In this document: one piece after another, positions 1 through 64,000 of the stretch | Layout: every line of letters begins with the position of its first letter | How positions within the stretch are numbered: the stretch's first letter is position 1 | Source: a virus | Lineage: Duplodnaviria > Heunggongvirae > Uroviricota > Caudoviricetes | Length of the DNA stretch: 64,000 bases | IMG/VR virus record: IMGVR_UViG_2778261571_000004 | Strand: one strand, 5' to 3' | Translations under genes and position numbers: made by a program | The notes under the pieces: generated by a model | What the model saw: the letters and a program-made list of their open reading frames with translations, nothing else | Databases searched by the model: none | What the model was told of the DNA's origin: nothing

Positions 1-730
1 TCGCTGCCTCTTTTGAGGCCGCCGCATCCCGGGCTGAGGTGGCAGCTTCTGACGCCTTCGTGGTCGCGGTGGATGCAGAAGTGGCTGCAGATTTTTGTGA
101 CGCTGCAGCATTCGTTTCAGACGTTTTCGCGGCACCGGCACTGGTGGCCGCCGCGCTTTTTGAGGACTCTGCAGCGGATGCACTTTGAGACGCTTGAGAG
201 GCTTTTTCTCCAGCGGTATTGGCGCTTTCTGCTGCTGCGGCAGCACTGGCCGCCGCCTCACGAGCTTTGTCGCCAGCAGCATCAATCGCGTCAGTGTTAT
301 TTTTATACCACTCAACGTTTTCGTTGTGCTCGTTGACGATCTGCATTAGCGGCTTAACGGTCACTTCTGTACCGTCTTCACGCTCGATTGTCACCTCATC
401 CAGAGCAGTCAACCAACTGCGCATGGACTTGGAATCAGCCGACATACGCGACATTAGTGCTGTAAAGCGCGCGCTAAACTGTGTTAAGTCGCCTTCATAG
501 GTCGTAATGATTCGGCACGGAACTTCAGACTGAGTTTCGCCGGTATAAGGTTCTGAGAGAACAATGTTCGTATCGCTTATTACGCGCTTGATCTCATACA
601 GCTTATTGTCGGGGCCAATGACGATCATCCCCGGCAACACACCATTAGCTGTTACGTTCCAGGCTGTCCCTGCCCCAACCAGAGTATTGCTACCCTGTGT
701 AAATGTGATAGTACCTTCCCTGTACCACAT
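1..730 (-). CDS. Tail fibre protein, N-terminal part (gene continues past window start)
   Basis: Own minus-strand translation from ATG at 728-730: MWYREGTITFTQGSNTLVGAGTAWNV..., open to at least position 421; A/S-rich fibre-like sequence directly downstream of the J-like gene; absent from ORF track, presumably because no stop lies in the window. Confidence 0.5.
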   Translation of the reverse strand, partial: MWYREGTITFTQGSNTLVGAGTAWNVTANGVLPGMIVIGPDNKLYEIKRVISDTNIVLSEPYTGETQSEVPCRIITTYEGDLTQFSARFTALMSRMSADSKSMRSWLTALDEVTIEREDGTEVTVKPLMQIVNEHNENVEWYKNNTDAIDAAGDKAREAAASAAAAAESANTAGEKASQASQSASAAESSKSAAATSAGAAKTSETNAAASQKSAATSASTATTKASEAATSARDAAASKEAA

Positions 731-823
731 GTTGAATATGCTCCTTGATTTGGCGGGCTATCCTTGCCCGCCATTAAGTAAATACTTACCTATTTTTACC
801 GATATAAAATTTTTTTTCCACCA

Positions 824-3800
824 TCACAGACGGCCAATTCTTACTCGTAAGACGTTGTTATCGTCATAAACGTCAATCCGCTGACCATTTATAACCAATC
901 GCCCATTGCCGCCGCTATTACCGTTGATCTCAAGCGTTCCATTTTTGCCGAACCGCCATCCAGATCTACCGCTAACAAAATTGGTAGATTGCAGATCGCC
1001 TACTTTTGCATTGGTGATTGTGCCATCCTTGATATACGCTCCATTCATATAGGCGATACTGTTTTCGATAACAAATGGCGTTGTGATCTTCCCGTTAACA
1101 GAGTTGACCAAACCAAACCTGTCCGCCTGAACCAAAAACTGAGATAGCCCAGTGGTGTCGATACCAAGCGCAATACCAGCAACATACTTCTGCCCTCCGC
1201 TCGTTGAAGTTTCCATTTTCAACGTCCACGCGGTTGACACTTTTTTGTTGGTATCAGCAATAGCTGTTGCCTGCTGTTGAATTGTCGCGGTATTTCCATC
1301 CACCTCTGCTTTCAGAGTATCGATTCGCCCACTCAGAGCATTATCTGCCTGCGTTCTCGCTGTCGTTTCAGTTGTTACCGCCGCGGAAATGTTGGCTGCC
1401 GTTTGAGACTCTAAGTTTGTGATTTGAGTCGCCAATGCAGCATCTTGCTCTGTACGCGTTTTCGTTTCGGTTGCTACAGCCGCTTTAATATCCTCTTTGT
1501 ATTGAGAGGTCAGCTTGGTGATCTGAGACGACAACGCCGAGTCAGCATCAGTTCGAGCCTGCGTTTCAACTGCAACGGCCGCACTAATATCTTTCGCTGT
1601 CTGTGCTTTTAAACTTGAAACCTCTTTTGTTAAAGCGGTATCACCATCTGCACGAGCCGTTGTTTCTCTGGCAAGAGACGCCTCGAGATCATTAGCTTTT
1701 GCTGTAAGAGACGTAATCTGGGTAGACAATGCACTATCGGCATCAGTCCTTGCTTTTGTCTCTACAGCAACCGCTGCGGCAATATCAGTTCCGGTTTGTG
1801 CTCGCAGGCTGTTAATTTCTCGTGAGAGCGCCTGGTCAGCACTTGCTCTGGCCTCCTGCTCCTGAGTGATGGCAGCGGATATATCACCGTCAACCTTTGA
1901 CTGAAGCTGGTTTATTTGTTTGGCTAACGCAGAGTCCCCGCTTGCTCGGGCCTCCTGCTCACTACGTATTGCAGCAGAAATATCATCATCAACCTTTGCC
2001 TGAAGTTGGGTGATCTGGCTTGCCAGAGCCGAATCTTCCGTTGCTCGGGCTTCTTGCTCTTCCTTAATAGCTGCGACGATATCGTTGCTTACTTTCGACT
2101 CAAGCTGAGTGATCTGTGTCGTCAGAGCTTCATCGGCAGATGTACGAGCCTCCTGCTCTGTACTAATCGCCGCGCTGATATCTCCTTCAAACTTAGATTG
2201 CAGCTGAGTGACACGCTTTGCCAACGCTTCATCGCCATCGGCACGAGCGGTGGACTCTTCCAGAATACTGGCCTTAATGTCTTCGCCAATTTCTACGCGA
2301 ATTTCCTCAACCTTCGTGGCCATTGCAGACATATCATCAGCAAAGGTTTTCTGTGTTGTTGCGATCTTCGCGTTATTGACCATCTGCTTGTGCTGGTCTT
2401 CATCTTGACGAAGAGCCAGGTCAATATTTGTTTTGGCTAACGCCTCAATGTTCGTAGTCAGTTCTGCACTGGCACGATCGACCTCTGCAACCGTCTTTTT
2501 CATTTCTTCAACGGCAGCGGAGCTTTCCTCTACCGTTGACTGCAACACTTCCAGTTGTTTAGCGTTTGCAGCATCGCCTTCAACACGAGCCTCGCTTTCC
2601 TTAGCAATAAGAGCCGCCGCTTCATCTCTTGCAGCCTTTATTGCCTCGACTGTATTAGCGAGAGCTTTATCGTGTTCAGATACGGTGTTTTCGATTTCAA
2701 CAATTGCAGCATCAGTAGCATCAATTTTTTCAAACGCTTCATTGACCTTGTCAATCGTTGCCGAAACCTCACCTTTAAGCTCGGTTTGTGCGTTCTCCAA
2801 AGCATCGCTACGCTCGTTGAATTTTATTTCAAAATCCGCGAGGTTATCGCTGAACTGCTTATCTAATTCAGCTATATCTTCCTTAACGTCGTTTACCGCC
2901 CCCTCCAAAGATTCGACGCTCTGGTTGATATGCTCATTTAACTCGTCAACTGCTTCTTGAGAGGCTTTGCTGTTGATGTCCTCAAGCAGAGCCTGACCAA
3001 GCTCGGAAGATGTAATTTTGCCAGTCAGGAACGACAGTACATCGCGAGTTGTCGCCTCTGTACCCAAGTTTGAGTTCGGAGGACTTAACATACCTCGCTT
3101 GTTCGATGCTCGAACCCAGTAATACCACGTTTCGCTATCCCCAAGACCAGCATGTGTAAAGGTGGTGCTTGCAGACTCTGCGATCAGTTTCGCCGTATCC
3201 AGATTGTTGGTCTGGGATGCGTAAACATTAATGTGATCAAGGTCTACCGAATCTGGATTAACCCAATTCAGTATCACATTACGATAGTCTCCAACGGCCG
3301 TTAATGACGTTGGGGAATCCGGCGGTGTCATTGTGCCCAACACCTGATAAACGGTACTGATAATCTCTGTTTTTTTACCGTTGAATGAAACCGCATACAG
3401 TTGGAAGTCGTAGCGTCCATTCTCCGCGACATTAACGATTTCGTATTGCTCTTCGGTTACACGCGCCGATTGCCAGTTCGATACATTGTTTTCATCAGAA
3501 CGTCGCCAACTGATCCAATACTCTGGAGATTTCCCTTCCCATGTTGCAGTCAGTTTTACTGACAGGTTGCCAGGGCTTGAGAGATAAGTCCCTTCGGTGA
3601 TTTGCAAATTAGACGGCTTGGAGTAAGTCGGGTCCAATACCGTCGTATTTTGCGGGATAAGCGTTGCACCATTGTCGATCGCCTCATATTTAGACGGATT
3701 GTTCTCAACAGCGGTGATGTCAAAGCTACCCGGCGTTTCCCCCTGCGCGATGTTAACGATGCGAACGCGCATAGGTTCGAGGTCTGGTTCTGTAATAGTC

Positions 3801-5557
3801 CAGACGCCGTTCAAAACAGGCGTTTCAGCCGAAGACAGGGATTTTGAAAACGTAACTTTTGTTATATTTTCGCCAGTTTCAAGAACATCGCGTTCAACGA
3901 TTTTGCCTTCATGATTCAGTATTCGAATAAAGCAGCCGCCTTTGGCTAACGACACCGGCGCATCGAGTGTGACGCTGTTTTTGGTAAACGCCACAATTCG
4001 ACCTGAGTTACGTTTGCCTGCGCGATATTTGTTCTGAATCAGAACGGTTTCACCAGGCATCAGAAATGACGCGTCTAAGCCGGCAGTAAATGTAATTACA
4101 TCCGACTCCATTCTGGCGGTATATAAAAGCCACAAACCAACTCGGTGAGCCTGCCCTCGGCTTGTACAGCCAAATGCTACGACTTCTGTCTTACGCTCAC
4201 CATAACGGCGCATTGCGTCCTGATCTTCAACGTACTCGATGTTTTGCTTATAACCGTCCTCCTTGTTGTTGTAGGTTACGAGCGCAACGGATGGGCGATC
4301 TTTACGCGCAGAACCTTTATAGGTAAACAATCCATCTTTGACGTTAGAGTTGGTAAACATCATTACCGGATCTGATGGGCTATCCTGCATGATGTTAACC
4401 ATCCCACCAGCCCAAAACACCATGCCGCGGAATGCTCCGGCAATATCCTGAATTAGCCGGTATGCGTCCTGTCGACTGGTGATCTGCGTATTGATTGCAA
4501 AGCGTTTCTCTTTGCCACCAAAGCCATCATCGACCTCTTCGTCACAATATCGACCAATCTGGTACAACTGGCCAAGGTCAATCATAGATTCCGACACATA
4601 CTGACCAAGGCCATATCGAGCATTGGTCAGCAAATCAAAGAGAATCCACGCGGGGTTCGAAGAAGACAACAGCTTAAAAGTGCCATCCCATACCCCAGCG
4701 TAAGTGTTACTGGACTCGTTATAGTTTGAAGGTACTCGAATTTTTAGGCCACGCACCAGATAAGAGCGAGATGGCATGGTGCTACCAAACTGCTCAGAAT
4801 TAACCTTCAGACCCACCAGCACAGAGTTTGGGTAGTTCATCGGTGTATCTACAATCTCACCTATTGAGTCCACCCATGTATCGTTATAGAGATACTGGCT
4901 GCTGTTATCATCGGTAATACGGACTACACGAACCTTGTACGCGCGTCCAGGCTTAGGCAGCTTCAGCTCGTAGCTACGGTAATAAACGCCGGTCTTCTTT
5001 GCTGTTAGCTTAATGCCAACGCTTTTTTCACCTTCCGCGACCACATCTACAAATGTTGAGTCGCCATTTGCTATCTGGAACTTGTACTCAACAGTCGTAC
5101 CGTTCGTGTCACCAGTTTTTTTATCTATGCTTCGCAAAGAAGGAAACTTCATGATGACACGAACCCGATCAGCTTCATCGTTATCGATTGAAACCGTTAC
5201 ATAATGTGTTTTTTTTAACTGGATATTGACGGATTTAGGCGTTTCAACGAAATCAAAGCCAGACATTGGAGTCTGGTCTTGTGAACCGTCGCGAAAATCC
5301 CATGTGATTCCGCTGAAGTTGGAGGAACCGTCTTCATTTACAATCGGCAGATCGTCGATAAAAATAGATCTTGCGCCATTTACTAAGCCGCCAATTACCC
5401 CTTCCCCAAGAAGATCGAGGATAGCGGCCATTGCACGAGAATTTACGGTATCGTCGGCTTCAACCGGTGTACGGCTGGAGCTTTTGCTGCTTTTTTTACC
5501 ACCCGCACCTACAATAAACAGCGGTAACTTTTTCTTCTTGAACTGTTCCATGTTCAA
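824..5557 (-). CDS. Central tail fibre / host specificity protein (lambda J family) with long coiled-coil repeat insert
   Basis: 1577 aa; N-terminal two-thirds and the region near residue 1450 (QKYVAGIALGIDTTGLSQFLVQADRF) align by eye to lambda gpJ; residues about 845-1430 are alanine-rich coiled coil with about ten 33-aa repeats (DISAAIxxEQEAR...QLQSKVDG). Confidence 0.85.
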   Translation of the reverse strand: MNMEQFKKKKLPLFIVGAGGKKSSKSSSRTPVEADDTVNSRAMAAILDLLGEGVIGGLVNGARSIFIDDLPIVNEDGSSNFSGITWDFRDGSQDQTPMSGFDFVETPKSVNIQLKKTHYVTVSIDNDEADRVRVIMKFPSLRSIDKKTGDTNGTTVEYKFQIANGDSTFVDVVAEGEKSVGIKLTAKKTGVYYRSYELKLPKPGRAYKVRVVRITDDNSSQYLYNDTWVDSIGEIVDTPMNYPNSVLVGLKVNSEQFGSTMPSRSYLVRGLKIRVPSNYNESSNTYAGVWDGTFKLLSSSNPAWILFDLLTNARYGLGQYVSESMIDLGQLYQIGRYCDEEVDDGFGGKEKRFAINTQITSRQDAYRLIQDIAGAFRGMVFWAGGMVNIMQDSPSDPVMMFTNSNVKDGLFTYKGSARKDRPSVALVTYNNKEDGYKQNIEYVEDQDAMRRYGERKTEVVAFGCTSRGQAHRVGLWLLYTARMESDVITFTAGLDASFLMPGETVLIQNKYRAGKRNSGRIVAFTKNSVTLDAPVSLAKGGCFIRILNHEGKIVERDVLETGENITKVTFSKSLSSAETPVLNGVWTITEPDLEPMRVRIVNIAQGETPGSFDITAVENNPSKYEAIDNGATLIPQNTTVLDPTYSKPSNLQITEGTYLSSPGNLSVKLTATWEGKSPEYWISWRRSDENNVSNWQSARVTEEQYEIVNVAENGRYDFQLYAVSFNGKKTEIISTVYQVLGTMTPPDSPTSLTAVGDYRNVILNWVNPDSVDLDHINVYASQTNNLDTAKLIAESASTTFTHAGLGDSETWYYWVRASNKRGMLSPPNSNLGTEATTRDVLSFLTGKITSSELGQALLEDINSKASQEAVDELNEHINQSVESLEGAVNDVKEDIAELDKQFSDNLADFEIKFNERSDALENAQTELKGEVSATIDKVNEAFEKIDATDAAIVEIENTVSEHDKALANTVEAIKAARDEAAALIAKESEARVEGDAANAKQLEVLQSTVEESSAAVEEMKKTVAEVDRASAELTTNIEALAKTNIDLALRQDEDQHKQMVNNAKIATTQKTFADDMSAMATKVEEIRVEIGEDIKASILEESTARADGDEALAKRVTQLQSKFEGDISAAISTEQEARTSADEALTTQITQLESKVSNDIVAAIKEEQEARATEDSALASQITQLQAKVDDDISAAIRSEQEARASGDSALAKQINQLQSKVDGDISAAITQEQEARASADQALSREINSLRAQTGTDIAAAVAVETKARTDADSALSTQITSLTAKANDLEASLARETTARADGDTALTKEVSSLKAQTAKDISAAVAVETQARTDADSALSSQITKLTSQYKEDIKAAVATETKTRTEQDAALATQITNLESQTAANISAAVTTETTARTQADNALSGRIDTLKAEVDGNTATIQQQATAIADTNKKVSTAWTLKMETSTSGGQKYVAGIALGIDTTGLSQFLVQADRFGLVNSVNGKITTPFVIENSIAYMNGAYIKDGTITNAKVGDLQSTNFVSGRSGWRFGKNGTLEINGNSGGNGRLVINGQRIDVYDDNNVLRVRIGRL

Positions 5558-5569
5558 AAAAATCCTTGT

Positions 5570-6163
5570 TTACATTAGCTGGTCAATCGTGATTGAAGAA
5601 CTCACAACCTGTGAGCCAACCAGAATTTCCTCGCCGTAGATAAGTTGTACTGGGTTGCCCTGGTTTTCTGTATTTTGAGGGCCGTCGAAATAATAAGAGT
5701 TCGAGTTATCTGCCTGTCTCACACTTTCGTTAGTGGCTTGCGGCGATATGATTTGTGATATGCCGCCCATCATCAGTGACAAACCGAGAGGGGCAAGAGC
5801 GGGCAAGCCAAAAAAAGATGCCACCAATAAAGTGGCTCCAACAACCGTCTGAAACCACCCAAAAGCAGATCCGCCACTTCCTCGCGGAACAGGGGTAATG
5901 CGAATTTTGGCAATGTTTTCAGACTGCCCCATCATCTGATATTCACTCTCGTCCACAGACCACTTGTGGCCCTGTTTATTGGTGATCTGGATGTGGTATC
6001 TGTCATAGGTTTTGATATTGCGCTTCATCCATGCTTTAAAACCAGGCTTGTTGGCCTCAATTAAATCCAGAGCCTGTTTTGTATTGCGCACCTTTAGATG
6101 CCAGTGGCGGCCAAAATGTTTGGCCATAGGGCCGCCAAGCTGCACATGAACTAACTCAGACAC
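5570..6163 (-). CDS. Tail assembly protein (lambda I family)
   Basis: 197 aa; hydrophobic central segment and C-terminal ...QLIYGEEILVGSQVVSSSI resemble lambda gpI; position between K-like and J-like genes. Confidence 0.75.
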   Translation of the reverse strand: MSELVHVQLGGPMAKHFGRHWHLKVRNTKQALDLIEANKPGFKAWMKRNIKTYDRYHIQITNKQGHKWSVDESEYQMMGQSENIAKIRITPVPRGSGGSAFGWFQTVVGATLLVASFFGLPALAPLGLSLMMGGISQIISPQATNESVRQADNSNSYYFDGPQNTENQGNPVQLIYGEEILVGSQVVSSSITIDQLM

Positions 6164-6975
6164 GTCTCATCTCCCTTGAGCAAGTCTCTGTGACGCAAGT
6201 GATGCGTCGTATGTTTCTGATACATTCCGCCGTAATAAGCACGACAACTAAGACGGTCGATCTGGTGATGAAGAATCATTCCATCGCCGATATAAACCGC
6301 GCAGTGATCTGGCATTTTCCCGTATTGAATAAAGAAGACGTCCCCACGTTGAGGCTCTGTTCCAGGCGCAAGCCGTACCAATCCCTCGTTTCGGTAGTTC
6401 TGGTCGAGAATGTCGTTATCGCCGGTGTACCACGATGGAATATGCAGGTGTGCGTTCGGGTTAAGCTCGACGTTAAACTCACGCTTCAAATAGTCCCGAC
6501 ACAACATCCAGCAATCGAATACGCCAAATACATACGGTCTACCCAGGTATGGCATTTCGAAACCATCAGGTGTGATCACATTCATCTCGCTAAAATGGAA
6601 AGGGGCATCTCCCTCAACATTCTTGCGAATAGCCAGAATCATCCACGGAACTTCCGTCGCTTCACAGCCTGCACGATCGGCATCAGATGCTTCTGCTGAT
6701 TCATCAGTATGTGAATGCCAGATTGCGATTACGTCACCTGCATCCTCCGCCGCCATAATGTCGTCAACGTGCATTACAAAAGTGTTCTGCGGGTTCTCCG
6801 AAACATTTTGCGCTTCCATAAAGCGATATTTGTCGCCATTAGTTCTCACCAGAAAGCCACACGCTTCATTAGGGTAGCGATTTATGGCGCAGAGATAGAT
6901 TTGCTGCATAACATCAGAGCCAAGCTCAGGGATTGCTTTATTACCCATATCGCGTAGCTCCAATAAACCCGCCAA
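6151..6975 (-). CDS. Tail assembly protein K-like (MPN/JAMM plus NlpC/P60 domains)
   Basis: JAMM motif HSHTDESAEASDAD and NlpC/P60-like Cys/His segment (DCWMLC ... HCAVYIG); synteny L-K-I-J; true start may be internal (MGNKAIPE...). Confidence 0.75.
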   Translation of the reverse strand: MAGLLELRDMGNKAIPELGSDVMQQIYLCAINRYPNEACGFLVRTNGDKYRFMEAQNVSENPQNTFVMHVDDIMAAEDAGDVIAIWHSHTDESAEASDADRAGCEATEVPWMILAIRKNVEGDAPFHFSEMNVITPDGFEMPYLGRPYVFGVFDCWMLCRDYLKREFNVELNPNAHLHIPSWYTGDNDILDQNYRNEGLVRLAPGTEPQRGDVFFIQYGKMPDHCAVYIGDGMILHHQIDRLSCRAYYGGMYQKHTTHHLRHRDLLKGDETCLS

Positions 6976-7672
6976 AATGGATCACTCCGTTGGCAAAATA
7001 ATTCCGACGCGCATTACAGGCGTCATAACGTTTTGTGCAGTAATCAGCACCAGACATAGACGTCTGCTGGTTATTTTTGTCGAAATATGGACCGGTATAG
7101 CCGCATTCTGGCCCTCGGTATTTCCACGGGCAGGTGTTTTTAATGATCTGACGATACGGCAGTTGCACCCCCATCAAATCGAACACACTGGACAATTCAA
7201 ACTCGACAACCTGATGAGTTTCGAGAGTTTTCTGTTCGATAAACCACATTTCATCCGGGAAATGTTGGTTTGGATCTGCTGTTGGGTTGCCGTCTTTAAA
7301 ATTAACGGCATCGAGGAAGCGAGCCAGCGTCATCTTGCGAATAATGCGGCAGCCAACAAGATCGTCGTTCGCCTGAACTTCCGCAGAGACGGTTCCGGCA
7401 AAGTTCGATACCTGAATTTTTGGACGTGGCAACGTTCCCTGGCCAGTTTTGTCAAAGCCTGATGCTTTGATTGGCCACGGCTCGTATGTCACTCCTTGCC
7501 AGACGACCGGTTGCATCAGTTCGTTTGTTCCGGCGTGGAAGAATAACTTCCCCCCTGAAGTTGTGTTCGACATATCCAGTACGAACAACTCAATGAGTGC
7601 AGAGGGAGATAAGCTCTGAATATCAGCTTTAATTCCCATTGTTTCATCCTTGAAATAAGTAGGCGCTAACAT
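6941..7672 (-). CDS. Minor tail protein L-like
   Basis: 243 aa, Cys-rich C-terminus, synteny between M-like and K-like genes. Confidence 0.75.
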   Translation of the reverse strand: MLAPTYFKDETMGIKADIQSLSPSALIELFVLDMSNTTSGGKLFFHAGTNELMQPVVWQGVTYEPWPIKASGFDKTGQGTLPRPKIQVSNFAGTVSAEVQANDDLVGCRIIRKMTLARFLDAVNFKDGNPTADPNQHFPDEMWFIEQKTLETHQVVEFELSSVFDLMGVQLPYRQIIKNTCPWKYRGPECGYTGPYFDKNNQQTSMSGADYCTKRYDACNARRNYFANGVIHFGGFIGATRYG

Positions 7673-7721
7673 CCTGTCAGCGCCACAATGATAGTAAATT
7701 AGTACTTACTTATCCAGATAC

Positions 7722-8057
7722 TTAAGCCTCAAATACTTGTCTGAATGTAGCAGTTAAGACACAGTACCCCTGATATCGCTTGACCGTATGACTGTCACAT
7801 ACAACTACAATCCGTTTTCCTCTTGGATTAACCCAATAGAACGACTCAACGCCTGCTCGCTCAGTCAGGAAGTCATCGATTGCATTAATTTCGTTGTATG
7901 ATCTGGTAAAGGTTAACGACCATTCTTCTTTAATACGATTAAGACCTTGAGCCTGTCGCTGCTCGTAGTCATCACCAAAATTAAGTACCGTTACATTCGG
8001 TTTTACGCTTTTTTCAGATTCGTAATCTGGATACCAATTAAACGTTTGTCTTTCCAT
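7722..8057 (-). CDS. Minor tail protein M-like
   Basis: 111 aa, similar length and pattern to lambda gpM, immediately downstream of tape measure gene. Confidence 0.75.
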   Translation of the reverse strand: MERQTFNWYPDYESEKSVKPNVTVLNFGDDYEQRQAQGLNRIKEEWSLTFTRSYNEINAIDDFLTERAGVESFYWVNPRGKRIVVVCDSHTVKRYQGYCVLTATFRQVFEA

Positions 8058-8072
8058 CTCACATCCTTGTGA

Positions 8073-8094
8073 GACTGCCCCGGTCGGGGCAGTC
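8073..8094 (-). terminator. GC-rich hairpin between tape measure and M-like genes (attenuator or processing site)
   Basis: gactgccccggtcggggcagtc perfect stem-loop in 42-nt intergenic gap. Confidence 0.35.
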
Positions 8095-8099
8095 GATAG

Positions 8100-11000
8100 T
8101 TAGTTACGTTGAGTGTTTGGGTTGAGTGATCCGCCAGGGCGTTTCTCTTGAGCGATAGTCTCAAGCGCGATTGCTTTCATCCGTTGAGCGGCATTGTTCC
8201 ATATGCTTTCTGTATCGCCGGATTCAGTTGTGCTACCGTCACTATGGACGTTGATCTCAATTGATACCGGAGAAAGAACATTTCCTCCTCCACTCATACC
8301 ATCGGTACTGAGCGTTACAGGGATTGTTCGACCATCAGGCAATGGAACATACGCCTCATTCATATCGCCTTCCCCAAACAACGCCAATTGAGGTGAGTTG
8401 GCGATACCGCCTTTCTGGTATGCCCGGAGCGGGATCACGCCGTCTTTTCCGAATATGCCACCATTTGCAAACTTCGGAATTGCAGGAATACCATTCGTGC
8501 CATCGGCAGCAGAACTGGTCAGATTGTTGAACCCGGAAGTTGAGCCAGAAGAACCGGACATCAATCCATCGAATCCACCACCAGCCCATACTGAAACCAA
8601 ACCAGATGCAACTGTCGCGCCGAAATTCAACCACTTATTACCAGAGCCGGAAGCATTAGCTCCAAGCATTGCAAACGCGGCAGACAGCGCGCCGGTAACA
8701 GAACTGAGGTTCTGCATCGAGAAGATGGAGTCCTTCACGGCTTTTGTCTCGGCATCTTTGGCTTCAGTGCTATCAAATAGCCCTGATACCCAGCTACCAA
8801 TCGCATTTGTTGCAGTGCCAATTGCGCTGGTGGTCTGCTGTGTTGTTTGCCCCAATCCAGTTACCGAACTGGACGTCTCCTTCGTGGCTTCTCCTACCGA
8901 CTTGTCGCCATTAACAGTGTTGCTTATGCGCACACCTTGATTGGCAACGGCGGAAGCAACCCCGGTGAGCAAATTACCACTCTGTGAACTACCAGCTGCG
9001 GTGGTTCCCATCCCCAACATGTTCATTAGAGGCAGCGTGATCTGCGACTTCACGACCATATTGGTGATATCTTTCAAAATGGACTGAGACAGGCTGGAGA
9101 AGCTCATCTTCCCGTTAATAACGAAATCAGTCAGGACATCAGTTAAGCCACTAAACAAATCAGTCCAGGTGCTTTCGATCTGCTCTGCCAGGTTTTCGTA
9201 TTCCAGTGCCAACTTCTGCGTCGCAGTCCCCGTCTCTTTAATAAGCGCGGTATTGCCAGCAGCAATAAGTTGATTGATCTTTTTATCGAACAACTCAATC
9301 TGGCTTTGTGAGGCTGTGCCTGACTCAATCGCAGCTTTACGTAAATCCATCAACGCTTTAAGGTTGCGATTATAGGTTTCTTCGAAATCAGCAACTTTCT
9401 CTTCACGAGACGGCGTATAGCCAGCACTAATAATGGAATCCGCCTCCGGTGCCCAAGTGGAGATCATCTGCTCAACATTGCGGCGATTAAACATCTCGCG
9501 ATATTCAGGTGTCGCATTTTTGAGGTCTTCAAGACGTTTTTTCGCCTTGTCGATCATCTCTTGAGTGATGAACTCGTTAGGAACCGCATTAGCCAAATCT
9601 GTCAGCGATTTCGTTGTATCGCGAAGAGACTGATCAAACGATACCGTAGCCTTAGAGCTTTCACCCATTTGCCCCATAAGCTGATCGGCTTTGTCCAGAG
9701 CCTTCTGATATCCGGCCGCCAGTTTCTGTTGCGCTGCCTGTTCTTTCTTTGCTGCTCTCTCGGCTGCTTTTGCGGTACGGTTTGCTGCCTTATCTGCTGC
9801 TTCTGCATCAAGTTCACGAGCTTTTGTCAGAGTCTTAATTACTGCGATGCGGTCATTTTCTGACAACTGCTCTAATTTCACATCACCGTAAATTTTCTTC
9901 TGTCTTAATTGCTCCTTGAGTTGTCGAGGCCCAACAACAGGTTGACCTTGTAAGTCGTATAATGCGGTACCATCGAGATTGACTCTTTGATACCTTTTAG
10001 AGTCCATCTGCTGTTTCCAAAAACCAGTCATAGTTTTGGAATTAGCATCAACTGGTGTGCTTGAAAACTCACCAATTTTACCGCCATTAATAGAAACCAA
10101 GCCGTCCCCAGCTTTCACGCTAAGACTGATTTCAAGGTTCTCCATCCCCTCTTTTACAATCTTCAAAGCCTCGGTGGTGGCGTCTATCTTTGTCTGGGCT
10201 TCTTTTTGCCCCTGCATATCGTTCGACTCTTGGGCCTTTTTGAGCTCTTCAGAGTATGTGGCGAGTTCACCAAGCCCCTTCTCATAACGAGCTTTATACC
10301 CTTTGAGTTTTTGCTCGTCGGCCTGGGCGTACAAACGTCCAAGTTCTGCGTTGTTTTCTGCCCTTAATTTGCTTTTTTCGTGGTCGGACAAGTCCGACCG
10401 CGCGGCAATTTTCTCATTGCTTTTGGTGAGTCTTTCTATCTCTTTGGCGACTGAGGCTATTAATGCATTCCCTTTCTGGTTGGCCGCATCAATACCCTCT
10501 CTATATTTCTTAGTAATGCTTTGTTTGATGGTTTCGGCTATGCCGCCATCAAGAGCTTTGGCGACTTCCTCTCTTTCTTTTCGCGCTTTTTCCAGTTTCT
10601 TTTTGCTGTCGTCAACATCGACACCAACTTCGTACGGTCCCGTGTATGCTGAAAAATGCAAGGTTTTGCCAGTCTCGACTTCTTTTTCCAGTCTGGAGAT
10701 CTCTCGATCTTTCTTGCTCAGTTCGCTTTCCAGCATCGCGCGATCTGCCTGCGTCATCGCTTCAGGGATTTCTCTGACTTTGTTTACAACGTCTTCGACT
10801 TTCTTCCTCAGACTGCTCATGTGCCAGATCAGCGTCGAAACCGCCGTTACCGCAGCAGTAAAGAAGAACCCTATAGGGTTTGCAGCCATGAACGCAGTCA
10901 AGCCAGCAAATGCATTGCGAATAGCAAAAATCAATGCAGGGATGGTAGATAGTCCCATGCGTGAGGCTCGATTGAAGCGTTTAACGGCTGTCGTCGCAAG

Positions 11001-12683
11001 ATCAAATGTCCCCTGTATTGTGGTGGATACCGTAGCAAAGGTGCTGATCATGCTATTAGCAGTGCCAATGACACCAGAAATCCCCGATTTGAGGAGTCTG
11101 AAGGCCATCGTGACAGCGACGGCTTTGCCGAAAGTGACAACAAGCTCCTGGTTTTTAATCAGCCATTTCGCCAGGTCACGCAAACCATCAATAGCCGTCG
11201 TCAATCCGCTTCCCAACGAGTGAGCAAAAGATGTACCCTCTGCGCTATTCATCAGGGAGGTGAGTTCTTTCATTCCCTCTCTTAAAGAAGACAAATAACC
11301 AGTCTGGCCTACTTTGTCCGCGAACAGCGTAAAGGCTGTCTTCATTTGCGCCAACGTACCGGTAAATGTGTTCATCATTTCGGACGCAGCTCCCTCGTTC
11401 TGCATCTTCAACTCTTTGAACATAAGTGCCAGTGCGTTTTTGGCTTCTACCGTTCCAGATGCTACAGCTTTAGTTAACTCGCCCATTGTCAGACCAGCAG
11501 CCTTGGCCATTGCGTTCATTGCTGTCGGAATCGCCTCACCTAATTGCTGGCGAAGCTCTTCCATCGATACAACCCCTTTACCAGACATCTGCTGAACAGC
11601 AATGGATGCACGCTTCAGAAGTTCGCTATCACCACCAAAACGAGCAACGGAGTCCACCAGCGCCTTCAGAGAACCATCGGTTGGATCTAAGCCAGCAGAA
11701 CGAAACTTCACGAAGGAGTCTGTTAACGCCTGCATCGCGAACGGCGCATTTTGAGCCATGTCTACGATGTACTTCATATCATCAGCGGCAGCCTGGCCCG
11801 GGTTGGACTTCTCCTTATTCAACCCTCGAAGCATCACCCGCATACGTTCCATTTCGGCCGCAGCTTCAACAATAGGCTTCTGCCACCCAAACATGATGTC
11901 AGTAACCGTTCTGGCTGCATCTCCGATCTCGCCAAGCAGAAAAATGTTGCCACGAAGGCCAGAGAACATACCTCCTTCGTTACTTTTACCGCTATGGCCA
12001 GAAGCGCCGCTACGCCGCCCGCTACCACCATCGCCACTTCCAGATGTACGAACGCGTACCGGCTTGCTAATCAGTTGCTGACGTCCGATAACTTCGTCCA
12101 TCTGCTCACGAACCTTTTTCAGTCCCTCGGCAGCCTGACTCGTTGTGACACCCCAATTACTGAGTCGCTTCGTCGTGGTATTAAGGCGCGTATTCATGCC
12201 ACTCACGGACACAGAGGCTTCTTTGACCTCCGTACCAAAGCGGCTTGCGCTTTTGCTTGCATAGGTCGCCCAATCAGAGAAATCATTTAGCTCTGATTGC
12301 ACTTTACGTAATGACGCGGTGAGTTTATCTACTGAAGAAGTTGTCGTATCGACGCGCTCAATCAGGGCTTTAAGACCAGAATTGAGGCTGGTGATGTTGC
12401 CACGCATTTTACGCGTAGCATCTGAAGCAAGCTCAAAACCGGCAGCTACATCCTGTAGTTTATCTGCCGTAGAATCGAGCTTGCTTTCCAGAACGCCAAT
12501 GATACGGGCGACCGAACCCAAAGAGCGTTCAAAGGTTTGGATTTTTTGAGCAGGCTTTGTTACCTGCTCACCAAATCGAGTAAGCAGTTTTCCCGCACGA
12601 TCGATTGACGCTGTAAACTGTTTGTCTTCCAGCGACAGGATAAACTCTACGTTTTGTGACATTCCCTTGTCATCCTCTGCCAA
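8100..12683 (-). CDS. Tail tape measure protein
   Basis: 1527 aa, long alpha-helical/coiled-coil protein with Gly-rich and hydrophobic segments, located between chaperone genes and M-like gene. Confidence 0.85.
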   Translation of the reverse strand: MAEDDKGMSQNVEFILSLEDKQFTASIDRAGKLLTRFGEQVTKPAQKIQTFERSLGSVARIIGVLESKLDSTADKLQDVAAGFELASDATRKMRGNITSLNSGLKALIERVDTTTSSVDKLTASLRKVQSELNDFSDWATYASKSASRFGTEVKEASVSVSGMNTRLNTTTKRLSNWGVTTSQAAEGLKKVREQMDEVIGRQQLISKPVRVRTSGSGDGGSGRRSGASGHSGKSNEGGMFSGLRGNIFLLGEIGDAARTVTDIMFGWQKPIVEAAAEMERMRVMLRGLNKEKSNPGQAAADDMKYIVDMAQNAPFAMQALTDSFVKFRSAGLDPTDGSLKALVDSVARFGGDSELLKRASIAVQQMSGKGVVSMEELRQQLGEAIPTAMNAMAKAAGLTMGELTKAVASGTVEAKNALALMFKELKMQNEGAASEMMNTFTGTLAQMKTAFTLFADKVGQTGYLSSLREGMKELTSLMNSAEGTSFAHSLGSGLTTAIDGLRDLAKWLIKNQELVVTFGKAVAVTMAFRLLKSGISGVIGTANSMISTFATVSTTIQGTFDLATTAVKRFNRASRMGLSTIPALIFAIRNAFAGLTAFMAANPIGFFFTAAVTAVSTLIWHMSSLRKKVEDVVNKVREIPEAMTQADRAMLESELSKKDREISRLEKEVETGKTLHFSAYTGPYEVGVDVDDSKKKLEKARKEREEVAKALDGGIAETIKQSITKKYREGIDAANQKGNALIASVAKEIERLTKSNEKIAARSDLSDHEKSKLRAENNAELGRLYAQADEQKLKGYKARYEKGLGELATYSEELKKAQESNDMQGQKEAQTKIDATTEALKIVKEGMENLEISLSVKAGDGLVSINGGKIGEFSSTPVDANSKTMTGFWKQQMDSKRYQRVNLDGTALYDLQGQPVVGPRQLKEQLRQKKIYGDVKLEQLSENDRIAVIKTLTKARELDAEAADKAANRTAKAAERAAKKEQAAQQKLAAGYQKALDKADQLMGQMGESSKATVSFDQSLRDTTKSLTDLANAVPNEFITQEMIDKAKKRLEDLKNATPEYREMFNRRNVEQMISTWAPEADSIISAGYTPSREEKVADFEETYNRNLKALMDLRKAAIESGTASQSQIELFDKKINQLIAAGNTALIKETGTATQKLALEYENLAEQIESTWTDLFSGLTDVLTDFVINGKMSFSSLSQSILKDITNMVVKSQITLPLMNMLGMGTTAAGSSQSGNLLTGVASAVANQGVRISNTVNGDKSVGEATKETSSSVTGLGQTTQQTTSAIGTATNAIGSWVSGLFDSTEAKDAETKAVKDSIFSMQNLSSVTGALSAAFAMLGANASGSGNKWLNFGATVASGLVSVWAGGGFDGLMSGSSGSTSGFNNLTSSAADGTNGIPAIPKFANGGIFGKDGVIPLRAYQKGGIANSPQLALFGEGDMNEAYVPLPDGRTIPVTLSTDGMSGGGNVLSPVSIEINVHSDGSTTESGDTESIWNNAAQRMKAIALETIAQEKRPGGSLNPNTQRN

Positions 12684-12939
12684 ATATTTGCATCAGTTGC
12701 TCTTTGGCGTCAGGGTCTGCCTTATCCTGGCTTGGATCGTAGACTTTATCTGTTACGACTGGTCTTCCAATCCTGAGTTGCAAACCCTCCATGAACGCCT
12801 TCACAGCCTCGCCATCCGCCTGGGACGCACGAGCGACTTGTAAGTTGCGGACATCCTCTTCCGCACGCAGACGGTCTATATTGCGACTGAGCATCCAGAA
12901 CATCGTGAGAGGAACGTTCAGTAGCTCTAATGGCGACAC
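12670..12939 (-). CDS. Tail assembly chaperone, T-like frame (possible -1 frameshift extension of upstream G-like ORF)
   Basis: Own translation shows this frame stays open upstream across the G-like stop at 13020, in the -1 frame relative to G; mirrors lambda G/GT arrangement. Confidence 0.4.
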   Translation of the reverse strand: MSPLELLNVPLTMFWMLSRNIDRLRAEEDVRNLQVARASQADGEAVKAFMEGLQLRIGRPVVTDKVYDPSQDKADPDAKEQLMQIFGRG

Positions 12940-13019
12940 GGCGTAGTGAGCAACTACACGACTGAAATAGAATCCGAGATCTATTGAGACGGTCCTTGTC
13001 CCGGATTCATCGCGGGAAA

Positions 13020-13337
13020 TTACTTTGCCCCTTCGCCAGCCGCTTTTTCGTTTTCTTCATCAATCACTTCCATAGCGAAGGTGAAGATCTGCTGGAGTTG
13101 CGGAACAGTCAGTTTTTCAAGAACTTCGTCAGGTACTGAAGGGATAACCTTACGAACCAGATCTGCATAAGCTGTCACTTGCTCAACAGGAGACATGTTC
13201 ATGAGATCTTTGCCTTCCATCTGCTTGATGGAAACAAAGAGGCCGACGGTCATTTCAACGATGGGATATTCTTTGCCACCAAATTTGATGCTTTTTTTCG
13301 GCGGCAGAATGGAGTCGAGATCGAGTAATTTGGTCAT
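13020..13337 (-). CDS. Tail assembly chaperone (G-like)
   Basis: 105 aa acidic protein directly upstream of tape measure gene and downstream of major tail gene. Confidence 0.5.
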   Translation of the reverse strand: MTKLLDLDSILPPKKSIKFGGKEYPIVEMTVGLFVSIKQMEGKDLMNMSPVEQVTAYADLVRKVIPSVPDEVLEKLTVPQLQQIFTFAMEVIDEENEKAAGEGAK

Positions 13338-13363
13338 GGTTTAAATCCTTTTAAACTCATACA

Positions 13364-13385
13364 GAGGCCCATCCATGGGCCTCTT
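13364..13385 (-). terminator. Stem-loop between major tail and chaperone genes
   Basis: agaggcccatccatgggcctct inverted repeat. Confidence 0.35.
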
Positions 13386-13398
13386 GGGTTATCACAAT

Positions 13399-14145
13399 TT
13401 AGCTTGCGGCAGTTACAGAGACGGCTTTGGTCGCCTTCTTGGCACCGTCATTAGTTGTGAAGGTGATATTGGCTGAACCGACAGCTTTACCAGTTACCAG
13501 TCCGTTCTGATCTACGGTCGCTTTATCAGTCGCATCAGAGCTCCACACGCCAGTCTTATTGGTTGCATCGGCCGGGGTGAAGGTTGCGCTCAATTGAACT
13601 TTAGTGCCCACTTTTACGGTCGGTGAAGACGGGGTCAGCGTGACGCTCTCAACCGGCTTTGGGAGGCTCATTTTCCCCAACACGCCAGCGTCGTCCGGGT
13701 AAGCGGAAAACTCAACTGAGAACACGCGAACGTCGTCAGACTGGTAGGTCATGGTGAAGTTACCCGCGGTTGCTGCTTTAGGGATGGTCAGAACATAATC
13801 CGTCGCATCCTGCGGGGTCAGCACCAACTCTTTCGCAACGTCGATCAGGTTCACTCCCTGCGCAGACGTGATGGTTACGGTATCTTCGCCAGAACTCAGC
13901 GTGGAACCTGGCATCAGATCGACCATGTTTTTCAACACGGATTCAGCCAGCGGCGCAGTAATGGTGATGTTGCGGCCCTGGATCAGCTCGGAGATCGTGG
14001 TCTGGCCCAGCTGGTCTACGGTCACTTTCAGCGTTTCGGTTGCGATTTCAACCTGAACACCACCTTTGGTGTAACCCAAATCCACACCACCAAACGACAC
14101 CTTACAGGCACCAAGTTTGATGTTTTTTACATGGGTATTAGACAT
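13399..14145 (-). CDS. Major tail protein (lambda V-like) with C-terminal Ig-like (Big_2) domain
   Basis: C-terminal about 80 aa Big_2-like pattern (TVKVGTKVQLSATFTPADATNK...VTGKAVGSANITF); start moved to MSNTHVK with AAGGAG-type RBS; ORF track gives 13399-14181. Confidence 0.7.
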   Translation of the reverse strand: MSNTHVKNIKLGACKVSFGGVDLGYTKGGVQVEIATETLKVTVDQLGQTTISELIQGRNITITAPLAESVLKNMVDLMPGSTLSSGEDTVTITSAQGVNLIDVAKELVLTPQDATDYVLTIPKAATAGNFTMTYQSDDVRVFSVEFSAYPDDAGVLGKMSLPKPVESVTLTPSSPTVKVGTKVQLSATFTPADATNKTGVWSSDATDKATVDQNGLVTGKAVGSANITFTTNDGAKKATKAVSVTAAS

Positions 14146-14190
14146 TGATGGAAAACTCCTTTTTCCGTTAATTCTACGCATTCATTGCGC

Positions 14191-14215
14191 TAATAGTAAG
14201 TATATACTTACCAAT
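14191..14215. promoter_or_regulatory. Palindrome, motif family 1, upstream of major tail gene
   Basis: taatagtaagtatatacttaccaat. Confidence 0.4.
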
Positions 14216-14219
14216 TGAG

Positions 14220-14726
14220 TTAATTCAATAAATAGCCAGCAAATTCAACAGGAATGCCTGCTTCTATTAATGCCCCATCATTTTGGGGATAAATGATTGG
14301 CATCGCCATCGGTCGTACAAGTCGAAAATACACACCACCAGATTCCGTTTCCTCTACTGGAAACATCTCAATGATTTTATTGGCTTTCTCAACCGTCGTA
14401 GTAATTGACGAACCACGCACAATGATTGTGAATGATTCGTGATAAAAGCCCTGTAGCTCATGATCGATGCTGATGCCGGTATTTGGATTAATAAGCAGGA
14501 CGCCAGATTTCACATTGGCAGGCAAGTAGTGACAGAAAATGTCAGTCCCGACCGTGCCAATCTTTGCCTTCTGCATCAAACTTGCAAACGCTTCAATAAA
14601 CACATTAACCTCTCGTAAATCCGGCTTTTCTGGCAGCCTCAAGAATCGCTTCTGAGAACTGCTTCTCGCTAATTTCCACCGCTCTTTCCAGAAAGTGTGG
14701 CCCAACACGGGGTTTAACACCGGCAA
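14220..14726 (-). CDS. Putative tail terminator / tail completion protein
   Basis: Position between neck genes and major tail gene; overlaps upstream ORF so true start probably internal. Confidence 0.35.
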   Translation of the reverse strand: MPVLNPVLGHTFWKERWKLARSSSQKRFLRLPEKPDLREVNVFIEAFASLMQKAKIGTVGTDIFCHYLPANVKSGVLLINPNTGISIDHELQGFYHESFTIIVRGSSITTTVEKANKIIEMFPVEETESGGVYFRLVRPMAMPIIYPQNDGALIEAGIPVEFAGYLLN

Positions 14727-15078
14727 TTGGTGGGTTTGTCACGTTCTTCATTCGAGAAAGATAACCGAGTCGGTATTTACCCAGCTCCATGTACTTAGCA
14801 TAGTCACCTACTTCTACACCCGGATGCCCCTGACGTGGTTTTGCTCCAGACACAGAAAGCTCAATGCGCAGCCCTGAATAACCTTCTTTAATCACCCTGG
14901 CAAAGATAGCTGTCTCCAGAGATCCGGTTTCCAGCGGGGCCATTGCACGGCTGAGGCGCTCAACCAAACGCGCCAGCTTTTCCATGTCCCGAATAAGATA
15001 TCGCTTAAATGCTTTCTGGCTGTTGTTGAGTCTATTCCCCGCACGTTTGAACTGATGCGCATCGTATTTCAGACCCAT
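14605..15078 (-). CDS. Putative head-tail joining protein
   Basis: 157 aa ORF in head-tail junction block, position only. Confidence 0.35.
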   Translation of the reverse strand: MGLKYDAHQFKRAGNRLNNSQKAFKRYLIRDMEKLARLVERLSRAMAPLETGSLETAIFARVIKEGYSGLRIELSVSGAKPRQGHPGVEVGDYAKYMELGKYRLGYLSRMKNVTNPPIAGVKPRVGPHFLERAVEISEKQFSEAILEAARKAGFTRG

Positions 15079-15509
15079 ATATTCGCCCCTACTTCAAGAT
15101 GCCCAGGTCTTCCTCGTAGCCCCCAGCGGCGATGAACACTGGACACCTTTAATTTTTGACCTTCAAGGATCAGTACATCATCAAGTTGTACAGCCGCTTC
15201 TAAAGGGACAACTAACACAGCATCAAACAGCTCCAGACTCGCCTTACCACGACTACCAGAGCTATCAGCACGAACTGACGATTTCTCATTACTCTGTTCG
15301 AACTTAACCACGCCGACATTCGTCTTCCTGACGAATTGTAATTGCGCCTCACCGTAAACGTTCTTTGCGCCAAAGCGGTAGATCGCAATTTCTGTTTGCC
15401 ATGAAATATTCATGCTCTCTCCCTGTTGTTGTCGGTCGCTCTCATTACTGGCCAAAAACCCTTTAGACCAAAAGTAAATAATGCGACTGGCGTTACGCAC
15501 GGCGAACAA
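15069..15509 (-). CDS. Putative head-tail adaptor / head completion protein
   Basis: 146 aa ORF in neck region, position only. Confidence 0.35.
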   Translation of the reverse strand: MFAVRNASRIIYFWSKGFLASNESDRQQQGESMNISWQTEIAIYRFGAKNVYGEAQLQFVRKTNVGVVKFEQSNEKSSVRADSSGSRGKASLELFDAVLVVPLEAAVQLDDVLILEGQKLKVSSVHRRWGLRGRPGHLEVGANIWV

Positions 15510-16326
15510 TCATACGGTTGTTGATGTAACTGACCAGCAAGCGCCAGGTACTACGAGCCACATGCACGTTTGCAGCTTTACCGGTACGGTACATGTTGGT
15601 TGTTTCACCGATTGACTCTGACAAAATGCCATCCTCTCGTGCTGCGGCAACATCATTGCCATTTGCGATCTCACACGCTTCGTTGACAACGGCAAGCATC
15701 AACGCTTCTTTGAAGTAGTCAGGGAACTCTTCAAACTTCTCCTGCGTCATCTTTTCCCAATCGACTAAATCATGCCGGTACGCTCCATCTGCTCCCCACG
15801 GAATATCATACACATTCAGCATATTTTGAGGGCGATCGTATCGGTCAAAGTCGATACGTAGAATTTTGCGGATTGAGAACGGTAAAGTTTTAATTCGTCT
15901 GGTAGCCTCAATGAGACGCTTGCGCATTAAGCCTTCACCATCCGACAGCAAAGTGTCCCCATTCAGCATATCGATCGCCTGCATTTGAGCATCAGCGACA
16001 GTTGCAAACGACTGTTCTGGTATCGACAGTTCAAAACTATTCAGCAGAACATACATTTGCCGCTCTTCATGCGTCAGACCCGATGCAACAGCCTTCACAA
16101 TGACGTACCGCAGATCTCGCTCTTTCTCAGAGAGCTGGTTATATTCAGCCGACACGACAACCGGAATCGACATTTGACCGCTGGTAATTTCTAGCGGCTC
16201 GCCATCAACGAGAATAGCCCCGGTGCTGTCCTTTACTGTGTAGGTAGCAGATTCGATATCCAGCACGTTGAAGGCAAATGAAAGGGAAACAGCTTCACCG
16301 CTACGATACGAGTCGATCTGCGCCAT
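15493..16326 (-). CDS. Putative head-tail connector or head completion protein
   Basis: 277 aa ORF between capsid block and neck genes, position only. Confidence 0.3.
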   Translation of the reverse strand: MAQIDSYRSGEAVSLSFAFNVLDIESATYTVKDSTGAILVDGEPLEITSGQMSIPVVVSAEYNQLSEKERDLRYVIVKAVASGLTHEERQMYVLLNSFELSIPEQSFATVADAQMQAIDMLNGDTLLSDGEGLMRKRLIEATRRIKTLPFSIRKILRIDFDRYDRPQNMLNVYDIPWGADGAYRHDLVDWEKMTQEKFEEFPDYFKEALMLAVVNEACEIANGNDVAAAREDGILSESIGETTNMYRTGKAANVHVARSTWRLLVSYINNRMIVRRA

Positions 16327-16760
16327 TACTCACCACCTTGTGCTTTCAGGATGCCGTCAATCATTTCGACAATTCCTTTCGCTTTGACACCAACCTGATT
16401 ACCAATAACTCGTAGACCGGCAATACCTTCGTTGTCTGCAATTGACTCCAGTTCTTCTCGTGTGAAAGTCTGGATCTGTTTGGCCGGTTCATCTGGTGTC
16501 CCACGTTTCATTGGCACAATGTCAGGCGCTGCTGGCTCGGTAATCAGGTCTGCTGTCAATCCACCACGATCACTGTATGCGGCAGACGGAGAAACATTTT
16601 TGCCCTCTACTGTTGATGCTCGCATTGAGGCACAAATCCTTTGCTGATCGATAAAAGGCAACTCCGCTACGGACACCCCGTTCTCGAACTGAACGCCGCA
16701 CAACATTCCCGAATAACCGGAAAATTGCGGTTCTAATAAAACAATTTTTGCTGGTTTCAT
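16326..16760 (-). CDS. Hypothetical head-associated protein
   Basis: 144 aa, translationally coupled to downstream gene. Confidence 0.3.
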   Translation of the reverse strand: MKPAKIVLLEPQFSGYSGMLCGVQFENGVSVAELPFIDQQRICASMRASTVEGKNVSPSAAYSDRGGLTADLITEPAAPDIVPMKRGTPDEPAKQIQTFTREELESIADNEGIAGLRVIGNQVGVKAKGIVEMIDGILKAQGGE

Positions 16761-16776
16761 AACGCTTTCTCTCCAC

Positions 16777-16798
16777 TTGGGCGGCGAAAGCCGCCCAA
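16777..16798 (-). terminator. Stem-loop downstream of Ig-like protein gene
   Basis: ttgggcggcgaaagccgcccaa inverted repeat. Confidence 0.35.
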
Positions 16799-16804
16799 TA
16801 TCGG

Positions 16805-17725
16805 TTATTCCTGTGCGGCAGTAACTTCTACAGTTGCTGTCGCTTTGTGGCTACCATCTTGGGTAGTAACCTCGATTGTGGCAGTACCAGCCGCAACGCC
16901 AGTTACAACACCGGTTTCGCTATCCACCGTTGCAAACTCGGTATTTTTGGATTCCCAAGTAACGGTTTTATTTGTGGCTCCTGCCGGCTCGACATTTGCG
17001 GTCAGCTGAACAGTTTTGTTTGCCTCAACGGTTGTGCTATTTGGGTCGATTTCGACGGCGGTAACAGCCACAACAGGCGCAGTTACTTCCACCGTTGCAG
17101 TTGCCTTTTTGCTGCCATCTTGGGAAACGATCTCAATCGTCGCAGTGCCAACTTCTACACCAGTAACGTTCCCGCTCTGGTCTACCGTTGCCTTATCTTC
17201 ATTTTTTGAAGACCAGGTAACAGCCTTATTCGTCGCATTTGACGGCTGAACATTCGCTTTCAGACTGACTGATTTCCCTTTCTCAACAGAGGTTGAGTCT
17301 GGCGTTACCGTTACGGATTGAACGGCTACCGGATTTACGGTGACTTCCACTGACGCGGAAAGCTGGGTTTCCTGATCAGTTGCAGTAATTTTTACTTTGC
17401 CTGGTGCTACACCAGTTACTAATCCAGTGCCGTTAACGGTTGCAATTTGATCATTCGCTGACTTCCAGGTGAATGAACTGGCACTCTTACCCATACTAAT
17501 ACCTGCACTAAGTTGAACAGTTTTCCCAACCAAAACTGACGGTGAAGCCGGGGTTATGTTTACGGATTGGGAGAGGGGAACCGCCTGCAAACAAGCAGAT
17601 AGCTGACTTTGTTGCCGCTCGGTTAAAGGTTCATCGGAGATAGAATTGGTAAATCCGGCGCGGCACATATGCCCCGTAAAATCCGAAAATGCCTCTTCCG
17701 TAATCTTCATCTTTTGTTCTGGCAT
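16805..17725 (-). CDS. Ig-like (Big_2) repeat protein, probable capsid decoration protein
   Basis: Three tandem Big_2-like units (VTVTPDSTSVEKGKSVSLKANVQPSNATNKAVTWSS...), immediately downstream of putative major capsid gene. Confidence 0.6.
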   Translation of the reverse strand: MPEQKMKITEEAFSDFTGHMCRAGFTNSISDEPLTERQQSQLSACLQAVPLSQSVNITPASPSVLVGKTVQLSAGISMGKSASSFTWKSANDQIATVNGTGLVTGVAPGKVKITATDQETQLSASVEVTVNPVAVQSVTVTPDSTSVEKGKSVSLKANVQPSNATNKAVTWSSKNEDKATVDQSGNVTGVEVGTATIEIVSQDGSKKATATVEVTAPVVAVTAVEIDPNSTTVEANKTVQLTANVEPAGATNKTVTWESKNTEFATVDSETGVVTGVAAGTATIEVTTQDGSHKATATVEVTAAQE

Positions 17726-17739
17726 TTCTTGCTCCTACA

Positions 17740-17768
17740 AAAAGGGTGGGCGTATAGCCCACCCTTTA
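17740..17768 (-). terminator. Stem-loop between capsid and decoration genes
   Basis: aaagggtgggcgtatagcccaccctttaa inverted repeat. Confidence 0.35.
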
Positions 17769-17798
17769 ACATAGATAATTACTTATCTACTGCACTGA

Positions 17799-18674
17799 TT
17801 AAATTTTTACATTGGTCAGTGCAGCGATAGCCTTATCGTGCTTATTCGCCAGAGAGCAGTACCACTTCACACGGGTACGTACTGCGTCTTTGTTCTGTAC
17901 AGTGCCAATGTTTTCAACAACGATACCTGCGTTGTCGCCGCCATACAGACCAGTAACGCCGTTCTCTTCTGACAGATGCAGGCAGTAGATGCTTGCTTTG
18001 CCAGAATCGGTCGGGATGAAGTCGTTGATGATGAACGGAACGCCGTTATGACACAGCATCGGACGACCGAAGTTCTCCATCATGATTTCAGACGGGCCTA
18101 CGTTTACTGTACGCAGCAGCGCACGGTAAGCACGCAGGTGCTCTGAACGCATCATGATGCAGTCAGCACCAAGATCTTTCACCGCATCGACCAGTTCGTC
18201 GAACATAGAGAAAGTCATAGATGCACCGGCGATATCGATCTTCTGATCTGCGTGCATCAGGCGTGGAATGCCGTCAAACGCCTTGTTGTTGGAGCTGGAG
18301 TCACCCAAAATCAGGTTGCGACGGAACGCACGAGCCAGACCTTTAACTTTCTGACGAACCTGAATAGCCAACTGGTTGTTGGTGTCGGCCATAGTGGTCG
18401 CCAGGAATTTATCAACGTCTACGTCACCAGCCAGAATACGCAGTTTCGCAACGCATTCTTCGAAGGTTGCTGCACCTTCAGGGATGGTGTCGTTAACGTC
18501 GATGAAGGTAGCTTCACTCAGCGTTTTTTCACGGTTGTACAGATATGCCTTTGAATTAATTTTCATAAAAGGCAGGATGGCAAACAGGTCATCGCGATCG
18601 ATGATGGTTTCAATCACGCCCTGTTCAAGTTCGTTGTTAGACAGCTTTTCAGCTTCTTCACGCAGTAATGGCAT
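17799..18674 (-). CDS. Putative major capsid protein
   Basis: 291 aa; codon usage looks highly expressed; position after scaffold and portal. Confidence 0.55.
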   Translation of the reverse strand: MPLLREEAEKLSNNELEQGVIETIIDRDDLFAILPFMKINSKAYLYNREKTLSEATFIDVNDTIPEGAATFEECVAKLRILAGDVDVDKFLATTMADTNNQLAIQVRQKVKGLARAFRRNLILGDSSSNNKAFDGIPRLMHADQKIDIAGASMTFSMFDELVDAVKDLGADCIMMRSEHLRAYRALLRTVNVGPSEIMMENFGRPMLCHNGVPFIINDFIPTDSGKASIYCLHLSEENGVTGLYGGDNAGIVVENIGTVQNKDAVRTRVKWYCSLANKHDKAIAALTNVKI

Positions 18675-18699
18675 CTATCAATTCCCTTTGATTTAGATG

Positions 18700-19587
18700 T
18701 TACTTAAGTCCAATTTTCCCCAGACCGGAGGCCAACTTATCCATAGTCGACTTGTTCTTCGGTTGGGATATTGTGTAGCTCGATTTGGAATGTGAGCCTA
18801 CACCCTGCTTGGCTTCGCTACGCATCAATGCGTCAGCTTCCGGATCTGCCCGCACAATGCGTTCAATCGCGGATTCAAACGGCAACGGCTTACCTTCACC
18901 GTCAACCAGAACAGCTCGTTCTTTATGACCTGCCGGTTTGTCATAACCCACTACGCTACCGTCTTCACCCACTTCAAAATGAGAACCGTAGATCACGCGG
19001 GCTTTTGCCGGAGTCATCAGAACTTTGTCACGTAGGAAGAGAGAGTTACTGAAGGAAGCGCCCACGGTCATCTCGACTAATTGAGATTTCAGTGATGCGT
19101 TTTCACTTTCCAGTGCTGCATAACGTTCGTCACGCTGTGCCAGCTCTGCCTGGTGTGCTTCGATCATCTGTTTTTTAACAGCATCGAACTCACCACGACG
19201 CTCCAGTTCAGCTTGCTCCGCCTCACGACGTGCGTTTTCTGCGGCCTGTTCAGCTTCTAAAAGCTGGCGAGCACGCGCCGGGTCGATATCACCGTACTGA
19301 GCAAGCTGATCGGCCAATGTGCGCTCTTTCTCTTTGCGCTTCATGTTCTCTTTCAGCAGTTCAGCACCAGCTTTCTTGGTTTTGCGAAGTTCGGCCAGTA
19401 ACTCTTCATGAGTCATGCCAGCGTATTCGTCATCACCCTTCGGCTGCTCTTTTTGTTCACCCTGTTTGTCAGGATCTTGTGTACTCTGCTCATTATCAGC
19501 AGCTACACCGCCAGCGCCTCCACGCTCATGCGCTTCAGCAACACCCATCAGACCACGACGGGCCAAAAGCATTTGCCACAGTTGCAT
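18700..19587 (-). CDS. Putative scaffolding protein
   Basis: 295 aa, charged coiled-coil segment (EAEQAAENARREAEQAELERR), between portal and capsid genes. Confidence 0.5.
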   Translation of the reverse strand: MQLWQMLLARRGLMGVAEAHERGGAGGVAADNEQSTQDPDKQGEQKEQPKGDDEYAGMTHEELLAELRKTKKAGAELLKENMKRKEKERTLADQLAQYGDIDPARARQLLEAEQAAENARREAEQAELERRGEFDAVKKQMIEAHQAELAQRDERYAALESENASLKSQLVEMTVGASFSNSLFLRDKVLMTPAKARVIYGSHFEVGEDGSVVGYDKPAGHKERAVLVDGEGKPLPFESAIERIVRADPEADALMRSEAKQGVGSHSKSSYTISQPKNKSTMDKLASGLGKIGLK

Positions 19588-19608
19588 AAAAATTCCCTTT
19601 GTTACTTA

Positions 19609-21183
19609 TCACTCGTTCTCTTGAGTAGATGAGTCCCCATTCCCTCGGGGTTGATCTTGCCCGCTTTCTTGGGCTGCGCCTTGATCATAAGTAAGTACTG
19701 ACTTATTTTCAAGAGTATTTAGATCATTTTTTGGCGGAAAATTCAAGAGATCTTTATCAAATTCCTTCTTCATCGCCTCAGTGATGTTCGGGAAAATCTT
19801 CTCAATCAGCATTTCCATCTGGTGACGACGTACAGAGTCCGGTGCCTGAAGTAACGACAGTTTCTCGGCAACAGAAAATTCATCAGTAAGGCCACGAATA
19901 TCGAAACTTTCTGGATACGCAATTAATGAGTGGTCTTCGTCCAGATCTACCCCCATCCATTTCGCAACCAGTAGCATGATTTGGCGTTCAGCCCTTTCCA
20001 GACGCTCTGCTTTTGTGACAAGCAAGCTATTTACACGCTGGAAGTCATACATTTTTGCGGCACCAGATGAGTTATCGATTCCCTGTGCGTTGTCCTGCTT
20101 CGTTCGCTCACCAGCTACACCAACTGAATGGTAGATTTCGTTAATCACCGTCTTAATCGTAGTGATGATCATCTGAGCTTGTTTCGGGTCTGGTGACAGA
20201 TAAAACGGCTGGTTTCCACCTTCAGAATCGTAGGTGAAGACTCGCTTTGTGCCCATTTCAAGCACTTTAGTGTGGTTTTCATCACCAGGTAAAAGCGACT
20301 GTACTGGTATAGCCAACTGGCTAAATGTCTGATCCTGAATAATGGCATCAAGGTTTGACAGATAGTTTGCAACCGCACGATCAAGATAAGCGATATCATC
20401 GATCAACGATGGGCTGAAATACGGTGATTCACTTTCTCCAATACAATCAACAGGAAACACAGGAACTACGCCGAGATTATGCTCACCGCTATCCTCTAAA
20501 ATAACTTTTGCCTGACGGCGACCTGCTCCACCAGCGCCCTTCTTCACTTCCTCACGGAACAGATACCACTCGTTTTGTGTCCACAGACGATAACGTTGGT
20601 ATTCCTGACCTGTAGAAGTAAAAGGATCTGCGTCATCGCGAGCGACTTCCACAATTAACGCCCATAACATATTCCCGTCGTCGTCCCATGCCACATCCAG
20701 CATTTGCTGAGGTGAAATCCAGTAGGCGTAGGCGCGAGCATCTTTCTTTTTCTCGTCAGCTACTGACTCAACATCACCACTCATCGTGCTATCGACAACA
20801 ACCCATATGCGACCGTAAATAGACGACTGCAAATCAATAGCGGCCATAAATGAGTCAATAGAGGCATTCTGGCGAGTCGCACGTTTCCAGAAATTGCGGA
20901 TCTGCTCTGGTGCCTCTTCGATATTTCTATGAATGTCTTCTTTAAAGAGATATTTGTTGATGAGGTTTACCACCTCACGAGTGTGGTTGAAGCGATAAGC
21001 ACGCTCAACTCGCTCCTTAAACTCCTGATCTCCCTCTTTAAAGTAACGAAAGATATTGTCTGTAAACCAACCACGCCCGCCAGCGTAAGTGCTGGCGAGG
21101 AAGTCCCAATGTTCTTTTTTCTTTTCGTATTCCGGGTGGCGTCGCGCCACCAGATCCTTAATTTGTTTGTCGTTCAATTCCAT
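19609..21183 (-). CDS. Portal protein
   Basis: 524 aa, directly downstream of terminase large subunit; size and position typical. Confidence 0.7.
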   Translation of the reverse strand: MELNDKQIKDLVARRHPEYEKKKEHWDFLASTYAGGRGWFTDNIFRYFKEGDQEFKERVERAYRFNHTREVVNLINKYLFKEDIHRNIEEAPEQIRNFWKRATRQNASIDSFMAAIDLQSSIYGRIWVVVDSTMSGDVESVADEKKKDARAYAYWISPQQMLDVAWDDDGNMLWALIVEVARDDADPFTSTGQEYQRYRLWTQNEWYLFREEVKKGAGGAGRRQAKVILEDSGEHNLGVVPVFPVDCIGESESPYFSPSLIDDIAYLDRAVANYLSNLDAIIQDQTFSQLAIPVQSLLPGDENHTKVLEMGTKRVFTYDSEGGNQPFYLSPDPKQAQMIITTIKTVINEIYHSVGVAGERTKQDNAQGIDNSSGAAKMYDFQRVNSLLVTKAERLERAERQIMLLVAKWMGVDLDEDHSLIAYPESFDIRGLTDEFSVAEKLSLLQAPDSVRRHQMEMLIEKIFPNITEAMKKEFDKDLLNFPPKNDLNTLENKSVLTYDQGAAQESGQDQPRGNGDSSTQENE

Positions 21184-21193
21184 TTGAATAACC

Positions 21194-21217
21194 TTAGATA
21201 ATTACTTACCTATCGAG
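21194..21217. promoter_or_regulatory. Palindrome, motif family 1, between terL and portal genes
   Basis: ttagataattacttacctatcgag. Confidence 0.4.
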
Positions 21218-22466
21218 AACCACCAAGAATAACACGGTTTTTGACTGGATACCTACGATGTACTGGATAGCCCAATGCGTCTGCACTATGCTCAATGCCA
21301 CCTGTCTTATCCATATCTCGTGTTCCAGGCTTGTAGATGACTTTTTCCAGTGAATCAATCAAATGCTTGCACTTCGGATCGATATACAGCCGGATATCTC
21401 CAGATGCGGTCATCAGCATTCGGTTAACAGCATTAACACGATCCGCAATTGGCGGGTGCTTTTTCGAATAATCGACACGTAAGAATCCCTTCTCTTTGAA
21501 TATGTCGACGTCAGACTCCCCGCGAGCATGTTGGCGATAAGCACCTGCCGGATCTGGAAATACCGTTATCTGTGATTTCCAGCGCCAGAAGCGTCTCTCA
21601 AGCTCATCACAAACCTCTGCCGTGTTAGAGGAAAAGAGCACCAATTCATCAATTGCCCATAGCTCACCATTTGGCTGAGGTTGCAAAATTACTGAAGACA
21701 TCGGGTCAATGTTGAAGTCCTGCCCTACCCATATAGGCAACCGAGGGTTGAACTGAAGCGGTTTTACATGCACGTTACGATCGAACGGGTAGTAAACGCG
21801 CCCGGACATGTTCTCAAAGCTCGCCAGGTACTCCTGAGCGAACGATTTCGGGTCCATATCGTTCTTAGCAGCTTCAATTTCCGCCGTAGGTACAAACGGA
21901 GAATCGGCAGTTACAAACTGCCAGCTCTTCCACTGTCCCTTTCTTTGCAGCTCTACGTTCTGGCCTATAGTCCACAGTTTGTGAAATTCCGAGAAGCCTT
22001 TTGGCGTACCAATGATCAGTGCACCGCCGCGTGTCGATGAAAGAGTAGGTCGTAACACCTTGTACCAGGTGTCAGCCTTCATATCCTGAAATTCATCAAG
22101 CACTACAAAATGCAACGCTACGCCGCGCAGAGTGTCAGGCTTATCAGCACCTTTGAGGGCGATCTCCGAACCGTTCTTCAACACGATTGTCATCGTGGTG
22201 TCGTTCTTTTTCCTAACCCACTTACGAGGCAGAACTTCCTGTAGATCGTCCCACAAAATCTGACGAGCCATCTGGTAAGTAGGAGCGACATACCAGACCC
22301 TTTGCTTTTTTTCCTTTGCCGCCGCACGAATAATAGTGGAGATCGACAACCGGGATTTTCCCCAGCGTCGACCAGCACAAACAACTTTAAATCGATGCGG
22401 AGACTGGAAGACTTTCATCTGTCCAGAATGCAGTTGCACAAGACTGAGCGAGGACGGGATTGCCAT
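21210..22466 (-). CDS. terL: Terminase large subunit
   Basis: Walker A-like CAGRRWGKS, Walker B-like HFVVLDEF, C-terminal nuclease-like region (VGQDFNIDP); 418 aa. Confidence 0.8.
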   Translation of the reverse strand: MAIPSSLSLVQLHSGQMKVFQSPHRFKVVCAGRRWGKSRLSISTIIRAAAKEKKQRVWYVAPTYQMARQILWDDLQEVLPRKWVRKKNDTTMTIVLKNGSEIALKGADKPDTLRGVALHFVVLDEFQDMKADTWYKVLRPTLSSTRGGALIIGTPKGFSEFHKLWTIGQNVELQRKGQWKSWQFVTADSPFVPTAEIEAAKNDMDPKSFAQEYLASFENMSGRVYYPFDRNVHVKPLQFNPRLPIWVGQDFNIDPMSSVILQPQPNGELWAIDELVLFSSNTAEVCDELERRFWRWKSQITVFPDPAGAYRQHARGESDVDIFKEKGFLRVDYSKKHPPIADRVNAVNRMLMTASGDIRLYIDPKCKHLIDSLEKVIYKPGTRDMDKTGGIEHSADALGYPVHRRYPVKNRVILGGSR

Positions 22467-23098
22467 TATTCGTCCTCCCCTTCACTTCCATCATCTGTCG
22501 CATCAAATTCGCTTAGAGCTTCTTCTTCCAACGTCTCAAGCAATTCGTCATCGATGATTTCAGGCTCGTCGTCTTCCTGACGTAATTTCGCCACCTGGGA
22601 AGGCGTAAGCTCACCAAATACCAGGTTCGGAATTTCTTCCTCGTCATTTTCCGCATGATCCATGCCCAATGCTTTGGACGAAACTTCAAAGCATTTTGCA
22701 AGGGTATTACTGGCTCTCTGTAAGCTCTTGAGAGAATCCTCAATCGCCCCTAAAGGCTTACCCTCACGTTTGGCCGTAGTGACTTCGACCATCACCATCT
22801 GCCCCAACGCATACGCCCAGCCGTCATAACGTGTACGACGTTCTTCTATCTTTTCCGCACGGGCTTTAGCGCGAAGCTCTGCGTCAGATTTAAGAGACTC
22901 ACGAACCATCTTCCCAACAGAGTCCGCGCCTTTCTCTAATCCTCGCTTTTTGAAATGTCTGGAGAGTGTTTCACGACGAATGCCGTACTCTTCCTCCAGC
23001 TTTGAGAGTGTATATTCGCCTGACGTCCATTTGGCTTCAGCTTCGGCCCACTCCGCTGGTGTCAGGCGAGTTTTTACCTCGTCTTTTTCGACCGTCAT
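22466..23098 (-). CDS. terS: Terminase small subunit
   Basis: 210 aa, N-terminal HTH-like segment and acidic C-terminus, overlaps terL start. Confidence 0.65.
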   Translation of the reverse strand: MTVEKDEVKTRLTPAEWAEAEAKWTSGEYTLSKLEEEYGIRRETLSRHFKKRGLEKGADSVGKMVRESLKSDAELRAKARAEKIEERRTRYDGWAYALGQMVMVEVTTAKREGKPLGAIEDSLKSLQRASNTLAKCFEVSSKALGMDHAENDEEEIPNLVFGELTPSQVAKLRQEDDEPEIIDDELLETLEEEALSEFDATDDGSEGEDE

Positions 23099-23137
23099 AG
23101 ATCCCTCTAAAACACACAGAGCGCGTCCATGCGCTCT

Positions 23138-23153
23138 AAAACAACTTGTTTAC
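23138..23153. promoter_or_regulatory. Operator-like palindrome, motif family 2 (AAACAAnTTGTTT), upstream of terS
   Basis: aaaacaacttgtttac; same palindrome recurs upstream of at least eight accessory genes. Confidence 0.4.
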
Positions 23154-23207
23154 TGCATCTGCTAACCAACTTGTTTTCTGGGGTGTTTAATTAGGTCTGG
23201 CATGTCT

Positions 23208-23272
23208 TACGAAGCCTGCTTCCGTATATATTTAATAAGTTACTTATTATTTATATATACAGAAGCAGGTCT
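23208..23272. repeat. Long inverted-repeat element, copy 1
   Basis: agcctgcttccgtatata ... tatatacagaagcaggtct arms around an AT-rich loop; near-identical arms recur at 56455-56515. Confidence 0.6.
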
Positions 23273-23293
23273 TTAAATAAGCTCCCAGACCGA

Positions 23294-23560
23294 TTACATC
23301 ACCAGTAACTTCGCTTTGGCTCGACCTAAAGTAGTTAACCCAAGAGTTCGGCGGTGATAGCGATTGTCACTGCGTTGGCGCGTATGCCCTTTCTCCACCA
23401 GCCCCTTTTTTATCAGAGCGCGAATTGAGAACTGGATACTTTGCTTGGTTGTCTTGTACGGCAAAACTTCAAGCAATTCGTCCAGGTCAAGTAGATGACC
23501 TCGCTCATAACCGAGATTGAGCGTTTTGATGATGTCCTTTTGTTTATCGGTTAACGTCAT
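23294..23560 (-). CDS. Small winged-helix-like DNA-binding protein (last gene of six-gene operon)
   Basis: 88 aa, basic, helix-turn-helix-like segment (TTKQSIQFSIRALIKKGLVEK). Confidence 0.35.
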   Translation of the reverse strand: MTLTDKQKDIIKTLNLGYERGHLLDLDELLEVLPYKTTKQSIQFSIRALIKKGLVEKGHTRQRSDNRYHRRTLGLTTLGRAKAKLLVM

Positions 23561-23569
23561 GGCAAATCC

Positions 23570-24469
23570 TTATGCCGGTAAAGCAATTTCTAACGGTTTA
23601 TCCAAAGGTTGTTTGTCGAATGCCAGCAGTGGCAGCGTGTCAGGCAGTCGACGACCAAAGTCAGGGTTTCGATACACACCATACAACGGAGACGTAAAGC
23701 TCAGGTTGTGAATGTCCTTGAGCAGCTTCACAATGCTGGCCTCGTCCACCAGACTGTCGGCAATGTCCTGAATCGTCGTGCCACGATTCCGCCCAGCTTT
23801 TGCCAGGGAACTGTTCTTGTGGTAGTCCGCCACCAGATCACGCAGTGCACGGCGACGACGAGACTCGCTCATAGCGAACAACTCTTTGACGATCGCCTCG
23901 TTATCACCCGGGTCGGAGCGGAAATGGCGCTGGAACACACGCAGTGCACTTTCATAGCTCTTCGGTCGCTCAGGGCGGATGAACTTAAACCCTGCTTTCA
24001 TGGCGAAGGGATTGTATTTGCTCATCGATGACTGGATCTCAATGATTGGCCGGTCGTGCATCCTGCTAACCAGGTTAATCATTCGATAAGAGACGCCTAC
24101 GCCACGGTACTGAGTATCCACAACTGAGCGGCTGATCACCGCAAAGTTGTTATTCACGTACCGGCCCCAGTACTGGTTAGCCACGGTGGTATTGGTAGTT
24201 GGTTTCAACTTAGGAAACATGCGATGGCGAGGTGCCAGCAGAAGTTTCGGGTAAGCCATAACCACGACGCCCACCAGACGGTCATCCAGTTCGCAGCGAT
24301 AGTATGTTGGCGCGAAAGGTTTGCCGTCTGTTTTGTAGTGAAGCGATTTAAGAGCGTGCCAGTCCTCTACAGTTCCCTTTGTGACAGTCATTCGCTCCAG
24401 AAAGTCCAGATGACGCGGAAACTCTTCAGGGCGGTAGCGTTTGATGATGATATCTGCCATCTCGATCAC
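23570..24469 (-). CDS. Putative acetyltransferase (GNAT-like) domain protein with helical C-terminal extension
   Basis: 299 aa; motif QYRGVGVSYRM resembles GNAT acetyl-CoA binding motif A; assignment by pattern only. Confidence 0.3.
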   Translation of the reverse strand: MIEMADIIIKRYRPEEFPRHLDFLERMTVTKGTVEDWHALKSLHYKTDGKPFAPTYYRCELDDRLVGVVVMAYPKLLLAPRHRMFPKLKPTTNTTVANQYWGRYVNNNFAVISRSVVDTQYRGVGVSYRMINLVSRMHDRPIIEIQSSMSKYNPFAMKAGFKFIRPERPKSYESALRVFQRHFRSDPGDNEAIVKELFAMSESRRRRALRDLVADYHKNSSLAKAGRNRGTTIQDIADSLVDEASIVKLLKDIHNLSFTSPLYGVYRNPDFGRRLPDTLPLLAFDKQPLDKPLEIALPA

Positions 24470-24720
24470 CTGCGCTCGATATTGGCATTGATGAAATCCA
24501 GGCGAAGAGACTCCATCGCCCCTACCATGACATACGGGCGCCCGCCGTTATGCCAGCAATCAAGAACACTGCCGTCGTTGTTGATCATCAACAGCGCCAG
24601 GCTCTGGCTTTTTCCTTCTCTGGCGTGCTGAAGTGCTTCTTCCAGCAGGCGGATGACTTCCACGTTGTTGTTATCAGTCTCTTTCGATGGCTTCAGCTCT
24701 ACGATCTTCAAATCAGGCAT
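24466..24720 (-). CDS. Hypothetical protein
   Basis: 84 aa, 4-nt overlaps with both neighbours (operon member). Confidence 0.3.
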   Translation of the reverse strand: MPDLKIVELKPSKETDNNNVEVIRLLEEALQHAREGKSQSLALLMINNDGSVLDCWHNGGRPYVMVGAMESLRLDFINANIERR

Positions 24721-25351
24721 ATTCCACCTTCACGCGTTCTTTGTAGTGCTTGGTGATCTGCATATCCGGGCGCAGCGCGTTCTTCAGGTCTTCGTGAGTC
24801 GTCGCCACCATTACCGTCGCACCAACCTTTCGAGCGGCACGCTGGAGGTTAGATGCCACAACCTGAGCGGTTACACGGTCGAGAACAGCGCCGAACTCGT
24901 CAGCAGCCCACACTTTAGCGCCTGACTCAATCAGTTTGGCAATCTTGAGACGATATTTCTGACCGTCTGACATTTCAGAAGGCTTGCGAACAAACAGATA
25001 TGCATCGTTCAGACCAGCCATAGATAACAACCCAAGCGCATCACTGGTAGTTTTGCCCAGTTGGTCAATGACGTTAACCTCATTATCGAAGGTAAAATCA
25101 TCGATGGAGGCCACAGATAGCCCTTCATCCTTCATCTGGTGTTGCAGCTCGCGCAGCACAACGGATTTGCCGGAACCGGATTGGCCGGTAATGTACACCA
25201 CATCGCCCTGCTTCACTTCCAGCTCCAGATTGTCGTAAAGCGTCCACTCTTTTTCGTCCAGGCCAAGCCCGAACGACTCAGCGATTTCCAACGTGCGCGT
25301 GGTTTTATTTACGCGTGTCTGAAACGATACGTTGATGATGTATTTGCTCAT
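24713..25351 (-). CDS. Orphan ABC-type ATPase (nucleotide-binding domain only)
   Basis: Walker A GQSGSGKS, signature-like MSDGQKYR, Walker B VWAADEFGA, H-loop ATTHED; no transmembrane partner nearby. Confidence 0.6.
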   Translation of the reverse strand: MSKYIINVSFQTRVNKTTRTLEIAESFGLGLDEKEWTLYDNLELEVKQGDVVYITGQSGSGKSVVLRELQHQMKDEGLSVASIDDFTFDNEVNVIDQLGKTTSDALGLLSMAGLNDAYLFVRKPSEMSDGQKYRLKIAKLIESGAKVWAADEFGAVLDRVTAQVVASNLQRAARKVGATVMVATTHEDLKNALRPDMQITKHYKERVKVEYA

Positions 25352-26016
25352 GCAGCCATCTCCCCGGAAGAGATCTTCTCCGCATATGCCACAAATGCGT
25401 CTACCCCGCTTTCTCCCGTCATTTCTTCCATGTGGGCAAGCAAATCACCAACAACAATGGCAGAGCCAGCAGGGAGCGTTTTAAAGCCCAATACGTCGAC
25501 AACACGTACTTCTTCCGCTGCAACTTCACGACTGATCTCGGTGTGTTCATCCTTCTGTCGTTTAGTTTCTTCGCCAAGATCGATAACTAGCGAGTCGGTG
25601 TCCATTTCTTCTGTCATACTGCCAACGAGAACATTCAACTCACGCTCTTCAAAGCCGAAAACCTCGATATCGTCCAGAACAAGCGACTCAAGCTCTTTCT
25701 GTAGCTTAATTGCATCGTAATCAATGCTGGCAAGTCGGTTATCTTCAAGGCGCTTCGCACGAACCTCGTCATCACTGAGATCATCGCGAACAATAACCGG
25801 TACGCGCTCAAGTCCAGCAAAAATTGCAGCCTCACGGCGGCCGTGGCCAGTAATAATTACGTCGTTCTTATCGACCGTAATTGGCTGGTCAAATCCGCGC
25901 TTTTTAATGGCTGCGGCTAGATCTCGGATCTGCTGTTCATCATGCTTTTTGGCATTCATCTCATAGGGAATAAGATCTGCCGGGTCGCGATATACGATTT
26001 CAAACTTTTTGGTCAT
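25348..26016 (-). CDS. ParB/Srx-like nuclease-domain protein 2
   Basis: ParB N-terminal motif ITGHGRREAAIFAGLERVPV; start set at MTKKFEIVY giving TAATG overlap with upstream stop; ORF track 25348-26049. Confidence 0.6.
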   Translation of the reverse strand: MTKKFEIVYRDPADLIPYEMNAKKHDEQQIRDLAAAIKKRGFDQPITVDKNDVIITGHGRREAAIFAGLERVPVIVRDDLSDDEVRAKRLEDNRLASIDYDAIKLQKELESLVLDDIEVFGFEERELNVLVGSMTEEMDTDSLVIDLGEETKRQKDEHTEISREVAAEEVRVVDVLGFKTLPAGSAIVVGDLLAHMEEMTGESGVDAFVAYAEKISSGEMAA

Positions 26017-26714
26017 TACATACGCTCCTTGTAGTAGTCGACCAGCCACACCAGAGCCTCACCAGCGTTCTCCATTTCATTACCGGTGTTAATAGCCTGC
26101 TCTTTGATGATGTTTTTTATGGTTTCTGCAACACGATCTGACGCATCGAAAGTTACTTTGAAGCGCATGGTCTGATGTTCCGCACCCACACGTTCGGTTT
26201 TCTCTCGTTTGTCGGTATCGACAGGCTCATCACTACCACGAGACAACGCCTCCAGTGCTTCAAGGTCGATTGCCGCCTCTTTTGCTAAAACCATCGAGAT
26301 TTCGTCGTCATACGGGGCGATTTCAGACAGTTGATAGTCAAGTTCTGACTGAATTTCTTCAATGAAGCGTTGCAATGCGATTTGGTCGTCTTCACCGTAT
26401 CGCTCGTTGTCCACCAGTGACATCTGTTTAGCTACGACATCGCTAATTTTGCCCACAGAAAGCACCGGAACCGTTGAAATTCCTTGCTCAATAGCAGCAC
26501 GCCAGCGATGTTCGCCGCCGAGGATTTCAAAAAATCCATCTTCAAGTTCACGAGCCAAAATTGGCTTAAAAAAGCCCAATTTTTCGATAGAACCTTTCAG
26601 TTTTTCAAAATTCTGCGCACCAACCGAATTGGTGTTCCAGGTATTCGGGCGAAGGTTGGCAACATCAACCTGCAAAATCGTGATTTTTACATCCATTTTA
26701 TTGCTACAATCCAC
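26016..26714 (-). CDS. ParB/Srx-like nuclease-domain protein 1
   Basis: ParB N-terminal motif ILGGEHRWRAAIEQGISTVPV; acidic C-terminal half. Confidence 0.6.
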   Translation of the reverse strand: MDCSNKMDVKITILQVDVANLRPNTWNTNSVGAQNFEKLKGSIEKLGFFKPILARELEDGFFEILGGEHRWRAAIEQGISTVPVLSVGKISDVVAKQMSLVDNERYGEDDQIALQRFIEEIQSELDYQLSEIAPYDDEISMVLAKEAAIDLEALEALSRGSDEPVDTDKREKTERVGAEHQTMRFKVTFDASDRVAETIKNIIKEQAINTGNEMENAGEALVWLVDYYKERM

Positions 26715-26778
26715 TAAGTAATCACTTACTTATTATAATAGCCAAATAACATACAAAAGGCACTAAGGAAAGAGGTTT

Positions 26779-28338
26779 ATGACTGTTCGGATTGTATCTA
26801 ACGCAGTTAATGCGCTTATTTCTGGCGCAGATGACAAGGTAAAGCAAATGGTGCAACAGATGTTGAGCTACGAAGTCGAGACTGGCGACTGGAAGGGCAC
26901 AAGCACGATGTTCAACTGGAGTAAAAACTCGTTCCCTGCTGGCTTTGCCAAGCCTGTAGCGGCGAACTTGAACAAGGCGGGCATCAAATGTGTTCATATC
27001 CGCAAAGACAAAGCCCCGGCGCTTGGTAAACCAAATCCGGCGGTTAACCCATTCCCATACAATCCTGATTATGCGTATCAGGATCAGACTGTGGAAACAC
27101 TGGTTCGAGAGGGAATGATGATTGCGCAGATCGCTACTGGTGGCGGGAAATCTAATGTTGCCTGCAAAGCGACTGCACGTATCGGTCGAATGACATTATT
27201 TTTAACAACCCGCTCTGTTCTGATGTTTCAGATGGCCGAAAACTTCCAGAGATCCATCGACTACCGCGCCGAAAATGGCGAACCGTGGTTAAAAGACCAA
27301 AAGGTTGGAGTCATTGGCTCTGGTGAGTTCCAGGTATCACGACATATCAACGTCGCTACAGTTCAAACTCTGGCAAGTTTCCTTGAAGAACCACCACGCG
27401 ATGCAACTCCAGATAAGAAGAGCTACCACCTCAAACGTCGGGACTTGGTGAAACGCTTCCTTTCAAGTGTGTCTCTGCTTATTCTGGAAGAGGCGCATGA
27501 GTCTTCAGGTTCTAATTTCTATGACATTGCCAGATTATGTGTGAACGCAGACTATCGTCTGGCACTTACGGCCACGCCGTTCATGAAGGATTCTACAGAA
27601 GCCAACATGCGTCTGATGGCTGTGGCTGGGCGAATTGAAATCAAAGTCACAGAAAAGTACCTGATTGATCGAGGCATTCTGGCAAAACCGTACTTCCTTT
27701 ATCATAAAGTTGCCTACAAGCCAGACGAGGTCAGAATAAAGGCGGAACTTGCCAACAAACACCTCAATTTTAGAGTAGGTATGAGCACAGCCTACCAAAA
27801 GGCTTATCAGTTGGGGATCGTGTATAATTTGGGACGTAATGAGGCCATTGTTCGCGAAGCATTGCTCTATAAGCAACATTCTCTCAATTGTATGACTCTG
27901 GTTCGTCTTAAACGCCACGGGCAAATCCTGATGGAAATGATGAAAGAGTCCGGCCTTAGAGTTGACTTCATTTATGGGGAATCGAACCAGTCGACAAGGC
28001 AAGCAAAGCTGAACAGTTTAGCGTCTGGTGAAATAGATGTTTTAATAGGCTCGACTATTCTGGATGTTGGTGTTGATGTGCCAAGCGTTGGTGCGGTCAT
28101 TCTTGCTGGTGGTGGGAAAGCAGAAGTTGAAATGAGACAGCGTGTCGGTCGTGGCTTACGAGCCAAGAAGAATCAGGCAAACGTGTGTTTTATCACTGAT
28201 TTCATTGACATTAGCAACAAATACCTGTTGTCTCACTCTTATGAGCGAAAACACATCATCGACACCACACCTGGCTTTGCAGAAGGTGTATTGCCTATTG
28301 ATGGAGCATTCGATTTTGGAGTTCTGAAACGAGATTAG
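26779..28338 (+). CDS. SF2 DNA helicase (DEAH-type, UvsW/D10-like)
   Basis: Motif I ATGGGKS, motif II LILEEAHE, motif VI QRVGRGLR; 519 aa. Confidence 0.7.
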   Translation: MTVRIVSNAVNALISGADDKVKQMVQQMLSYEVETGDWKGTSTMFNWSKNSFPAGFAKPVAANLNKAGIKCVHIRKDKAPALGKPNPAVNPFPYNPDYAYQDQTVETLVREGMMIAQIATGGGKSNVACKATARIGRMTLFLTTRSVLMFQMAENFQRSIDYRAENGEPWLKDQKVGVIGSGEFQVSRHINVATVQTLASFLEEPPRDATPDKKSYHLKRRDLVKRFLSSVSLLILEEAHESSGSNFYDIARLCVNADYRLALTATPFMKDSTEANMRLMAVAGRIEIKVTEKYLIDRGILAKPYFLYHKVAYKPDEVRIKAELANKHLNFRVGMSTAYQKAYQLGIVYNLGRNEAIVREALLYKQHSLNCMTLVRLKRHGQILMEMMKESGLRVDFIYGESNQSTRQAKLNSLASGEIDVLIGSTILDVGVDVPSVGAVILAGGGKAEVEMRQRVGRGLRAKKNQANVCFITDFIDISNKYLLSHSYERKHIIDTTPGFAEGVLPIDGAFDFGVLKRD

Positions 28339-28340
28339 TT

Positions 28341-28619
28341 ATGAGCGAAAAGAAAACAACTTATTGCCAAGTGGCATTGTCTGATAAGGCCAATGAAAAA
28401 CTTGGAAAATTTCAAATAAAACTCAAAGAGAAAAAAATCAAGATGTCTAAGGCTGAAGTTATCAATGCCATTCTGGAGACGATGACTATGGCTGAATTTG
28501 ACAAAGTCACATCTGCCGTTGGGGTTTCCGCTAAGACGCGTGAGAAAATCATGCGCATCTATGAAAACTCCAATATGACAAAAAAAGATTTAGAGGAAAT
28601 ACTGAGCAGGTTGCCGTAA
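28341..28619 (+). CDS. Hypothetical small basic protein, translationally coupled to helicase
   Basis: 92 aa, starts 3 nt after helicase stop. Confidence 0.35.
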   Translation: MSEKKTTYCQVALSDKANEKLGKFQIKLKEKKIKMSKAEVINAILETMTMAEFDKVTSAVGVSAKTREKIMRIYENSNMTKKDLEEILSRLP

Positions 28620-28684
28620 CATTTCATATTTACCCCCTATCTACTAATTCTATGATGTGCTCACTTGTTAGAAAGGAGCACATC

Positions 28685-29251
28685 ATGAGTTGGTTAAAAG
28701 AATTATCATTTGTTGACACCACTGGCGCTAAGAAAAATCATTCTTTCTGGAAAGTCAGCGATCCTTCTGATTTTCTTGTTGGCGCTAATGCTGCTTTTGA
28801 ATTGCTTAACTTTTATCAACGTTATCCTGAAATGAAACACAGTCCACTCCTGTACAGAATAACAAACGATATGAATAGGTCTGGTTTATTATCAAGTGAG
28901 TCAGCGAAAGGCTTTTTTAGCAAAATTACGCCACACATATCATTCGATGCTGCAAACGAAATTGATTATCTATCCACGAAACCTCAAGAACAATTATCTG
29001 TACCACCTGAGAAAAAAGAAAGACGAATTGCCAGCATTGAAAATATATCGAAAGAGCTTCGCACAACAACGTTGAGGCTGCTGAACTTTCTTACGCTACT
29101 AAATTGGATAGATGATCAAACATTGATTCCATCAACCGATGCGTTGGATAACAGAGTACTTAGGCTGAACAAAAAATCGCAATTTGGTTTTGTGTTCACC
29201 AAAAAAGGTGAAGATTTAATCAAAAGAAAATATAGATTATTGAATGATTAA
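28685..29251 (+). CDS. Hypothetical protein (AT-rich moron)
   Basis: Start set at MSWLKEL with AGGAG RBS; ORF track 28652-29251; low GC. Confidence 0.3.
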   Translation: MSWLKELSFVDTTGAKKNHSFWKVSDPSDFLVGANAAFELLNFYQRYPEMKHSPLLYRITNDMNRSGLLSSESAKGFFSKITPHISFDAANEIDYLSTKPQEQLSVPPEKKERRIASIENISKELRTTTLRLLNFLTLLNWIDDQTLIPSTDALDNRVLRLNKKSQFGFVFTKKGEDLIKRKYRLLND

Positions 29252-29395
29252 TAGTCTACATGCAGGTGTATGAGAGCACCTGCATGTGACATTCGTCACA
29301 TTTTTTGAAGTGCACACCTCCGGCTGAAAAAATTTCTTGATTGGCTGAACGATATTTGTAGGCTTCATCGCTGAGTTTGGTCGAAGGGATAGCTA

Positions 29396-29971
29396 ATGGC
29401 TCTTTCAAATACACAACTTCACACGATATTGGATAAAGCTTCATATGTATCAAATGGGACACTTAGCGAAAATAACATTCAGATACAACGGGGGAAAGAA
29501 ACGAAAGATAAAATTCACGCTAAAGGTTTCTACTTCGGAAAGAGTTCAGCATTACGAGAATCTTATTCAAAAAACAACCCTTACCACATTTATTTAATTT
29601 CACCAGACAATGAGGATAGACGAGATGATTATTCATTGGTCATTTTCCCTTTCCAGATAAAAGAAATACTTCCTGTGATTGAAAATATAGATGGTATTAC
29701 CCCTGGATATATTCAGTTAAGCTCAAACTTCAATACGTTCAAAATTCACAATCGCTTAAAAAGTGATTCGTATTGTGGCGTAGGCTACTCTATAAAGGTT
29801 GAGAACGAAGACAGTCTATGGGAACTTATTGTGCAGATCAAGAAAAGGCTTGAGTTACCTAGAGGAGATAAGAACAGACTATCGACGCTACCTCAGAATG
29901 GATTACCTAAGACAAAAGAGGAAAATACACCTCAAAAGCTGATTGTAGATCTGCTCAACAAACGCTCATAA
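29396..29971 (+). CDS. Hypothetical protein (AT-rich moron)
   Basis: 191 aa ORF, no recognisable motif. Confidence 0.3.
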   Translation: MALSNTQLHTILDKASYVSNGTLSENNIQIQRGKETKDKIHAKGFYFGKSSALRESYSKNNPYHIYLISPDNEDRRDDYSLVIFPFQIKEILPVIENIDGITPGYIQLSSNFNTFKIHNRLKSDSYCGVGYSIKVENEDSLWELIVQIKKRLELPRGDKNRLSTLPQNGLPKTKEENTPQKLIVDLLNKRS

Positions 29972-29978
29972 ACTCTCA

Positions 29979-30353
29979 TTGTCAAAGACGGTTAAAAAGA
30001 TGAAGTCTAAAAAAATTCAATTTTTTTCTATGGCATTCTTGGCATTCTATATAGGAAATACAGTAGCCAAACCTTTAACGCCCGTTCAGCAAGATTACAT
30101 TAAAAGTATTCTAGAAAAACAATTACTGGCCCCGGATGCAGCTAAATACAAATTCCCAGATCACGTTGAAGGTAGCAATACATATTGTTTCAAACTAAAT
30201 GCGACTAACTCATATGGTGGGTATACAGGTTACAGATGGGTACAAATTCCTTACAATGACGTGTTAACCAAGAACAGCAACACTATTGTAGATCTAAATA
30301 TCCTACCTAAAGAGGTTTTTGAAGAAAGCTGTAAAGAATTAGGGTATAAGTAG
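29979..30353 (+). CDS. Putative secreted small protein
   Basis: N-terminal signal-peptide-like hydrophobic segment (FFSMAFLAFYIGNTVA). Confidence 0.35.
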   Translation: MSKTVKKMKSKKIQFFSMAFLAFYIGNTVAKPLTPVQQDYIKSILEKQLLAPDAAKYKFPDHVEGSNTYCFKLNATNSYGGYTGYRWVQIPYNDVLTKNSNTIVDLNILPKEVFEESCKELGYK

Positions 30354-30465
30354 CTCATCACTTGGAAGCATACCCTCGACAATATCAGAAAGATTTGTCG
30401 AGGGTTCGGGCTTTCCCTATGTTTGAACGATTAAATGTTAACAGCAATTAAATATTTTGTATATG

Positions 30466-31266
30466 TTATTCTTCTGGTGGCACGACAAAATCATCGAGCT
30501 TATTCTTTTCGTCTCGAAGCAACTTGATTTCTTCTTCTGTTATACATTTGTCATAATCTGTTTGTTCAGAATGGCACAGTGTAACCGCGAATGGATAGCC
30601 GGTATAGGACAGTCCCCTAACAGGTTCTAGTTCACCGTTGTCTTTTTTCCTAAATTTGTAAAAGTCAGGAGTGTCATAATTGGTGACGCTAACAAGAGCA
30701 TATTTATCATTTTCTCTTGCATACACTTCACTAACACCTCTCGATTCGCCCAACTCTCTACTCACATATGTCGAATCACTTGCAGCATCAAACACAGCCT
30801 GACCTAATGGAGTTTTTTTTAAATCATCTATTTTCTCTTTTTCCTTCCTGATTTTAGATTCGTTTTCCAGATAAAGTTTCACACCGTTTTCTTTACATGC
30901 TAGATTTTGGCGTTCAAAACGTAATCGTTCTCTTGCCGAGTTGGTACTTTTATCCATTGTAACGAATACAATCGGGTTACGTTCACGAACATCAAAGATG
31001 TGCGCATTGAATGCGGTCGCACCTGTATAGGCGTTCAAGACGTTTTTGCCATTCACCTCTCCACATACCATATATGAATAGCTATTTTCACCTAACTGAA
31101 TAGCTCGCATATTCGTGAACCGACCAGCATCAGGATCTAGCAGTGTAGAGCGAATATCCTTTTCAACTAGATCTATGGCTCGCTCTTCATCAGAATCACA
31201 ACCTGTTAATAGTAAAGCCGCTATTAACAATGCTAATGAGTATTTTTTATTCACCCCATTCTTCAT
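30466..31266 (-). CDS. Putative lipoprotein
   Basis: Signal peptide with lipobox LLTGC near N-terminus; 266 aa. Confidence 0.5.
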   Translation of the reverse strand: MKNGVNKKYSLALLIAALLLTGCDSDEERAIDLVEKDIRSTLLDPDAGRFTNMRAIQLGENSYSYMVCGEVNGKNVLNAYTGATAFNAHIFDVRERNPIVFVTMDKSTNSARERLRFERQNLACKENGVKLYLENESKIRKEKEKIDDLKKTPLGQAVFDAASDSTYVSRELGESRGVSEVYARENDKYALVSVTNYDTPDFYKFRKKDNGELEPVRGLSYTGYPFAVTLCHSEQTDYDKCITEEEIKLLRDEKNKLDDFVVPPEE

Positions 31267-31368
31267 GAAACTTATTCCATAATCAATTTTTGGTGGAATG
31301 TACGGTTAGTCTGTCTACGCATCATAGAGATGTATATAATGACCAAAAAAGACTTAAAAAGGTAGACT

Positions 31369-31890
31369 ATGGTTAAAGACATCACCTACGGCATACCGGC
31401 TGAAGTCTGGCCGCGAGACTACGAACATGCTGAAAACATACTTATGTTCTGGCGGAAGAACAACATTCCTGTAAGAGTCACGCTTGAAGACGGTCAGGTG
31501 TTTTGCATGTACGTTCAGGGGACAATGCCTTCCCGCAATAAGCTAGATTTATGCCCGCTTCCATATGATAAAGAAAATCGTATAAGACTCCCACTTGAGC
31601 GCATTAGCACAATTGAATCAGGTGTAATCGATGGCATTGCTCGCGAGTTCAAAGGTAGGCTAACAATACATCCAGACTATGTTGACAATCAGCCATCACG
31701 CCGTGACTTTTTTGCGATATGTCGCAAGGCTTATCAAAACGACCAATCTATAAGGGTCTACATGACAGACGGTCGTGAAATAGAAGGGGTGTCAAGAGGC
31801 GTTGATGCTTGCCAGGTCACTCTTAAGTTAGAAGACGGCAGAAAAATACTTGTTTTCTTCGATTGGGTTGAACGAATCCTTCCATTTTAA
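31369..31890 (+). CDS. Hypothetical protein with two beta-rich repeats (weak resemblance to Rof/Sm-like fold)
   Basis: Internal repeat VRVTLEDGQVFCMYVQG / QVTLKLEDGRKILVFFDW; pattern only. Confidence 0.25.
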   Translation: MVKDITYGIPAEVWPRDYEHAENILMFWRKNNIPVRVTLEDGQVFCMYVQGTMPSRNKLDLCPLPYDKENRIRLPLERISTIESGVIDGIAREFKGRLTIHPDYVDNQPSRRDFFAICRKAYQNDQSIRVYMTDGREIEGVSRGVDACQVTLKLEDGRKILVFFDWVERILPF

Positions 31891-31902
31891 ATCTATAAGG
31901 GT

Positions 31903-31930
31903 AATAACCGGCTAAGCCCGGTTATTATTT
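31903..31930 (+). terminator. Rho-independent terminator
   Basis: aataaccggctaagcccggttatt hairpin followed by T-rich run. Confidence 0.5.
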
Positions 31931-32185
31931 TACATGCCATTCATTTAAAACTCTTTCAATGTCACTCTGTATAAATATATAAGGTTAAAAGCCCGAATTG
32001 ATTATTTATTTAGGGAACACCTTCGACGATCTCGCTTTTATTTCTAGGACTTTCATCCCTGCAGAAAATTTAAAAAAAACACTTGCAATCTTTTTTCACG
32101 TATTGATAATTGAACTCGTCGAAAGCGAGCTGGCTAACGACAGTAAAAAATAAATTCATTTTAATTTTTCGTAAGGATGTCCATC

Positions 32186-32836
32186 ATGGCTAACATTATC
32201 ATTTCTAAAAAATCCATCATTGAAGCTGCTGCCATTGTATCCGACGAGCTGCGCGAAAAAGCAGATCTGGCAACTCAAACATATAACGAACATTATAAAA
32301 ATGGTACGCACACCAAAGCAGACAAAGCAAATATGCAAGCTGCGACCACTAAACTTGCTTACTTCATCAACAACGTCGTAAACGCAGTAGAAGACGAAAA
32401 ATTATGCTCTGTTTTCTACTATGCGATTAAAGCAAGCAAACAAGCGCCAGAAGTATTTTTCCGTGATGCAATGACTAATAGTTATTCTCTGGAAAAACTG
32501 GTCTATCTGGTCAAATCAATTAAAGCTGGTAAATGCGTTTATTCCATCGCTGATATGTCAGGATCTCGTGTATTCGCTTTAATCGATATGATTAACGACG
32601 AGATCGACACGTTCACCAATGGCGCTGTTTTCGATTTAATGAATGAAGCGAAAAAAGCGTGTGAAATTAAATTGGACGCTGGCTATACTCAAGCCAACCA
32701 GTTGATCAATCTTTGCGAACGTCTTGGACTTGTTGAAAAAGTCAAAGGAGCTGGGAGCGCGAAAGCTGGTACTCAGCAATATCGCTTTATTAAAAATGAT
32801 TTCTATAACTATCTGGCTGATGCTTTCAAAGCGTAA
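32186..32836 (+). CDS. Hypothetical protein
   Basis: ORF track 32177-32836; start adjusted to MANIIIS; AT-rich. Confidence 0.3.
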   Translation: MANIIISKKSIIEAAAIVSDELREKADLATQTYNEHYKNGTHTKADKANMQAATTKLAYFINNVVNAVEDEKLCSVFYYAIKASKQAPEVFFRDAMTNSYSLEKLVYLVKSIKAGKCVYSIADMSGSRVFALIDMINDEIDTFTNGAVFDLMNEAKKACEIKLDAGYTQANQLINLCERLGLVEKVKGAGSAKAGTQQYRFIKNDFYNYLADAFKA

Positions 32837-32849
32837 TTAATGGAATCTT

Positions 32850-32870
32850 GCGCCCACTATGGGCGCTTTT
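32850..32870 (+). terminator. Rho-independent terminator (identical copy at 33121)
   Basis: gcgcccactatgggcgc hairpin plus T run. Confidence 0.55.
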
Positions 32871-32883
32871 AAGGAGCTTAATC

Positions 32884-33114
32884 ATGTTTATTCTTATCGC
32901 TGGCGTTAACGTGCGCAATGAATATTTTGTTAATCGCATCGCTGGGATCGCTGGTTACGCTGGGCGCGCAGTCGAGTTCATAAATGAAACAACGCGAAAA
33001 ATTGACTTATTGAACGACCAGGAGCGAAAAAAAGCAGACGTGAATGACGCTGATATATTTTTAATGTTAAAAGCGTTTGTAGAAATGGGATTTAAAATCA
33101 GTTTACACAAATAA
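32884..33114 (+). CDS. Hypothetical small protein flanked by identical terminators
   Basis: Start at MFILIAG with AAGGAG RBS; ORF track 32848-33114. Confidence 0.35.
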   Translation: MFILIAGVNVRNEYFVNRIAGIAGYAGRAVEFINETTRKIDLLNDQERKKADVNDADIFLMLKAFVEMGFKISLHK

Positions 33115-33120
33115 AATCGA

Positions 33121-33143
33121 GCGCCCACTATGGGCGCTTTTTT
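33121..33143 (+). terminator. Rho-independent terminator (second identical copy)
   Basis: gcgcccactatgggcgc hairpin plus TTTTTT. Confidence 0.55.
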
Positions 33144-33167
33144 CGTTTCCAATACTCCCACCATAAC

Positions 33168-33192
33168 GCGCCAATGATGGCGCTTTTTTATT
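33168..33192 (+). terminator. Rho-independent terminator-like hairpin
   Basis: gcgccaatgatggcgc hairpin plus T run. Confidence 0.45.
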
Positions 33193-33604
33193 GTCTTTGA
33201 CTCACTCCAACAACATAAAAATAAGCGCCAAAATAACGCCATAGACGCGCTTTTATATCCTTGTCAGTACATACCCATTACTTAACACATTAACGCGCTT
33301 AAAACGCGTTATATTGCGCTATAGAGTATGGTTAATCATTGGCTTTTAGTCTTGCTATGTGATCCGCGTTTATTTGTCGGCGCGGATCGGCTCTTTGTGT
33401 TGTTTTGTATCCGCTCGCGTATTATGTGCGCGTGATTTTTCACATAATCACACCACTTAATCACATATGTGATTACGCTACGAAAGAAATCTGGATGTCT
33501 CAGGCGACGAAAGTCATCATAATTTTCCCCGCTCACCTGTCCGACAACCGCTGGTTGGATTCCACCAGCTTCCCGATGTTTTTTCTACATAAAGGCGAAT
33601 GCAG

Positions 33605-33694
33605 CCGTTTCCCGAAAAAATCCTGGCCGTTCCCCCGTCGGCTCATGAATACGTTCCTCGCCGCTTCTGAAAATTTCCCTGCGGCAGCTGGTGG
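33605..33694. repeat. Short cluster of about 22-bp direct repeats related to the array at 37572-37712, with adjacent Chi octamer
   Basis: CCGTTTCCCGAAAAAATCCTGG then CCGTTCCCCCGTCGG...; GCTGGTGG at 33687-33694. Confidence 0.45.
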
Positions 33695-33730
33695 CTATAG
33701 AGAAAGGGCCGTTTCTGGCCCTCTTCTCAG

Positions 33731-34213
33731 TTACACGCCATCAAGGATGTGGATGCGGTTGCTTGCGTATACATTCAGCATAAAGTTAGCGCAAAACAGT
33801 TTCCATGTATCAACGCCAGCGGTATACGTAATGTTTTTGCATTTAATCGCATTGTTGGCGATCCGCATCCCCTGCGATACTGCTTCATCGTCGGAAAATT
33901 TGAACGACGATTGAGTTTTAATCCAGACAGAAATCTGCGTAGCGAACTCAATCAGCTTGGACTGGCAGAATCGCCCGGAGCGCACCGGAAAGACGAACGT
34001 TCCGAATCCAGAATTTACCACATACGCTTTCTCAAATACCCGCGAGTAACGACGATTGCAAATGATGTCGCGTGCAATAATGCATTTTTCTTGTGCTGAC
34101 AGTTCTACCGTCTCATTGTCGCGCCATGCACCAAGTACTCGTTTTTCAATGTCAGAGAACGTTACAGCGATATTGCCATGTGCGGGTGCGTTTACAGTAG
34201 CGATAAAATTCAT
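33731..34213 (-). CDS. Hypothetical protein (operator-tagged moron)
   Basis: 160 aa; motif family 2 about 25 nt upstream of start. Confidence 0.35.
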   Translation of the reverse strand: MNFIATVNAPAHGNIAVTFSDIEKRVLGAWRDNETVELSAQEKCIIARDIICNRRYSRVFEKAYVVNSGFGTFVFPVRSGRFCQSKLIEFATQISVWIKTQSSFKFSDDEAVSQGMRIANNAIKCKNITYTAGVDTWKLFCANFMLNVYASNRIHILDGV

Positions 34214-34235
34214 GATTAATTCCTTATCGTAAATA

Positions 34236-34250
34236 ACAAATTGTTTTCTT
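34236..34250. promoter_or_regulatory. Operator-like palindrome, motif family 2
   Basis: aacaaattgttttct upstream of gene starting at 34213. Confidence 0.4.
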
Positions 34251-34418
34251 GTTGGTGTTAATTATCGTTGTACGAATAAGGCGTCAAAGTAGAAAGTTAC
34301 GGTAGCCGGACGGGAACAGGTGGGTTTGTCGGTTGCCTGGAGGTAAGAGGTTGGTGTTTTTAGCCTGCGGTAAACAGGATGGTCATTTAAGGCCACCAGC
34401 GTAAACTGGTGGCGTTTG

Positions 34419-35117
34419 TCATGCTGGAATCATATCTAATTGAAAAGATTCCATTATATATGTTGGTTCATCGATGTAGTCCTTCAGCCTATTGTCAAAT
34501 GACTCAAGCGGATTGTGTGGCGGATGATACCAGTCCGAGTATTCATTTAAAAAATGACCCATTATCAGTTCGATACCCACCTTTACTCCTGCAACTCCGA
34601 ACCATGCATTGTGCGTTAGTTGCTGGGCGTCTGTATCCAGTACGCGAATGCCATCAACAAGCTTTATTAGATTCCTGTGGTTTTCGTGTACTGTAACCTC
34701 TCCGCTGGTTAAGTCTATTTCAGCGAGAAAATATGGTCTTTTGCTTCCGTCGGACTTTTTGAAATGACAGTCATAAGCGACAGCAAACCACGCTTTACTA
34801 AAGTCTTTGTTGGCGTAAGTGGTACACATGCAACTAGGATAATCATCAATGTTAAACCAATCAGGAAGCGGATCATCTTTAGACGAGCCAGCAAAATCAT
34901 CAGCTAGTTTGTAGTTAATGTCTGGGTTGTACTTGCTGACAAAATCATCCACATCCTCTACATCCTCAACACCTTTCCAAACTTTACATTTCTCCGACCA
35001 AAAGAATCTCGCAATATCCGAAATGACTGGGAAACGTTTTTCAATTGAATTTATCAACTCTGCATGTTCTTTAAGAGATTTACGCTTGTTGATAAGCTTC
35101 TGAAGATGCGTACTCAT
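34419..35117 (-). CDS. Hypothetical protein
   Basis: 232 aa ORF, acidic N-terminal half, no recognised motif. Confidence 0.35.
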   Translation of the reverse strand: MSTHLQKLINKRKSLKEHAELINSIEKRFPVISDIARFFWSEKCKVWKGVEDVEDVDDFVSKYNPDINYKLADDFAGSSKDDPLPDWFNIDDYPSCMCTTYANKDFSKAWFAVAYDCHFKKSDGSKRPYFLAEIDLTSGEVTVHENHRNLIKLVDGIRVLDTDAQQLTHNAWFGVAGVKVGIELIMGHFLNEYSDWYHPPHNPLESFDNRLKDYIDEPTYIMESFQLDMIPA

Positions 35118-35400
35118 TTTTAATTCCTCGTTTGTTTTCGATGTGATAATTATCGCTGAATGAAATAGGCTAAAAAGAAGATTTATAAGGCTACTATCTG
35201 GAAGTAAGGCAAAGTGTTGTCATTTAAGGCCACCAATGCTGATGGCCTTAATAATTATCGCCCGATTACGCTAAGGATCTTTTCCTCAACTGATTTGTTG
35301 TTGCGACTAAACTGCCTTGCGTATCTGATGACAGAAGAGGCGTTTCGCTTTCTGACCATCTCGGCTCTTTCCTTCAGGCGTTTCTTGAAATCGCCCATAT

Positions 35401-35776
35401 TTACCACCAGGCGCAAAACGTCAGTCTGTTATTGTGAAAGTCGTGGTTCTTAATCAGGTCTTCCACAAGCTCTTTCAACTCCCCCACATCATGCCAGTAA
35501 CCTTCATCGTACTCCTGACTGCCGAAGAAAAAACCTTCCCGGGTAGGCAAGTACTCTTCGCAATTACTTTCGTTTATGTGCATCAAATGAGCCTTCAGAA
35601 AACAAATGTCATTCATCGTTAATTCTAAAAGCTCACAATTTTCGACTTCACCTACGTTGCGCTCCATCCACCCAACGAGCGCATTGAACTTACGGAAGTA
35701 AGCAACCCGCTTTCTGGATGCCTCATTATTCAGATCGTTTTTTGGCTGCGTCTCGATGTAGATATCAAGTCCCATG
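35401..35776 (-). CDS. Hypothetical protein
   Basis: Start set at MGLDIYIE with AAGGA RBS; ORF track 35401-35817 begins at an alternative start. Confidence 0.3.
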
Positions 35777-35892
35777 ATGGTTTCCTTATTAAGTTGCTTC
35801 AGTGAAATCATTTTCACAAATCAGATAAGGCAGAAAACAAATTGTTATCGGGCATAATAAAATGGCGCGGTTTGCGCGCCATTTAAAGAGGA

Positions 35893-36286
35893 TTAAGCGA
35901 ATACGCTTTCAGGGATTAAGGTGTCGGCAGGAATGCCAGAGGTAATGCGCAGACCGTACTGGCCAATCCAGGTGGTGCTGGTGTTCAGGCTGGAGGCGAA
36001 TACGGTGTTAACCATATTCATCATGGTTTCAAACACCTCTTCATCAACCTGGCGGAAGTAGTTCTCGATTTTCAGCAGCAGCGGGTCAGTTGCATCGAGA
36101 ATGGACTGGTATTGAGTCGCGTACTCGCCGTCGGAGTCATCACCTTTACGCACGATCGTACTGGCCTGTACTTCGGCGCCAGTTTCGGTGTTGTACGTAA
36201 CAACGGTGATTTTTGCCACATTCTTACCTTCGGCGGTTTCAGAGGCATAGTAAACATCAACTGTCAGTTTTTCGCGTTTAATGGTC
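35893..36286 (-). CDS. Hypothetical protein
   Basis: Start set at MTIKREK with GGAG RBS; ORF track 35893-36354; terminator hairpin downstream. Confidence 0.35.
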
Positions 36287-36414
36287 ATTTCACTCTCCGT
36301 AGTGTATTGGTTATTTTTATATTCTATGATCGTAAGTATGTACTTACAATACAAAAAAGCCCCGTAAGGATGGCGGGGCTGTCGTACGGTCGACTAATTA
36401 CCACTTGCACATTA

Positions 36415-36726
36415 TCAGGCTATTGCCATCACTGATGCTCTCTGAATCTCTTGCTGGGCCACGCGGTTAACTTCCATCAAAGCCAGTTCGAGCTGATGTT
36501 CCGGCCACATTCTTTGAAATGCCACCCAGCCTTTTCCACGCTGGCGACGAACATTCATTACATAACGAGTAAAGGTGTTTTTATCGAAAGACACCGCTGT
36601 TTCACGGAACAGACGAATAGAGGTTCCATTGGCAACGATGTCCAGCAAAGTTAATTGAGCAACCAGCGCAGGCTTCTCTTTTCTCTTCTGGTCTTTGTCC
36701 AGACCAAGAACCAATGATTTTTTCAT
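36415..36726 (-). CDS. Hypothetical small basic protein
   Basis: Start set at MKKSLVLG with GGAG RBS directly downstream of motif family 2; ORF track 36415-36774. Confidence 0.3.
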   Translation of the reverse strand: MKKSLVLGLDKDQKRKEKPALVAQLTLLDIVANGTSIRLFRETAVSFDKNTFTRYVMNVRRQRGKGWVAFQRMWPEHQLELALMEVNRVAQQEIQRASVMAIA

Positions 36727-36736
36727 CACAACTCCG

Positions 36737-36754
36737 TAAACAACTTGTTTTCTC
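36737..36754. promoter_or_regulatory. Operator-like palindrome, motif family 2
   Basis: taaacaacttgttttctc immediately upstream of RBS. Confidence 0.4.
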
Positions 36755-36879
36755 AATGGCGTAAATAATACCAATAAGAAAACGGCTACAAAGCATAATG
36801 ATCAGGTGCATGAGCGATATGCAGGTTCCTCCCTGCGGCTATAGAGAAATTAAGCCAGCAATGCTGGCTTTGGTTGGGA

Positions 36880-37230
36880 TTACGCGAATACCTCAAGAAA
36901 CTCCTGAACGTCCCAATGCTGGACGAGGTGAAGATAGACCTTAGAAATCACGTCATTTTCGCTATCGCATGTGAAGTAGTACTTCTGGCTGCGGTTGTAT
37001 GTGTCCACACAAAATTCGCTCATATCCATAAAGTCAGCATCTTCACCCATGTCGCAAATCATCAAAGCAGGTGCGTCATCACGAGTCATCAGCTCAAGCA
37101 CCCACCGCGAATTAATCAGAGTGGAAGACCAACCTTCTAACTCATAAAACTGATCAAACTCTTTTTGAGTTAATTTCTTAATTTGGTTGATGTCGATATT
37201 TGCAAACATAAAGCAATCCTTAAACAACAT
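36880..37230 (-). CDS. Hypothetical acidic protein
   Basis: 116 aa, D/E-rich; start codon lies inside a motif family 2 palindrome (gaaaacATGttgttt). Confidence 0.3.
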   Translation of the reverse strand: MLFKDCFMFANIDINQIKKLTQKEFDQFYELEGWSSTLINSRWVLELMTRDDAPALMICDMGEDADFMDMSEFCVDTYNRSQKYYFTCDSENDVISKVYLHLVQHWDVQEFLEVFA

Positions 37231-37571
37231 GTTTTCTTGATGGTGTTATTATCGCAATAACGCAAAGGCGAAAAAGGATTTTATTCCGGTGAATGTGGTT
37301 TTGGCAGTGAGTTTTCAGGTTCAGTACCGAGTACACTTTTTACATTATTCTGATTTAGTGGCCGAAGGTGGCTGGTGGGCAGAATAATCATCTCCCCGAA
37401 AACCTACTGAAATCGATTGTGACCCGTTGGCTGTCTGGCACAATTACGCTGTAACTGGGCATTCAGAGGGAGTCCAACGGTAAGTTAGTCCGCCTACGTG
37501 AGCGCCTCTCTTCTTCCCGCACATTACAGGTGGATAGCCGCAACTCTCCCTCTCGCTATACCGGTACGCCG

Positions 37572-37712
37572 CCGTTCCTGAACCGGCATCGAGCCTTTTC
37601 CCGAAATCCACACAGGCAACTCGACCGTTTCCCTGAAAACCTCCAGCCGTTCCCCGAAGGCAACCCAGCCGTTTCTGTAGCGGGATGCAGCCTTTTCCCT
37701 TATGGACCGGAG
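37572..37712. repeat. Array of six tandem 22-bp direct repeats (iteron-like)
   Basis: CCGTTCCTGAACCGGCATCGAG, CCTTTTCCCGAAATCCACACAG, CCGTTTCCCTGAAAACCTCCAG, CCGTTCCCCGAAGGCAACCCAG, CCGTTTCTGTAGCGGGATGCAG, CCTTTTCCCTTATGGACCGGAG; strict 22-bp register apart from one 9-nt gap. Confidence 0.65.
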
Positions 37713-37859
37713 GCTGACCGTAGGGGTGTTACGGGGGATAAAATCAGGAGTTGAATAAATACGAAAAAGGAGGCGACACCCCTCCTTCCCTCCCCACTTA
37801 TACATACCTGTCTTGTTCGCTATACATGTTGTGTTTTCTTCGTGTTTTATCTGTCTCAA

Positions 37860-38700
37860 CCTCTCTATAGGCGTTAATGCTCACTCCTTCCAGAACGTTC
37901 TATACGGCGACTAATTCTGTTGGTGAATTGGGTGTGTTGTTCTCTCTGTCGGTGTAAATGGTTTCGTTCGTTTTGCGGTGGTTCTTCTATGGGGTGTTCT
38001 CGTCGTTTTGGTGATTGTTCTTCTCCGTCTATGGAGTAATGGCAGGTGGGCGATTGCTTTCGTTATTGTGTTTGAGTTGTTTGTCTGGAGTGTGTGAAAG
38101 GCTTTTGTAGTTATTCGTGTATTGGGTAATGGCGTTTCCCGTGATTGTTATGTTTCGTGTCTTTTGGGGTTGAGAGAAACCTTGCGGTAACAGGCTTCGT
38201 TGGGGTTTCAGTGATTCTGGTGTTTCTTCGCTGTTTGGGGAATGGCGTGTCGTGGGTATCGCGCGTATGAATGTTTTCGGATTGCCTGTGAAAGTTAGGT
38301 TGGTTGTCCGGTAGCCTGGGAAGAAGAGGTGGGTCTTTTCGGTAGCCTGCCATAAAGAGGTTGGTTGTTTTGGGGAATGGCATATGTGTTATTTAGTTGT
38401 TTTGTTATGCCTGAAAATAAGTTGTTTATATGGTTGTGTAACGCAATGGGAGTGATTTTGAGCGTGTGTTTTTGTTGGTAGTGTGTTGGTCGTCTGTGGT
38501 GAAAATTGGACGCTGTGGCGCTGTCTGCTGCGTAGAATTACGGGTATAAGCAGTGATGTGTGAAAACGTCAATTTTTTAGACCAAATCGGGTGAAAGCGT
38601 TGATGTTTCGTTGATCTGTTATTCAGTTGTTTCCTTGATTGTATAAACAACTATAACTTATTGATATTTAAGGGTGTGATTGCAGGTATGGAAGGAGAGT
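37860..38700. other. Non-coding region with extreme GT strand skew and degenerate 100-130-bp repeats
   Basis: About 78 percent G+T on plus strand in sampled 60-mers; recurring words gtaatggc, gggaatggc, cggtagcctg; ORFs here are low-complexity. Confidence 0.5.
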
Positions 38701-38781
38701 AGTGGCGATCAACGGATTCTTATAGAAAAGAATCAAATTGTGACCGCCATTATCAACTGATTGATTTGTTTACTTGTGTAG

Positions 38782-39180
38782 TCAGTTCTCGAAATGAATA
38801 GGGTCAACGTAATGCCGCTCACCGCTTTTACCATTACACAGCACTGTAACTTTCGCCTTTTCACTCCAGGCTGAGTATAGAAAGTTCCCATCAGGTTGAA
38901 CATGGTAACGAGAGAAGTAAACATCGCCGACTGAGGCGTCGAACATGTTCCTATCTTTTTCACTTTGGGCAAGCGAGATGGATATCACCGAATTCCCATT
39001 TGGGGAAACGATTTTAAATTTATTCCCTATATCCATAACAATATTGTAACCAGGTAATTGCTTGTGTGTTTCCGGATCTATTTTCATGCATCGTGGGTAC
39101 ACGATAGTGTTAGGCTCTTCAACTGGCGTGGCATTAGCAGAAAGCACAAAAAATATTAGTGCCAATGGTGCATATTTCAT
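38782..39180 (-). CDS. Putative secreted protein
   Basis: 132 aa with N-terminal signal-peptide-like segment MKYAPLALIFFVLSANA. Confidence 0.4.
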   Translation of the reverse strand: MKYAPLALIFFVLSANATPVEEPNTIVYPRCMKIDPETHKQLPGYNIVMDIGNKFKIVSPNGNSVISISLAQSEKDRNMFDASVGDVYFSRYHVQPDGNFLYSAWSEKAKVTVLCNGKSGERHYVDPIHFEN

Positions 39181-39189
39181 TTATCCCTC

Positions 39190-39481
39190 ACAATTTCCAA
39201 TTTTCCAGACCATCGTCTATTTCAGCGTCAGGGTGGAATTGTACCGCATCAAATCCTACATCGAGCACCTTTCGAATGTTCTTGATGGTTTGCTATGTGA
39301 CACCGTAATCACGCAGCTTTTCTTCCCTCCCCTGACTCCCCCATACTCCGTTTCTGTACCCAATTGAGTCCGAGATCGTATGGTGCTCGAAACAGATATT
39401 TGGTAGACACTCAGAGTCATGCTGTGTAACGAGGGTAGGGCTACTAACTGTCGTCTTATACAATTTGGTGAGTTTCAGCAT
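39190..39481 (-). pseudogene. Possible frameshifted small gene
   Basis: 62-aa ORF 39293-39481 ends at a stop while a second frame continues plausibly (...IKNIRKVLDVGFDAVQFHPDAEIDDGLENWKL) to about 39190. Confidence 0.2.
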
Positions 39482-39723
39482 TTTACCACCCCGTTCGGAA
39501 ACAACTCATTCGCCGTAGTTGATATAACCTCCCAATTAACGCCGACATCAGCGTTATGGCATTGTCTGATTTTTTGCATCACCTGTACGCATTGTTCATC
39601 AGTGAGATCTGTCCTTACTTCAGCAATATCTTCTTTGTGCCACATAACCATGAGTAAGGGTTCGTCTTCTGGATAGTTTTTCAGTTTCTCGATGATTTCT
39701 TTTGCTGTTCCAAACATCTTCAT
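39475..39723 (-). CDS. Hypothetical small acidic protein
   Basis: 82 aa; AGGAG RBS and motif family 2 palindrome directly upstream. Confidence 0.35.
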   Translation of the reverse strand: MKMFGTAKEIIEKLKNYPEDEPLLMVMWHKEDIAEVRTDLTDEQCVQVMQKIRQCHNADVGVNWEVISTTANELFPNGVVKC

Positions 39724-39728
39724 CTCCT

Positions 39729-39746
39729 AAACAATTTGTTTTCTTA
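39729..39746. promoter_or_regulatory. Operator-like palindrome, motif family 2 (second copy at about 39774-39796)
   Basis: taaacaatttgttttctt and gaaaacaaattgtttta, within 100 nt of the metG terminator. Confidence 0.4.
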
Positions 39747-39830
39747 TATGGCTTATTATCTCAATCAACAAAAGGTAGAAAACAAATTGTTTTAGGGCTT
39801 GTGTAAATCAGGAGGGATTGTGTCTATATG

Positions 39831-39856
39831 AAAATGCCCAGCGTATTGCTGGGCAT
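39831..39856 (-). terminator. metG Rho-independent terminator
   Basis: aatgcccagcaatacgctgggcatttt on minus strand, 20 nt downstream of metG stop. Confidence 0.65.
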
Positions 39857-39876
39857 TGTGAAGAATGGTTGCTTAA

Positions 39877-41910
39877 TTACTTAACCTGGTGGCCAGGTTT
39901 AGCACCGACATCCGGGCTTAACAGGAAGATATCTTTCCCGCCAGGGCCAGCAGCCATCACCATGCCTTCGGAGATACCGAAGCGCATTTTACGCGGAGCC
40001 AGGTTAGCCACCATAATGGTGTGACGACCAATCAGTGCCTGTGGGTCTGGATAAGCAGAACGGATGCCTGAGAAGACATTGCGTTTTTCACCGCCGAGAT
40101 CCAGTGTCAGACGCAGCAGCTTGTCAGAACCTTCAACAAACTCTGCGTTTTCGATCAGCGCCACGCGCAGGTCAACTTTGGCGAAGTCGTCAAAGGTGAT
40201 GGTTTCCTGAATCGGGTCGTCAGCCAGTGGGCCAGTTACCGGTGCGGCTGTGGCTTTCACTTCTTCTTTGGATGCTTCCACCAGTGCTTCCACCTGTTTC
40301 ATATCGATACGGTTATACAGTGCCTTGAACGGATTCACTTTATGGCCCAGCAGCGGTTGCTGGATACCATCCCAGGTCAGTTCTGTATTCAGGAATGCTT
40401 CTGCACGTTCAGTCAGTTTCGGCAGTACCGGCTTCAGGTACGTCATCAGCACGCGGAACAGGTTAATGCCCATAGAGCAAATCGCCTGCAGATCGGCATC
40501 GCGTCCTTCCTGCTTCGCCACCACCCACGGAGCCTGTTCATCGACATAGCGGTTAGCCAGGTCAGCCAATGCCATGATTTCACGGATAGCTTTACCAAAT
40601 TCGCGGCTTTCCCATGCTTCGCCAATCACTTCAGCGGCATCAGTAAAGGTTTTGTACAGTTGCGGGTCAGCCAGTTCGTTTGCCAGCACGCCGTCAAAAC
40701 GCTTGTTGATAAAGCCTGCATTACGGGAGGCCAGGTTAACCACTTTGTTCACGATATCGGCATTCACGCGCTGAACGAAATCCTCCAGGTTGAGATCGAT
40801 ATCATCAATGCGCGAAGAGAGTTTCGCAGTGTAGTAGTAACGCAGGCTGTCAGCGTCAAAATGATTCAGCCAGGTGCTGGCTTTAATAAAGGTGCCGCGA
40901 GACTTGGACATCTTCGCGCCGTTCACCGTCACATAGCCATGAACAAACAGGTTGGTCGGCTTGCGGAAGTTGCTGCCTTCCAGCATGGCAGGCCAGAACA
41001 GGCTGTGGAAGTAAACGATATCTTTACCGATGAAGTGGTACAGCTCGGCGGTGGAGTCTTTCTTCCAGTATTCATCGAAGCTGGTGGTATCGCCGCGCTT
41101 GTCGCACAGATTCTTGAAGGAACCCATGTAGCCAATCGGCGCGTCCAGCCAGACGTAGAAATATTTGCCCGGCGCGTCCGGAATTTCAAAACCGAAGTAA
41201 GGCGCATCGCGGGAGATATCCCACTGTTGCAGGCCAGATTCAAACCACTCCTGCATTTTGTTTGCCACCTGCTCCTGCAACGCGCCGCTGCGGGTCCATG
41301 CCTGCAACATTTCGCTGAAAGAAGGCAGATCAAAGAAGAAGTGTTCGGAATCACGCATTACCGGGGTAGCGCCAGAAACCACCGATTTCGGCTCGATCAA
41401 TTCAGTCGGGCTATATGTTGCGCCGCAGACTTCACAGTTATCGCCGTATTGATCTGGCGCTTTACATTTCGGGCAGGTGCCTTTTACAAAACGATCCGGC
41501 AGGAACATGCCTTTTTCCGGGTCGTACAACTGAGAGATAGTGCGGTTTTTAATAAAACCGTTCTCTTTCAGGCGAGTATAGATAAGCTCAGACAACTGAC
41601 GGTTCTCTTCGCTGTGCGTCGAGTGATAGTTGTCATAGCTGATGTTAAAGCCTGCGAAATCAGTCTGGTGTTCCTGACTCATTTCGCCAATCATCTGTTC
41701 CGGTGTGATACCAAGCTGCTGTGCTTTCAGCATGATCGGCGTACCGTGGGCATCGTCGGCACAGATGAAATTAACCTCGTGGCCGCGCATTCGCTGGTAA
41801 CGAACCCAGACATCAGCCTGGATGTGCTCCAGCATATGGCCGAGGTGGATTGAGCCGTTAGCGTACGGCAGCGCGCACGTCACCAGAATTTTCTTCGCGA
41901 CTTGGGTCAT
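39877..41910 (-). CDS. metG: Methionine--tRNA ligase
   Basis: 677 aa from [31 protein letters not shown]; HIGH (HLGH) and KMSKS motifs, zinc knuckle CPKC...CEVC, C-terminal tRNA-binding domain; ORF track start at 42039 is an upstream in-frame extension. Confidence 0.95.
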
Positions 41911-42067
41911 AGTAGGCATTACTTCTTTGTAGTGAAAAGGGGCTTGATAGTAACAAAATGGCCTTATGTCTGCCATGTGATAACAGCATTTCTCATAAAT
42001 GATTAAATGTCGTAGCTGGAGTACACTACAAGGCGACAATTGCGCAAATTAAAATAAAGGAGACGGG

Positions 42068-43168
42068 ATGAGCGAGTCCAAATCGCCGGATGCCCTGAGA
42101 GCAATGGTAGCCGGTACGCTGGCTAATTTTCAGCACCCAACCCTGAAACACAACCTGACTACGCTTAAAGCGTTACACCATGTTGCGTTGATGGATGACA
42201 CACTGCATGTCGAACTAATCATGCCTTTCGTGTGGAATAAGCCTTTTGAAGACCTGAAAGAGCAATGTAGTGGTGATCTGCTCCGTATCACTGGCGCAAA
42301 GGCTATCGACTGGAAGCTGTCGTACAACATTGCCACGCTTAAGCGCGTCAAAAACCAACCAGGCATTAATGGCGTTAAGAACATTATCGCCGTCAGCTCA
42401 GGCAAGGGCGGTGTAGGCAAATCGTCCACAGCAGTAAACTTGGCACTGGCGTTGGCTGCTGAAGGTGCGAAAGTTGGTATTTTGGATGCCGATATCTACG
42501 GTCCATCAATTCCAACCATGCTGGGTGCGGAAAACCAACGTCCAACCTCACCGGACGGCACTCACATGGCACCTATCATGTCTCATGGCCTGGCAACCAA
42601 CTCAATTGGTTATCTGGTCACTGACGACAACGCGATGGTGTGGCGTGGCCCGATGGCGAGCAAGGCGTTGATGCAAATGTTGCAAGAAACCTTATGGCCG
42701 GATCTGGATTATCTGGTGCTCGACATGCCGCCAGGCACCGGTGACATTCAATTGACACTGGCGCAAAACATTCCTGTAACTGGTGCGGTTGTGGTAACTA
42801 CGCCGCAAGACATCGCGCTGATCGATGCGAAGAAAGGCATTGTGATGTTCGAAAAAGTCGAAGTGCCGGTACTAGGTATCGTCGAAAACATGAGTGTGCA
42901 TATTTGCAGTAACTGCGGTCATCACGAGCCAATTTTTGGCACCGGTGGCGCACAGAAACTGGCCGAGAAATACAACACGCAGTTGTTAGGCCAAATGCCA
43001 CTTCATATCTCTCTTCGTGAAGATCTGGATAACGGAACACCAACCGTTATTAGTCGTCCAGATAGCGAATTTACGGCTATTTATCGTGACCTCGCAGATC
43101 GCGTTGCTGCCCAAATGTATTGGCAAGGTGAAGTAATACCTGGCGAAATCGCATTCCGCGCAGTGTGA
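42068..43168 (+). CDS. apbC: Fe-S cluster carrier ATPase ApbC/Mrp
   Basis: Deviant Walker A GKGGVGKSS, CxxC motif (CSNCGHHE), divergent from metG with 157-bp spacer as in enterobacterial chromosomes. Confidence 0.95.
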   Translation: MSESKSPDALRAMVAGTLANFQHPTLKHNLTTLKALHHVALMDDTLHVELIMPFVWNKPFEDLKEQCSGDLLRITGAKAIDWKLSYNIATLKRVKNQPGINGVKNIIAVSSGKGGVGKSSTAVNLALALAAEGAKVGILDADIYGPSIPTMLGAENQRPTSPDGTHMAPIMSHGLATNSIGYLVTDDNAMVWRGPMASKALMQMLQETLWPDLDYLVLDMPPGTGDIQLTLAQNIPVTGAVVVTTPQDIALIDAKKGIVMFEKVEVPVLGIVENMSVHICSNCGHHEPIFGTGGAQKLAEKYNTQLLGQMPLHISLREDLDNGTPTVISRPDSEFTAIYRDLADRVAAQMYWQGEVIPGEIAFRAV

Positions 43169-43170
43169 TA

Positions 43171-43197
43171 AAAAGGCGGTGCAATGCACCGCCTAAT
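43171..43197. terminator. Bidirectional terminator between convergent apbC and umuD-like gene
   Basis: aaaaggcggtgcaatgcaccgcct hairpin. Confidence 0.55.
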
Positions 43198-43205
43198 CAG
43201 CTCTC

Positions 43206-43595
43206 CTACATCACGGGACAATCATCAAACTCGCCACTTCTTGCGTCGTTGATAATGTGAGTGATCACACCAAACACGGCATTGCTGCCCGTGCATCCAT
43301 CGTCATCCTTTGGCAATGCTTCCTTCTTACCGGTTCTTAAATCCTCCAGATGCTGACGTGGGTACTTCCGGTATCTTTTTACGCGATATTCCCCATCCAG
43401 AGCGCATACAAGCAGAGAACCATCAACCGGGGTAAGTGAGGAATCGACCACCAGCAATGCACCCTGTAATATTCCCTCACGATGATGACTATCAGCTGCC
43501 CTCATGAAGTAGGTCGCTGAAGGATGTCTAATTATCTGCTGATCAAGAGAAATACGGCTCTCAGCATAATCCGCCGCAGGAGAAGGGAAGCCCAT
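43206..43595 (-). CDS. humD: UmuD'-like S24 peptidase-fold protein (HumD-like, no UmuC partner in window)
   Basis: 129 aa beginning GFPSPAADY, the position where UmuD is cleaved to UmuD'; Ser (ADSH) and Lys (RVKR) equivalents retained; GAGG RBS. Confidence 0.75.
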   Translation of the reverse strand: MGFPSPAADYAESRISLDQQIIRHPSATYFMRAADSHHREGILQGALLVVDSSLTPVDGSLLVCALDGEYRVKRYRKYPRQHLEDLRTGKKEALPKDDDGCTGSNAVFGVITHIINDARSGEFDDCPVM

Positions 43596-43613
43596 AGCGT
43601 TTTCACCTCAGAA

Positions 43614-43633
43614 TACTGTTTATCCATACAGTA
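43614..43633. promoter_or_regulatory. LexA (SOS) box in promoter of umuD-like gene
   Basis: tactgtttatccatacagta matches CTGT-N8-ACAG consensus, about 20-40 nt upstream of start. Confidence 0.7.
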
Positions 43634-43759
43634 TACATTAAAGATGCTTGAAGTGTGCAATAGCGCGATGCTTTGCGCTCGCCTGGTGGTGCGTTATTTT
43701 TTGGCTATATCTTCTTTCTGATATACCGGATCGTTTCCTTTTGGCAGCAGGAGGCTTAA

Positions 43760-43957
43760 CTACCGGTAGTGCCGTAGCCGTTCCATGAAATAGGTGCGCA
43801 GGTTCTCAGGTTGCTCACGGGCTACCTGTTCCGCTATGACGGGTATGTTCAATCGCTCTTTGTAGGCAACCCCCCTGGCAGCCAGGTCAACGTTAACTTT
43901 ATTCCTTTCTTCCTGGCTTTTAGCTGCTATGTTCCATTCGTTCATATTAAATCCCAT
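43760..43957 (-). CDS. Hypothetical small protein upstream of umuD-like gene
   Basis: 65 aa ORF, same strand, separated from humD-like gene by LexA box region. Confidence 0.3.
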
Positions 43958-44413
43958 CCAGAATAATTGAATAACGGCTATTATTTAGTCGCCGCAATAT
44001 CTTCAAAGTTTTTTTTCTCACCCCATTGCTTTTTGCGCACAGCTTATCTGGCTTGCGGTGCGCGAAATGTAAATTCGCCTTCAGAGTTATCCACAAAGTT
44101 ATGCACTTGCAACGGGGCCATTTTCCTCATACCGTGTTTGCACACACAGGAAATGGATATTTTATTAATTGAATTTTATTAAATAATAATGATAAGGAGA
44201 AAATTTGAGATGTAATCATGACATTAATAGATAGGGCCTGCATTACAGGCCCCAACTACATCAAGGAATTCACAGTTCCCTGATTTTTATACCGAAAACA
44301 TGTGCCGTAAGTTCACGTTAACGACTTTCTTTCACCGAATCCAACTATATAGAGGTTGGGTTTCTACGTCAACGTGAGAGCACGCAGCTTTACATTAGAC
44401 GAGGATTACCCTG

Positions 44414-44551
44414 ATGATTGTATTTTTTCAGTTTCTAAGTGCATTTTTAAATGCGCCTGTTCTTAGCCAAGTGCTGGCGATTGTCTTCATCGTGGTTCTG
44501 ATATGGTTTTTCAAGTCAGTGATAAACAGAGGCGTGCGCTGGCTTATTTAA
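44414..44551 (+). CDS. Putative small hydrophobic peptide (45 aa)
   Basis: Own translation MIVFFQFLSAFLNAPVLSQVLAIVFIVVLIWFFKSVINRGVRWLI; below ORF-track length cutoff; nested inverted repeats upstream. Confidence 0.25.
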   Translation: MIVFFQFLSAFLNAPVLSQVLAIVFIVVLIWFFKSVINRGVRWLI

Positions 44552-44734
44552 TGTCGCGATGAGATATTAATTCCCTTGCTGTTTAACCATTTTTTGTGTG
44601 TGCTGGTGAGCGTGTGAAGGCTCAATTTGTTGCCCACCAGTATTTACTATTTCTAAGCTCCACAGTGTCACTTCCGCACAAACAACTTAGCGCGGAATCA
44701 GTATTCGGCCCAAGATGTAAAAAGCCAACCTGCG

Positions 44735-44959
44735 TTATGGTTCGCATTTCCAAATAGTGTTCTGAACGCCCTTGCCGGGCGCGAGATGTAGATTAGCGTT
44801 CACGCTATGCTGATATACGGCTTTAGACTTTCCATATTGCTGACAGGCTTTATCTGCGGTTTTTTGCAGGCTATCCAGCCCATACCAGCCATCAGACTGG
44901 ATGCTTACCTTTTCACCGTCATTGTATTGCACCATCGCGCACCCAAACATGGCTATCAT
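44735..44959 (-). CDS. Hypothetical small protein
   Basis: 74 aa ORF immediately upstream of hsdM on opposite strand. Confidence 0.25.
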   Translation of the reverse strand: MIAMFGCAMVQYNDGEKVSIQSDGWYGLDSLQKTADKACQQYGKSKAVYQHSVNANLHLAPGKGVQNTIWKCEP

Positions 44960-45083
44960 CGCACCGACAATACCACTTTTCCAAAAAGCTCTAATTAGGT
45001 CATTCGTTACCTAATGTCCGAACTGCTAAAGCATCCAAGTTGCTGTAGAATCACCGCCAATTACATAAGCCTGAAATAAGTGG

Positions 45084-46642
45084 ATGAAAATGACAAGTAT
45101 TCAACAACGTGCAGAGCTTCATCGTCAAATCTGGCAAATTGCTAACGATGTCAGGGGTTCGGTCGATGGATGGGATTTTAAGCAATACGTTCTGGGCGCA
45201 CTTTTCTACCGTTTTATCAGCGAAAATTTTTCCAGTTATATTGAAGCCGGTGATGACAGTATCTGTTATGCGAAACTGGATGACAGCGTAATTACTGATG
45301 ACATTAAAGACGATGCCATCAAAACTAAAGGCTACTTCATCTACCCCAGTCAGCTTTTCTGCAACGTAGCTGCGAAAGCAAATACTAATGACAGACTGAA
45401 TGCAGATTTAAACAGCATCTTCGTTGCTATCGAAAGTTCTGCTTACGGTTATCCTTCAGAAGCAGACATCAAAGGTTTGTTTGCTGATTTCGATACCACC
45501 AGTAACCGCCTGGGTAACACCGTTAAAGATAAAAATGCCCGCCTGGCTGCGGTTCTGAAAGGGGTTGAAGGGTTAAAACTTGGTGACTTCAACGAACATC
45601 AGATTGACCTGTTCGGTGATGCCTATGAGTTCCTGATTTCTAACTATGCGGCAAATGCCGGTAAGTCAGGCGGTGAGTTCTTTACACCGCAGCACGTCTC
45701 CAGGCTGATTGCACAACTGGCAATGCATGGCCAGACCCACGTTAACAAAATCTACGACCCGGCAGCGGGTTCCGGCTCACTGTTGTTGCAGGCGAAAAAA
45801 CAGTTTGATAACCACATCATCGAAGAAGGCTTTTTCGGTCAGGAAATCAACCATACGACCTATAACCTGGCGCGTATGAACATGTTTTTGCACAATATCA
45901 ACTACGACAAGTTTGATATCAAGCTGGGTAATACACTGACTGAGCCGCACTTCAGAGATGAAAAACCGTTTGACGCCATCGTATCTAACCCACCGTATTC
46001 GGTGAAATGGATTGGCAGCGATGACCCGACGCTGATTAACGATGAGCGTTTTGCCCCGGCTGGCGTTCTGGCCCCCAAATCCAAAGCTGACTTTGCGTTT
46101 GTATTACATGCACTGAACTATCTTTCTGCCAAAGGTCGTGCTGCGATTGTCTGCTTCCCGGGTATTTTTTACCGTGGCGGCGCGGAGCAGAAAATCCGTC
46201 AGTATCTGGTCGATAATAACTATGTCGAAACCGTGATTTCACTGGCACCGAACCTGTTCTTTGGCACCACCATTGCAGTAAACATTCTGGTGCTGTCTAA
46301 ACATAAAACGGATACCAACGTTCAGTTTATTGACGCCAGCGAACTGTTCAAAAAAGAGACTAACAACAATATCCTGACCGATGCCCATATCGAACAGATT
46401 ATGCAGGTATTTGCCAGCAAGGAAGATGTTGCTCATCTGGCGAAATCTGTCACGTTTGAGACCGTTGTCGCGAATGACTATAACCTGTCGGTAAGCAGCT
46501 ATGTGGAAGCGAAAGATACTCGCGAAATTATCGATATCGCTGAGTTGAATGCAGAACTGAAAACCACGGTCAGCAAAATCGACCAGTTGCGTAAAGATAT
46601 TGATGCGATTGTGGCTGAAATTGAAGGCTGCGAGGTGCAGAA

Positions 46643-46646
<4 letters not shown>
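45084..46646 (+). CDS. hsdM: Type I restriction-modification methyltransferase subunit (type IC, EcoR124-like)
   Basis: 520 aa; SAM-binding and NPPY (NPPYSVKW) N6-adenine methylase motifs; N-terminus matches remembered EcoR124I HsdM. Confidence 0.9.
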
Positions 46647-47890
<1,244 letters not shown>

Positions 47891-48011
47891 TTGACCATTG
47901 CTACCGACCGGGCCACCTTAACACCCGGTCTGTATATAGACTATTTTTTACGCGCCGGAAGTCACTCTTAACGCCCTTCCGGCCCTTGCCAGGCGGCACA
48001 AAGGATGCGCT

Positions 48012-51000
48012 ATGACTCATCAAACACACACCATTGCTGAATCCAATAACTTTATCGTCCTTGATAAGTACATCAAAGCTGAGCAAACAAGCGACAGCTA
48101 CCAGAGCGAATCGGACCTGGAACGTGAACTGATTCAGGACCTGCGGAATCAGGGTTATGAATTTATTTCCGTAAAATCACAGTCGGCAATGCTGTCCAAT
48201 GTTCGGGAACAGCTTCAGAGCCTCAATGGTGTGATGTTTAATGACAGCGAGTGGCGGCGCTTCACGGAGCAGTATCTGGACAATCCCAGCGATGGTATTC
48301 TGGATAAGACCCGTAAAATCCATATCGACTATATCTGCGACTTTATTTTTGACGACGGGCGTCTTGAGAACATCTATCTGATCGATAAAAAGAATCTCAT
48401 GCGCAACAAAGTGCAGATTATCCAGCAGTTTGAACAGGCAGGTTCTCATGCTAACCGTTATGACGTCACGATCCTGGTTAATGGCTTGCCTCTGGTGCAA
48501 ATCGAACTGAAAAAGCGCGGCGTGGCGATTCGTGAGGCTTTCAACCAGATACATCGTTACAGTAAAGAGAGTTTTAACAGCGAAAACTCCCTGTTTAAGT
48601 ATCTGCAACTGTTTGTCATTTCTAACGGCACCGATACCCGTTATTTTGCCAACACAACAAAGCGCGATAAAAACAGTTTTGATTTCACCATGAACTGGGC
48701 GAAATCAGACAACACGCTGATTAAAGACCTCAAAGACTTTACCGCTACCTTTTTCCAGAAACATACTCTGCTGAATGTTCTGGTGAACTACAGCGTGTTT
48801 GACAGTAGTCAGACGCTACTGGTGATGCGACCGTACCAGATTGCCGCCACCGAGCGCATTCTGTGGAAAATTAAGAGCTCCTTTACAGCGAAGAACTGGT
48901 CAAAACCGGAAAGCGGTGGGTATATCTGGCACACTACCGGTTCTGGTAAAACCCTTACCAGCTTTAAAGCCGCGCGTCTGGCAACAGAGCTGGACTTTAT
49001 TGATAAAGTCTTCTTTGTGGTCGACAGAAAAGACCTCGATTACCAGACCATGAAGGAATATCAGCGTTTTTCGCCAGACAGCGTCAACGGCTCGGAAAAT
49101 ACCGCAGGCCTTAAACGAAATCTGGATAAGGACGATAACAAAATTATCGTCACTACTATTCAGAAACTCAATAACCTGATGAAAGCAGAAAGCGACCTGC
49201 CTGTATATAATCAGCAAGTGGTGTTCATATTTGATGAATGCCACCGCAGCCAGTTTGGAGAAGCGCAGAAAAACCTGAAGAAGAAATTCAAACGCTATTA
49301 TCAGTTTGGTTTTACCGGCACCCCTATTTTCCCGGAAAACGCCTTAGGCTCAGAAACAACCGCCAGCGTATTTGGTCGTGAATTGCATTCGTATGTAATT
49401 ACCGATGCGATTCGTGACGAAAAAGTGCTCAAATTCAAGGTGGACTACAACGATGTGCGGCCACAGTTTAAGTCTTTAGAGACAGAAACTGACGAGAAAA
49501 AACTAAGTGCGGCTGAAAATCAGCAGGCGTTTCTTCATCCCATGCGTATTCAGGAAATCACGCAATATATTCTGAATAATTTCCGCCAGAAAACTCACCG
49601 TACCTTCCCTGGCTCAAAAGGTTTTAATGCTATGTTGGCAGTGAGCAGCGTGGATGCCGCGAAAGCCTATTATGCGACGTTTAAACGGTTACAAGAAGAA
49701 GCCGCTAATAAATCGGCTACCTATAAACCGCTGCGTATTGCGACAATCTTCTCCTTTGCCGCTAATGAAGAACAAAATGCCATTGGTGAAATTTCCGATG
49801 AAACTTTTGATACCAGCGCAATGGACAGCAGTGCTAAAGAGTTTCTGGACGCTGCAATTCGTGAATATAACAGCCATTTTAAAACTAACTTTAGCACCGA
49901 CAGTAACGGTTTTCAGAACTACTATCGTGATTTAGCCCAGCGGGTTAAAAATCAGGATATCGATCTGTTAATTGTCGTTGGGATGTTTTTAACCGGCTTC
50001 GACGCTCCAACATTGAACACGCTATTCGTCGATAAAAACTTGCGTTTTCACGGCCTGATGCAGGCATTTTCCCGCACCAACCGTATTTATGATGCAACTA
50101 AAACCTTCGGTAATATCGTCACTTTCCGGGATCTGGAACGCTCAACCATCGATGCCATAACGCTGTTTGGTGACAAAAACACCAAAAATGTAGTGTTAGA
50201 AAAGAGTTATGCAGAGTATATGGAAGGCTTTACTGATGCTGCTACAGGTGAAGCTAAACGCGGCTTTATGGCAGTAGTTTCAGAACTGGAACAACGGTTC
50301 CCTGACCCTGCCAGTATTGAAAGTGAAAAAGAGAAGAAAGACTTCGTTAAACTGTTTGGCGAATACCTGCGTGCCGAGAACATCCTGCAAAACTATGATG
50401 AATTTGCCACGCTGAAAGCCCTGCAACAAATCGATCTTAGCGATCCTGTTGCGGTAGAAAAATTCAAAGAAGAACATTATGTGGATGATGAAAAGTTCGC
50501 TGAATTGCAAACGATTCGTCTCCCTGCTGAACGCAAGATTCAGGATTATCGTTCTGCCTATAACGATATTCGTGACTGGCAGCGCCGCGAGAAAGAAGCT
50601 GATAAAAAAGAAAAATCAACCACTGACTGGGATGACGTGGTTTTTGAGGTCGATTTGCTGAAGTCTCAGGAAATAAACCTGGATTATATCCTTGGACTGA
50701 TTTTCGAACACAACAGACAAAATAAAGGCAAGGGCGAAATGATCGAAGAGGTCAAACGCTTAATTCGTTCAAGCCTGGGGAACCGGGCGAAAGAGGGCCT
50801 GGTGGTCGATTTTATTCAGCAAACGAACCTGGATGATTTACCAGACAAAGCCAGCATCATTGACGCGTTCTTTACCTTTGCTCAACACGAACAGCTACGT
50901 GAAGCAGAAGCGTTGATTAAAGAAGAAAATCTCAATGAAGAGGCGGCGAAACGCTATATTCGCACGTCTTTAAAACGCGAATACGCCACCGAAAATGGCA

Positions 51001-51128
51001 CAGAATTAAACGAGACATTACCAAAACTTAGTCCGTTAAACCCGCAATATAAAACGAAAAAACAGACGGTTTTCCAGAAAATCGTCACGTTTATTGAAAA
51101 GTTCAAAGGAGTAGGTGGGCAGATATAG
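48012..51128 (+). CDS. hsdR: Type I restriction endonuclease subunit
   Basis: 1038 aa; SF2 helicase motifs (TGSGKT, DECHRS) and N-terminal nuclease region; length equals EcoR124I HsdR. Confidence 0.9.
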
Positions 51129-51186
51129 TGTATTAATCTGAACCAGATCTGGCAGATATCTGTGCAAATTGCAGATAGCTGTCAGA

Positions 51187-51663
51187 TCAAGCCATCGTAG
51201 GGATGTCTGTATCCACTTTGAACTCCGGTACACCAACGAACTCTTTAACCTTCATCTGATAGCCGGTTCTGTCAGTTTTGATGACTTCCTGCTTGCCCTC
51301 GATAAATTGCTCACGCCACTCGTCGCGACGGGAAGCTGGCATGATCAGCAAAACGTTAGTCATATCCGTGACCTTCCTCCAGTACTCGGCCCAAATATTC
51401 TGTTTCACCCATTCCAGATCGACTTTATCCAGCCAAGCTCGATTCAAACGTGAGCGTTCTTCATCTGGTCGATGGTTCAGTTGCAGCAGGCGATTAATCA
51501 TGTTGTGGCGTTCGTCGCCATAAACGAAGTCGTGAACCTGATACATGAAGGCGATCTCTTTCTCGCACTCGGCTACGATTTCGTGGATGACGTTCATTTC
51601 CTGACGATAATCGATAGCAGTGTTTGAGTTGGTATCGTCGATGATGGAAAGAGCTGTATTCAT
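51187..51663 (-). CDS. Hypothetical protein convergent with hsdR
   Basis: 158 aa; 8-bp-arm inverted repeat (aattgcac...gtgcaatt) in its upstream region. Confidence 0.3.
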   Translation of the reverse strand: MNTALSIIDDTNSNTAIDYRQEMNVIHEIVAECEKEIAFMYQVHDFVYGDERHNMINRLLQLNHRPDEERSRLNRAWLDKVDLEWVKQNIWAEYWRKVTDMTNVLLIMPASRRDEWREQFIEGKQEVIKTDRTGYQMKVKEFVGVPEFKVDTDIPTMA

Positions 51664-51766
51664 AATTGCACCATTAAGAAAAGATTTGTTTAATAGTGCA
51701 ATTATTTCAAAAATGAAAAGGTGCTAAATAGAAATTAACAGGCAATCCTTTAAATAAAGGTATTTG

Positions 51767-52665
51767 CTAATCATACTTTGAGGTATTTATAACCAGGATT
51801 TTGTTTGTATAAATCTTCTTAATATCCCATGTGACATTACCGGAATACCATTGACCGTTATATACTTGGTTTCCAGTTGCACCGGTCATAGTTACATAGA
51901 CAGGTCTGTCGTAATCGGTTCGTCTATAGTTATAAACCCCAACCATAGCAGGCATTACTGCGCACGGATACCCCATATCTATTGTAAATTGTGGGTCAGT
52001 AATAGTGATAAGTTTTGCATCAAGGGGCATCATCTCACCGTGATACACCATTGCGCCTGCGCTGTTATACATGGCAATGCCATAGCCAGAATGTGGTAAC
52101 ACCATATCAGAAAAAGCATAAACTGTTATTGTTCCGGGGCTACCATTTACCTGATGCAATCTGAGAGCATTGTATCCGTTACTATGTTCATGAATAAACA
52201 TCATGTTCGCCTTATTGCTGCTTTTTATGAAGAAAAAGCATGATTTGTTTGATGGGATTGATGTTTGAAAAACAGAACCTTTAGATGTAGACATTGTCCC
52301 TTTATTAATCAGATTTTGCGGAGTAAATTCAGGACTCATCCACAAACTTCCATCTGATTGAGTAATTGACATCCCGAACATAATTATCCCCAGTATGTGT
52401 ATATGTAAGAACCAAGCCCCGTATATAAATTTGACCAACTAACCGTATTTCCATTAATAGTAACATTTGGAACAGGTAAATTGATGTAGTTGTCGTTGTT
52501 AAGAGGCATTAATGACCACACGGCATGTAGTGATTTACCCGGTGGCGGATTAGAGTACGTCTTAGAGCCTGATGACGCCGTAAATCGATCAAGAAAAAAA
52601 ATAGGTGTAAGGAAGCCAGTAACGTTAATTCCTTTATTGTTGTAAATCCCTGTACCGTATGCCAT
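51767..52665 (-). pseudogene. Possibly frameshifted gene for an N/Y/G/T-rich protein
   Basis: ORFs 52384-52665 and 51767-52438 overlap in different frames, similar composition, very AT-rich. Confidence 0.3.
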
Positions 52666-52719
52666 TTTTCACCCTTGTTTTTATCAACACAATATGGCCG
52701 ATCATGCGGCCATATCAGA

Positions 52720-53289
52720 TCAATTAGAGCTTTGAAAGACTTTGTGTGGTTGTGTTGCGAGGTTATGTCGATGGCTTAACTCACGCATCATGTCTTCAAG
52801 GCGACTCTTTGTGTCGTCGAGTTGGTCGGCCATTGCTCCCAAAAGCTGACGAACGGCCATCGGATCATCGCTGTTTAGTGATGGCATTTTATAACCCGCC
52901 TGAGAAGACATAAGATTGAACGCAGACATCAACATCGTTAGAGAGGATTTAAGCCCAGCAATTTCACGATCTTTGCTGGCAATAATCGTCTCACTCTTGT
53001 TAGTGTCATCAGTTCGTTGAGTCTCGCTCACCATATCCAAAGTCGCCTGCAACTTATCAGCGCGCTCTTTTTCAGCAAGATAATGAACACCGAAATGATG
53101 TGCTAAAGCTACAACCTGAGTTGGCTCTTCAAAGGTGGACTCAAAATTAAGTGCTGTAACCACTCTCTCAAATATGGAAACGTCTTCTATTCCTCGAAGA
53201 ATGGCTAACATTTTGACCAGTTCATTAGCATCCATTTCTTCGAATAAGGCGTTTTGTTCATCAGCTATCGCTTTGCATTTCTTACACAT
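52720..53289 (-). CDS. Hypothetical coiled-coil protein
   Basis: 189 aa; motif family 2 palindrome about 25 nt upstream. Confidence 0.3.
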   Translation of the reverse strand: MCKKCKAIADEQNALFEEMDANELVKMLAILRGIEDVSIFERVVTALNFESTFEEPTQVVALAHHFGVHYLAEKERADKLQATLDMVSETQRTDDTNKSETIIASKDREIAGLKSSLTMLMSAFNLMSSQAGYKMPSLNSDDPMAVRQLLGAMADQLDDTKSRLEDMMRELSHRHNLATQPHKVFQSSN

Positions 53290-53306
53290 GTGTTTTTCCT
53301 AATTCT

Positions 53307-53326
53307 TAAACAAGTTGTTTTCTTAT
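53307..53326. promoter_or_regulatory. Operator-like palindrome, motif family 2
   Basis: ttaaacaagttgttttctta. Confidence 0.4.
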
Positions 53327-53586
53327 TGGCTTTATTGTGATGTGGCATAAAAGGGGAGCAAGCTAAACGTAAAGGTGCAAACTCTCTATTTCGGTCAACG
53401 AAACACAAGGGCCATTTGGCCCTTGTCATTAACACGTTGCTTTACGGACTAGCGGATAAGCGAAGTAGATCGCCAGACCAATGAGGACGCCATCAGAAAT
53501 GACAGACATCATCTTTCCCGTAAAATCCACCAACACCGCCATCACCAGAAGAGCAATGACGGTCACAAGCCGGAATCTCTCAAGCA

Positions 53587-54012
53587 TTAGAGATAAGCAT
53601 CCAGTGACAACTGAAGCGCCTGGGCGATCTTTTTCAGTGCCTGCTCTTCTTGTTCACCAATGCCGTCCTGGTCGGCAATATCAAGGCACAGACACAGAAC
53701 ATCGACCGCCTCTGGAGTGCCCGCAATATCAGCCAGCTCACGCATAGCCTGCGCATTCGCAGAACGAGGGGACGCTTCGTAACGAGCACGGATATTGGCG
53801 CTCATTTGGGCAATTTCACCAGCAAACGGAGAAAACGCAGGCAGAGCTGCAATTGTCTTCTCAAGAATGGCAATTTCTTTTGCGTCACATGTGCCGTCGG
53901 CATAGGAGATCATGTACGCGCCCCACACGGTGGCCTCAACCGCATCACGGTTCTCCATTTTTTTGACTTCGATAACAGCTTTACGAGTTTTCTTTTTGAA
54001 GAAACCTAACAT
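53587..54012 (-). CDS. TerB-like domain protein
   Basis: 141 aa with paired ADG-containing helices (ISYADGTCDAKEIAILE, LDIADQDGIGEQEEQAL); motif family 2 upstream. Confidence 0.5.
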   Translation of the reverse strand: MLGFFKKKTRKAVIEVKKMENRDAVEATVWGAYMISYADGTCDAKEIAILEKTIAALPAFSPFAGEIAQMSANIRARYEASPRSANAQAMRELADIAGTPEAVDVLCLCLDIADQDGIGEQEEQALKKIAQALQLSLDAYL

Positions 54013-54033
54013 GTGTTTTCCTTTTGTTATTTG

Positions 54034-54052
54034 TCAAAACAAGTTGTTTTAT
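54034..54052. promoter_or_regulatory. Operator-like palindrome, motif family 2
   Basis: tcaaaacaagttgttttat. Confidence 0.4.
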
Positions 54053-54105
54053 AGTTTCATAAATTGCTTACGCAAAGATGGTCAATGCATATGCACTAAC
54101 AGCCG

Positions 54106-54294
54106 TCAGAAATAACCAAGTACCGAACCGACTGGAAAAACAAAAATCCCTACTACACGAGCCAGAGTCATGCCAGCCTGAAACTTGAGATCACCTGAGC
54201 AAACGAGTTTTATAATGTTGGATACCCAACCGGCGGCCATGAGAGCCAGAATTGCCAGCCAAATTTTCCCAAAGTGATTTGAAAGCCAGTTCAT
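54106..54294 (-). CDS. Small membrane protein
   Basis: 62 aa, two hydrophobic segments; 4-nt overlap with upstream small membrane protein gene. Confidence 0.3.
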   Translation of the reverse strand: MNWLSNHFGKIWLAILALMAAGWVSNIIKLVCSGDLKFQAGMTLARVVGIFVFPVGSVLGYF

Positions 54295-54509
54295 ACAACC
54301 ACCTTAGTCACAACATGATCCTGAGTAACTGGATGAACTTGAGGTATCGCATCCACCGTCATCCCATCCAGAGTGACAGGACGCTCTACTGTAGTGGTGG
54401 TAATTGTCGTCGACGGAGGTGTGGTGATGGATGAACCCGGCATCAAAAGGCTCTGGCCGGCTGGAACGGCTACCGTCGCCAGTGAAACTATAATGAGAAC
54501 GTAGGCCAT
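54291..54509 (-). CDS. Small membrane-anchored Pro/Thr-rich protein
   Basis: Start set at MAYVLIIVSLATVA; ORF track 54291-54542. Confidence 0.3.
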   Translation of the reverse strand: MAYVLIIVSLATVAVPAGQSLLMPGSSITTPPSTTITTTTVERPVTLDGMTVDAIPQVHPVTQDHVVTKVVV

Positions 54510-54798
54510 TGGTTTCAGCCTCTTTCTTTGAAAATTTTCCATTCGAACTGTCCTTGTTGTTTTTCTCCTTCACTAAAGGCCGTGTACTTTTCGCTTCGCG
54601 TGAAGAACCAGAGGCAACAATCGCCCCCACGTTCGCAACAACTGACGCTTGATTATCTAAACGTTCATTCAGCAACCGAACGGTAGTCTCTAGTTCATCA
54701 AGACGTGACATAACACGACCGCTAAACAATTCGGCCAAAATTTGACGTAAAGAACGAGGACGTTTAGTTGCAGAAGTGAAATAGGTTTGACGTGCCAT
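54304..54798 (-). CDS. Hypothetical protein; 3' half overlaps small membrane protein gene out of frame
   Basis: N-terminal 100 aa look protein-like, C-terminal part is low complexity; possible frameshift or spurious extension. Confidence 0.2.
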   Translation of the reverse strand: MARQTYFTSATKRPRSLRQILAELFSGRVMSRLDELETTVRLLNERLDNQASVVANVGAIVASGSSREAKSTRPLVKEKNNKDSSNGKFSKKEAETNGLRSHYSFTGDGSRSSRPEPFDAGFIHHHTSVDDNYHHYSRASCHSGWDDGGCDTSSSSSYSGSCCD

Positions 54799-54943
54799 GT
54801 GGACTCCATCCAGTGTCAGAAAGAGTTGCGGCTGGCGATTGCCAGCCGCCTTTCTCGTTCCATCCTGGAACTGTGTCTTACCGACACATTGTCATCCTGA
54901 CGCTGATAAGATACATGATTTAAAATGATAGGTAAACACTTAC

Positions 54944-55537
54944 TTACCACTTGTTATAAACAAAACCAATATCTTTCTTGTGAGGCATATCTGCTGCTGA
55001 AAAAGCTGCGATCTTCGCGAGTCGATCACATATTTCATTTTCACGATGCCCGGCGTGACCTTTAACCCACTTCCAGCGAACATTATGTCGACTTGCGGCC
55101 TCATCCAGACGCTTCCACAGATCAACATTCTTTACCGGTTTTTTGTCAGAAGTCATCCATCCATTGCGTTTCCACCATTTCATCCACTGTGTCATGCCGT
55201 TTTTCAGATACTGGCTATCAGAGTGCAAAATAACGTTGCATGGATATTTCAAACGCTCCAGCCCGATAAGTGCGCCCATCATCTCCATGCGGTTATTGGT
55301 GGTGCTATGAAAACCATCTGAGAACTCGCGTTCCTCACCACGATACTGGAGAACGATACCGTAACCGCCCGGGCCACCCGGATTTTTAAGGCAAGAGCCA
55401 TCACTAAAGATTTTCACGGTTTTGAGCTGGGGATTGAACTCTACGACAGGCGTTGTGGGATTGGTGCGGGGAGAATTTTTGTTTTTGGCTTTTTTGCGAG
55501 TTTTTGCTTGCGATCGGGCTGGTGTCTTCGTCGTCAT
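54944..55537 (-). CDS. rnh: Ribonuclease H (RNase HI family)
   Basis: Strong pattern match to RnhA ([17 protein letters not shown] ... HSDSQYL ... [17 protein letters not shown]); start set at MTTKTP with AGGAG RBS; ORF track 54944-55588. Confidence 0.8.
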
Positions 55538-56119
55538 ATAAACTCCTGAATCAAGCGCCGCGCCGATTTTTTCCTCGCGCGTGCGCACACGCGTGCGTGT
55601 TAATAATTATTAAAATAAACAAATTACTTCCCAGAACAGGTTTTTATAAACCTGAACTGAACGAACGAAGTGAGTGAAGTTCACCTCGAACGAAGTGAGA
55701 GGTTGTCTTTTCAGGTAATACTCTCCCAGGGAGGTGAGTATAAAATTCCTCACCAACCTGGTCGTTTCATAACCTGAAAAGCTATGGTCTAAGTCTACTG
55801 CCAGCTTAGACTTGGGAAGTTATGGATGACAGCACCCCAGAACCGAGATCTTCCCACACTTTATGAAGGGGAGTACTGGATTCAACCTCTCGAAACACCC
55901 CAGACTCGACAATCATAAAGTGACCCTTGTCTCTGCTCACTTTGGTTCCCCCTTCCCCGACACCTATACGGCACCGGTTCTACGCTGGTAGTGAGCTTTT
56001 TTAAACCTGACGCCAGTGACGCTTACCCCCACCCATCAGGTCGAGCCTCCAGTCTACGACTGGAAACTATCATATCTTAGCACTTACAATTCACTTTATG
56101 AATAGTTTGTACTTATCTA

Positions 56120-56374
56120 TCATTGTGATTGATTATTTTCTCGACCATGTAGTTGAACATTCAAGGCAAACACCTCATTGATCAACTCACCTAAAAGCTG
56201 TTCAACAAGTTCGCGATGCTCGCCAAGATGCAAGCACTTAATTGCCCACTCGTACAAGTTGAAAGCCTGCTCACGATCTTTCATCATTTCACGAGCCTGG
56301 GCCAGAAAATCGCTCTCTACGAGCGCAACGACATTAGTCGGGTATGACATGTTGGTTTCCTTAAAGTGGTTCAT
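56120..56374 (-). CDS. Hypothetical small protein
   Basis: 84 aa ORF downstream of inverted-repeat element copy 2. Confidence 0.3.
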   Translation of the reverse strand: MNHFKETNMSYPTNVVALVESDFLAQAREMMKDREQAFNLYEWAIKCLHLGEHRELVEQLLGELINEVFALNVQLHGRENNQSQ

Positions 56375-56454
56375 AAAATCGATTTTAAAGCGTCTGGGAA
56401 GGGGTTCTAGTGGATTCTGTAGTGATGTTCAGGTCTGGAGTCTCTGATACAAAA

Positions 56455-56515
56455 CAGCCTGCTTCCGTATATTAATAATTAATATGTAGTTATTTATATA
56501 TACAGAAGCAGGCTA
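56455..56515. repeat. Long inverted-repeat element, copy 2
   Basis: agcctgcttccgtatat ... atatatacagaagcaggct, same arms as 23208-23272. Confidence 0.6.
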
Positions 56516-56535
56516 ATTACAGACGCCAGAACAAA

Positions 56536-57129
56536 CTAAGCAGCCTTCTTTGATGGTCTTTTTTTCCTGATCACATTCGCAGGATCATACCCTCCCAGAC
56601 TTTTCATGACGTCCAAAGGGATCTTGCTTATAGAGTGCCCAGCGTCCTGACAGAATCCTCGAAAAACAACGAGCATACTGCCACCGGGGTTGATGTTTAC
56701 TTCTACCTGACCCAAATTGACGTCAGGCTCGACAAACGCTACGCGGCCACCAGACAGAATAATCGTCTCATTCGCACACTCTGTTGCACGCTCATACCAC
56801 TTTGTATCGAGGGATTGAGGAATTAGCATCACTGTTGTAACTCCGCGAGCCTGCTCACGTATAGCCGCATCAATCCAGGGGGAGATTTTGGAGTAGGGTG
56901 GATTGAGGAAGGCAATTGTACCTGGCTGTCCCCATTCAGATTTCAAAGCATCACGCTCAACGCCTATGAAATTAGGCAGCTTCGCATTGTCCTTGTTGCA
57001 GGCAACGTCAACATCAAATGTCACTCCAAGATAACGTTGAATGGCAGAAAACAGCCAGTCAGGTGTTCTCCAGAGGTCACGAAGAGAGTTGTCGCGCTTT
57101 CGCTGTTTGATTTTTTCGGCTGCAATCAT
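56536..57129 (-). CDS. dam: DNA N6-adenine methyltransferase (phage Dam-like)
   Basis: 197 aa; motifs DLWRTPDWLF, FDVDVACN and catalytic NPPYS typical of phage N6-adenine methylases. Confidence 0.7.
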   Translation of the reverse strand: MIAAEKIKQRKRDNSLRDLWRTPDWLFSAIQRYLGVTFDVDVACNKDNAKLPNFIGVERDALKSEWGQPGTIAFLNPPYSKISPWIDAAIREQARGVTTVMLIPQSLDTKWYERATECANETIILSGGRVAFVEPDVNLGQVEVNINPGGSMLVVFRGFCQDAGHSISKIPLDVMKSLGGYDPANVIRKKRPSKKAA

Positions 57130-57138
57130 CTTCTTTCT

Positions 57139-57164
57139 CGATAGGTAAGTGATTACCTATTTTT
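57139..57164. promoter_or_regulatory. Palindrome, motif family 1 (TAAGTA-n-TACTTA type)
   Basis: cgataggtaagtgattacctattttt, 10-35 nt upstream of dam-like start. Confidence 0.4.
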
Positions 57165-57312
57165 GCATTTGATTTTATGTCTGGCAATCAAATAAAACGC
57201 GCCAGAAATGCAAACGAGAAGCTCTCTGGCGCGTTTTTGTGGTGCTGGATATGTGATTGGCTTACCCAGCACTATAAAGCTCTCTATGGGCTTTATTTTC
57301 AGTAGGGGGACG

Positions 57313-58122
57313 TCATCCAATAGTGTACTCCGCTACAAACTTCTTAACGATCGGTGATTCTTCGTTCAATGTTAGATTTCCACCGTCTCTAACGGCAATT
57401 CCTGTCGCTGGAAATACAGCCATCATTTGCCCAGCCTGAGTTGACGCAGTGTTAAGCGGATACGGTTTTTCTGGATTGCTCATTAAAGCAATCTTAATAC
57501 TATTACTTGTAGCCTTCTTTTCTGTGAGAAGGTGTCTCATGGAAATTACCGTGTAAACACTAATATCTGGACCTCCGCTAAACCAATTAAGAAGGTTTAA
57601 TATCTTATCCTTTGCTTTGACAGGCGCGTTATCGTAAGCGTCTAAGAAAATATCTGTTTCTAAGCCTGCTTTATTGAAAAACGAATCATCTTTATCACTT
57701 AAAGTAAAACGAGGACCTCTTGCAGTACGCGCTTTTTTATTTGTGTTGCTATCATTTGACTGTTGAACTTTTAATTCATCATTAACATCAACACACTCTT
57801 CAACCTCAATCAATCCCAATTGTTCTGGCTCATTTTCGGCAACTTCACCACTTTCAGTGTTAATTACGTTTATAGGCTCATGAGCTAACTCCAACTCATT
57901 TAAAGCGGAGCTGAAATCACCTGCTTTTTCTTCATTGAACAGTTCTTTGGCAACATCATCAGAACTCATGGCTACGCCAGCATCGAGGCCGAGAAGCAGA
58001 TCGTCAATATCATCAGTATTTTCAACCTGTGCAGCTTTTTTTACTGGTTCATCAAGTGATTGCAACATGGCTGTCAGCTCATCCAGATCATCATTTGTCA
58101 TTACATTTTCAACCGAACTCAT
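57313..58122 (-). CDS. Hypothetical protein with highly acidic N-terminal 120 aa
   Basis: 269 aa; N-terminal region D/E-rich; C-terminal half uncharacterised. Confidence 0.35.
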   Translation of the reverse strand: MSSVENVMTNDDLDELTAMLQSLDEPVKKAAQVENTDDIDDLLLGLDAGVAMSSDDVAKELFNEEKAGDFSSALNELELAHEPINVINTESGEVAENEPEQLGLIEVEECVDVNDELKVQQSNDSNTNKKARTARGPRFTLSDKDDSFFNKAGLETDIFLDAYDNAPVKAKDKILNLLNWFSGGPDISVYTVISMRHLLTEKKATSNSIKIALMSNPEKPYPLNTASTQAGQMMAVFPATGIAVRDGGNLTLNEESPIVKKFVAEYTIG

Positions 58123-58282
58123 GTAAGTCTCCTTCTGTTTAGTTGCATTTGCGTTTCGATGGCTACATTTTGACTAAACCTATCAGGCGGAAAAGTATTA
58201 AATACAGGCAGGAAATGATTGAAAGGCGACTGTTCTTTAAAAGAAAGCCTGCTTCAAACTCTCTTTAAAGCAGGCTTTTGTT

Positions 58283-58840
58283 TTACACAATTTCAGAGGG
58301 TAATTTAAAAAATCCGTATTTATTACGTGCCTTAAAGAAGCATTGCATCATTAAGTTTGTGTCATATAAGGCACTATGTGCTTTGGCATGATCGTATATA
58401 AAGCCAAGAGAGAAGGCCAATTCTTCAAGGCGAGGACGTTTACCGTCTTCTGTGGCCCACAATCCCGATAACATAGTATCTATAACGGGAACGTCTGGCA
58501 GTCTTACTCCATACCCTGAAAACTCGTGTCTAATAAATGGTATATCAAACGCTTCGCCGTTATGAGCAACCCACGCACTACATGCCTCCATATAAGCGCC
58601 AATTTCGCTGGCATGATTTGACAACAAAGGTTCAGCTGCCAGCTGTTCTAATGAAATGCCATGAACGGCTTGAGCTTTCGGATCTATGTTTCTGCGAGGG
58701 TTAAAACGCATCTCCAGACTATCAATATGTCTCTGTGTCTCCAGTTCATAGCGGGTAATTGCGATTTCAATAATTTTATGACCAGCAAGGAAATCCAGTC
58801 CCGTAGACTCGATATCGATGCCTGCAACAATCGTTGTCAT
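58283..58840 (-). CDS. 3'-5' exonuclease (DEDDh / DnaQ-like)
   Basis: Exo motifs GIDIESTGLD, HNGEAFDIPF, HSALYDTNLM. Confidence 0.75.
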   Translation of the reverse strand: MTTIVAGIDIESTGLDFLAGHKIIEIAITRYELETQRHIDSLEMRFNPRRNIDPKAQAVHGISLEQLAAEPLLSNHASEIGAYMEACSAWVAHNGEAFDIPFIRHEFSGYGVRLPDVPVIDTMLSGLWATEDGKRPRLEELAFSLGFIYDHAKAHSALYDTNLMMQCFFKARNKYGFFKLPSEIV

Positions 58841-58849
58841 CAGAACTCC

Positions 58850-59269
58850 TTACAACTTCTTAGCGCCCTTAAGTAGTGCGCTACGTACAAATTGAGCCGC
58901 TTTTTTCAAAGTTTCTTCACTGGTTTCACAGACAATCGGATCTTTCCACTTACCTGACGCAGTGTTGAGAATATTGATTTGGTTGCTATCCAGACAAACA
59001 GAGATATAAAGCACCGTGCCACCAGCCAGCATCAAATGCATAGGAAACAGAGGCTTTTTACTGCCTTCACTGAACTGAGACATGGCGATGTTAATGGCTT
59101 CACCCACTTGTGTACCAACAAGCCCCTGCGCAGTTTCGAATATGGCACGAATAGCCAGACGAGCCTCTCGATCGCTCATAAGCGACCGGGAATGTTCGTC
59201 CGCTACACGAATCAAAGCCTCTGTTGTTTTCCGATCCAGTTCATCTTCAAGCAACATTTCACTAAACAT
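58850..59269 (-). CDS. Hypothetical protein
   Basis: 139 aa ORF, tightly packed between exonuclease and kinase genes. Confidence 0.3.
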   Translation of the reverse strand: MFSEMLLEDELDRKTTEALIRVADEHSRSLMSDREARLAIRAIFETAQGLVGTQVGEAINIAMSQFSEGSKKPLFPMHLMLAGGTVLYISVCLDSNQINILNTASGKWKDPIVCETSEETLKKAAQFVRSALLKGAKKL

Positions 59270-59330
59270 TTTTTATCCTTAACCCATTTTGAGAGTTTTA
59301 TTGTCGCAATGTCGAAGAGGCGAACAATTT

Positions 59331-59975
59331 CTAATGAACGGTTACTCGGCCACAGAACCGGTTTTCTATCTTTTCTACAGCGTTATCTAGCATTCTCATC
59401 ACTGATCTGGCTCTTGCTTCAACCGTGCGATATCGGTTGGAAACGACGAAGGTTTGCAGATCCCCCCTTTGCGGATGCAGGTGAATTTTTGTCAGTTCCC
59501 CGCACATCAACGCATCAATACGAGCGACATACAGACGGTCTAATGATGCTCGTTGTGATCGCAAGTAATCTCGCTCTGAGAGAGCGACTCCCGGGCGTAA
59601 GCCAGCAATGGCGTTAAAGTTTGAAATAGCAGTTTTGTGGCAAAACTTTTCGATATCGAGGGCTAACTCAATACATCGATCTTCATTGGTATGGCCGACC
59701 AAATCCAACGTGTAGGCCATAACATCAGCAGGTGTGCGATCGATAACAAAGCCTTCAACACCACGCGTAAGTAGCTCTATATGCTTTGCTATTTCCATTT
59801 GAATCTGAAGCCGCTCATATAGAGGCATAGACTCACCTACTCGAACACCGAGTCGGCTCATCAAACTTCCGACACCAGCATCCACGTAAGGGATTCCGTA
59901 ATGTTTGTCGATATATTTAGCCAGGGTTGTTTTCCCACTGCCCTGAGCACCAGTGATCCCAATCCGGTAATCCAT
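59331..59975 (-). CDS. P-loop kinase, putative deoxynucleoside monophosphate kinase
   Basis: Walker A GAQGSGKTT at N-terminus; context among nucleotide metabolism genes. Confidence 0.5.
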   Translation of the reverse strand: MDYRIGITGAQGSGKTTLAKYIDKHYGIPYVDAGVGSLMSRLGVRVGESMPLYERLQIQMEIAKHIELLTRGVEGFVIDRTPADVMAYTLDLVGHTNEDRCIELALDIEKFCHKTAISNFNAIAGLRPGVALSERDYLRSQRASLDRLYVARIDALMCGELTKIHLHPQRGDLQTFVVSNRYRTVEARARSVMRMLDNAVEKIENRFCGRVTVH

Positions 59976-60451
59976 TACGACCTTCTGTATACGATCTGCG
60001 AAAAGCCAGGCTCTTCCTCGCTGGCTCGTTGGGTATAAGCTGTTTCAACAGGCACAAAGCCTAAGTTACGCATCATGCTTGCCGGGAAGAATGCATCGGC
60101 GTTTGGTACATCAACGCCGATGTGGGAGAGCCAAATCTCTTCAACATGCGGCATGAATAGCGAGTAAATTTGTTCCCCGCCAATCACCCACACAGGCTCT
60201 GGTAATCGCAACACATCATCCACACCAGCAGGGTAGAATCCATTTGGTACAAAGCCATGAGAGCGCGTCAAAACGAGGTTATGACGCTCTGGAAGAGGGC
60301 GTTTGAGACTTTCCATCGTTTTACGCCCCATAACGACAGTGGCGTTTTTGGTGAGTCTCTTAAATAGCTTCAGATCGGTAGAACAACGCCAGGGCAGTTC
60401 GTTCGCTATGCCGATCTCATAGTTACGGCCAACAGCAGCGATCATCTTCAT
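59975..60451 (-). CDS. frd: Dihydrofolate reductase
   Basis: 158 aa; pattern match to FolA (MIAAVGRNYEIGIANELPW ... VVMGRKTMESLKRPLPER ... VIGGEQIY). Confidence 0.8.
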   Translation of the reverse strand: MKMIAAVGRNYEIGIANELPWRCSTDLKLFKRLTKNATVVMGRKTMESLKRPLPERHNLVLTRSHGFVPNGFYPAGVDDVLRLPEPVWVIGGEQIYSLFMPHVEEIWLSHIGVDVPNADAFFPASMMRNLGFVPVETAYTQRASEEEPGFSQIVYRRS

Positions 60452-60861
60452 TTGCTCACCTCATAGATGACCGGTCGATGGTGAGAGTCGGCTAAAGCGG
60501 CACGGAGTCGAGGATCGTGCACCAGCGCAGCGATAAGCAGATCGCCTTTATGCTCCGCTAATGTGCGCTTAATATGCTTCTCATAACTGGTGCCATTCGG
60601 TACGAGATGAAGCCAGTCATAATCAACGCCAAAATCTTTCAGCCATCGTTTAGTTGGCGCTTCAAGAGTTTCAGAGCGGCTACTGATAAGCACCACTTCA
60701 GCCCCTGAGCGAGCAAAACCACGCAACATACGGCTGGTGGGGAAAATGAGTTCATCACCGGCAATGAGCTGGCCTGCATCCGCGTCAGATACTGATTTAC
60801 GATGGCTGGCATTTGCCAGCACACCTTCAATTTCGCATAAGACATACATACCTCTTGCCAT
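60448..60861 (-). CDS. Hypothetical protein (possible nucleotidase/phosphatase), coupled to thyA and frd
   Basis: Start set at MARGMYV just after thyA stop; ORF track 60448-60909; no firm motif. Confidence 0.25.
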   Translation of the reverse strand: MARGMYVLCEIEGVLANASHRKSVSDADAGQLIAGDELIFPTSRMLRGFARSGAEVVLISSRSETLEAPTKRWLKDFGVDYDWLHLVPNGTSYEKHIKRTLAEHKGDLLIAALVHDPRLRAALADSHHRPVIYEVSK

Positions 60862-60862
60862 A

Positions 60863-61966
60863 TCACACCGCCACTGGAACCTTGATCCACGGTAGAGGGT
60901 CATAGCCAAGAATTAAAACCTCGTCCCATTTGAAATCATCCAACTCTGACCATTCATGAGGGAAAATAACGACCGGATCTGAATGCTCTGGAGCCTGTCG
61001 TTTCATTAGCTCACACACACCTTCCATGTGGTTGTTGTACAAATGCACGTCAAAGCCAAAATGCACAAATGCACCGGCCATGTGACCCGTAATCTTCGCG
61101 AGAAAATGAGTGAGAATGCCATAGCCAGCAATATTGAATGGCATACCAACAAAAGTGTCTACGCTACGCTGTACGAGGCAGGAGTTGAGGATGCGTTTGG
61201 GGATTCCAAGTTCATCCAGTTCAGCTTCAGTAACACTGCCGTCCATATCCAGATCGTATAGCATCTTGGTGTAGATAGACTCGTAACCGAGGCGACTGTG
61301 TTGAAGACCAATGTCAGTTGCCATCGTTAAACGGGTTTCAAAATCCAGCTCACGACTCCACAAAGAGAAGACAAAGTGGCAAGGTGGCAGTTTCATATCC
61401 TCAAGCTCGCCTACGTTCCATGCGTTAAGCATGATGCGACGATCGGTAGGGTTCGTGCGCAGTGTATCGACAATACGCTGTAGCTGATCGATTTCACGGG
61501 ACAGCACTACGCGATCTTCACTGATACCCAGGTATCCCTCGACTTTGTACCCGCGTTCACGGAAAGTAGCGATCTTGCTCAGATATTCACTATGGCTCAC
61601 GATGCGGGTATCTTCCCATCGACGCCACTGCTTACCGTAAACCGGCCCCAAATCGCCATTCTCATCGGCCCATGCATCCCAAATCTTAACGCCGTTATCC
61701 TTGAGAAATTGGATGTTGCCCGTGCCTTTCAGATACCACTCAAGTTCGACAAGTAGTGGCTTAAGATTTACCGCCTTTCCAGAAATAAGCGGCACAGTCC
61801 CACCAGTAAGCATGTAGTAAGAGGGAACGTAGCAGGTGCTTAAAGTACCAGTGCCTGTGCGATCATCAGCCTGCACGCCGCTTTTAAGCACCGTCTCAAT
61901 AACTTTTGCATACGATGCGTTTGTTACCTGACCGTTCGTATGCTCTCGATTCAAAAGGAGTGACAC
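60863..61966 (-). CDS. thyA: Thymidylate synthase (ThyA family) with about 50-aa internal insert and short N-terminal extension
   Basis: DRTGTGT, IWDAWADENGDLGPVYGKQWR, catalytic PPCH, RSVDTFVGMPFNIAGY; insert between PPCH and the PFNIA region. Confidence 0.8.
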   Translation of the reverse strand: MSLLLNREHTNGQVTNASYAKVIETVLKSGVQADDRTGTGTLSTCYVPSYYMLTGGTVPLISGKAVNLKPLLVELEWYLKGTGNIQFLKDNGVKIWDAWADENGDLGPVYGKQWRRWEDTRIVSHSEYLSKIATFRERGYKVEGYLGISEDRVVLSREIDQLQRIVDTLRTNPTDRRIMLNAWNVGELEDMKLPPCHFVFSLWSRELDFETRLTMATDIGLQHSRLGYESIYTKMLYDLDMDGSVTEAELDELGIPKRILNSCLVQRSVDTFVGMPFNIAGYGILTHFLAKITGHMAGAFVHFGFDVHLYNNHMEGVCELMKRQAPEHSDPVVIFPHEWSELDDFKWDEVLILGYDPLPWIKVPVAV

Positions 61967-61980
61967 AAAAACCTCACAAA

Positions 61981-62002
61981 GATAAGTAATTACTTATTCA
62001 TC
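61981..62002. promoter_or_regulatory. Palindrome, motif family 1
   Basis: gataagtaattacttattcatc, 15-36 nt upstream of thyA start. Confidence 0.4.
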
Positions 62003-62136
62003 GTGTGAGTTTACATTCATTGAGAGAACAAGACCAGACAGATAAAAAAATGGTGGCCATAGGCCACCAAAACGAATAGTCATTCCAGAGTTTTATTACG
62101 CATGTTAAATATACACAGATAGATAACTACCTACAA

Positions 62137-63006
62137 TTATTTTTTGATCATTCCGTACATTGCTGAGGCTTTAGCTTGCTCAACAAAGGAGGATAAATCG
62201 ACATCACTATAGGTTGGAGACTTCAGAATCTTTCCATCGGAAATTCGAAAACCGATCATCTTATCGGTGCCATCAGCATGGCGGAATCCCAGATCTGAAG
62301 AGTCGTATTTGCAGTTGGCCACAGCCTGGCGACGTTCCTCAACATCAGCAGGCCATAATTTTGTCATGTTAGACCGATGAATTTCGCCAACCAGCTCGAC
62401 GACATTGATACCGAGGAAATCAGCCAGTCGATAAGTCATCATGCACGCCACATAGATTTTGTTCATGACACGGCGCAGTTCCTGAATCAGCTCAGAATCC
62501 TTAACAGTCTTGTTCTCAAGTTTATCTGCCAGCTCTTCGAGCATACATGACGCCTCACGAGCTTCCTGAAATGGCATTGCCATATCATCGAAAACAGTGT
62601 TACCGGGCACAAAAATTGTCTGCATAAAGCGATCAATGCTCTGTTCCTGCGTGTAATAGGTCATGCCGGTAGAAATACCACCTTTGATGGCGACCATCGT
62701 ACCAACACCAACGTATAAAAAGTCGGCCATTGCATCCAGCAGTTGCTCAATATCCCCATTCATTGCGGCTGGAATACCTTCCACTACAGCTTCTTCATGA
62801 ATCAGGCTTGCACGGAGACGAAGCAGCTCTGGTGTCGGCATAACGCGTCTCGGATGCTGGAAGAGTTCATGAAACTGATCGACCATCTTGTAAATACTTT
62901 CAGTAGCTACACCATGACCTTCATGCAACTCATATGGTTCTGGCTTAAATCCAATGAGACGATCGGTGGCAAGTTTCAGGTGGTCAGTCAGTTTGGTAAA
63001 GTTCAT
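62137..63006 (-). CDS. Hypothetical protein, possibly MazG-like nucleotide pyrophosphohydrolase
   Basis: Helical EExxE...ExxD-like segment (HEEAVVEGIPAAMNGDIEQLLDAMADFL); weak. Confidence 0.3.
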   Translation of the reverse strand: MNFTKLTDHLKLATDRLIGFKPEPYELHEGHGVATESIYKMVDQFHELFQHPRRVMPTPELLRLRASLIHEEAVVEGIPAAMNGDIEQLLDAMADFLYVGVGTMVAIKGGISTGMTYYTQEQSIDRFMQTIFVPGNTVFDDMAMPFQEAREASCMLEELADKLENKTVKDSELIQELRRVMNKIYVACMMTYRLADFLGINVVELVGEIHRSNMTKLWPADVEERRQAVANCKYDSSDLGFRHADGTDKMIGFRISDGKILKSPTYSDVDLSSFVEQAKASAMYGMIKK

Positions 63007-63083
63007 GCTAGTTTTGTTCCTTCTTAATTCTTGTGATCCATTGTGGCCCAGCGTTGCCAGGCCACATAATGCTTTGTATCGGT

Positions 63084-64000
63084 TTACAGGTCTGCAAACT
63101 GGCTTAGAGAAGCCTTATCCACGGTAGAATCGATCTGACCTACCAGATATGTGCTTTGCTCTGCCTCTTGTGGTGCAATTTGCAGTGTGTCGGTTAACAA
63201 CCACTTGTTCATCCAGACCAGCGGATCTGTGGTAACTTCTGGAAATAAAGCCTTCAGGCCAAGACGATTCATAGCCAGATTGGTGCGGTATTTTACATAG
63301 GTCTTCAGAATATCCGCGTTTAAACCAATCATCGAACCGTCTTTGAAGAGATAGTCTGCCCAGTTCATTTCTTGTTCGGCGACTGATTTCATGGTGTCGT
63401 AAATGACGTTTTCTTCATCAGCAGCAATCTCTTTCCACAATAAACCTTCGCGACCGGTACGCATGAAGCGGATCATGCGTTCAGTTCCTTCGCAATGCAG
63501 AGCTTCATCACGGGCAATAAAGCGCATAATTTTGGTGTTACCCTCAAGCAACTTCCGTTCGCCAAAGGCAAACGTACATGCAAAACTTACATAGAAACGG
63601 ATCGCCTCAAGCGCATTAATGGACACCAACGTGCGGAAAAGCTGACGGTGCAAAGGGTATGGCTCCCAGCCATATTCATTTACGTACAGACGTTCAAACT
63701 CTTTCTCACCTAACGACTGGCGCTCGCAGGTCATCCTATAAAGCCTGTCATATTCAGCAGAGATACTGATCGCTCGGTTGATGATTTCTTCATCCGTAAC
63801 AATACCGTCAAAAACAATACTCGGATCGTCCACCATGCCACGAATAATGTGGGTGTAGCTGCGGCTATGGATAGTCTCAGAGAAAGACCATGTTTCAACC
63901 CACGTTTCCAGTTCAGGAATAGAGATAAGCGGCAGCAGCGTTGCATTTGGGCTACGTCCCTGAACTGAATCGAGTAACGTTTGATAACGGAGATTGCTCA
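63084..64000 (-). CDS. nrdB: Ribonucleotide reductase class Ia beta subunit (partial; N-terminus beyond window end)
   Basis: Own translation upstream of track start gives ...YQTLLDSVQGRSPNATLLPLISIPELETWVETWSFSETIHSRSYTHIIRGMVDDPSIVFDG, close to E. coli NrdB; C-terminus ...YLVGQIDSTVD; C-terminal half diverged. Confidence 0.85.
   Translation of the reverse strand, partial: SNLRYQTLLDSVQGRSPNATLLPLISIPELETWVETWSFSETIHSRSYTHIIRGMVDDPSIVFDGIVTDEEIINRAISISAEYDRLYRMTCERQSLGEKEFERLYVNEYGWEPYPLHRQLFRTLVSINALEAIRFYVSFACTFAFGERKLLEGNTKIMRFIARDEALHCEGTERMIRFMRTGREGLLWKEIAADEENVIYDTMKSVAEQEMNWADYLFKDGSMIGLNADILKTYVKYRTNLAMNRLGLKALFPEVTTDPLVWMNKWLLTDTLQIAPQEAEQSTYLVGQIDSTVDKASLSQFADL

Follow-up and report, generated by a model that had tools for sequence, protein, structure and literature searches.

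The metG–apbC locus

Two intact genes of housekeeping type lie side by side in the window, by which we mean the whole 64,000-nt stretch of viral DNA analyzed here. On the minus strand, metG (39877..41910) encodes a methionine–tRNA ligase (MetRS) of 677 residues that matches the NF001100 equivalog with 1019.9 bits (cutoff 587). On the plus strand, apbC (also called mrp; 42068..43168) encodes ApbC, a P-loop NTPase of 366 residues that carries Fe–S clusters and matches the NF008669 equivalog with 759 bits (cutoff 348). The pair is arranged divergently, as is mrp–metG of Escherichia coli K-12. A 720-aa open reading frame reaching 42039 was considered for metG and rejected as a spurious upstream extension of the real coding sequence.

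MetRS is full length, anticodon-binding and C-terminal tRNA-binding domains included, with PF09334, PF19303 and PF01588 all matched in a Pfam scan. It possesses the HLGH (residue 22) and KMSKS (residue 333) motifs and the Zn knuckles CPKC (146) and CEVC (159). ApbC matches PF10609, and its translation contains the deviant Walker A motif GKGGVGKS and a cluster-binding CXXC motif, CSNC. Compared with K-12, metG is 98.4% identical in amino acids and 94% in nucleotides, while apbC is 94% identical in amino acids and only about 82% in nucleotides. The two MetRS proteins differ at 11 residues, each in a column that is variable across 73 other enterobacterial MetRS and none in an invariant one. S319T, R538K and A554T are the only substitutions common to all phage-plasmid copies, and each of these residues is also found in chromosomal enzymes. 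As MetRS carries no unusual substitution, an altered enzyme is not predicted by the sequence itself.

Homology to K-12 is confined to positions 39876-43164 and ends at the two stop codons. The cassette is a 3.3-kb chromosomal piece trimmed to two coding sequences and their shared control region. Comparison of its flanks and terminators with 80 enterobacterial chromosomal loci revealed no homology. The site it occupies is an accessory hotspot between a DUF1380 early gene and the rnhA block. The DUF1380-family gene (39475..39723, minus strand) is the left backbone neighbor; it is annotated as DUF1380 in relatives and its position is homologous to that of SSU5_104.

The initial annotation gave both genes terminators of their own. 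This held for metG, which is followed by an intrinsic-terminator-like hairpin with a 10-bp stem and UUUU (39829..39857, minus strand; hairpin 39833-39857, dG -17.6 kcal/mol, z -6.1). In the GC-rich 9-bp hairpin at 43174..43194, where apbC and humD converge, the U-tract lies on the humD strand, and a shared or bidirectional terminator is the better reading.

Between the two start codons lies a divergent control region of 157 nt (41911..42067). The 47 nt nearest metG are conserved with chromosomes and contain a candidate extended -10 element, TGTTACTAT (41947..41955, minus strand), while the remainder is unlike any chromosome. A sigma-70 promoter scan at the tool threshold found none within 41911-42067, and a relaxed scan gave weak candidates only (8/12 matches). 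Across 10 of 11 phage-plasmid copies its identity is 99.4-100%; the adjoining coding sequences differ by 2-5%.

The surrounding element

The window is colinear with the circular plasmid NZ_AP027904.1 at 42,450-105,336, with 97.5-99.2% identity. Together with annotated relatives, this colinearity identifies positions 1..64000 as a contiguous 63-kb stretch of an SSU5-supergroup phage-plasmid. Genes are ordered from tail, head and terminase genes through ParB-like genes, a helicase and early and accessory genes to the cargo island, followed by rnhA, dam, exo, frd, thyA and nrdB. In NZ_AP027904.1, annotated genes for capsid, portal and terminase match the structural module at 17.3-24.5 kb with 99.2% identity, and 790 plasmids have this module in common with the window. 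ParB-like genes are placed at about 25.3-26.7 kb by colinearity with this relative. Both SSU5 and the colinear part of this relative have an annotated block of genes for nucleotide metabolism and replication (nrdAB, thyA, frd, dam, rnhA and exonuclease). An Rfam scan of the window gave no matches.

The top matches to the window are circular, non-mobilizable E. coli plasmids of 108-114 kb and phage Cyrano (pLF82); its close relatives are all circular plasmids of 106-117 kb. The sequence collections hold no record identical to the window, the closest being 97.7% identical over 87%. The phage-type DNA on either side of the metG–apbC pair, as first described, was borne out by annotated relatives.

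The initial annotation also remarked that integrase, repressor and replication initiator were missing from the 64 kb. Indeed, repA and a master repressor are absent from the window. The colinear relative carries repA, an integrase/recombinase, a repressor, dnaE, a primase and a helicase in the ~50 kb beyond it, which makes their absence an effect of where the window ends.

Three kinds of repeated sequence mark the backbone. Palindrome A, AAACAANTTGTTT, occurs 11 times against 0.48 expected, palindrome B, TAAGTANNTACTTA, 19 times against 1.6, and a 55-nt hairpin element twice against 0. All three were found to the left and right of metG–apbC, as the initial annotation stated. The left copy of the hairpin element (23215..23269) has a TAAGTA..TACTTA-like site in its loop; the right copy lies at 56458..56512. 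Two copies of AAACAANTTGTTT upstream of the DUF1380 gene (39729-39741 and 39780-39792) stand just outside the cassette and are kept in all phage-plasmid relatives, and the first copies right of the cargo island are at 53308-53320 and 54037-54049. Palindrome A has no site between 39.8 and 53.3 kb, and palindrome B none between 36.4 and 54.9 kb. The palindromes and the hairpin element are real backbone signals that are absent from the cargo island. That both flanks belong to one element, as had been argued, is upheld by the single circular plasmid colinear with both and by the identity of the motifs as SSU5-family backbone signals.

The window very probably belongs to an extrachromosomal prophage-plasmid of the SSU5 supergroup, from the Escherichia/Shigella clade in which metG–apbC is long-resident cargo. 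Its relatives include pLF82 (phage Cyrano) and pECOH89, to which the literature adds pWPMR2. Recognizing the phage-plasmid guards the window against being mis-annotated as a chromosome or as two prophages.

Cargo beside the cassette

A humD-type gene, encoding a pre-cleaved UmuD'-like protein (43206..43595, minus strand), matches the NF051876 HumD equivalog over its full length with 219.8 bits and shows no homology with the K-12 locus. Next comes a hot-like gene for a homolog of DNA polymerase III theta (43760..43957, minus strand; PF06440 with 100.7 bits, NF008207 with 91.4 bits, slightly below its cutoff of 97). A humD–hot pair of this kind is found in phage P1.

Farther right is a variable type IC restriction–modification (R-M) cassette (45084..51128, plus strand), with hsdM at 45084-46646, hsdS, containing three TAEL repeats, at 46643-47890, and hsdR at 48012-51128. 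It is about 96% identical to cassettes of phages phi456 and vB_EcoM-673R5 (records of about 90-95 kb), which we take to be P1-like. The hsdMSR genes are absent from Cyrano and other relatives, where different genes occupy their place. The humD and theta genes and the R-M system are separate mobile cargo rather than part of a chromosomal capture, and only metG–apbC is chromosome-derived. One proposal had been a phage-plasmid that captured a chromosomal segment including the umuD-like gene and the R-M system. Its phage-plasmid and the chromosomal origin of metG–apbC stand; the two additional parts of the segment do not.

Distribution, selection and ancestry

The search for a second metG copy, suggested at the outset, was positive throughout: each of 5,426 complete E. 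coli genomes has its own chromosomal metG–apbC, at most 90.7% identical to the copy in the window. A cassette copy at least 95% identical occurs in 215 of 20,395 records (5,426 genomes), that is, in about 4% of genomes, with 223 matching places on plasmids. The plasmid copy is a distinct allele class.

About 200 plasmids have the window-type cassette at 95-99%. At 90% identity or more, the cassette was found in about 198 plasmids, compared with 217 for the structural module, and about 90% of the clade has it. Among PLSDB entries, six Shigella plasmids possess it; the SSU5-type clades of Klebsiella, Salmonella, Enterobacter and Yersinia do not. CP059946.1 was considered as an "empty site" relative and rejected: the cassette is present with both genes frameshifted and is merely omitted from the PLSDB gene table. 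Frameshifts affect two of 11 cassette copies and may be sequencing errors or real loss.

Among nine intact phage-plasmid copies, dS and dN are 0.16 and 0.003 for metG (dN/dS 0.019) and 0.14 and 0.0015 for apbC (dN/dS 0.011). The ApbC protein is the same in five of the nine, although their apbC genes carry 33-45 synonymous differences from that of the window. Purifying selection among these copies is strong for both genes. Short gene-conversion tracts with E. coli-type chromosomal alleles are visible in the cassette, as stretches of 13, 8 and 5 successive K-12-type sites (permutation p<0.001).

The ancestries of metG and apbC are discordant. Matches listed in the donor scan include Escherichia sp. 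E1V33, a record labeled Escherichia sp. ESNIH1 that falls outside Escherichia in trees, and a record labeled Enterobacter hormaechei that is identical to K-12. A search with the ApbC protein was uninformative on the donor, since the 90% clusters pool plasmid and chromosomal forms.

A joint reading of these data appears plausible, although short of probable. Selection would act on both genes together with their frozen control region rather than on metG by itself, with ApbC as a constitutive lysogenic-conversion protein and the cassette as an old chimera undergoing continued gene conversion. According to this reading, apbC and most of the control region may derive from a lineage basal to the Escherichia sampled, a donor comparison that left out E. 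albertii, E. fergusonii, E. marmotae and E. ruysiae. An E. coli-proximal allele would later have replaced metG, and continuing short-tract conversion with host chromosomal copies might produce the reported "highly variable" metG.

Proposed role and alternatives

The cassette would supply a lysogen with a second set of MetRS and ApbC, and we infer that it is an autonomously controlled lysogenic-conversion (moron) module. Extra MetRS, dependent on copy number, may disturb the charging of Met-tRNA and the initiation of translation in a fraction of cells, and the disturbance could lead to growth heterogeneity and tolerance. ApbC would be a co-selected, constitutively made Fe–S carrier and not a passenger. 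Cyrano also encodes an AtaT/KacT-like toxin, of a family whose members acetylate aminoacyl-tRNAs, initiator Met-tRNA among them, and a functional tie between MetRS and this toxin could be imagined as a speculative possibility.

Cyrano forms virions, as observed by qPCR and electron microscopy, and is present at about 5.5 copies per chromosome (PMC9928086). In its lysogen the apbC transcript is about 9-fold over the prophage background and metG only about 1.6-fold (PMC9928086, S1 table). The metG level is thus near background (about 16 fpkm), and it is lower still in DMEM and macrophages (same table). This makes a constitutive dosage effect doubtful for that strain. In Shigella sonnei, expression of phage-plasmid metG is reported to give an antimicrobial-surviving subpopulation, as related in PMC12452169 with citation of Tam et al. 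2024 (doi 10.1101/2024.10.27.24316207).

Alternatively, the cassette may serve the phage, with MetRS and ApbC induced to sustain translation initiation and the supply of Fe–S enzymes in lytic growth, and persistence as a by-product. We consider this rather unlikely. It would accommodate the near silence of metG in the Cyrano lysogen, the orientation of metG, which is that of the surrounding early genes, and the near fixation of the cassette in the clade; moreover, many backbone genes serve replication and nucleotide metabolism, and tRNAs are carried. Nevertheless, none of the backbone promoter–operator palindromes lies upstream of metG or apbC, and the hairpin with its humD-strand U-tract sets humD apart from the cassette. 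The expression of apbC in the Cyrano lysogen is constitutive, and the SSU5-type clades of the four other genera manage without the cassette.

Carriage of a second aminoacyl-tRNA synthetase on a plasmid is a familiar way to resistance. The second MetRS might accordingly be an inhibitor-resistance gene, comparable with MupA (an IleRS) or with the second MetRS of Streptococcus pneumoniae, directed against a natural MetRS inhibitor. The purifying selection that maintains metG would fit, but the near identity of the enzyme to that of K-12, the restriction of its differences to variable columns and the occurrence of its three universal substitutions in chromosomal enzymes render this very improbable. 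Still less credible is a neutral hitchhiker, or decaying DNA left by illegitimate recombination: two of 11 copies are frameshifted and metG expression is low in one lysogen, but the substitution pattern contradicts it, with dN/dS low in both genes among copies differing at 14-16% of their synonymous sites; in addition, the control region hardly varies and most of the clade retains the cassette.

The least likely explanation is that the window is chromosomal, with native metG–apbC between two prophage remnants, as the initial annotation had entertained in the form of two related phage-derived insertions, or with a phage-plasmid integrated via metG homology: the chromosomal gene arrangement, the G+C of 0.505-0.515, above that of the neighbors, and the recombination with chromosomal alleles would agree with it, but the evidence contradicts it. 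K-12 homology stops at the stop codons, the chromosomal neighbors yehE and yehF are missing, the allele occurs in no E. coli chromosome, the best matches are all plasmids or phages, both flanks are colinear with one circular plasmid, and a search of the boundaries for att-like repeats found no direct or inverted repeats of at least 8 nt.

Phage-plasmid-borne metG has already been published (pWPMR2, persistence of Shigella sonnei); the present analysis leaves that basic picture unchanged and adds modest new detail. New are the exact boundaries of the cassette, the distinctness of the humD, theta and R-M cargo, the strong purifying selection on apbC in addition to metG, the nearly invariant control region, the discordant ancestry and the conversion tracts. 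They suggest that work confined to metG may overlook half of the module. The phage-plasmid allele, in the account cited above, is tied to antimicrobial survival in epidemic Shigella sonnei.

Comparison with known systems

Cyrano (pLF82; OV696614; PMC9928086) shares with the window the backbone and the order metG–apbC–humD, at 97.4-97.6% identity. It is a proven virion-forming phage-plasmid. On the right side of humD the gene content differs, with Ea22/Eaa-like genes and a DUF4942 gene in Cyrano and theta and hsdMSR in the window.

The pWPMR2-type phage-plasmid of Shigella sonnei is, by its published description, likewise a member of the SSU5 supergroup of Escherichia/Shigella with a second, variable metG. 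Clade K, which includes pWPMR2, is described as having no detected defense systems (bioRxiv 10.1101/2025.09.12.675607). The window differs from it in possessing a type I R-M system, and this difference points to clade J (pSLy3 subgroup).

The Salmonella phage SSU5 has structural and nucleotide-metabolism modules in common with the window, an accessory hotspot in the same position adjoining a DUF1380 gene, and AAACAANTTGTTT upstream of early genes. It lacks metG–apbC; its hotspot contains ant, DNA methyltransferase and Eaa-like genes, and nucleotide identity to the window is only about 78%, over short stretches. pHCM2 has also been placed in the SSU5 supergroup (bioRxiv 10.1101/2025.09.12.675607).

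The mrp(apbC)–metG locus of K-12 has the same genes in the same divergent arrangement, with the conserved 47-nt metG-proximal leader and -10 region. Overall identity is 88.5%; outside those 47 nt the intergenic region is unrelated, as are both terminators and every neighbor. As with MupA-type plasmid synthetases, a mobile element adds an extra synthetase beside the housekeeping one. MupA, however, is divergent and insensitive to its inhibitor, whereas the MetRS of the window is essentially wild type and not divergent at functional sites.

Identity of the element

When searched by megablast against three collections, the cassette of metG and apbC (mrp) and its flanks matched circular, non-mobilizable E. 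coli plasmids of 108–114 kb at 96–98% identity, together with the Escherichia phages Cyrano, PhiR41_1 and CMS-2020a. The entire window is colinear with one such plasmid, NZ_AP027904.1, from 42,450 to 105,336. By the annotation of that plasmid, the left part carries tail, capsid, portal and terminase genes, and the right part rnhA, dam, a 3'–5' exonuclease, dihydrofolate reductase, thymidylate synthase and nrdBA. The initial annotation had placed phage-type DNA on both sides of the gene pair and preferred a large phage-plasmid with a captured chromosomal segment to two related insertions in a chromosome. Gene content and colinearity bear out the former claim, and colinearity with a single plasmid makes the preferred explanation essentially right. 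The integrase, repressor and replication initiator were not visible in the window because repA, a site-specific integrase and a regulator lie on the remaining ~50 kb of NZ_AP027904.1, along with dnaE, primase, a DnaB-like helicase, ligase and four tRNAs. In NZ_AP027904.1, a 4.7-kb gene for a phage tail protein starts in the stretch colinear with the far-left end of the window; the window's gene at the far left contains four tandem 99-nt (33-codon) repeats (1811–2206; 62–72% identity).

Cyrano (pLF82) is an SSU5-like phage-plasmid, inducible by ciprofloxacin, that forms virions and is present at ~5.5 copies per chromosome (PMC9928086). The structural module is common to 790 PLSDB plasmids from Klebsiella, Escherichia, Enterobacter, Yersinia and Salmonella. 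It is at least 90% identical in 217 of these, which places the window within the SSU5 supergroup, among its Escherichia/Shigella members.

The palindrome AAACAANTTGTTT occurs at 11 sites in the window (0.48 expected) between 23139 and 54049, for example at 36738, 37222, 39729 and 53308. TAAGTANNTACTTA occurs at 19 (1.6 expected), and a 55-nt hairpin element at 23215 and 56458. All three are found on both sides of the cassette. AAACAANTTGTTT was present in every SSU5-type locus fetched (8 sites in 33 kb of SSU5) and in none of about 80 enterobacterial chromosomal loci. The earlier argument from shared motifs, that left and right flank belong to a single element, is correct. At a fixed spacing, AAACAANTTGTTT follows a GATAAT-like hexamer by ~14 nt and immediately precedes the Shine-Dalgarno/ribosome-binding sites of small early genes; it is likely to be part of a repeated early promoter–operator unit. 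No AAACAANTTGTTT was found between 39.8 and 53.3 kb of the window and no TAAGTANNTACTTA between 36.4 and 54.9 kb; the cassette appears to stand outside the backbone's motif-based regulatory scheme.

About 750 nt of the minus strand (~37,950–38,700) are A/C-rich, very G-poor and without credible ORFs. No CDS is annotated there in relatives and no Rfam match was obtained. The stretch is dense in AACAA-type (ARN-like) motifs. Candidate roles are a long non-coding transcript lacking structure, a site of Rho utilization or an RNA to which proteins bind.

Genes and limits of the cassette

In the ORF list, metG (39877–41910, minus strand) encodes a MetRS of 677 aa and apbC (42068–43168, plus strand) a protein of 366 aa. 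The divergent genes are separated by a 157-nt spacer (41911–42067), an arrangement identical to mrp–metG in E. coli K-12. Both proteins matched NCBIfam equivalogs over their full length (NF001100, 1019.9 bits, cutoff 587; NF008669, 759 bits, cutoff 348) and have the expected Pfam domains. The divergent chromosomal order read from the sequence at the outset is confirmed by these matches and the K-12 locus comparison. A longer metG ORF reaching 42039 was rejected as a spurious extension. The MetRS differs from that of K-12 at 11 positions, each variable among 73 other enterobacterial MetRS; no change falls at an invariant column of this set, and the enzyme retains its catalytic and zinc motifs.

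The G+C content of the gene pair is 0.505–0.515, compared with 0.43–0.45 on both flanks. Homology to the K-12 chromosome is confined to 39876–43164 (88.5% identity), that is, the two coding sequences and the spacer, of which only the 47 nt adjoining the metG start are recognisably conserved. DNA past both stop codons had no match in the 80 enterobacterial chromosomal loci, and a check for att-like boundaries detected no direct or inverted repeats of at least 8 nt bracketing the cassette. A terminator-like hairpin with a U-tract follows metG (39829–39857, minus strand; fold dG −17.6, z −6.1), and the fold scan gave another hairpin 3' of apbC (43174–43194) with its U-tract on the humD strand.

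The second metG copy that the initial annotation suggested looking for is chromosomal: it was present in all 5,426 complete E. coli genomes, with at most 90.7% identity to the window. Copies at least 95% identical were found in a further 215 records, with 223 matching places on plasmids. By these identities the phage-plasmid allele forms a class of its own, always carried as a second copy. In PLSDB, ~198 plasmids have a cassette at least 90% identical, and all 209 cassette matches include 191 from Escherichia and 6 from Shigella. Set against the 217 clade plasmids, a comparison of totals for two plasmid sets and not a record-by-record overlap, the ~198 suggest that the cassette is near-fixed in the clade and essentially absent from other SSU5 clades.

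Ancestry and gene conversion

Relative to K-12, metG has a dS of 0.28, equal to the distance between K-12 and Escherichia sp. E1V33, whereas the dS of apbC is 1.46, at or past the Escherichia–Citrobacter distance. In neighbour-joining trees, phage-plasmid metG falls inside Escherichia next to E. coli (bootstrap 97/100), and the phage-plasmid apbC copies are monophyletic, on a long branch that is sister to E. coli and E1V33 together (96/100). Identity to K-12 jumps inside the spacer. This discordance and the jump argue for a chimeric cassette or a replaced metG.

Consecutive K-12-type alleles were observed in runs of 13 sites in pEC881_2, 8 in an O104:H4 plasmid and 5 in the window's own apbC (42604–42668; permutation p<0.001 for each). 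The runs indicate that gene conversion with chromosomal-type alleles continues, and such conversion could plausibly give rise to the 'highly variable' metG of the literature. In CP170191.1, labelled as an Enterobacter hormaechei B56 chromosome, the apbC–metG region shows no difference from that of E. coli K-12 (100% identity), which suggests a mislabelled or contaminated record.

Maintenance on the element

Selection was assessed in the window and ten other phage-plasmid copies (n=11), nine of which have an intact cassette. Frameshifts are present in both genes of CP059946.1 and in metG alone of NZ_CP099888.1, and reflect either true pseudogenization or sequencing errors at homopolymers. The PLSDB gene tables silently leave out these two copies.

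Among intact copies, mean dS and dN are 0.16 and 0.003 for metG (ratio 0.019) and 0.14 and 0.0015 for apbC (ratio 0.011). Five of the nine encode an identical ApbC despite 33–45 synonymous differences from the window. In 10 of the 11 copies the spacer is 99.4–100% identical; the coding DNA next to it differs by 2–5%. The low ratios and near-invariant spacer show that the element maintains both genes together with their control region; apbC would not be a passive passenger.

Possible function

The metG–apbC phage-plasmid phenomenon is already known, being annotated in hundreds of records and functionally studied. PMC12452169, citing Tam et al. 2024, reports an association of multi-copy, highly variable phage-plasmid metG with multidrug resistance in S. 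sonnei, and states that its expression gives rise to some cells with a predisposition to becoming cephalosporin-resistant. The S. sonnei element was named pWPMR2 and assigned to SSU5 clade K (2025 preprint, bioRxiv 10.1101/2025.09.12.675607). The cassette limits, the selection on apbC, the frozen control region, the discordant ancestry and the conversion tracts are incremental additions.

A simple metG dosage model is tempered by the Cyrano transcriptome. In overnight LB, metG was at ~16 fpkm (~1.6x the prophage median), apbC at ~92 fpkm and humD at ~148 fpkm, and metG did not rise in DMEM or macrophages (PMC9928086). The cassette is best interpreted as an autonomously controlled conversion module, in which synthesis of MetRS would be low or heterogeneous and that of ApbC constitutive. 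metG may also act in the lytic phase. The wild-type-like protein makes a function in resistance to a MetRS inhibitor unlikely.

The Cyrano GNAT toxin CYRAN_26 (10191–10712 of the fetched Cyrano locus, L095) scored ~268 bits to PDB 6AJM, 6GTS and related chains, a group we take to be AtaT, and ~253 bits to KacT. The AtaT/KacT-like family acetylates aminoacyl-tRNAs, initiator Met-tRNA included. A functional tie between CYRAN_26 and the plasmid MetRS is conceivable; the toxin gene is absent from the window.

Neighbouring accessory genes

Beyond apbC lie a full-length HumD-family gene (NCBIfam; 43206–43595, minus strand, 129 aa) and a polymerase III theta homologue (NCBIfam/Pfam profiles; 43760–43957, minus strand, 65 aa). 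Phage P1 has such a gene pair, humD and hot. The type IC hsdMSR cassette (ORF list; 45084–51128, plus strand) is ~96% identical to those of phages phi456 and vB_EcoM-673R5, which we take to be P1-like. Its HsdS (46643–47890) contains 3.5 copies of a 12-nt unit (47207–47248), giving three TAEL repeats. The TAEL region is the type IC (EcoR124-like) spacer, and its repeat number sets recognition-site spacing.

In pZ1323HEC0016-2 (NZ_CP148383.1), der (EngA, a ribosome-biogenesis GTPase) directly follows apbC (6051–7523 of the fetched locus, L085), a second translation-related housekeeping gene captured at this hotspot. NZ_AP027904.1 also carries cspG and a GrxA-family glutaredoxin besides its four tRNAs.

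Because relatives differ in the genes beside it, metG–apbC marks one end of an accessory hotspot, and its neighbours are independent cargo. The captured segment, initially drawn to include the umuD-like gene and the type IC system, consists of metG–apbC, with those two excluded. Where the window has hsdMSR, Cyrano has Ea22/Eaa-like genes, pZ1323HEC0016-2 der and other members of the plasmid family a toprim-domain gene; in SSU5 this position, adjoining the DUF1380 gene, is taken by ant, a methyltransferase gene and Eaa-like genes.

Follow-up and report, generated by a model that had tools for sequence, protein, structure and literature searches.

The window analyzed here, a 64,000-nucleotide stretch of tailed-phage DNA, codes on its minus strand, at 43206–43595, for a 129-aa pre-truncated UmuD′-type protein that is recognized by both NCBIfam and Pfam models and which, judged from its family-model match and its anatomy, is an orthologue of HumD rather than a protein merely resembling it. 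The humD gene is already known: it has been described since 1999, has its own NCBI family model, and its exact protein is present in RefSeq on many E. coli phage-plasmids. In this window it is found together with a LexA box and a truncated version of the P1 gene hot in a P1-type block of DNA, lodged in a phage-plasmid of the SSU5-like type. A sequence-only reading of the same stretch had described the gene as a stand-alone UmuD′ homolog comparable to HumD of phage P1, carried as cargo by a mobile element. Both parts of that description hold, with the family model recognizing the product at 219.8 bits and the gene lying, without umuC, at a variable cargo site of the phage-plasmid.

Identity and anatomy of HumD

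The NCBIfam equivalog model NF051876 ("HumD family translesion DNA polymerase") exceeds its cut-off of 120 bits by a wide margin on the humD product (E = 8e-66), and aligns residues 1–129 of the protein with model positions 1–129. The product is additionally matched by Pfam Peptidase_S24, and the PHROGs library labels it as UmuD-like. Among individual phage proteins, one of Escherichia phage Cyrano is 100% identical to it, HumD of phage P1 (YP_006569.1) 91.5%, and gp26 of N15, gp23 of phiKO2 and the protein named UmuD in HK639 64–73%. The exact protein recurs on at least 1000 public contigs, under names that include that of the NCBI family; in PLSDB, copies at 90% identity or above occur on about 640 plasmids. 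Hence, humD is a maintained gene.

The N-terminus of the protein reads MGFPSPAADY, and its Gly2 aligns with Gly25 of E. coli UmuD (M1–G2 on C24–G25), which is the residue right after the Cys24/Gly25 self-cleavage site and the first residue of UmuD′. An in-frame TGA at 43610–43608, five codons 5′ of the humD ATG, excludes a longer UmuD-like precursor. Thus, the proposal from inspection of the sequence that translation begins at the very point where UmuD is cut is borne out. The same start is prevalent among the 120 HumD-family cluster representatives that we examined (64–99% identity), 109 of which have Met followed directly by GFPSP, i.e., exactly one residue before this motif. A tblastn alignment had raised the possibility of an N-terminal extension in Cyrano, with UmuD residues 11–24 matching upstream of the humD start; this was rejected from the annotation, in which the CDS begins at the same ATG, and because the additional alignment runs through the non-coding stretch with the promoter and the LexA box.

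The alignment with E. coli UmuD spans Gly25 to the end of UmuD at about 42–44% identity over the whole core, with the Ser and Lys positions of the active site retained and a similarly placed LexA box upstream of the gene. In contrast to the humD product, UmuD has a 24-residue N-terminal segment with the cleavage site and is encoded in an operon with umuC; the former, for its part, shows a 4-residue insertion and a 10-residue conserved C-terminal extension relative to UmuD. Correspondingly, the model for UmuD proper (NF007621) scores the product at 87 bits, below its cut-off of 110, and both the N-terminal arm and the umuC operon of UmuD proper are wanting. Comparison with the structures of UmuD′ recovered 1UMU (E = 6.7e-23), with 1UMU and 1I4V both scoring in the range of 1e-22. 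An AlphaFold2 model computed from a 99-sequence family alignment was poor (mean pLDDT 46) because that alignment is shallow, its members being at least 67% identical, and it was discarded. The predicted core fold accordingly rests on the sequence matches to the UmuD′ structures.

The closest well-studied relative is P1 HumD, which is likewise a 129-aa protein beginning at the UmuD′ N-terminus and bearing the same C-terminal tail, and whose gene has a homologous ribosome-binding site, promoter and LexA box, lies downstream of hot and has no umuC partner. The differences lie in the surroundings: P1 is a P1-like myovirus, whereas the element studied here is an SSU5-like siphovirus phage-plasmid; P1 has the lxr gene between hot and humD, which is absent here; and P1 has phd-doc downstream of humD, whereas here a terminator and apbC take that place. 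The proteins of N15 (gp26), phiKO2 (gp23), HK639 and HK140 are similarly stand-alone versions of 127–129 aa, at 64–73% identity, that begin with MGFPSPA, carry the EFDDCPV tail and have a LexA box upstream of their genes. They have Thr at the position of Ser36, and their genes are neighbored by tail fiber and par genes, or by dinI.

Promoter, LexA box and predicted SOS control

The LexA box, which had been placed 20–40 nt upstream of the gene by the earlier inspection, was recovered at 43614–43633 (minus-strand reading TACTGTATGGATAAACAGTA) by both its consensus match and its alignment with P1; it spans 19–38 nt 5′ of the humD ATG. A consensus scan further points to a putative sigma-70-like promoter, TGCACA-18 nt-TATACT, at 43630–43659 on the minus strand (9 of 12 positions), whose −10 hexamer overlaps the box. 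With the promoter so placed, this is the classical geometry for LexA repression. Between the box and the gene is a Shine–Dalgarno-like GAGGTG (43604–43609, minus strand), 8 nt before the ATG, and the stretch GAGGTGAAAACGCTATG is identical in P1. Downstream of the gene, a G+C-rich hairpin terminator at 43174–43194 separates the convergent apbC and humD; of the 9 base pairs in its stem 7 are GC, and a TTTTT run comes after it on the minus strand.

The bare CTGT-N8-ACAG core of such sites is not rare, with 2 matches in the window against 0.84 expected. A 20-mer within three mismatches of TACTG(TA)5CAGTA is, on the other hand, unique in the window and was found in none of 100 shuffles. The second core match, at 36597, was rejected as a LexA box on account of its position within a coding ORF, its GC-rich spacer and its missing TA flanks.

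Comparison with relatives also speaks for regulation by the SOS response. The window and P1 can be aligned base for base through the ribosome-binding site, promoter and box, the conservation extending from TTGCAC onwards, and the homologous site of P1 carries an annotation as the LexA operator of lxr and humD. We extracted the 120 nt upstream of eight HumD-family genes (from this window, P1, Cyrano, N15, phiKO2, HK639, D6 and RCS47) and found a LexA box in all eight, 34–64 nt before the start. In Cyrano, N15, HK639 and phiKO2 the box is kept despite unrelated flanking DNA, and a humD homolog in a P2-like prophage of Citrobacter also has one upstream. The box lies at nearly the same distance from the start codon at this humD (−38) as at E. 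coli umuD (−39). Moreover, humD has been described as a LexA-regulated SOS gene (PMC9603915). Together, these observations support a predicted control of humD by LexA via the box at 43614–43633.

The box of Cyrano differs, reading TACTGTATGTGTATACAGTA. In the Citrobacter prophage (locus L014, 4439–5390) the box TACTGGATGGATATACAGTA lies between dinI, transcribed away from it on one side, and an 80-aa ORF on the other, which has no Pfam match on record and ends 2 nt before humD. The dinI gene of phiKO2 is likewise divergent from the HumD gene, with one LexA box shared by the two.

The phage-plasmid and the absence of umuC

The whole 64-kb window is collinear with the 114-kb E. coli plasmid NZ_AP027904.1 at 95–99% identity. 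This collinearity places the window within an SSU5-like phage-plasmid of E. coli, about 110 kb in size. The genes in the window include those for a tail fiber, tape measure, capsid, portal, terminase and ParB, along with metG, apbC, humD, hot, a type I restriction–modification system, RNase H, a Dam-like methylase, a DnaQ-like exonuclease, dfrA51, thymidylate synthase and nrdB. The part of the reference plasmid outside the window codes for RepA, DnaE, a DnaB-like helicase, primase, ligase and tRNAs. A chromosomal island, as the pair metG–apbC might suggest, was rejected because the collinear 114-kb plasmid carries phage head, tail and terminase genes as well as repA and parB. The housekeeping-like metG, apbC, rnhA, thyA and nrdB are all mistakable for chromosomal genes. 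The sequence-only reading had missed this context, i.e., that metG–apbC belongs to the phage-plasmid and not to a chromosome.

Among the remaining genes, the ORF at 59975–60451 on the minus strand corresponds to dfrA51, a trimethoprim-resistant dihydrofolate reductase annotated in the collinear plasmid, and the presence of dfrA51 in phage-plasmids is the subject of a 2025 paper (PMC12217456). An Rfam scan at gathering thresholds recovered no RNA families in the window.

The claim that the window has no umuC is confirmed by a tblastn search with E. coli UmuC, which gave no match in the 64 kb at E ≤ 10. A umuC gene just beyond the window was also sought: the same search over four loci covering the whole of the collinear, complete and 97–98% identical NZ_AP027904.1 was equally negative, and the PGAP annotation of this plasmid lists no Y-family polymerase. 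Further, no umuC was seen in the examined flanks of the homologs in P1, N15, phiKO2, HK639, D6, RCS47 and the Citrobacter prophages. The host, in turn, is almost universally equipped, with umuC present in 5423 of 5426 complete E. coli genomes; a partner for HumD is therefore available there.

The upstream hot gene

[quoted passage not shown] As with P1 Hot and E. coli HolE, its product matches the theta family of Pfam (PF06440; 3.7e-29, 100.7 bits against a gathering threshold of 34.6), over model positions 1–59 of 70. The NCBIfam theta model gives 91.4 bits, just under its cut-off of 97. Over 65 residues the product shares 92% identity with P1 Hot, and among known structures it matches those of HOT (1SE7, 2IDO) along residues 1–61 of the 83-residue chain. 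Unlike the full-length P1 protein, it lacks the last 22 residues of Hot, as an amber TAG stands at 43760–43762 where P1 has CAG. The 61-aa allele is found on 81 contigs, whereas the forms of 83 and 79 aa each occur on at least 1000. There is no LexA box specific to hot.

P1 Hot is a theta homolog that binds epsilon, the proofreading subunit of the host, and stabilizes it. A DnaQ-like exonuclease of the RNase_T family (58283–58840, minus strand), only 29% identical to E. coli epsilon, is encoded by the element, whose own Pol III alpha gene, dnaE, lies outside the window (NZ_AP027904.1 11426–16891), where it is interrupted by IS100 in the reference plasmid. The element hence carries alpha-, epsilon- and theta-like genes in the form of dnaE, the DnaQ-like gene and hot. 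We do not claim the phage-encoded epsilon-like protein as the partner of Hot: its identity to the host epsilon is 29%, and P1 Hot, with which the Hot of this element shares 92% identity, acts on the epsilon of the host. Stabilization of the host epsilon by Hot has been reported (PMC2528190).

A P1-type module at a variable cargo site

The P1-type block, comprising humD, hot and the upfM-upfN-upfO region but not lxr, occupies 43206–44608. A blastn comparison of the window with the P1 locus aligned 43216–43644 at 86% and 43709–44608 at 81% identity; the homology thus runs from the humD stop codon to about position 44608 and covers humD, its promoter and box, hot and the upfO-upfN-upfM region. 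In the alignment, approximately 690 bp of P1, including lxr, which in P1 separates hot from the LexA box, are swapped for about 30 nt. The lxr-less order hot–humD is also found in the P1-like phages RCS47 and vB_EcoM-813R1.

The SSU5-like phages Cyrano, CMS-2020a and PhiR41_1 share apbC, humD and the LexA box with the window, and hot is absent from this place in them. The similarity to these three phages breaks just 5′ of the humD box and promoter (window 43635–43650 against Cyrano 5950–5965 in locus L003). Since the breakpoints are just beyond the LexA box, humD lies at the edge of a variable cargo site. This has a parallel in P1-like elements, where pmgT–humD is a highly variable region (PMC9603915). 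As a small P1-type SOS module, hot and humD pass from one phage-plasmid lineage to another that is unrelated to it, at a hot spot for cargo.

The block adjoins a type I restriction–modification system, hsdM-hsdS-hsdR, at 45084–51128 on the plus strand, whose HsdR has an EcoR124-type C-terminal domain. According to the P1 annotation, the DNA flanking humD-phd-doc is 96–98% identical to the flanks of the EcoDXXI and R124/3 hsd loci, which points to a common hot spot of recombination.

Two small ORFs in this neighborhood deserve a record. One, at 44414–44551 on the plus strand, codes for a strongly hydrophobic product of 45 aa, MIVFFQFLSAFLNAPVLSQVLAIVFIVVLIWFFKSVINRGVRWLI, and is conserved as an unannotated collinear ORF in P1 (locus L002, 2409–2546, minus strand). 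The P1 counterpart overlaps upfM on the opposite strand, and the differences between the two are mostly swaps among I, V, L and F. It has no PHROG match and may be a small membrane peptide. The other, of 74 aa at 44735–44959 on the minus strand, gives a full-length match to PHROG 7757 (1.7e-51) and was left unannotated by PGAP in the near-identical plasmid.

Predicted function and the conserved tail

We consider it probable, with good confidence, that HumD is a LexA-controlled, pre-cleaved UmuD′ that joins the host UmuC to form a translesion polymerase like Pol V. Its predicted dimerization, binding to UmuC and RecA*, complementation of UmuD′ and control by LexA are extended to it from published work on P1 HumD. 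This work (McLenigan et al. 1999) is summarized in PMC7092418 and PMC9603915, and the published complementation of UmuD′ shows that P1 HumD can serve as a Pol V subunit.

Accordingly worded as a scheme, in the undamaged lysogen LexA would sit on the box overlapping the −10 hexamer and keep humD off. Upon DNA damage LexA would be cleaved and HumD made, which would then dimerize and join the SOS-induced host UmuC on RecA filaments. A Pol V-like polymerase might thereby be formed sooner than by the host alone, without the slow RecA*-dependent self-cleavage of UmuD. The likely benefit would be that damaged phage-plasmid and host DNA are copied, in the manner of Weigle reactivation, with mutagenesis as the cost. 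The SOS response is also the time when temperate elements are typically induced. In the 1999 work of McLenigan et al., P1 HumD is said to be poorly expressed and to need a high-copy vector for good complementation, so that under natural conditions it may have a small effect on mutagenesis.

Other observations also count against this reading: the putative promoter has only 9 of 12 consensus positions, and the element's own dnaE and DnaQ-like exonuclease may provide a partner besides the host UmuC. Moreover, a mere substitute for UmuD′ does not explain the near-invariant tail of HumD: the last eight residues, EFDDCPV[M/I], are conserved in 94–117 of the 120 representatives at each position and are absent from UmuD, and the plasmid umuD homologs align only to residues 2–119/120. 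We found no explanation of this tail in the literature, as far as searched. It bears a loose likeness to the C-terminal tip of SSB, PMDFDDDIPF, with three positions identical, which is a lead rather than a finding. One could conceive, as a rather improbable proposition, that the hallmark of the stand-alone HumD family is not so much the degenerate protease site as the tail [G/A]EFDDCPV[M/I]-COOH, which UmuD and the MucA/ImpA-type proteins of plasmids lack. Acidic with a hydrophobic end, it could then be a docking peptide for host replisome or repair proteins that read the SSB tip, or one used to out-compete the host UmuD′ for UmuC, and HumD would belong with hot, dinI and lxr to a set of SOS-timed replisome modulators.

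The same tail, as a hint of an additional partner, bears on a further possibility, namely that HumD is chiefly a brake or timer of the SOS response. It would then form heterodimers with host UmuD or UmuD′, or else take up places on RecA filaments or UmuC, and so change the UmuD2C checkpoint, recombination or the timing of prophage induction in favor of the phage-plasmid. The company of the HumD genes is of interest in this regard, as they lie beside modulators of RecA or the replisome and with no polymerase: hot and lxr in P1, hot in this window, and dinI in phiKO2 and the Citrobacter prophage. However, the published complementation of UmuD′ by P1 HumD speaks for the capability to serve as a Pol V subunit, and an inhibition of host functions finds no support in this analysis. 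We hence regard this role as unlikely to be the principal one; it is nevertheless compatible with the formation of a Pol V-like polymerase, and the two are not mutually exclusive.

The Ser/Lys dyad

Ser36 and Lys73 of the humD product align with Ser60 and Lys97 of UmuD, so the presence of the dyad, as claimed from the sequence alone, stands; its weight as a sign of catalysis, in contrast, is weak. The GDSM motif of the self-cleaving relatives reads ADSH here, and the chain is devoid of a cleavage site. Across the 120 representatives, 75 have Ser at the position of Ser36, 43 have Thr and 2 have Ala, the Asp of the GDSM motif is highly variable (R/A/C/N/D/S), and Lys73 is kept in 117. The protein of HK639 shows Met in place of the Lys. 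Because the Ser position is so often Thr and the GDSM motif is degenerate, the dyad appears to say little regarding catalysis.

These data bear directly on the possibility that HumD is a protease acting in trans via a Ser/Lys or Thr/Lys site. Its substrate could be, for example, the host UmuD, cut to UmuD′ within heterodimers, or a further repressor of the LexA kind, and the host would gain its own Pol V sooner. That UmuD-like proteins can cleave between molecules was reportedly observed by McDonald et al. in 1998. Both Ser36 and Lys73 are present in the protein studied here, and a potential Ser/Thr nucleophile is seen in 118 of the 120 representatives alongside the widely kept Lys. However, the retention of the Lys is not above background in a set whose members are 64–99% identical with a mean column identity of 79%, and the replacement of Ser by Thr in 36% of them, the Met of HK639 and the loss of the GDSM consensus with its variable Asp position all tell against this reading. 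We accordingly see a trans-acting protease as very unlikely, and favor the pre-cleaved UmuD′ partner of host UmuC over it.

Beyond the HumD family, a group of PLSDB matches (H94–H100, on plasmids of about 34–60 kb) annotated as "S24 family peptidase" is 48% identical to HumD and aligned from residue 1. It may represent another pre-truncated UmuD′-like lineage, found on conjugative plasmids.

Least probable of all is that the module is a passive passenger that does little or nothing in this element, a remnant brought in from a P1-like phage-plasmid by recombination at the cargo hot spot: the premature amber codon of hot, the minority status of this allele, the missing lxr, the differing regions upstream of humD in similar SSU5-like phages with breakpoints just past the LexA box, and the high variability of pmgT–humD in P1-like elements (PMC9603915) would all fit such an origin, but the humD gene is intact, with the same sequence on at least 1000 contigs, keeps its ribosome-binding site, promoter and LexA box, and is retained beside apbC even in several SSU5-like phages from which hot was lost or in which it was never present.

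Significance

Beyond correct annotation this finding matters little, the conserved tail of HumD being the only item that is left unexplained. As for the annotation, the region can be labeled confidently as humD and a truncated hot under a LexA box, and its metG–apbC neighbors should not be read as chromosome, in an element that also carries dfrA51.
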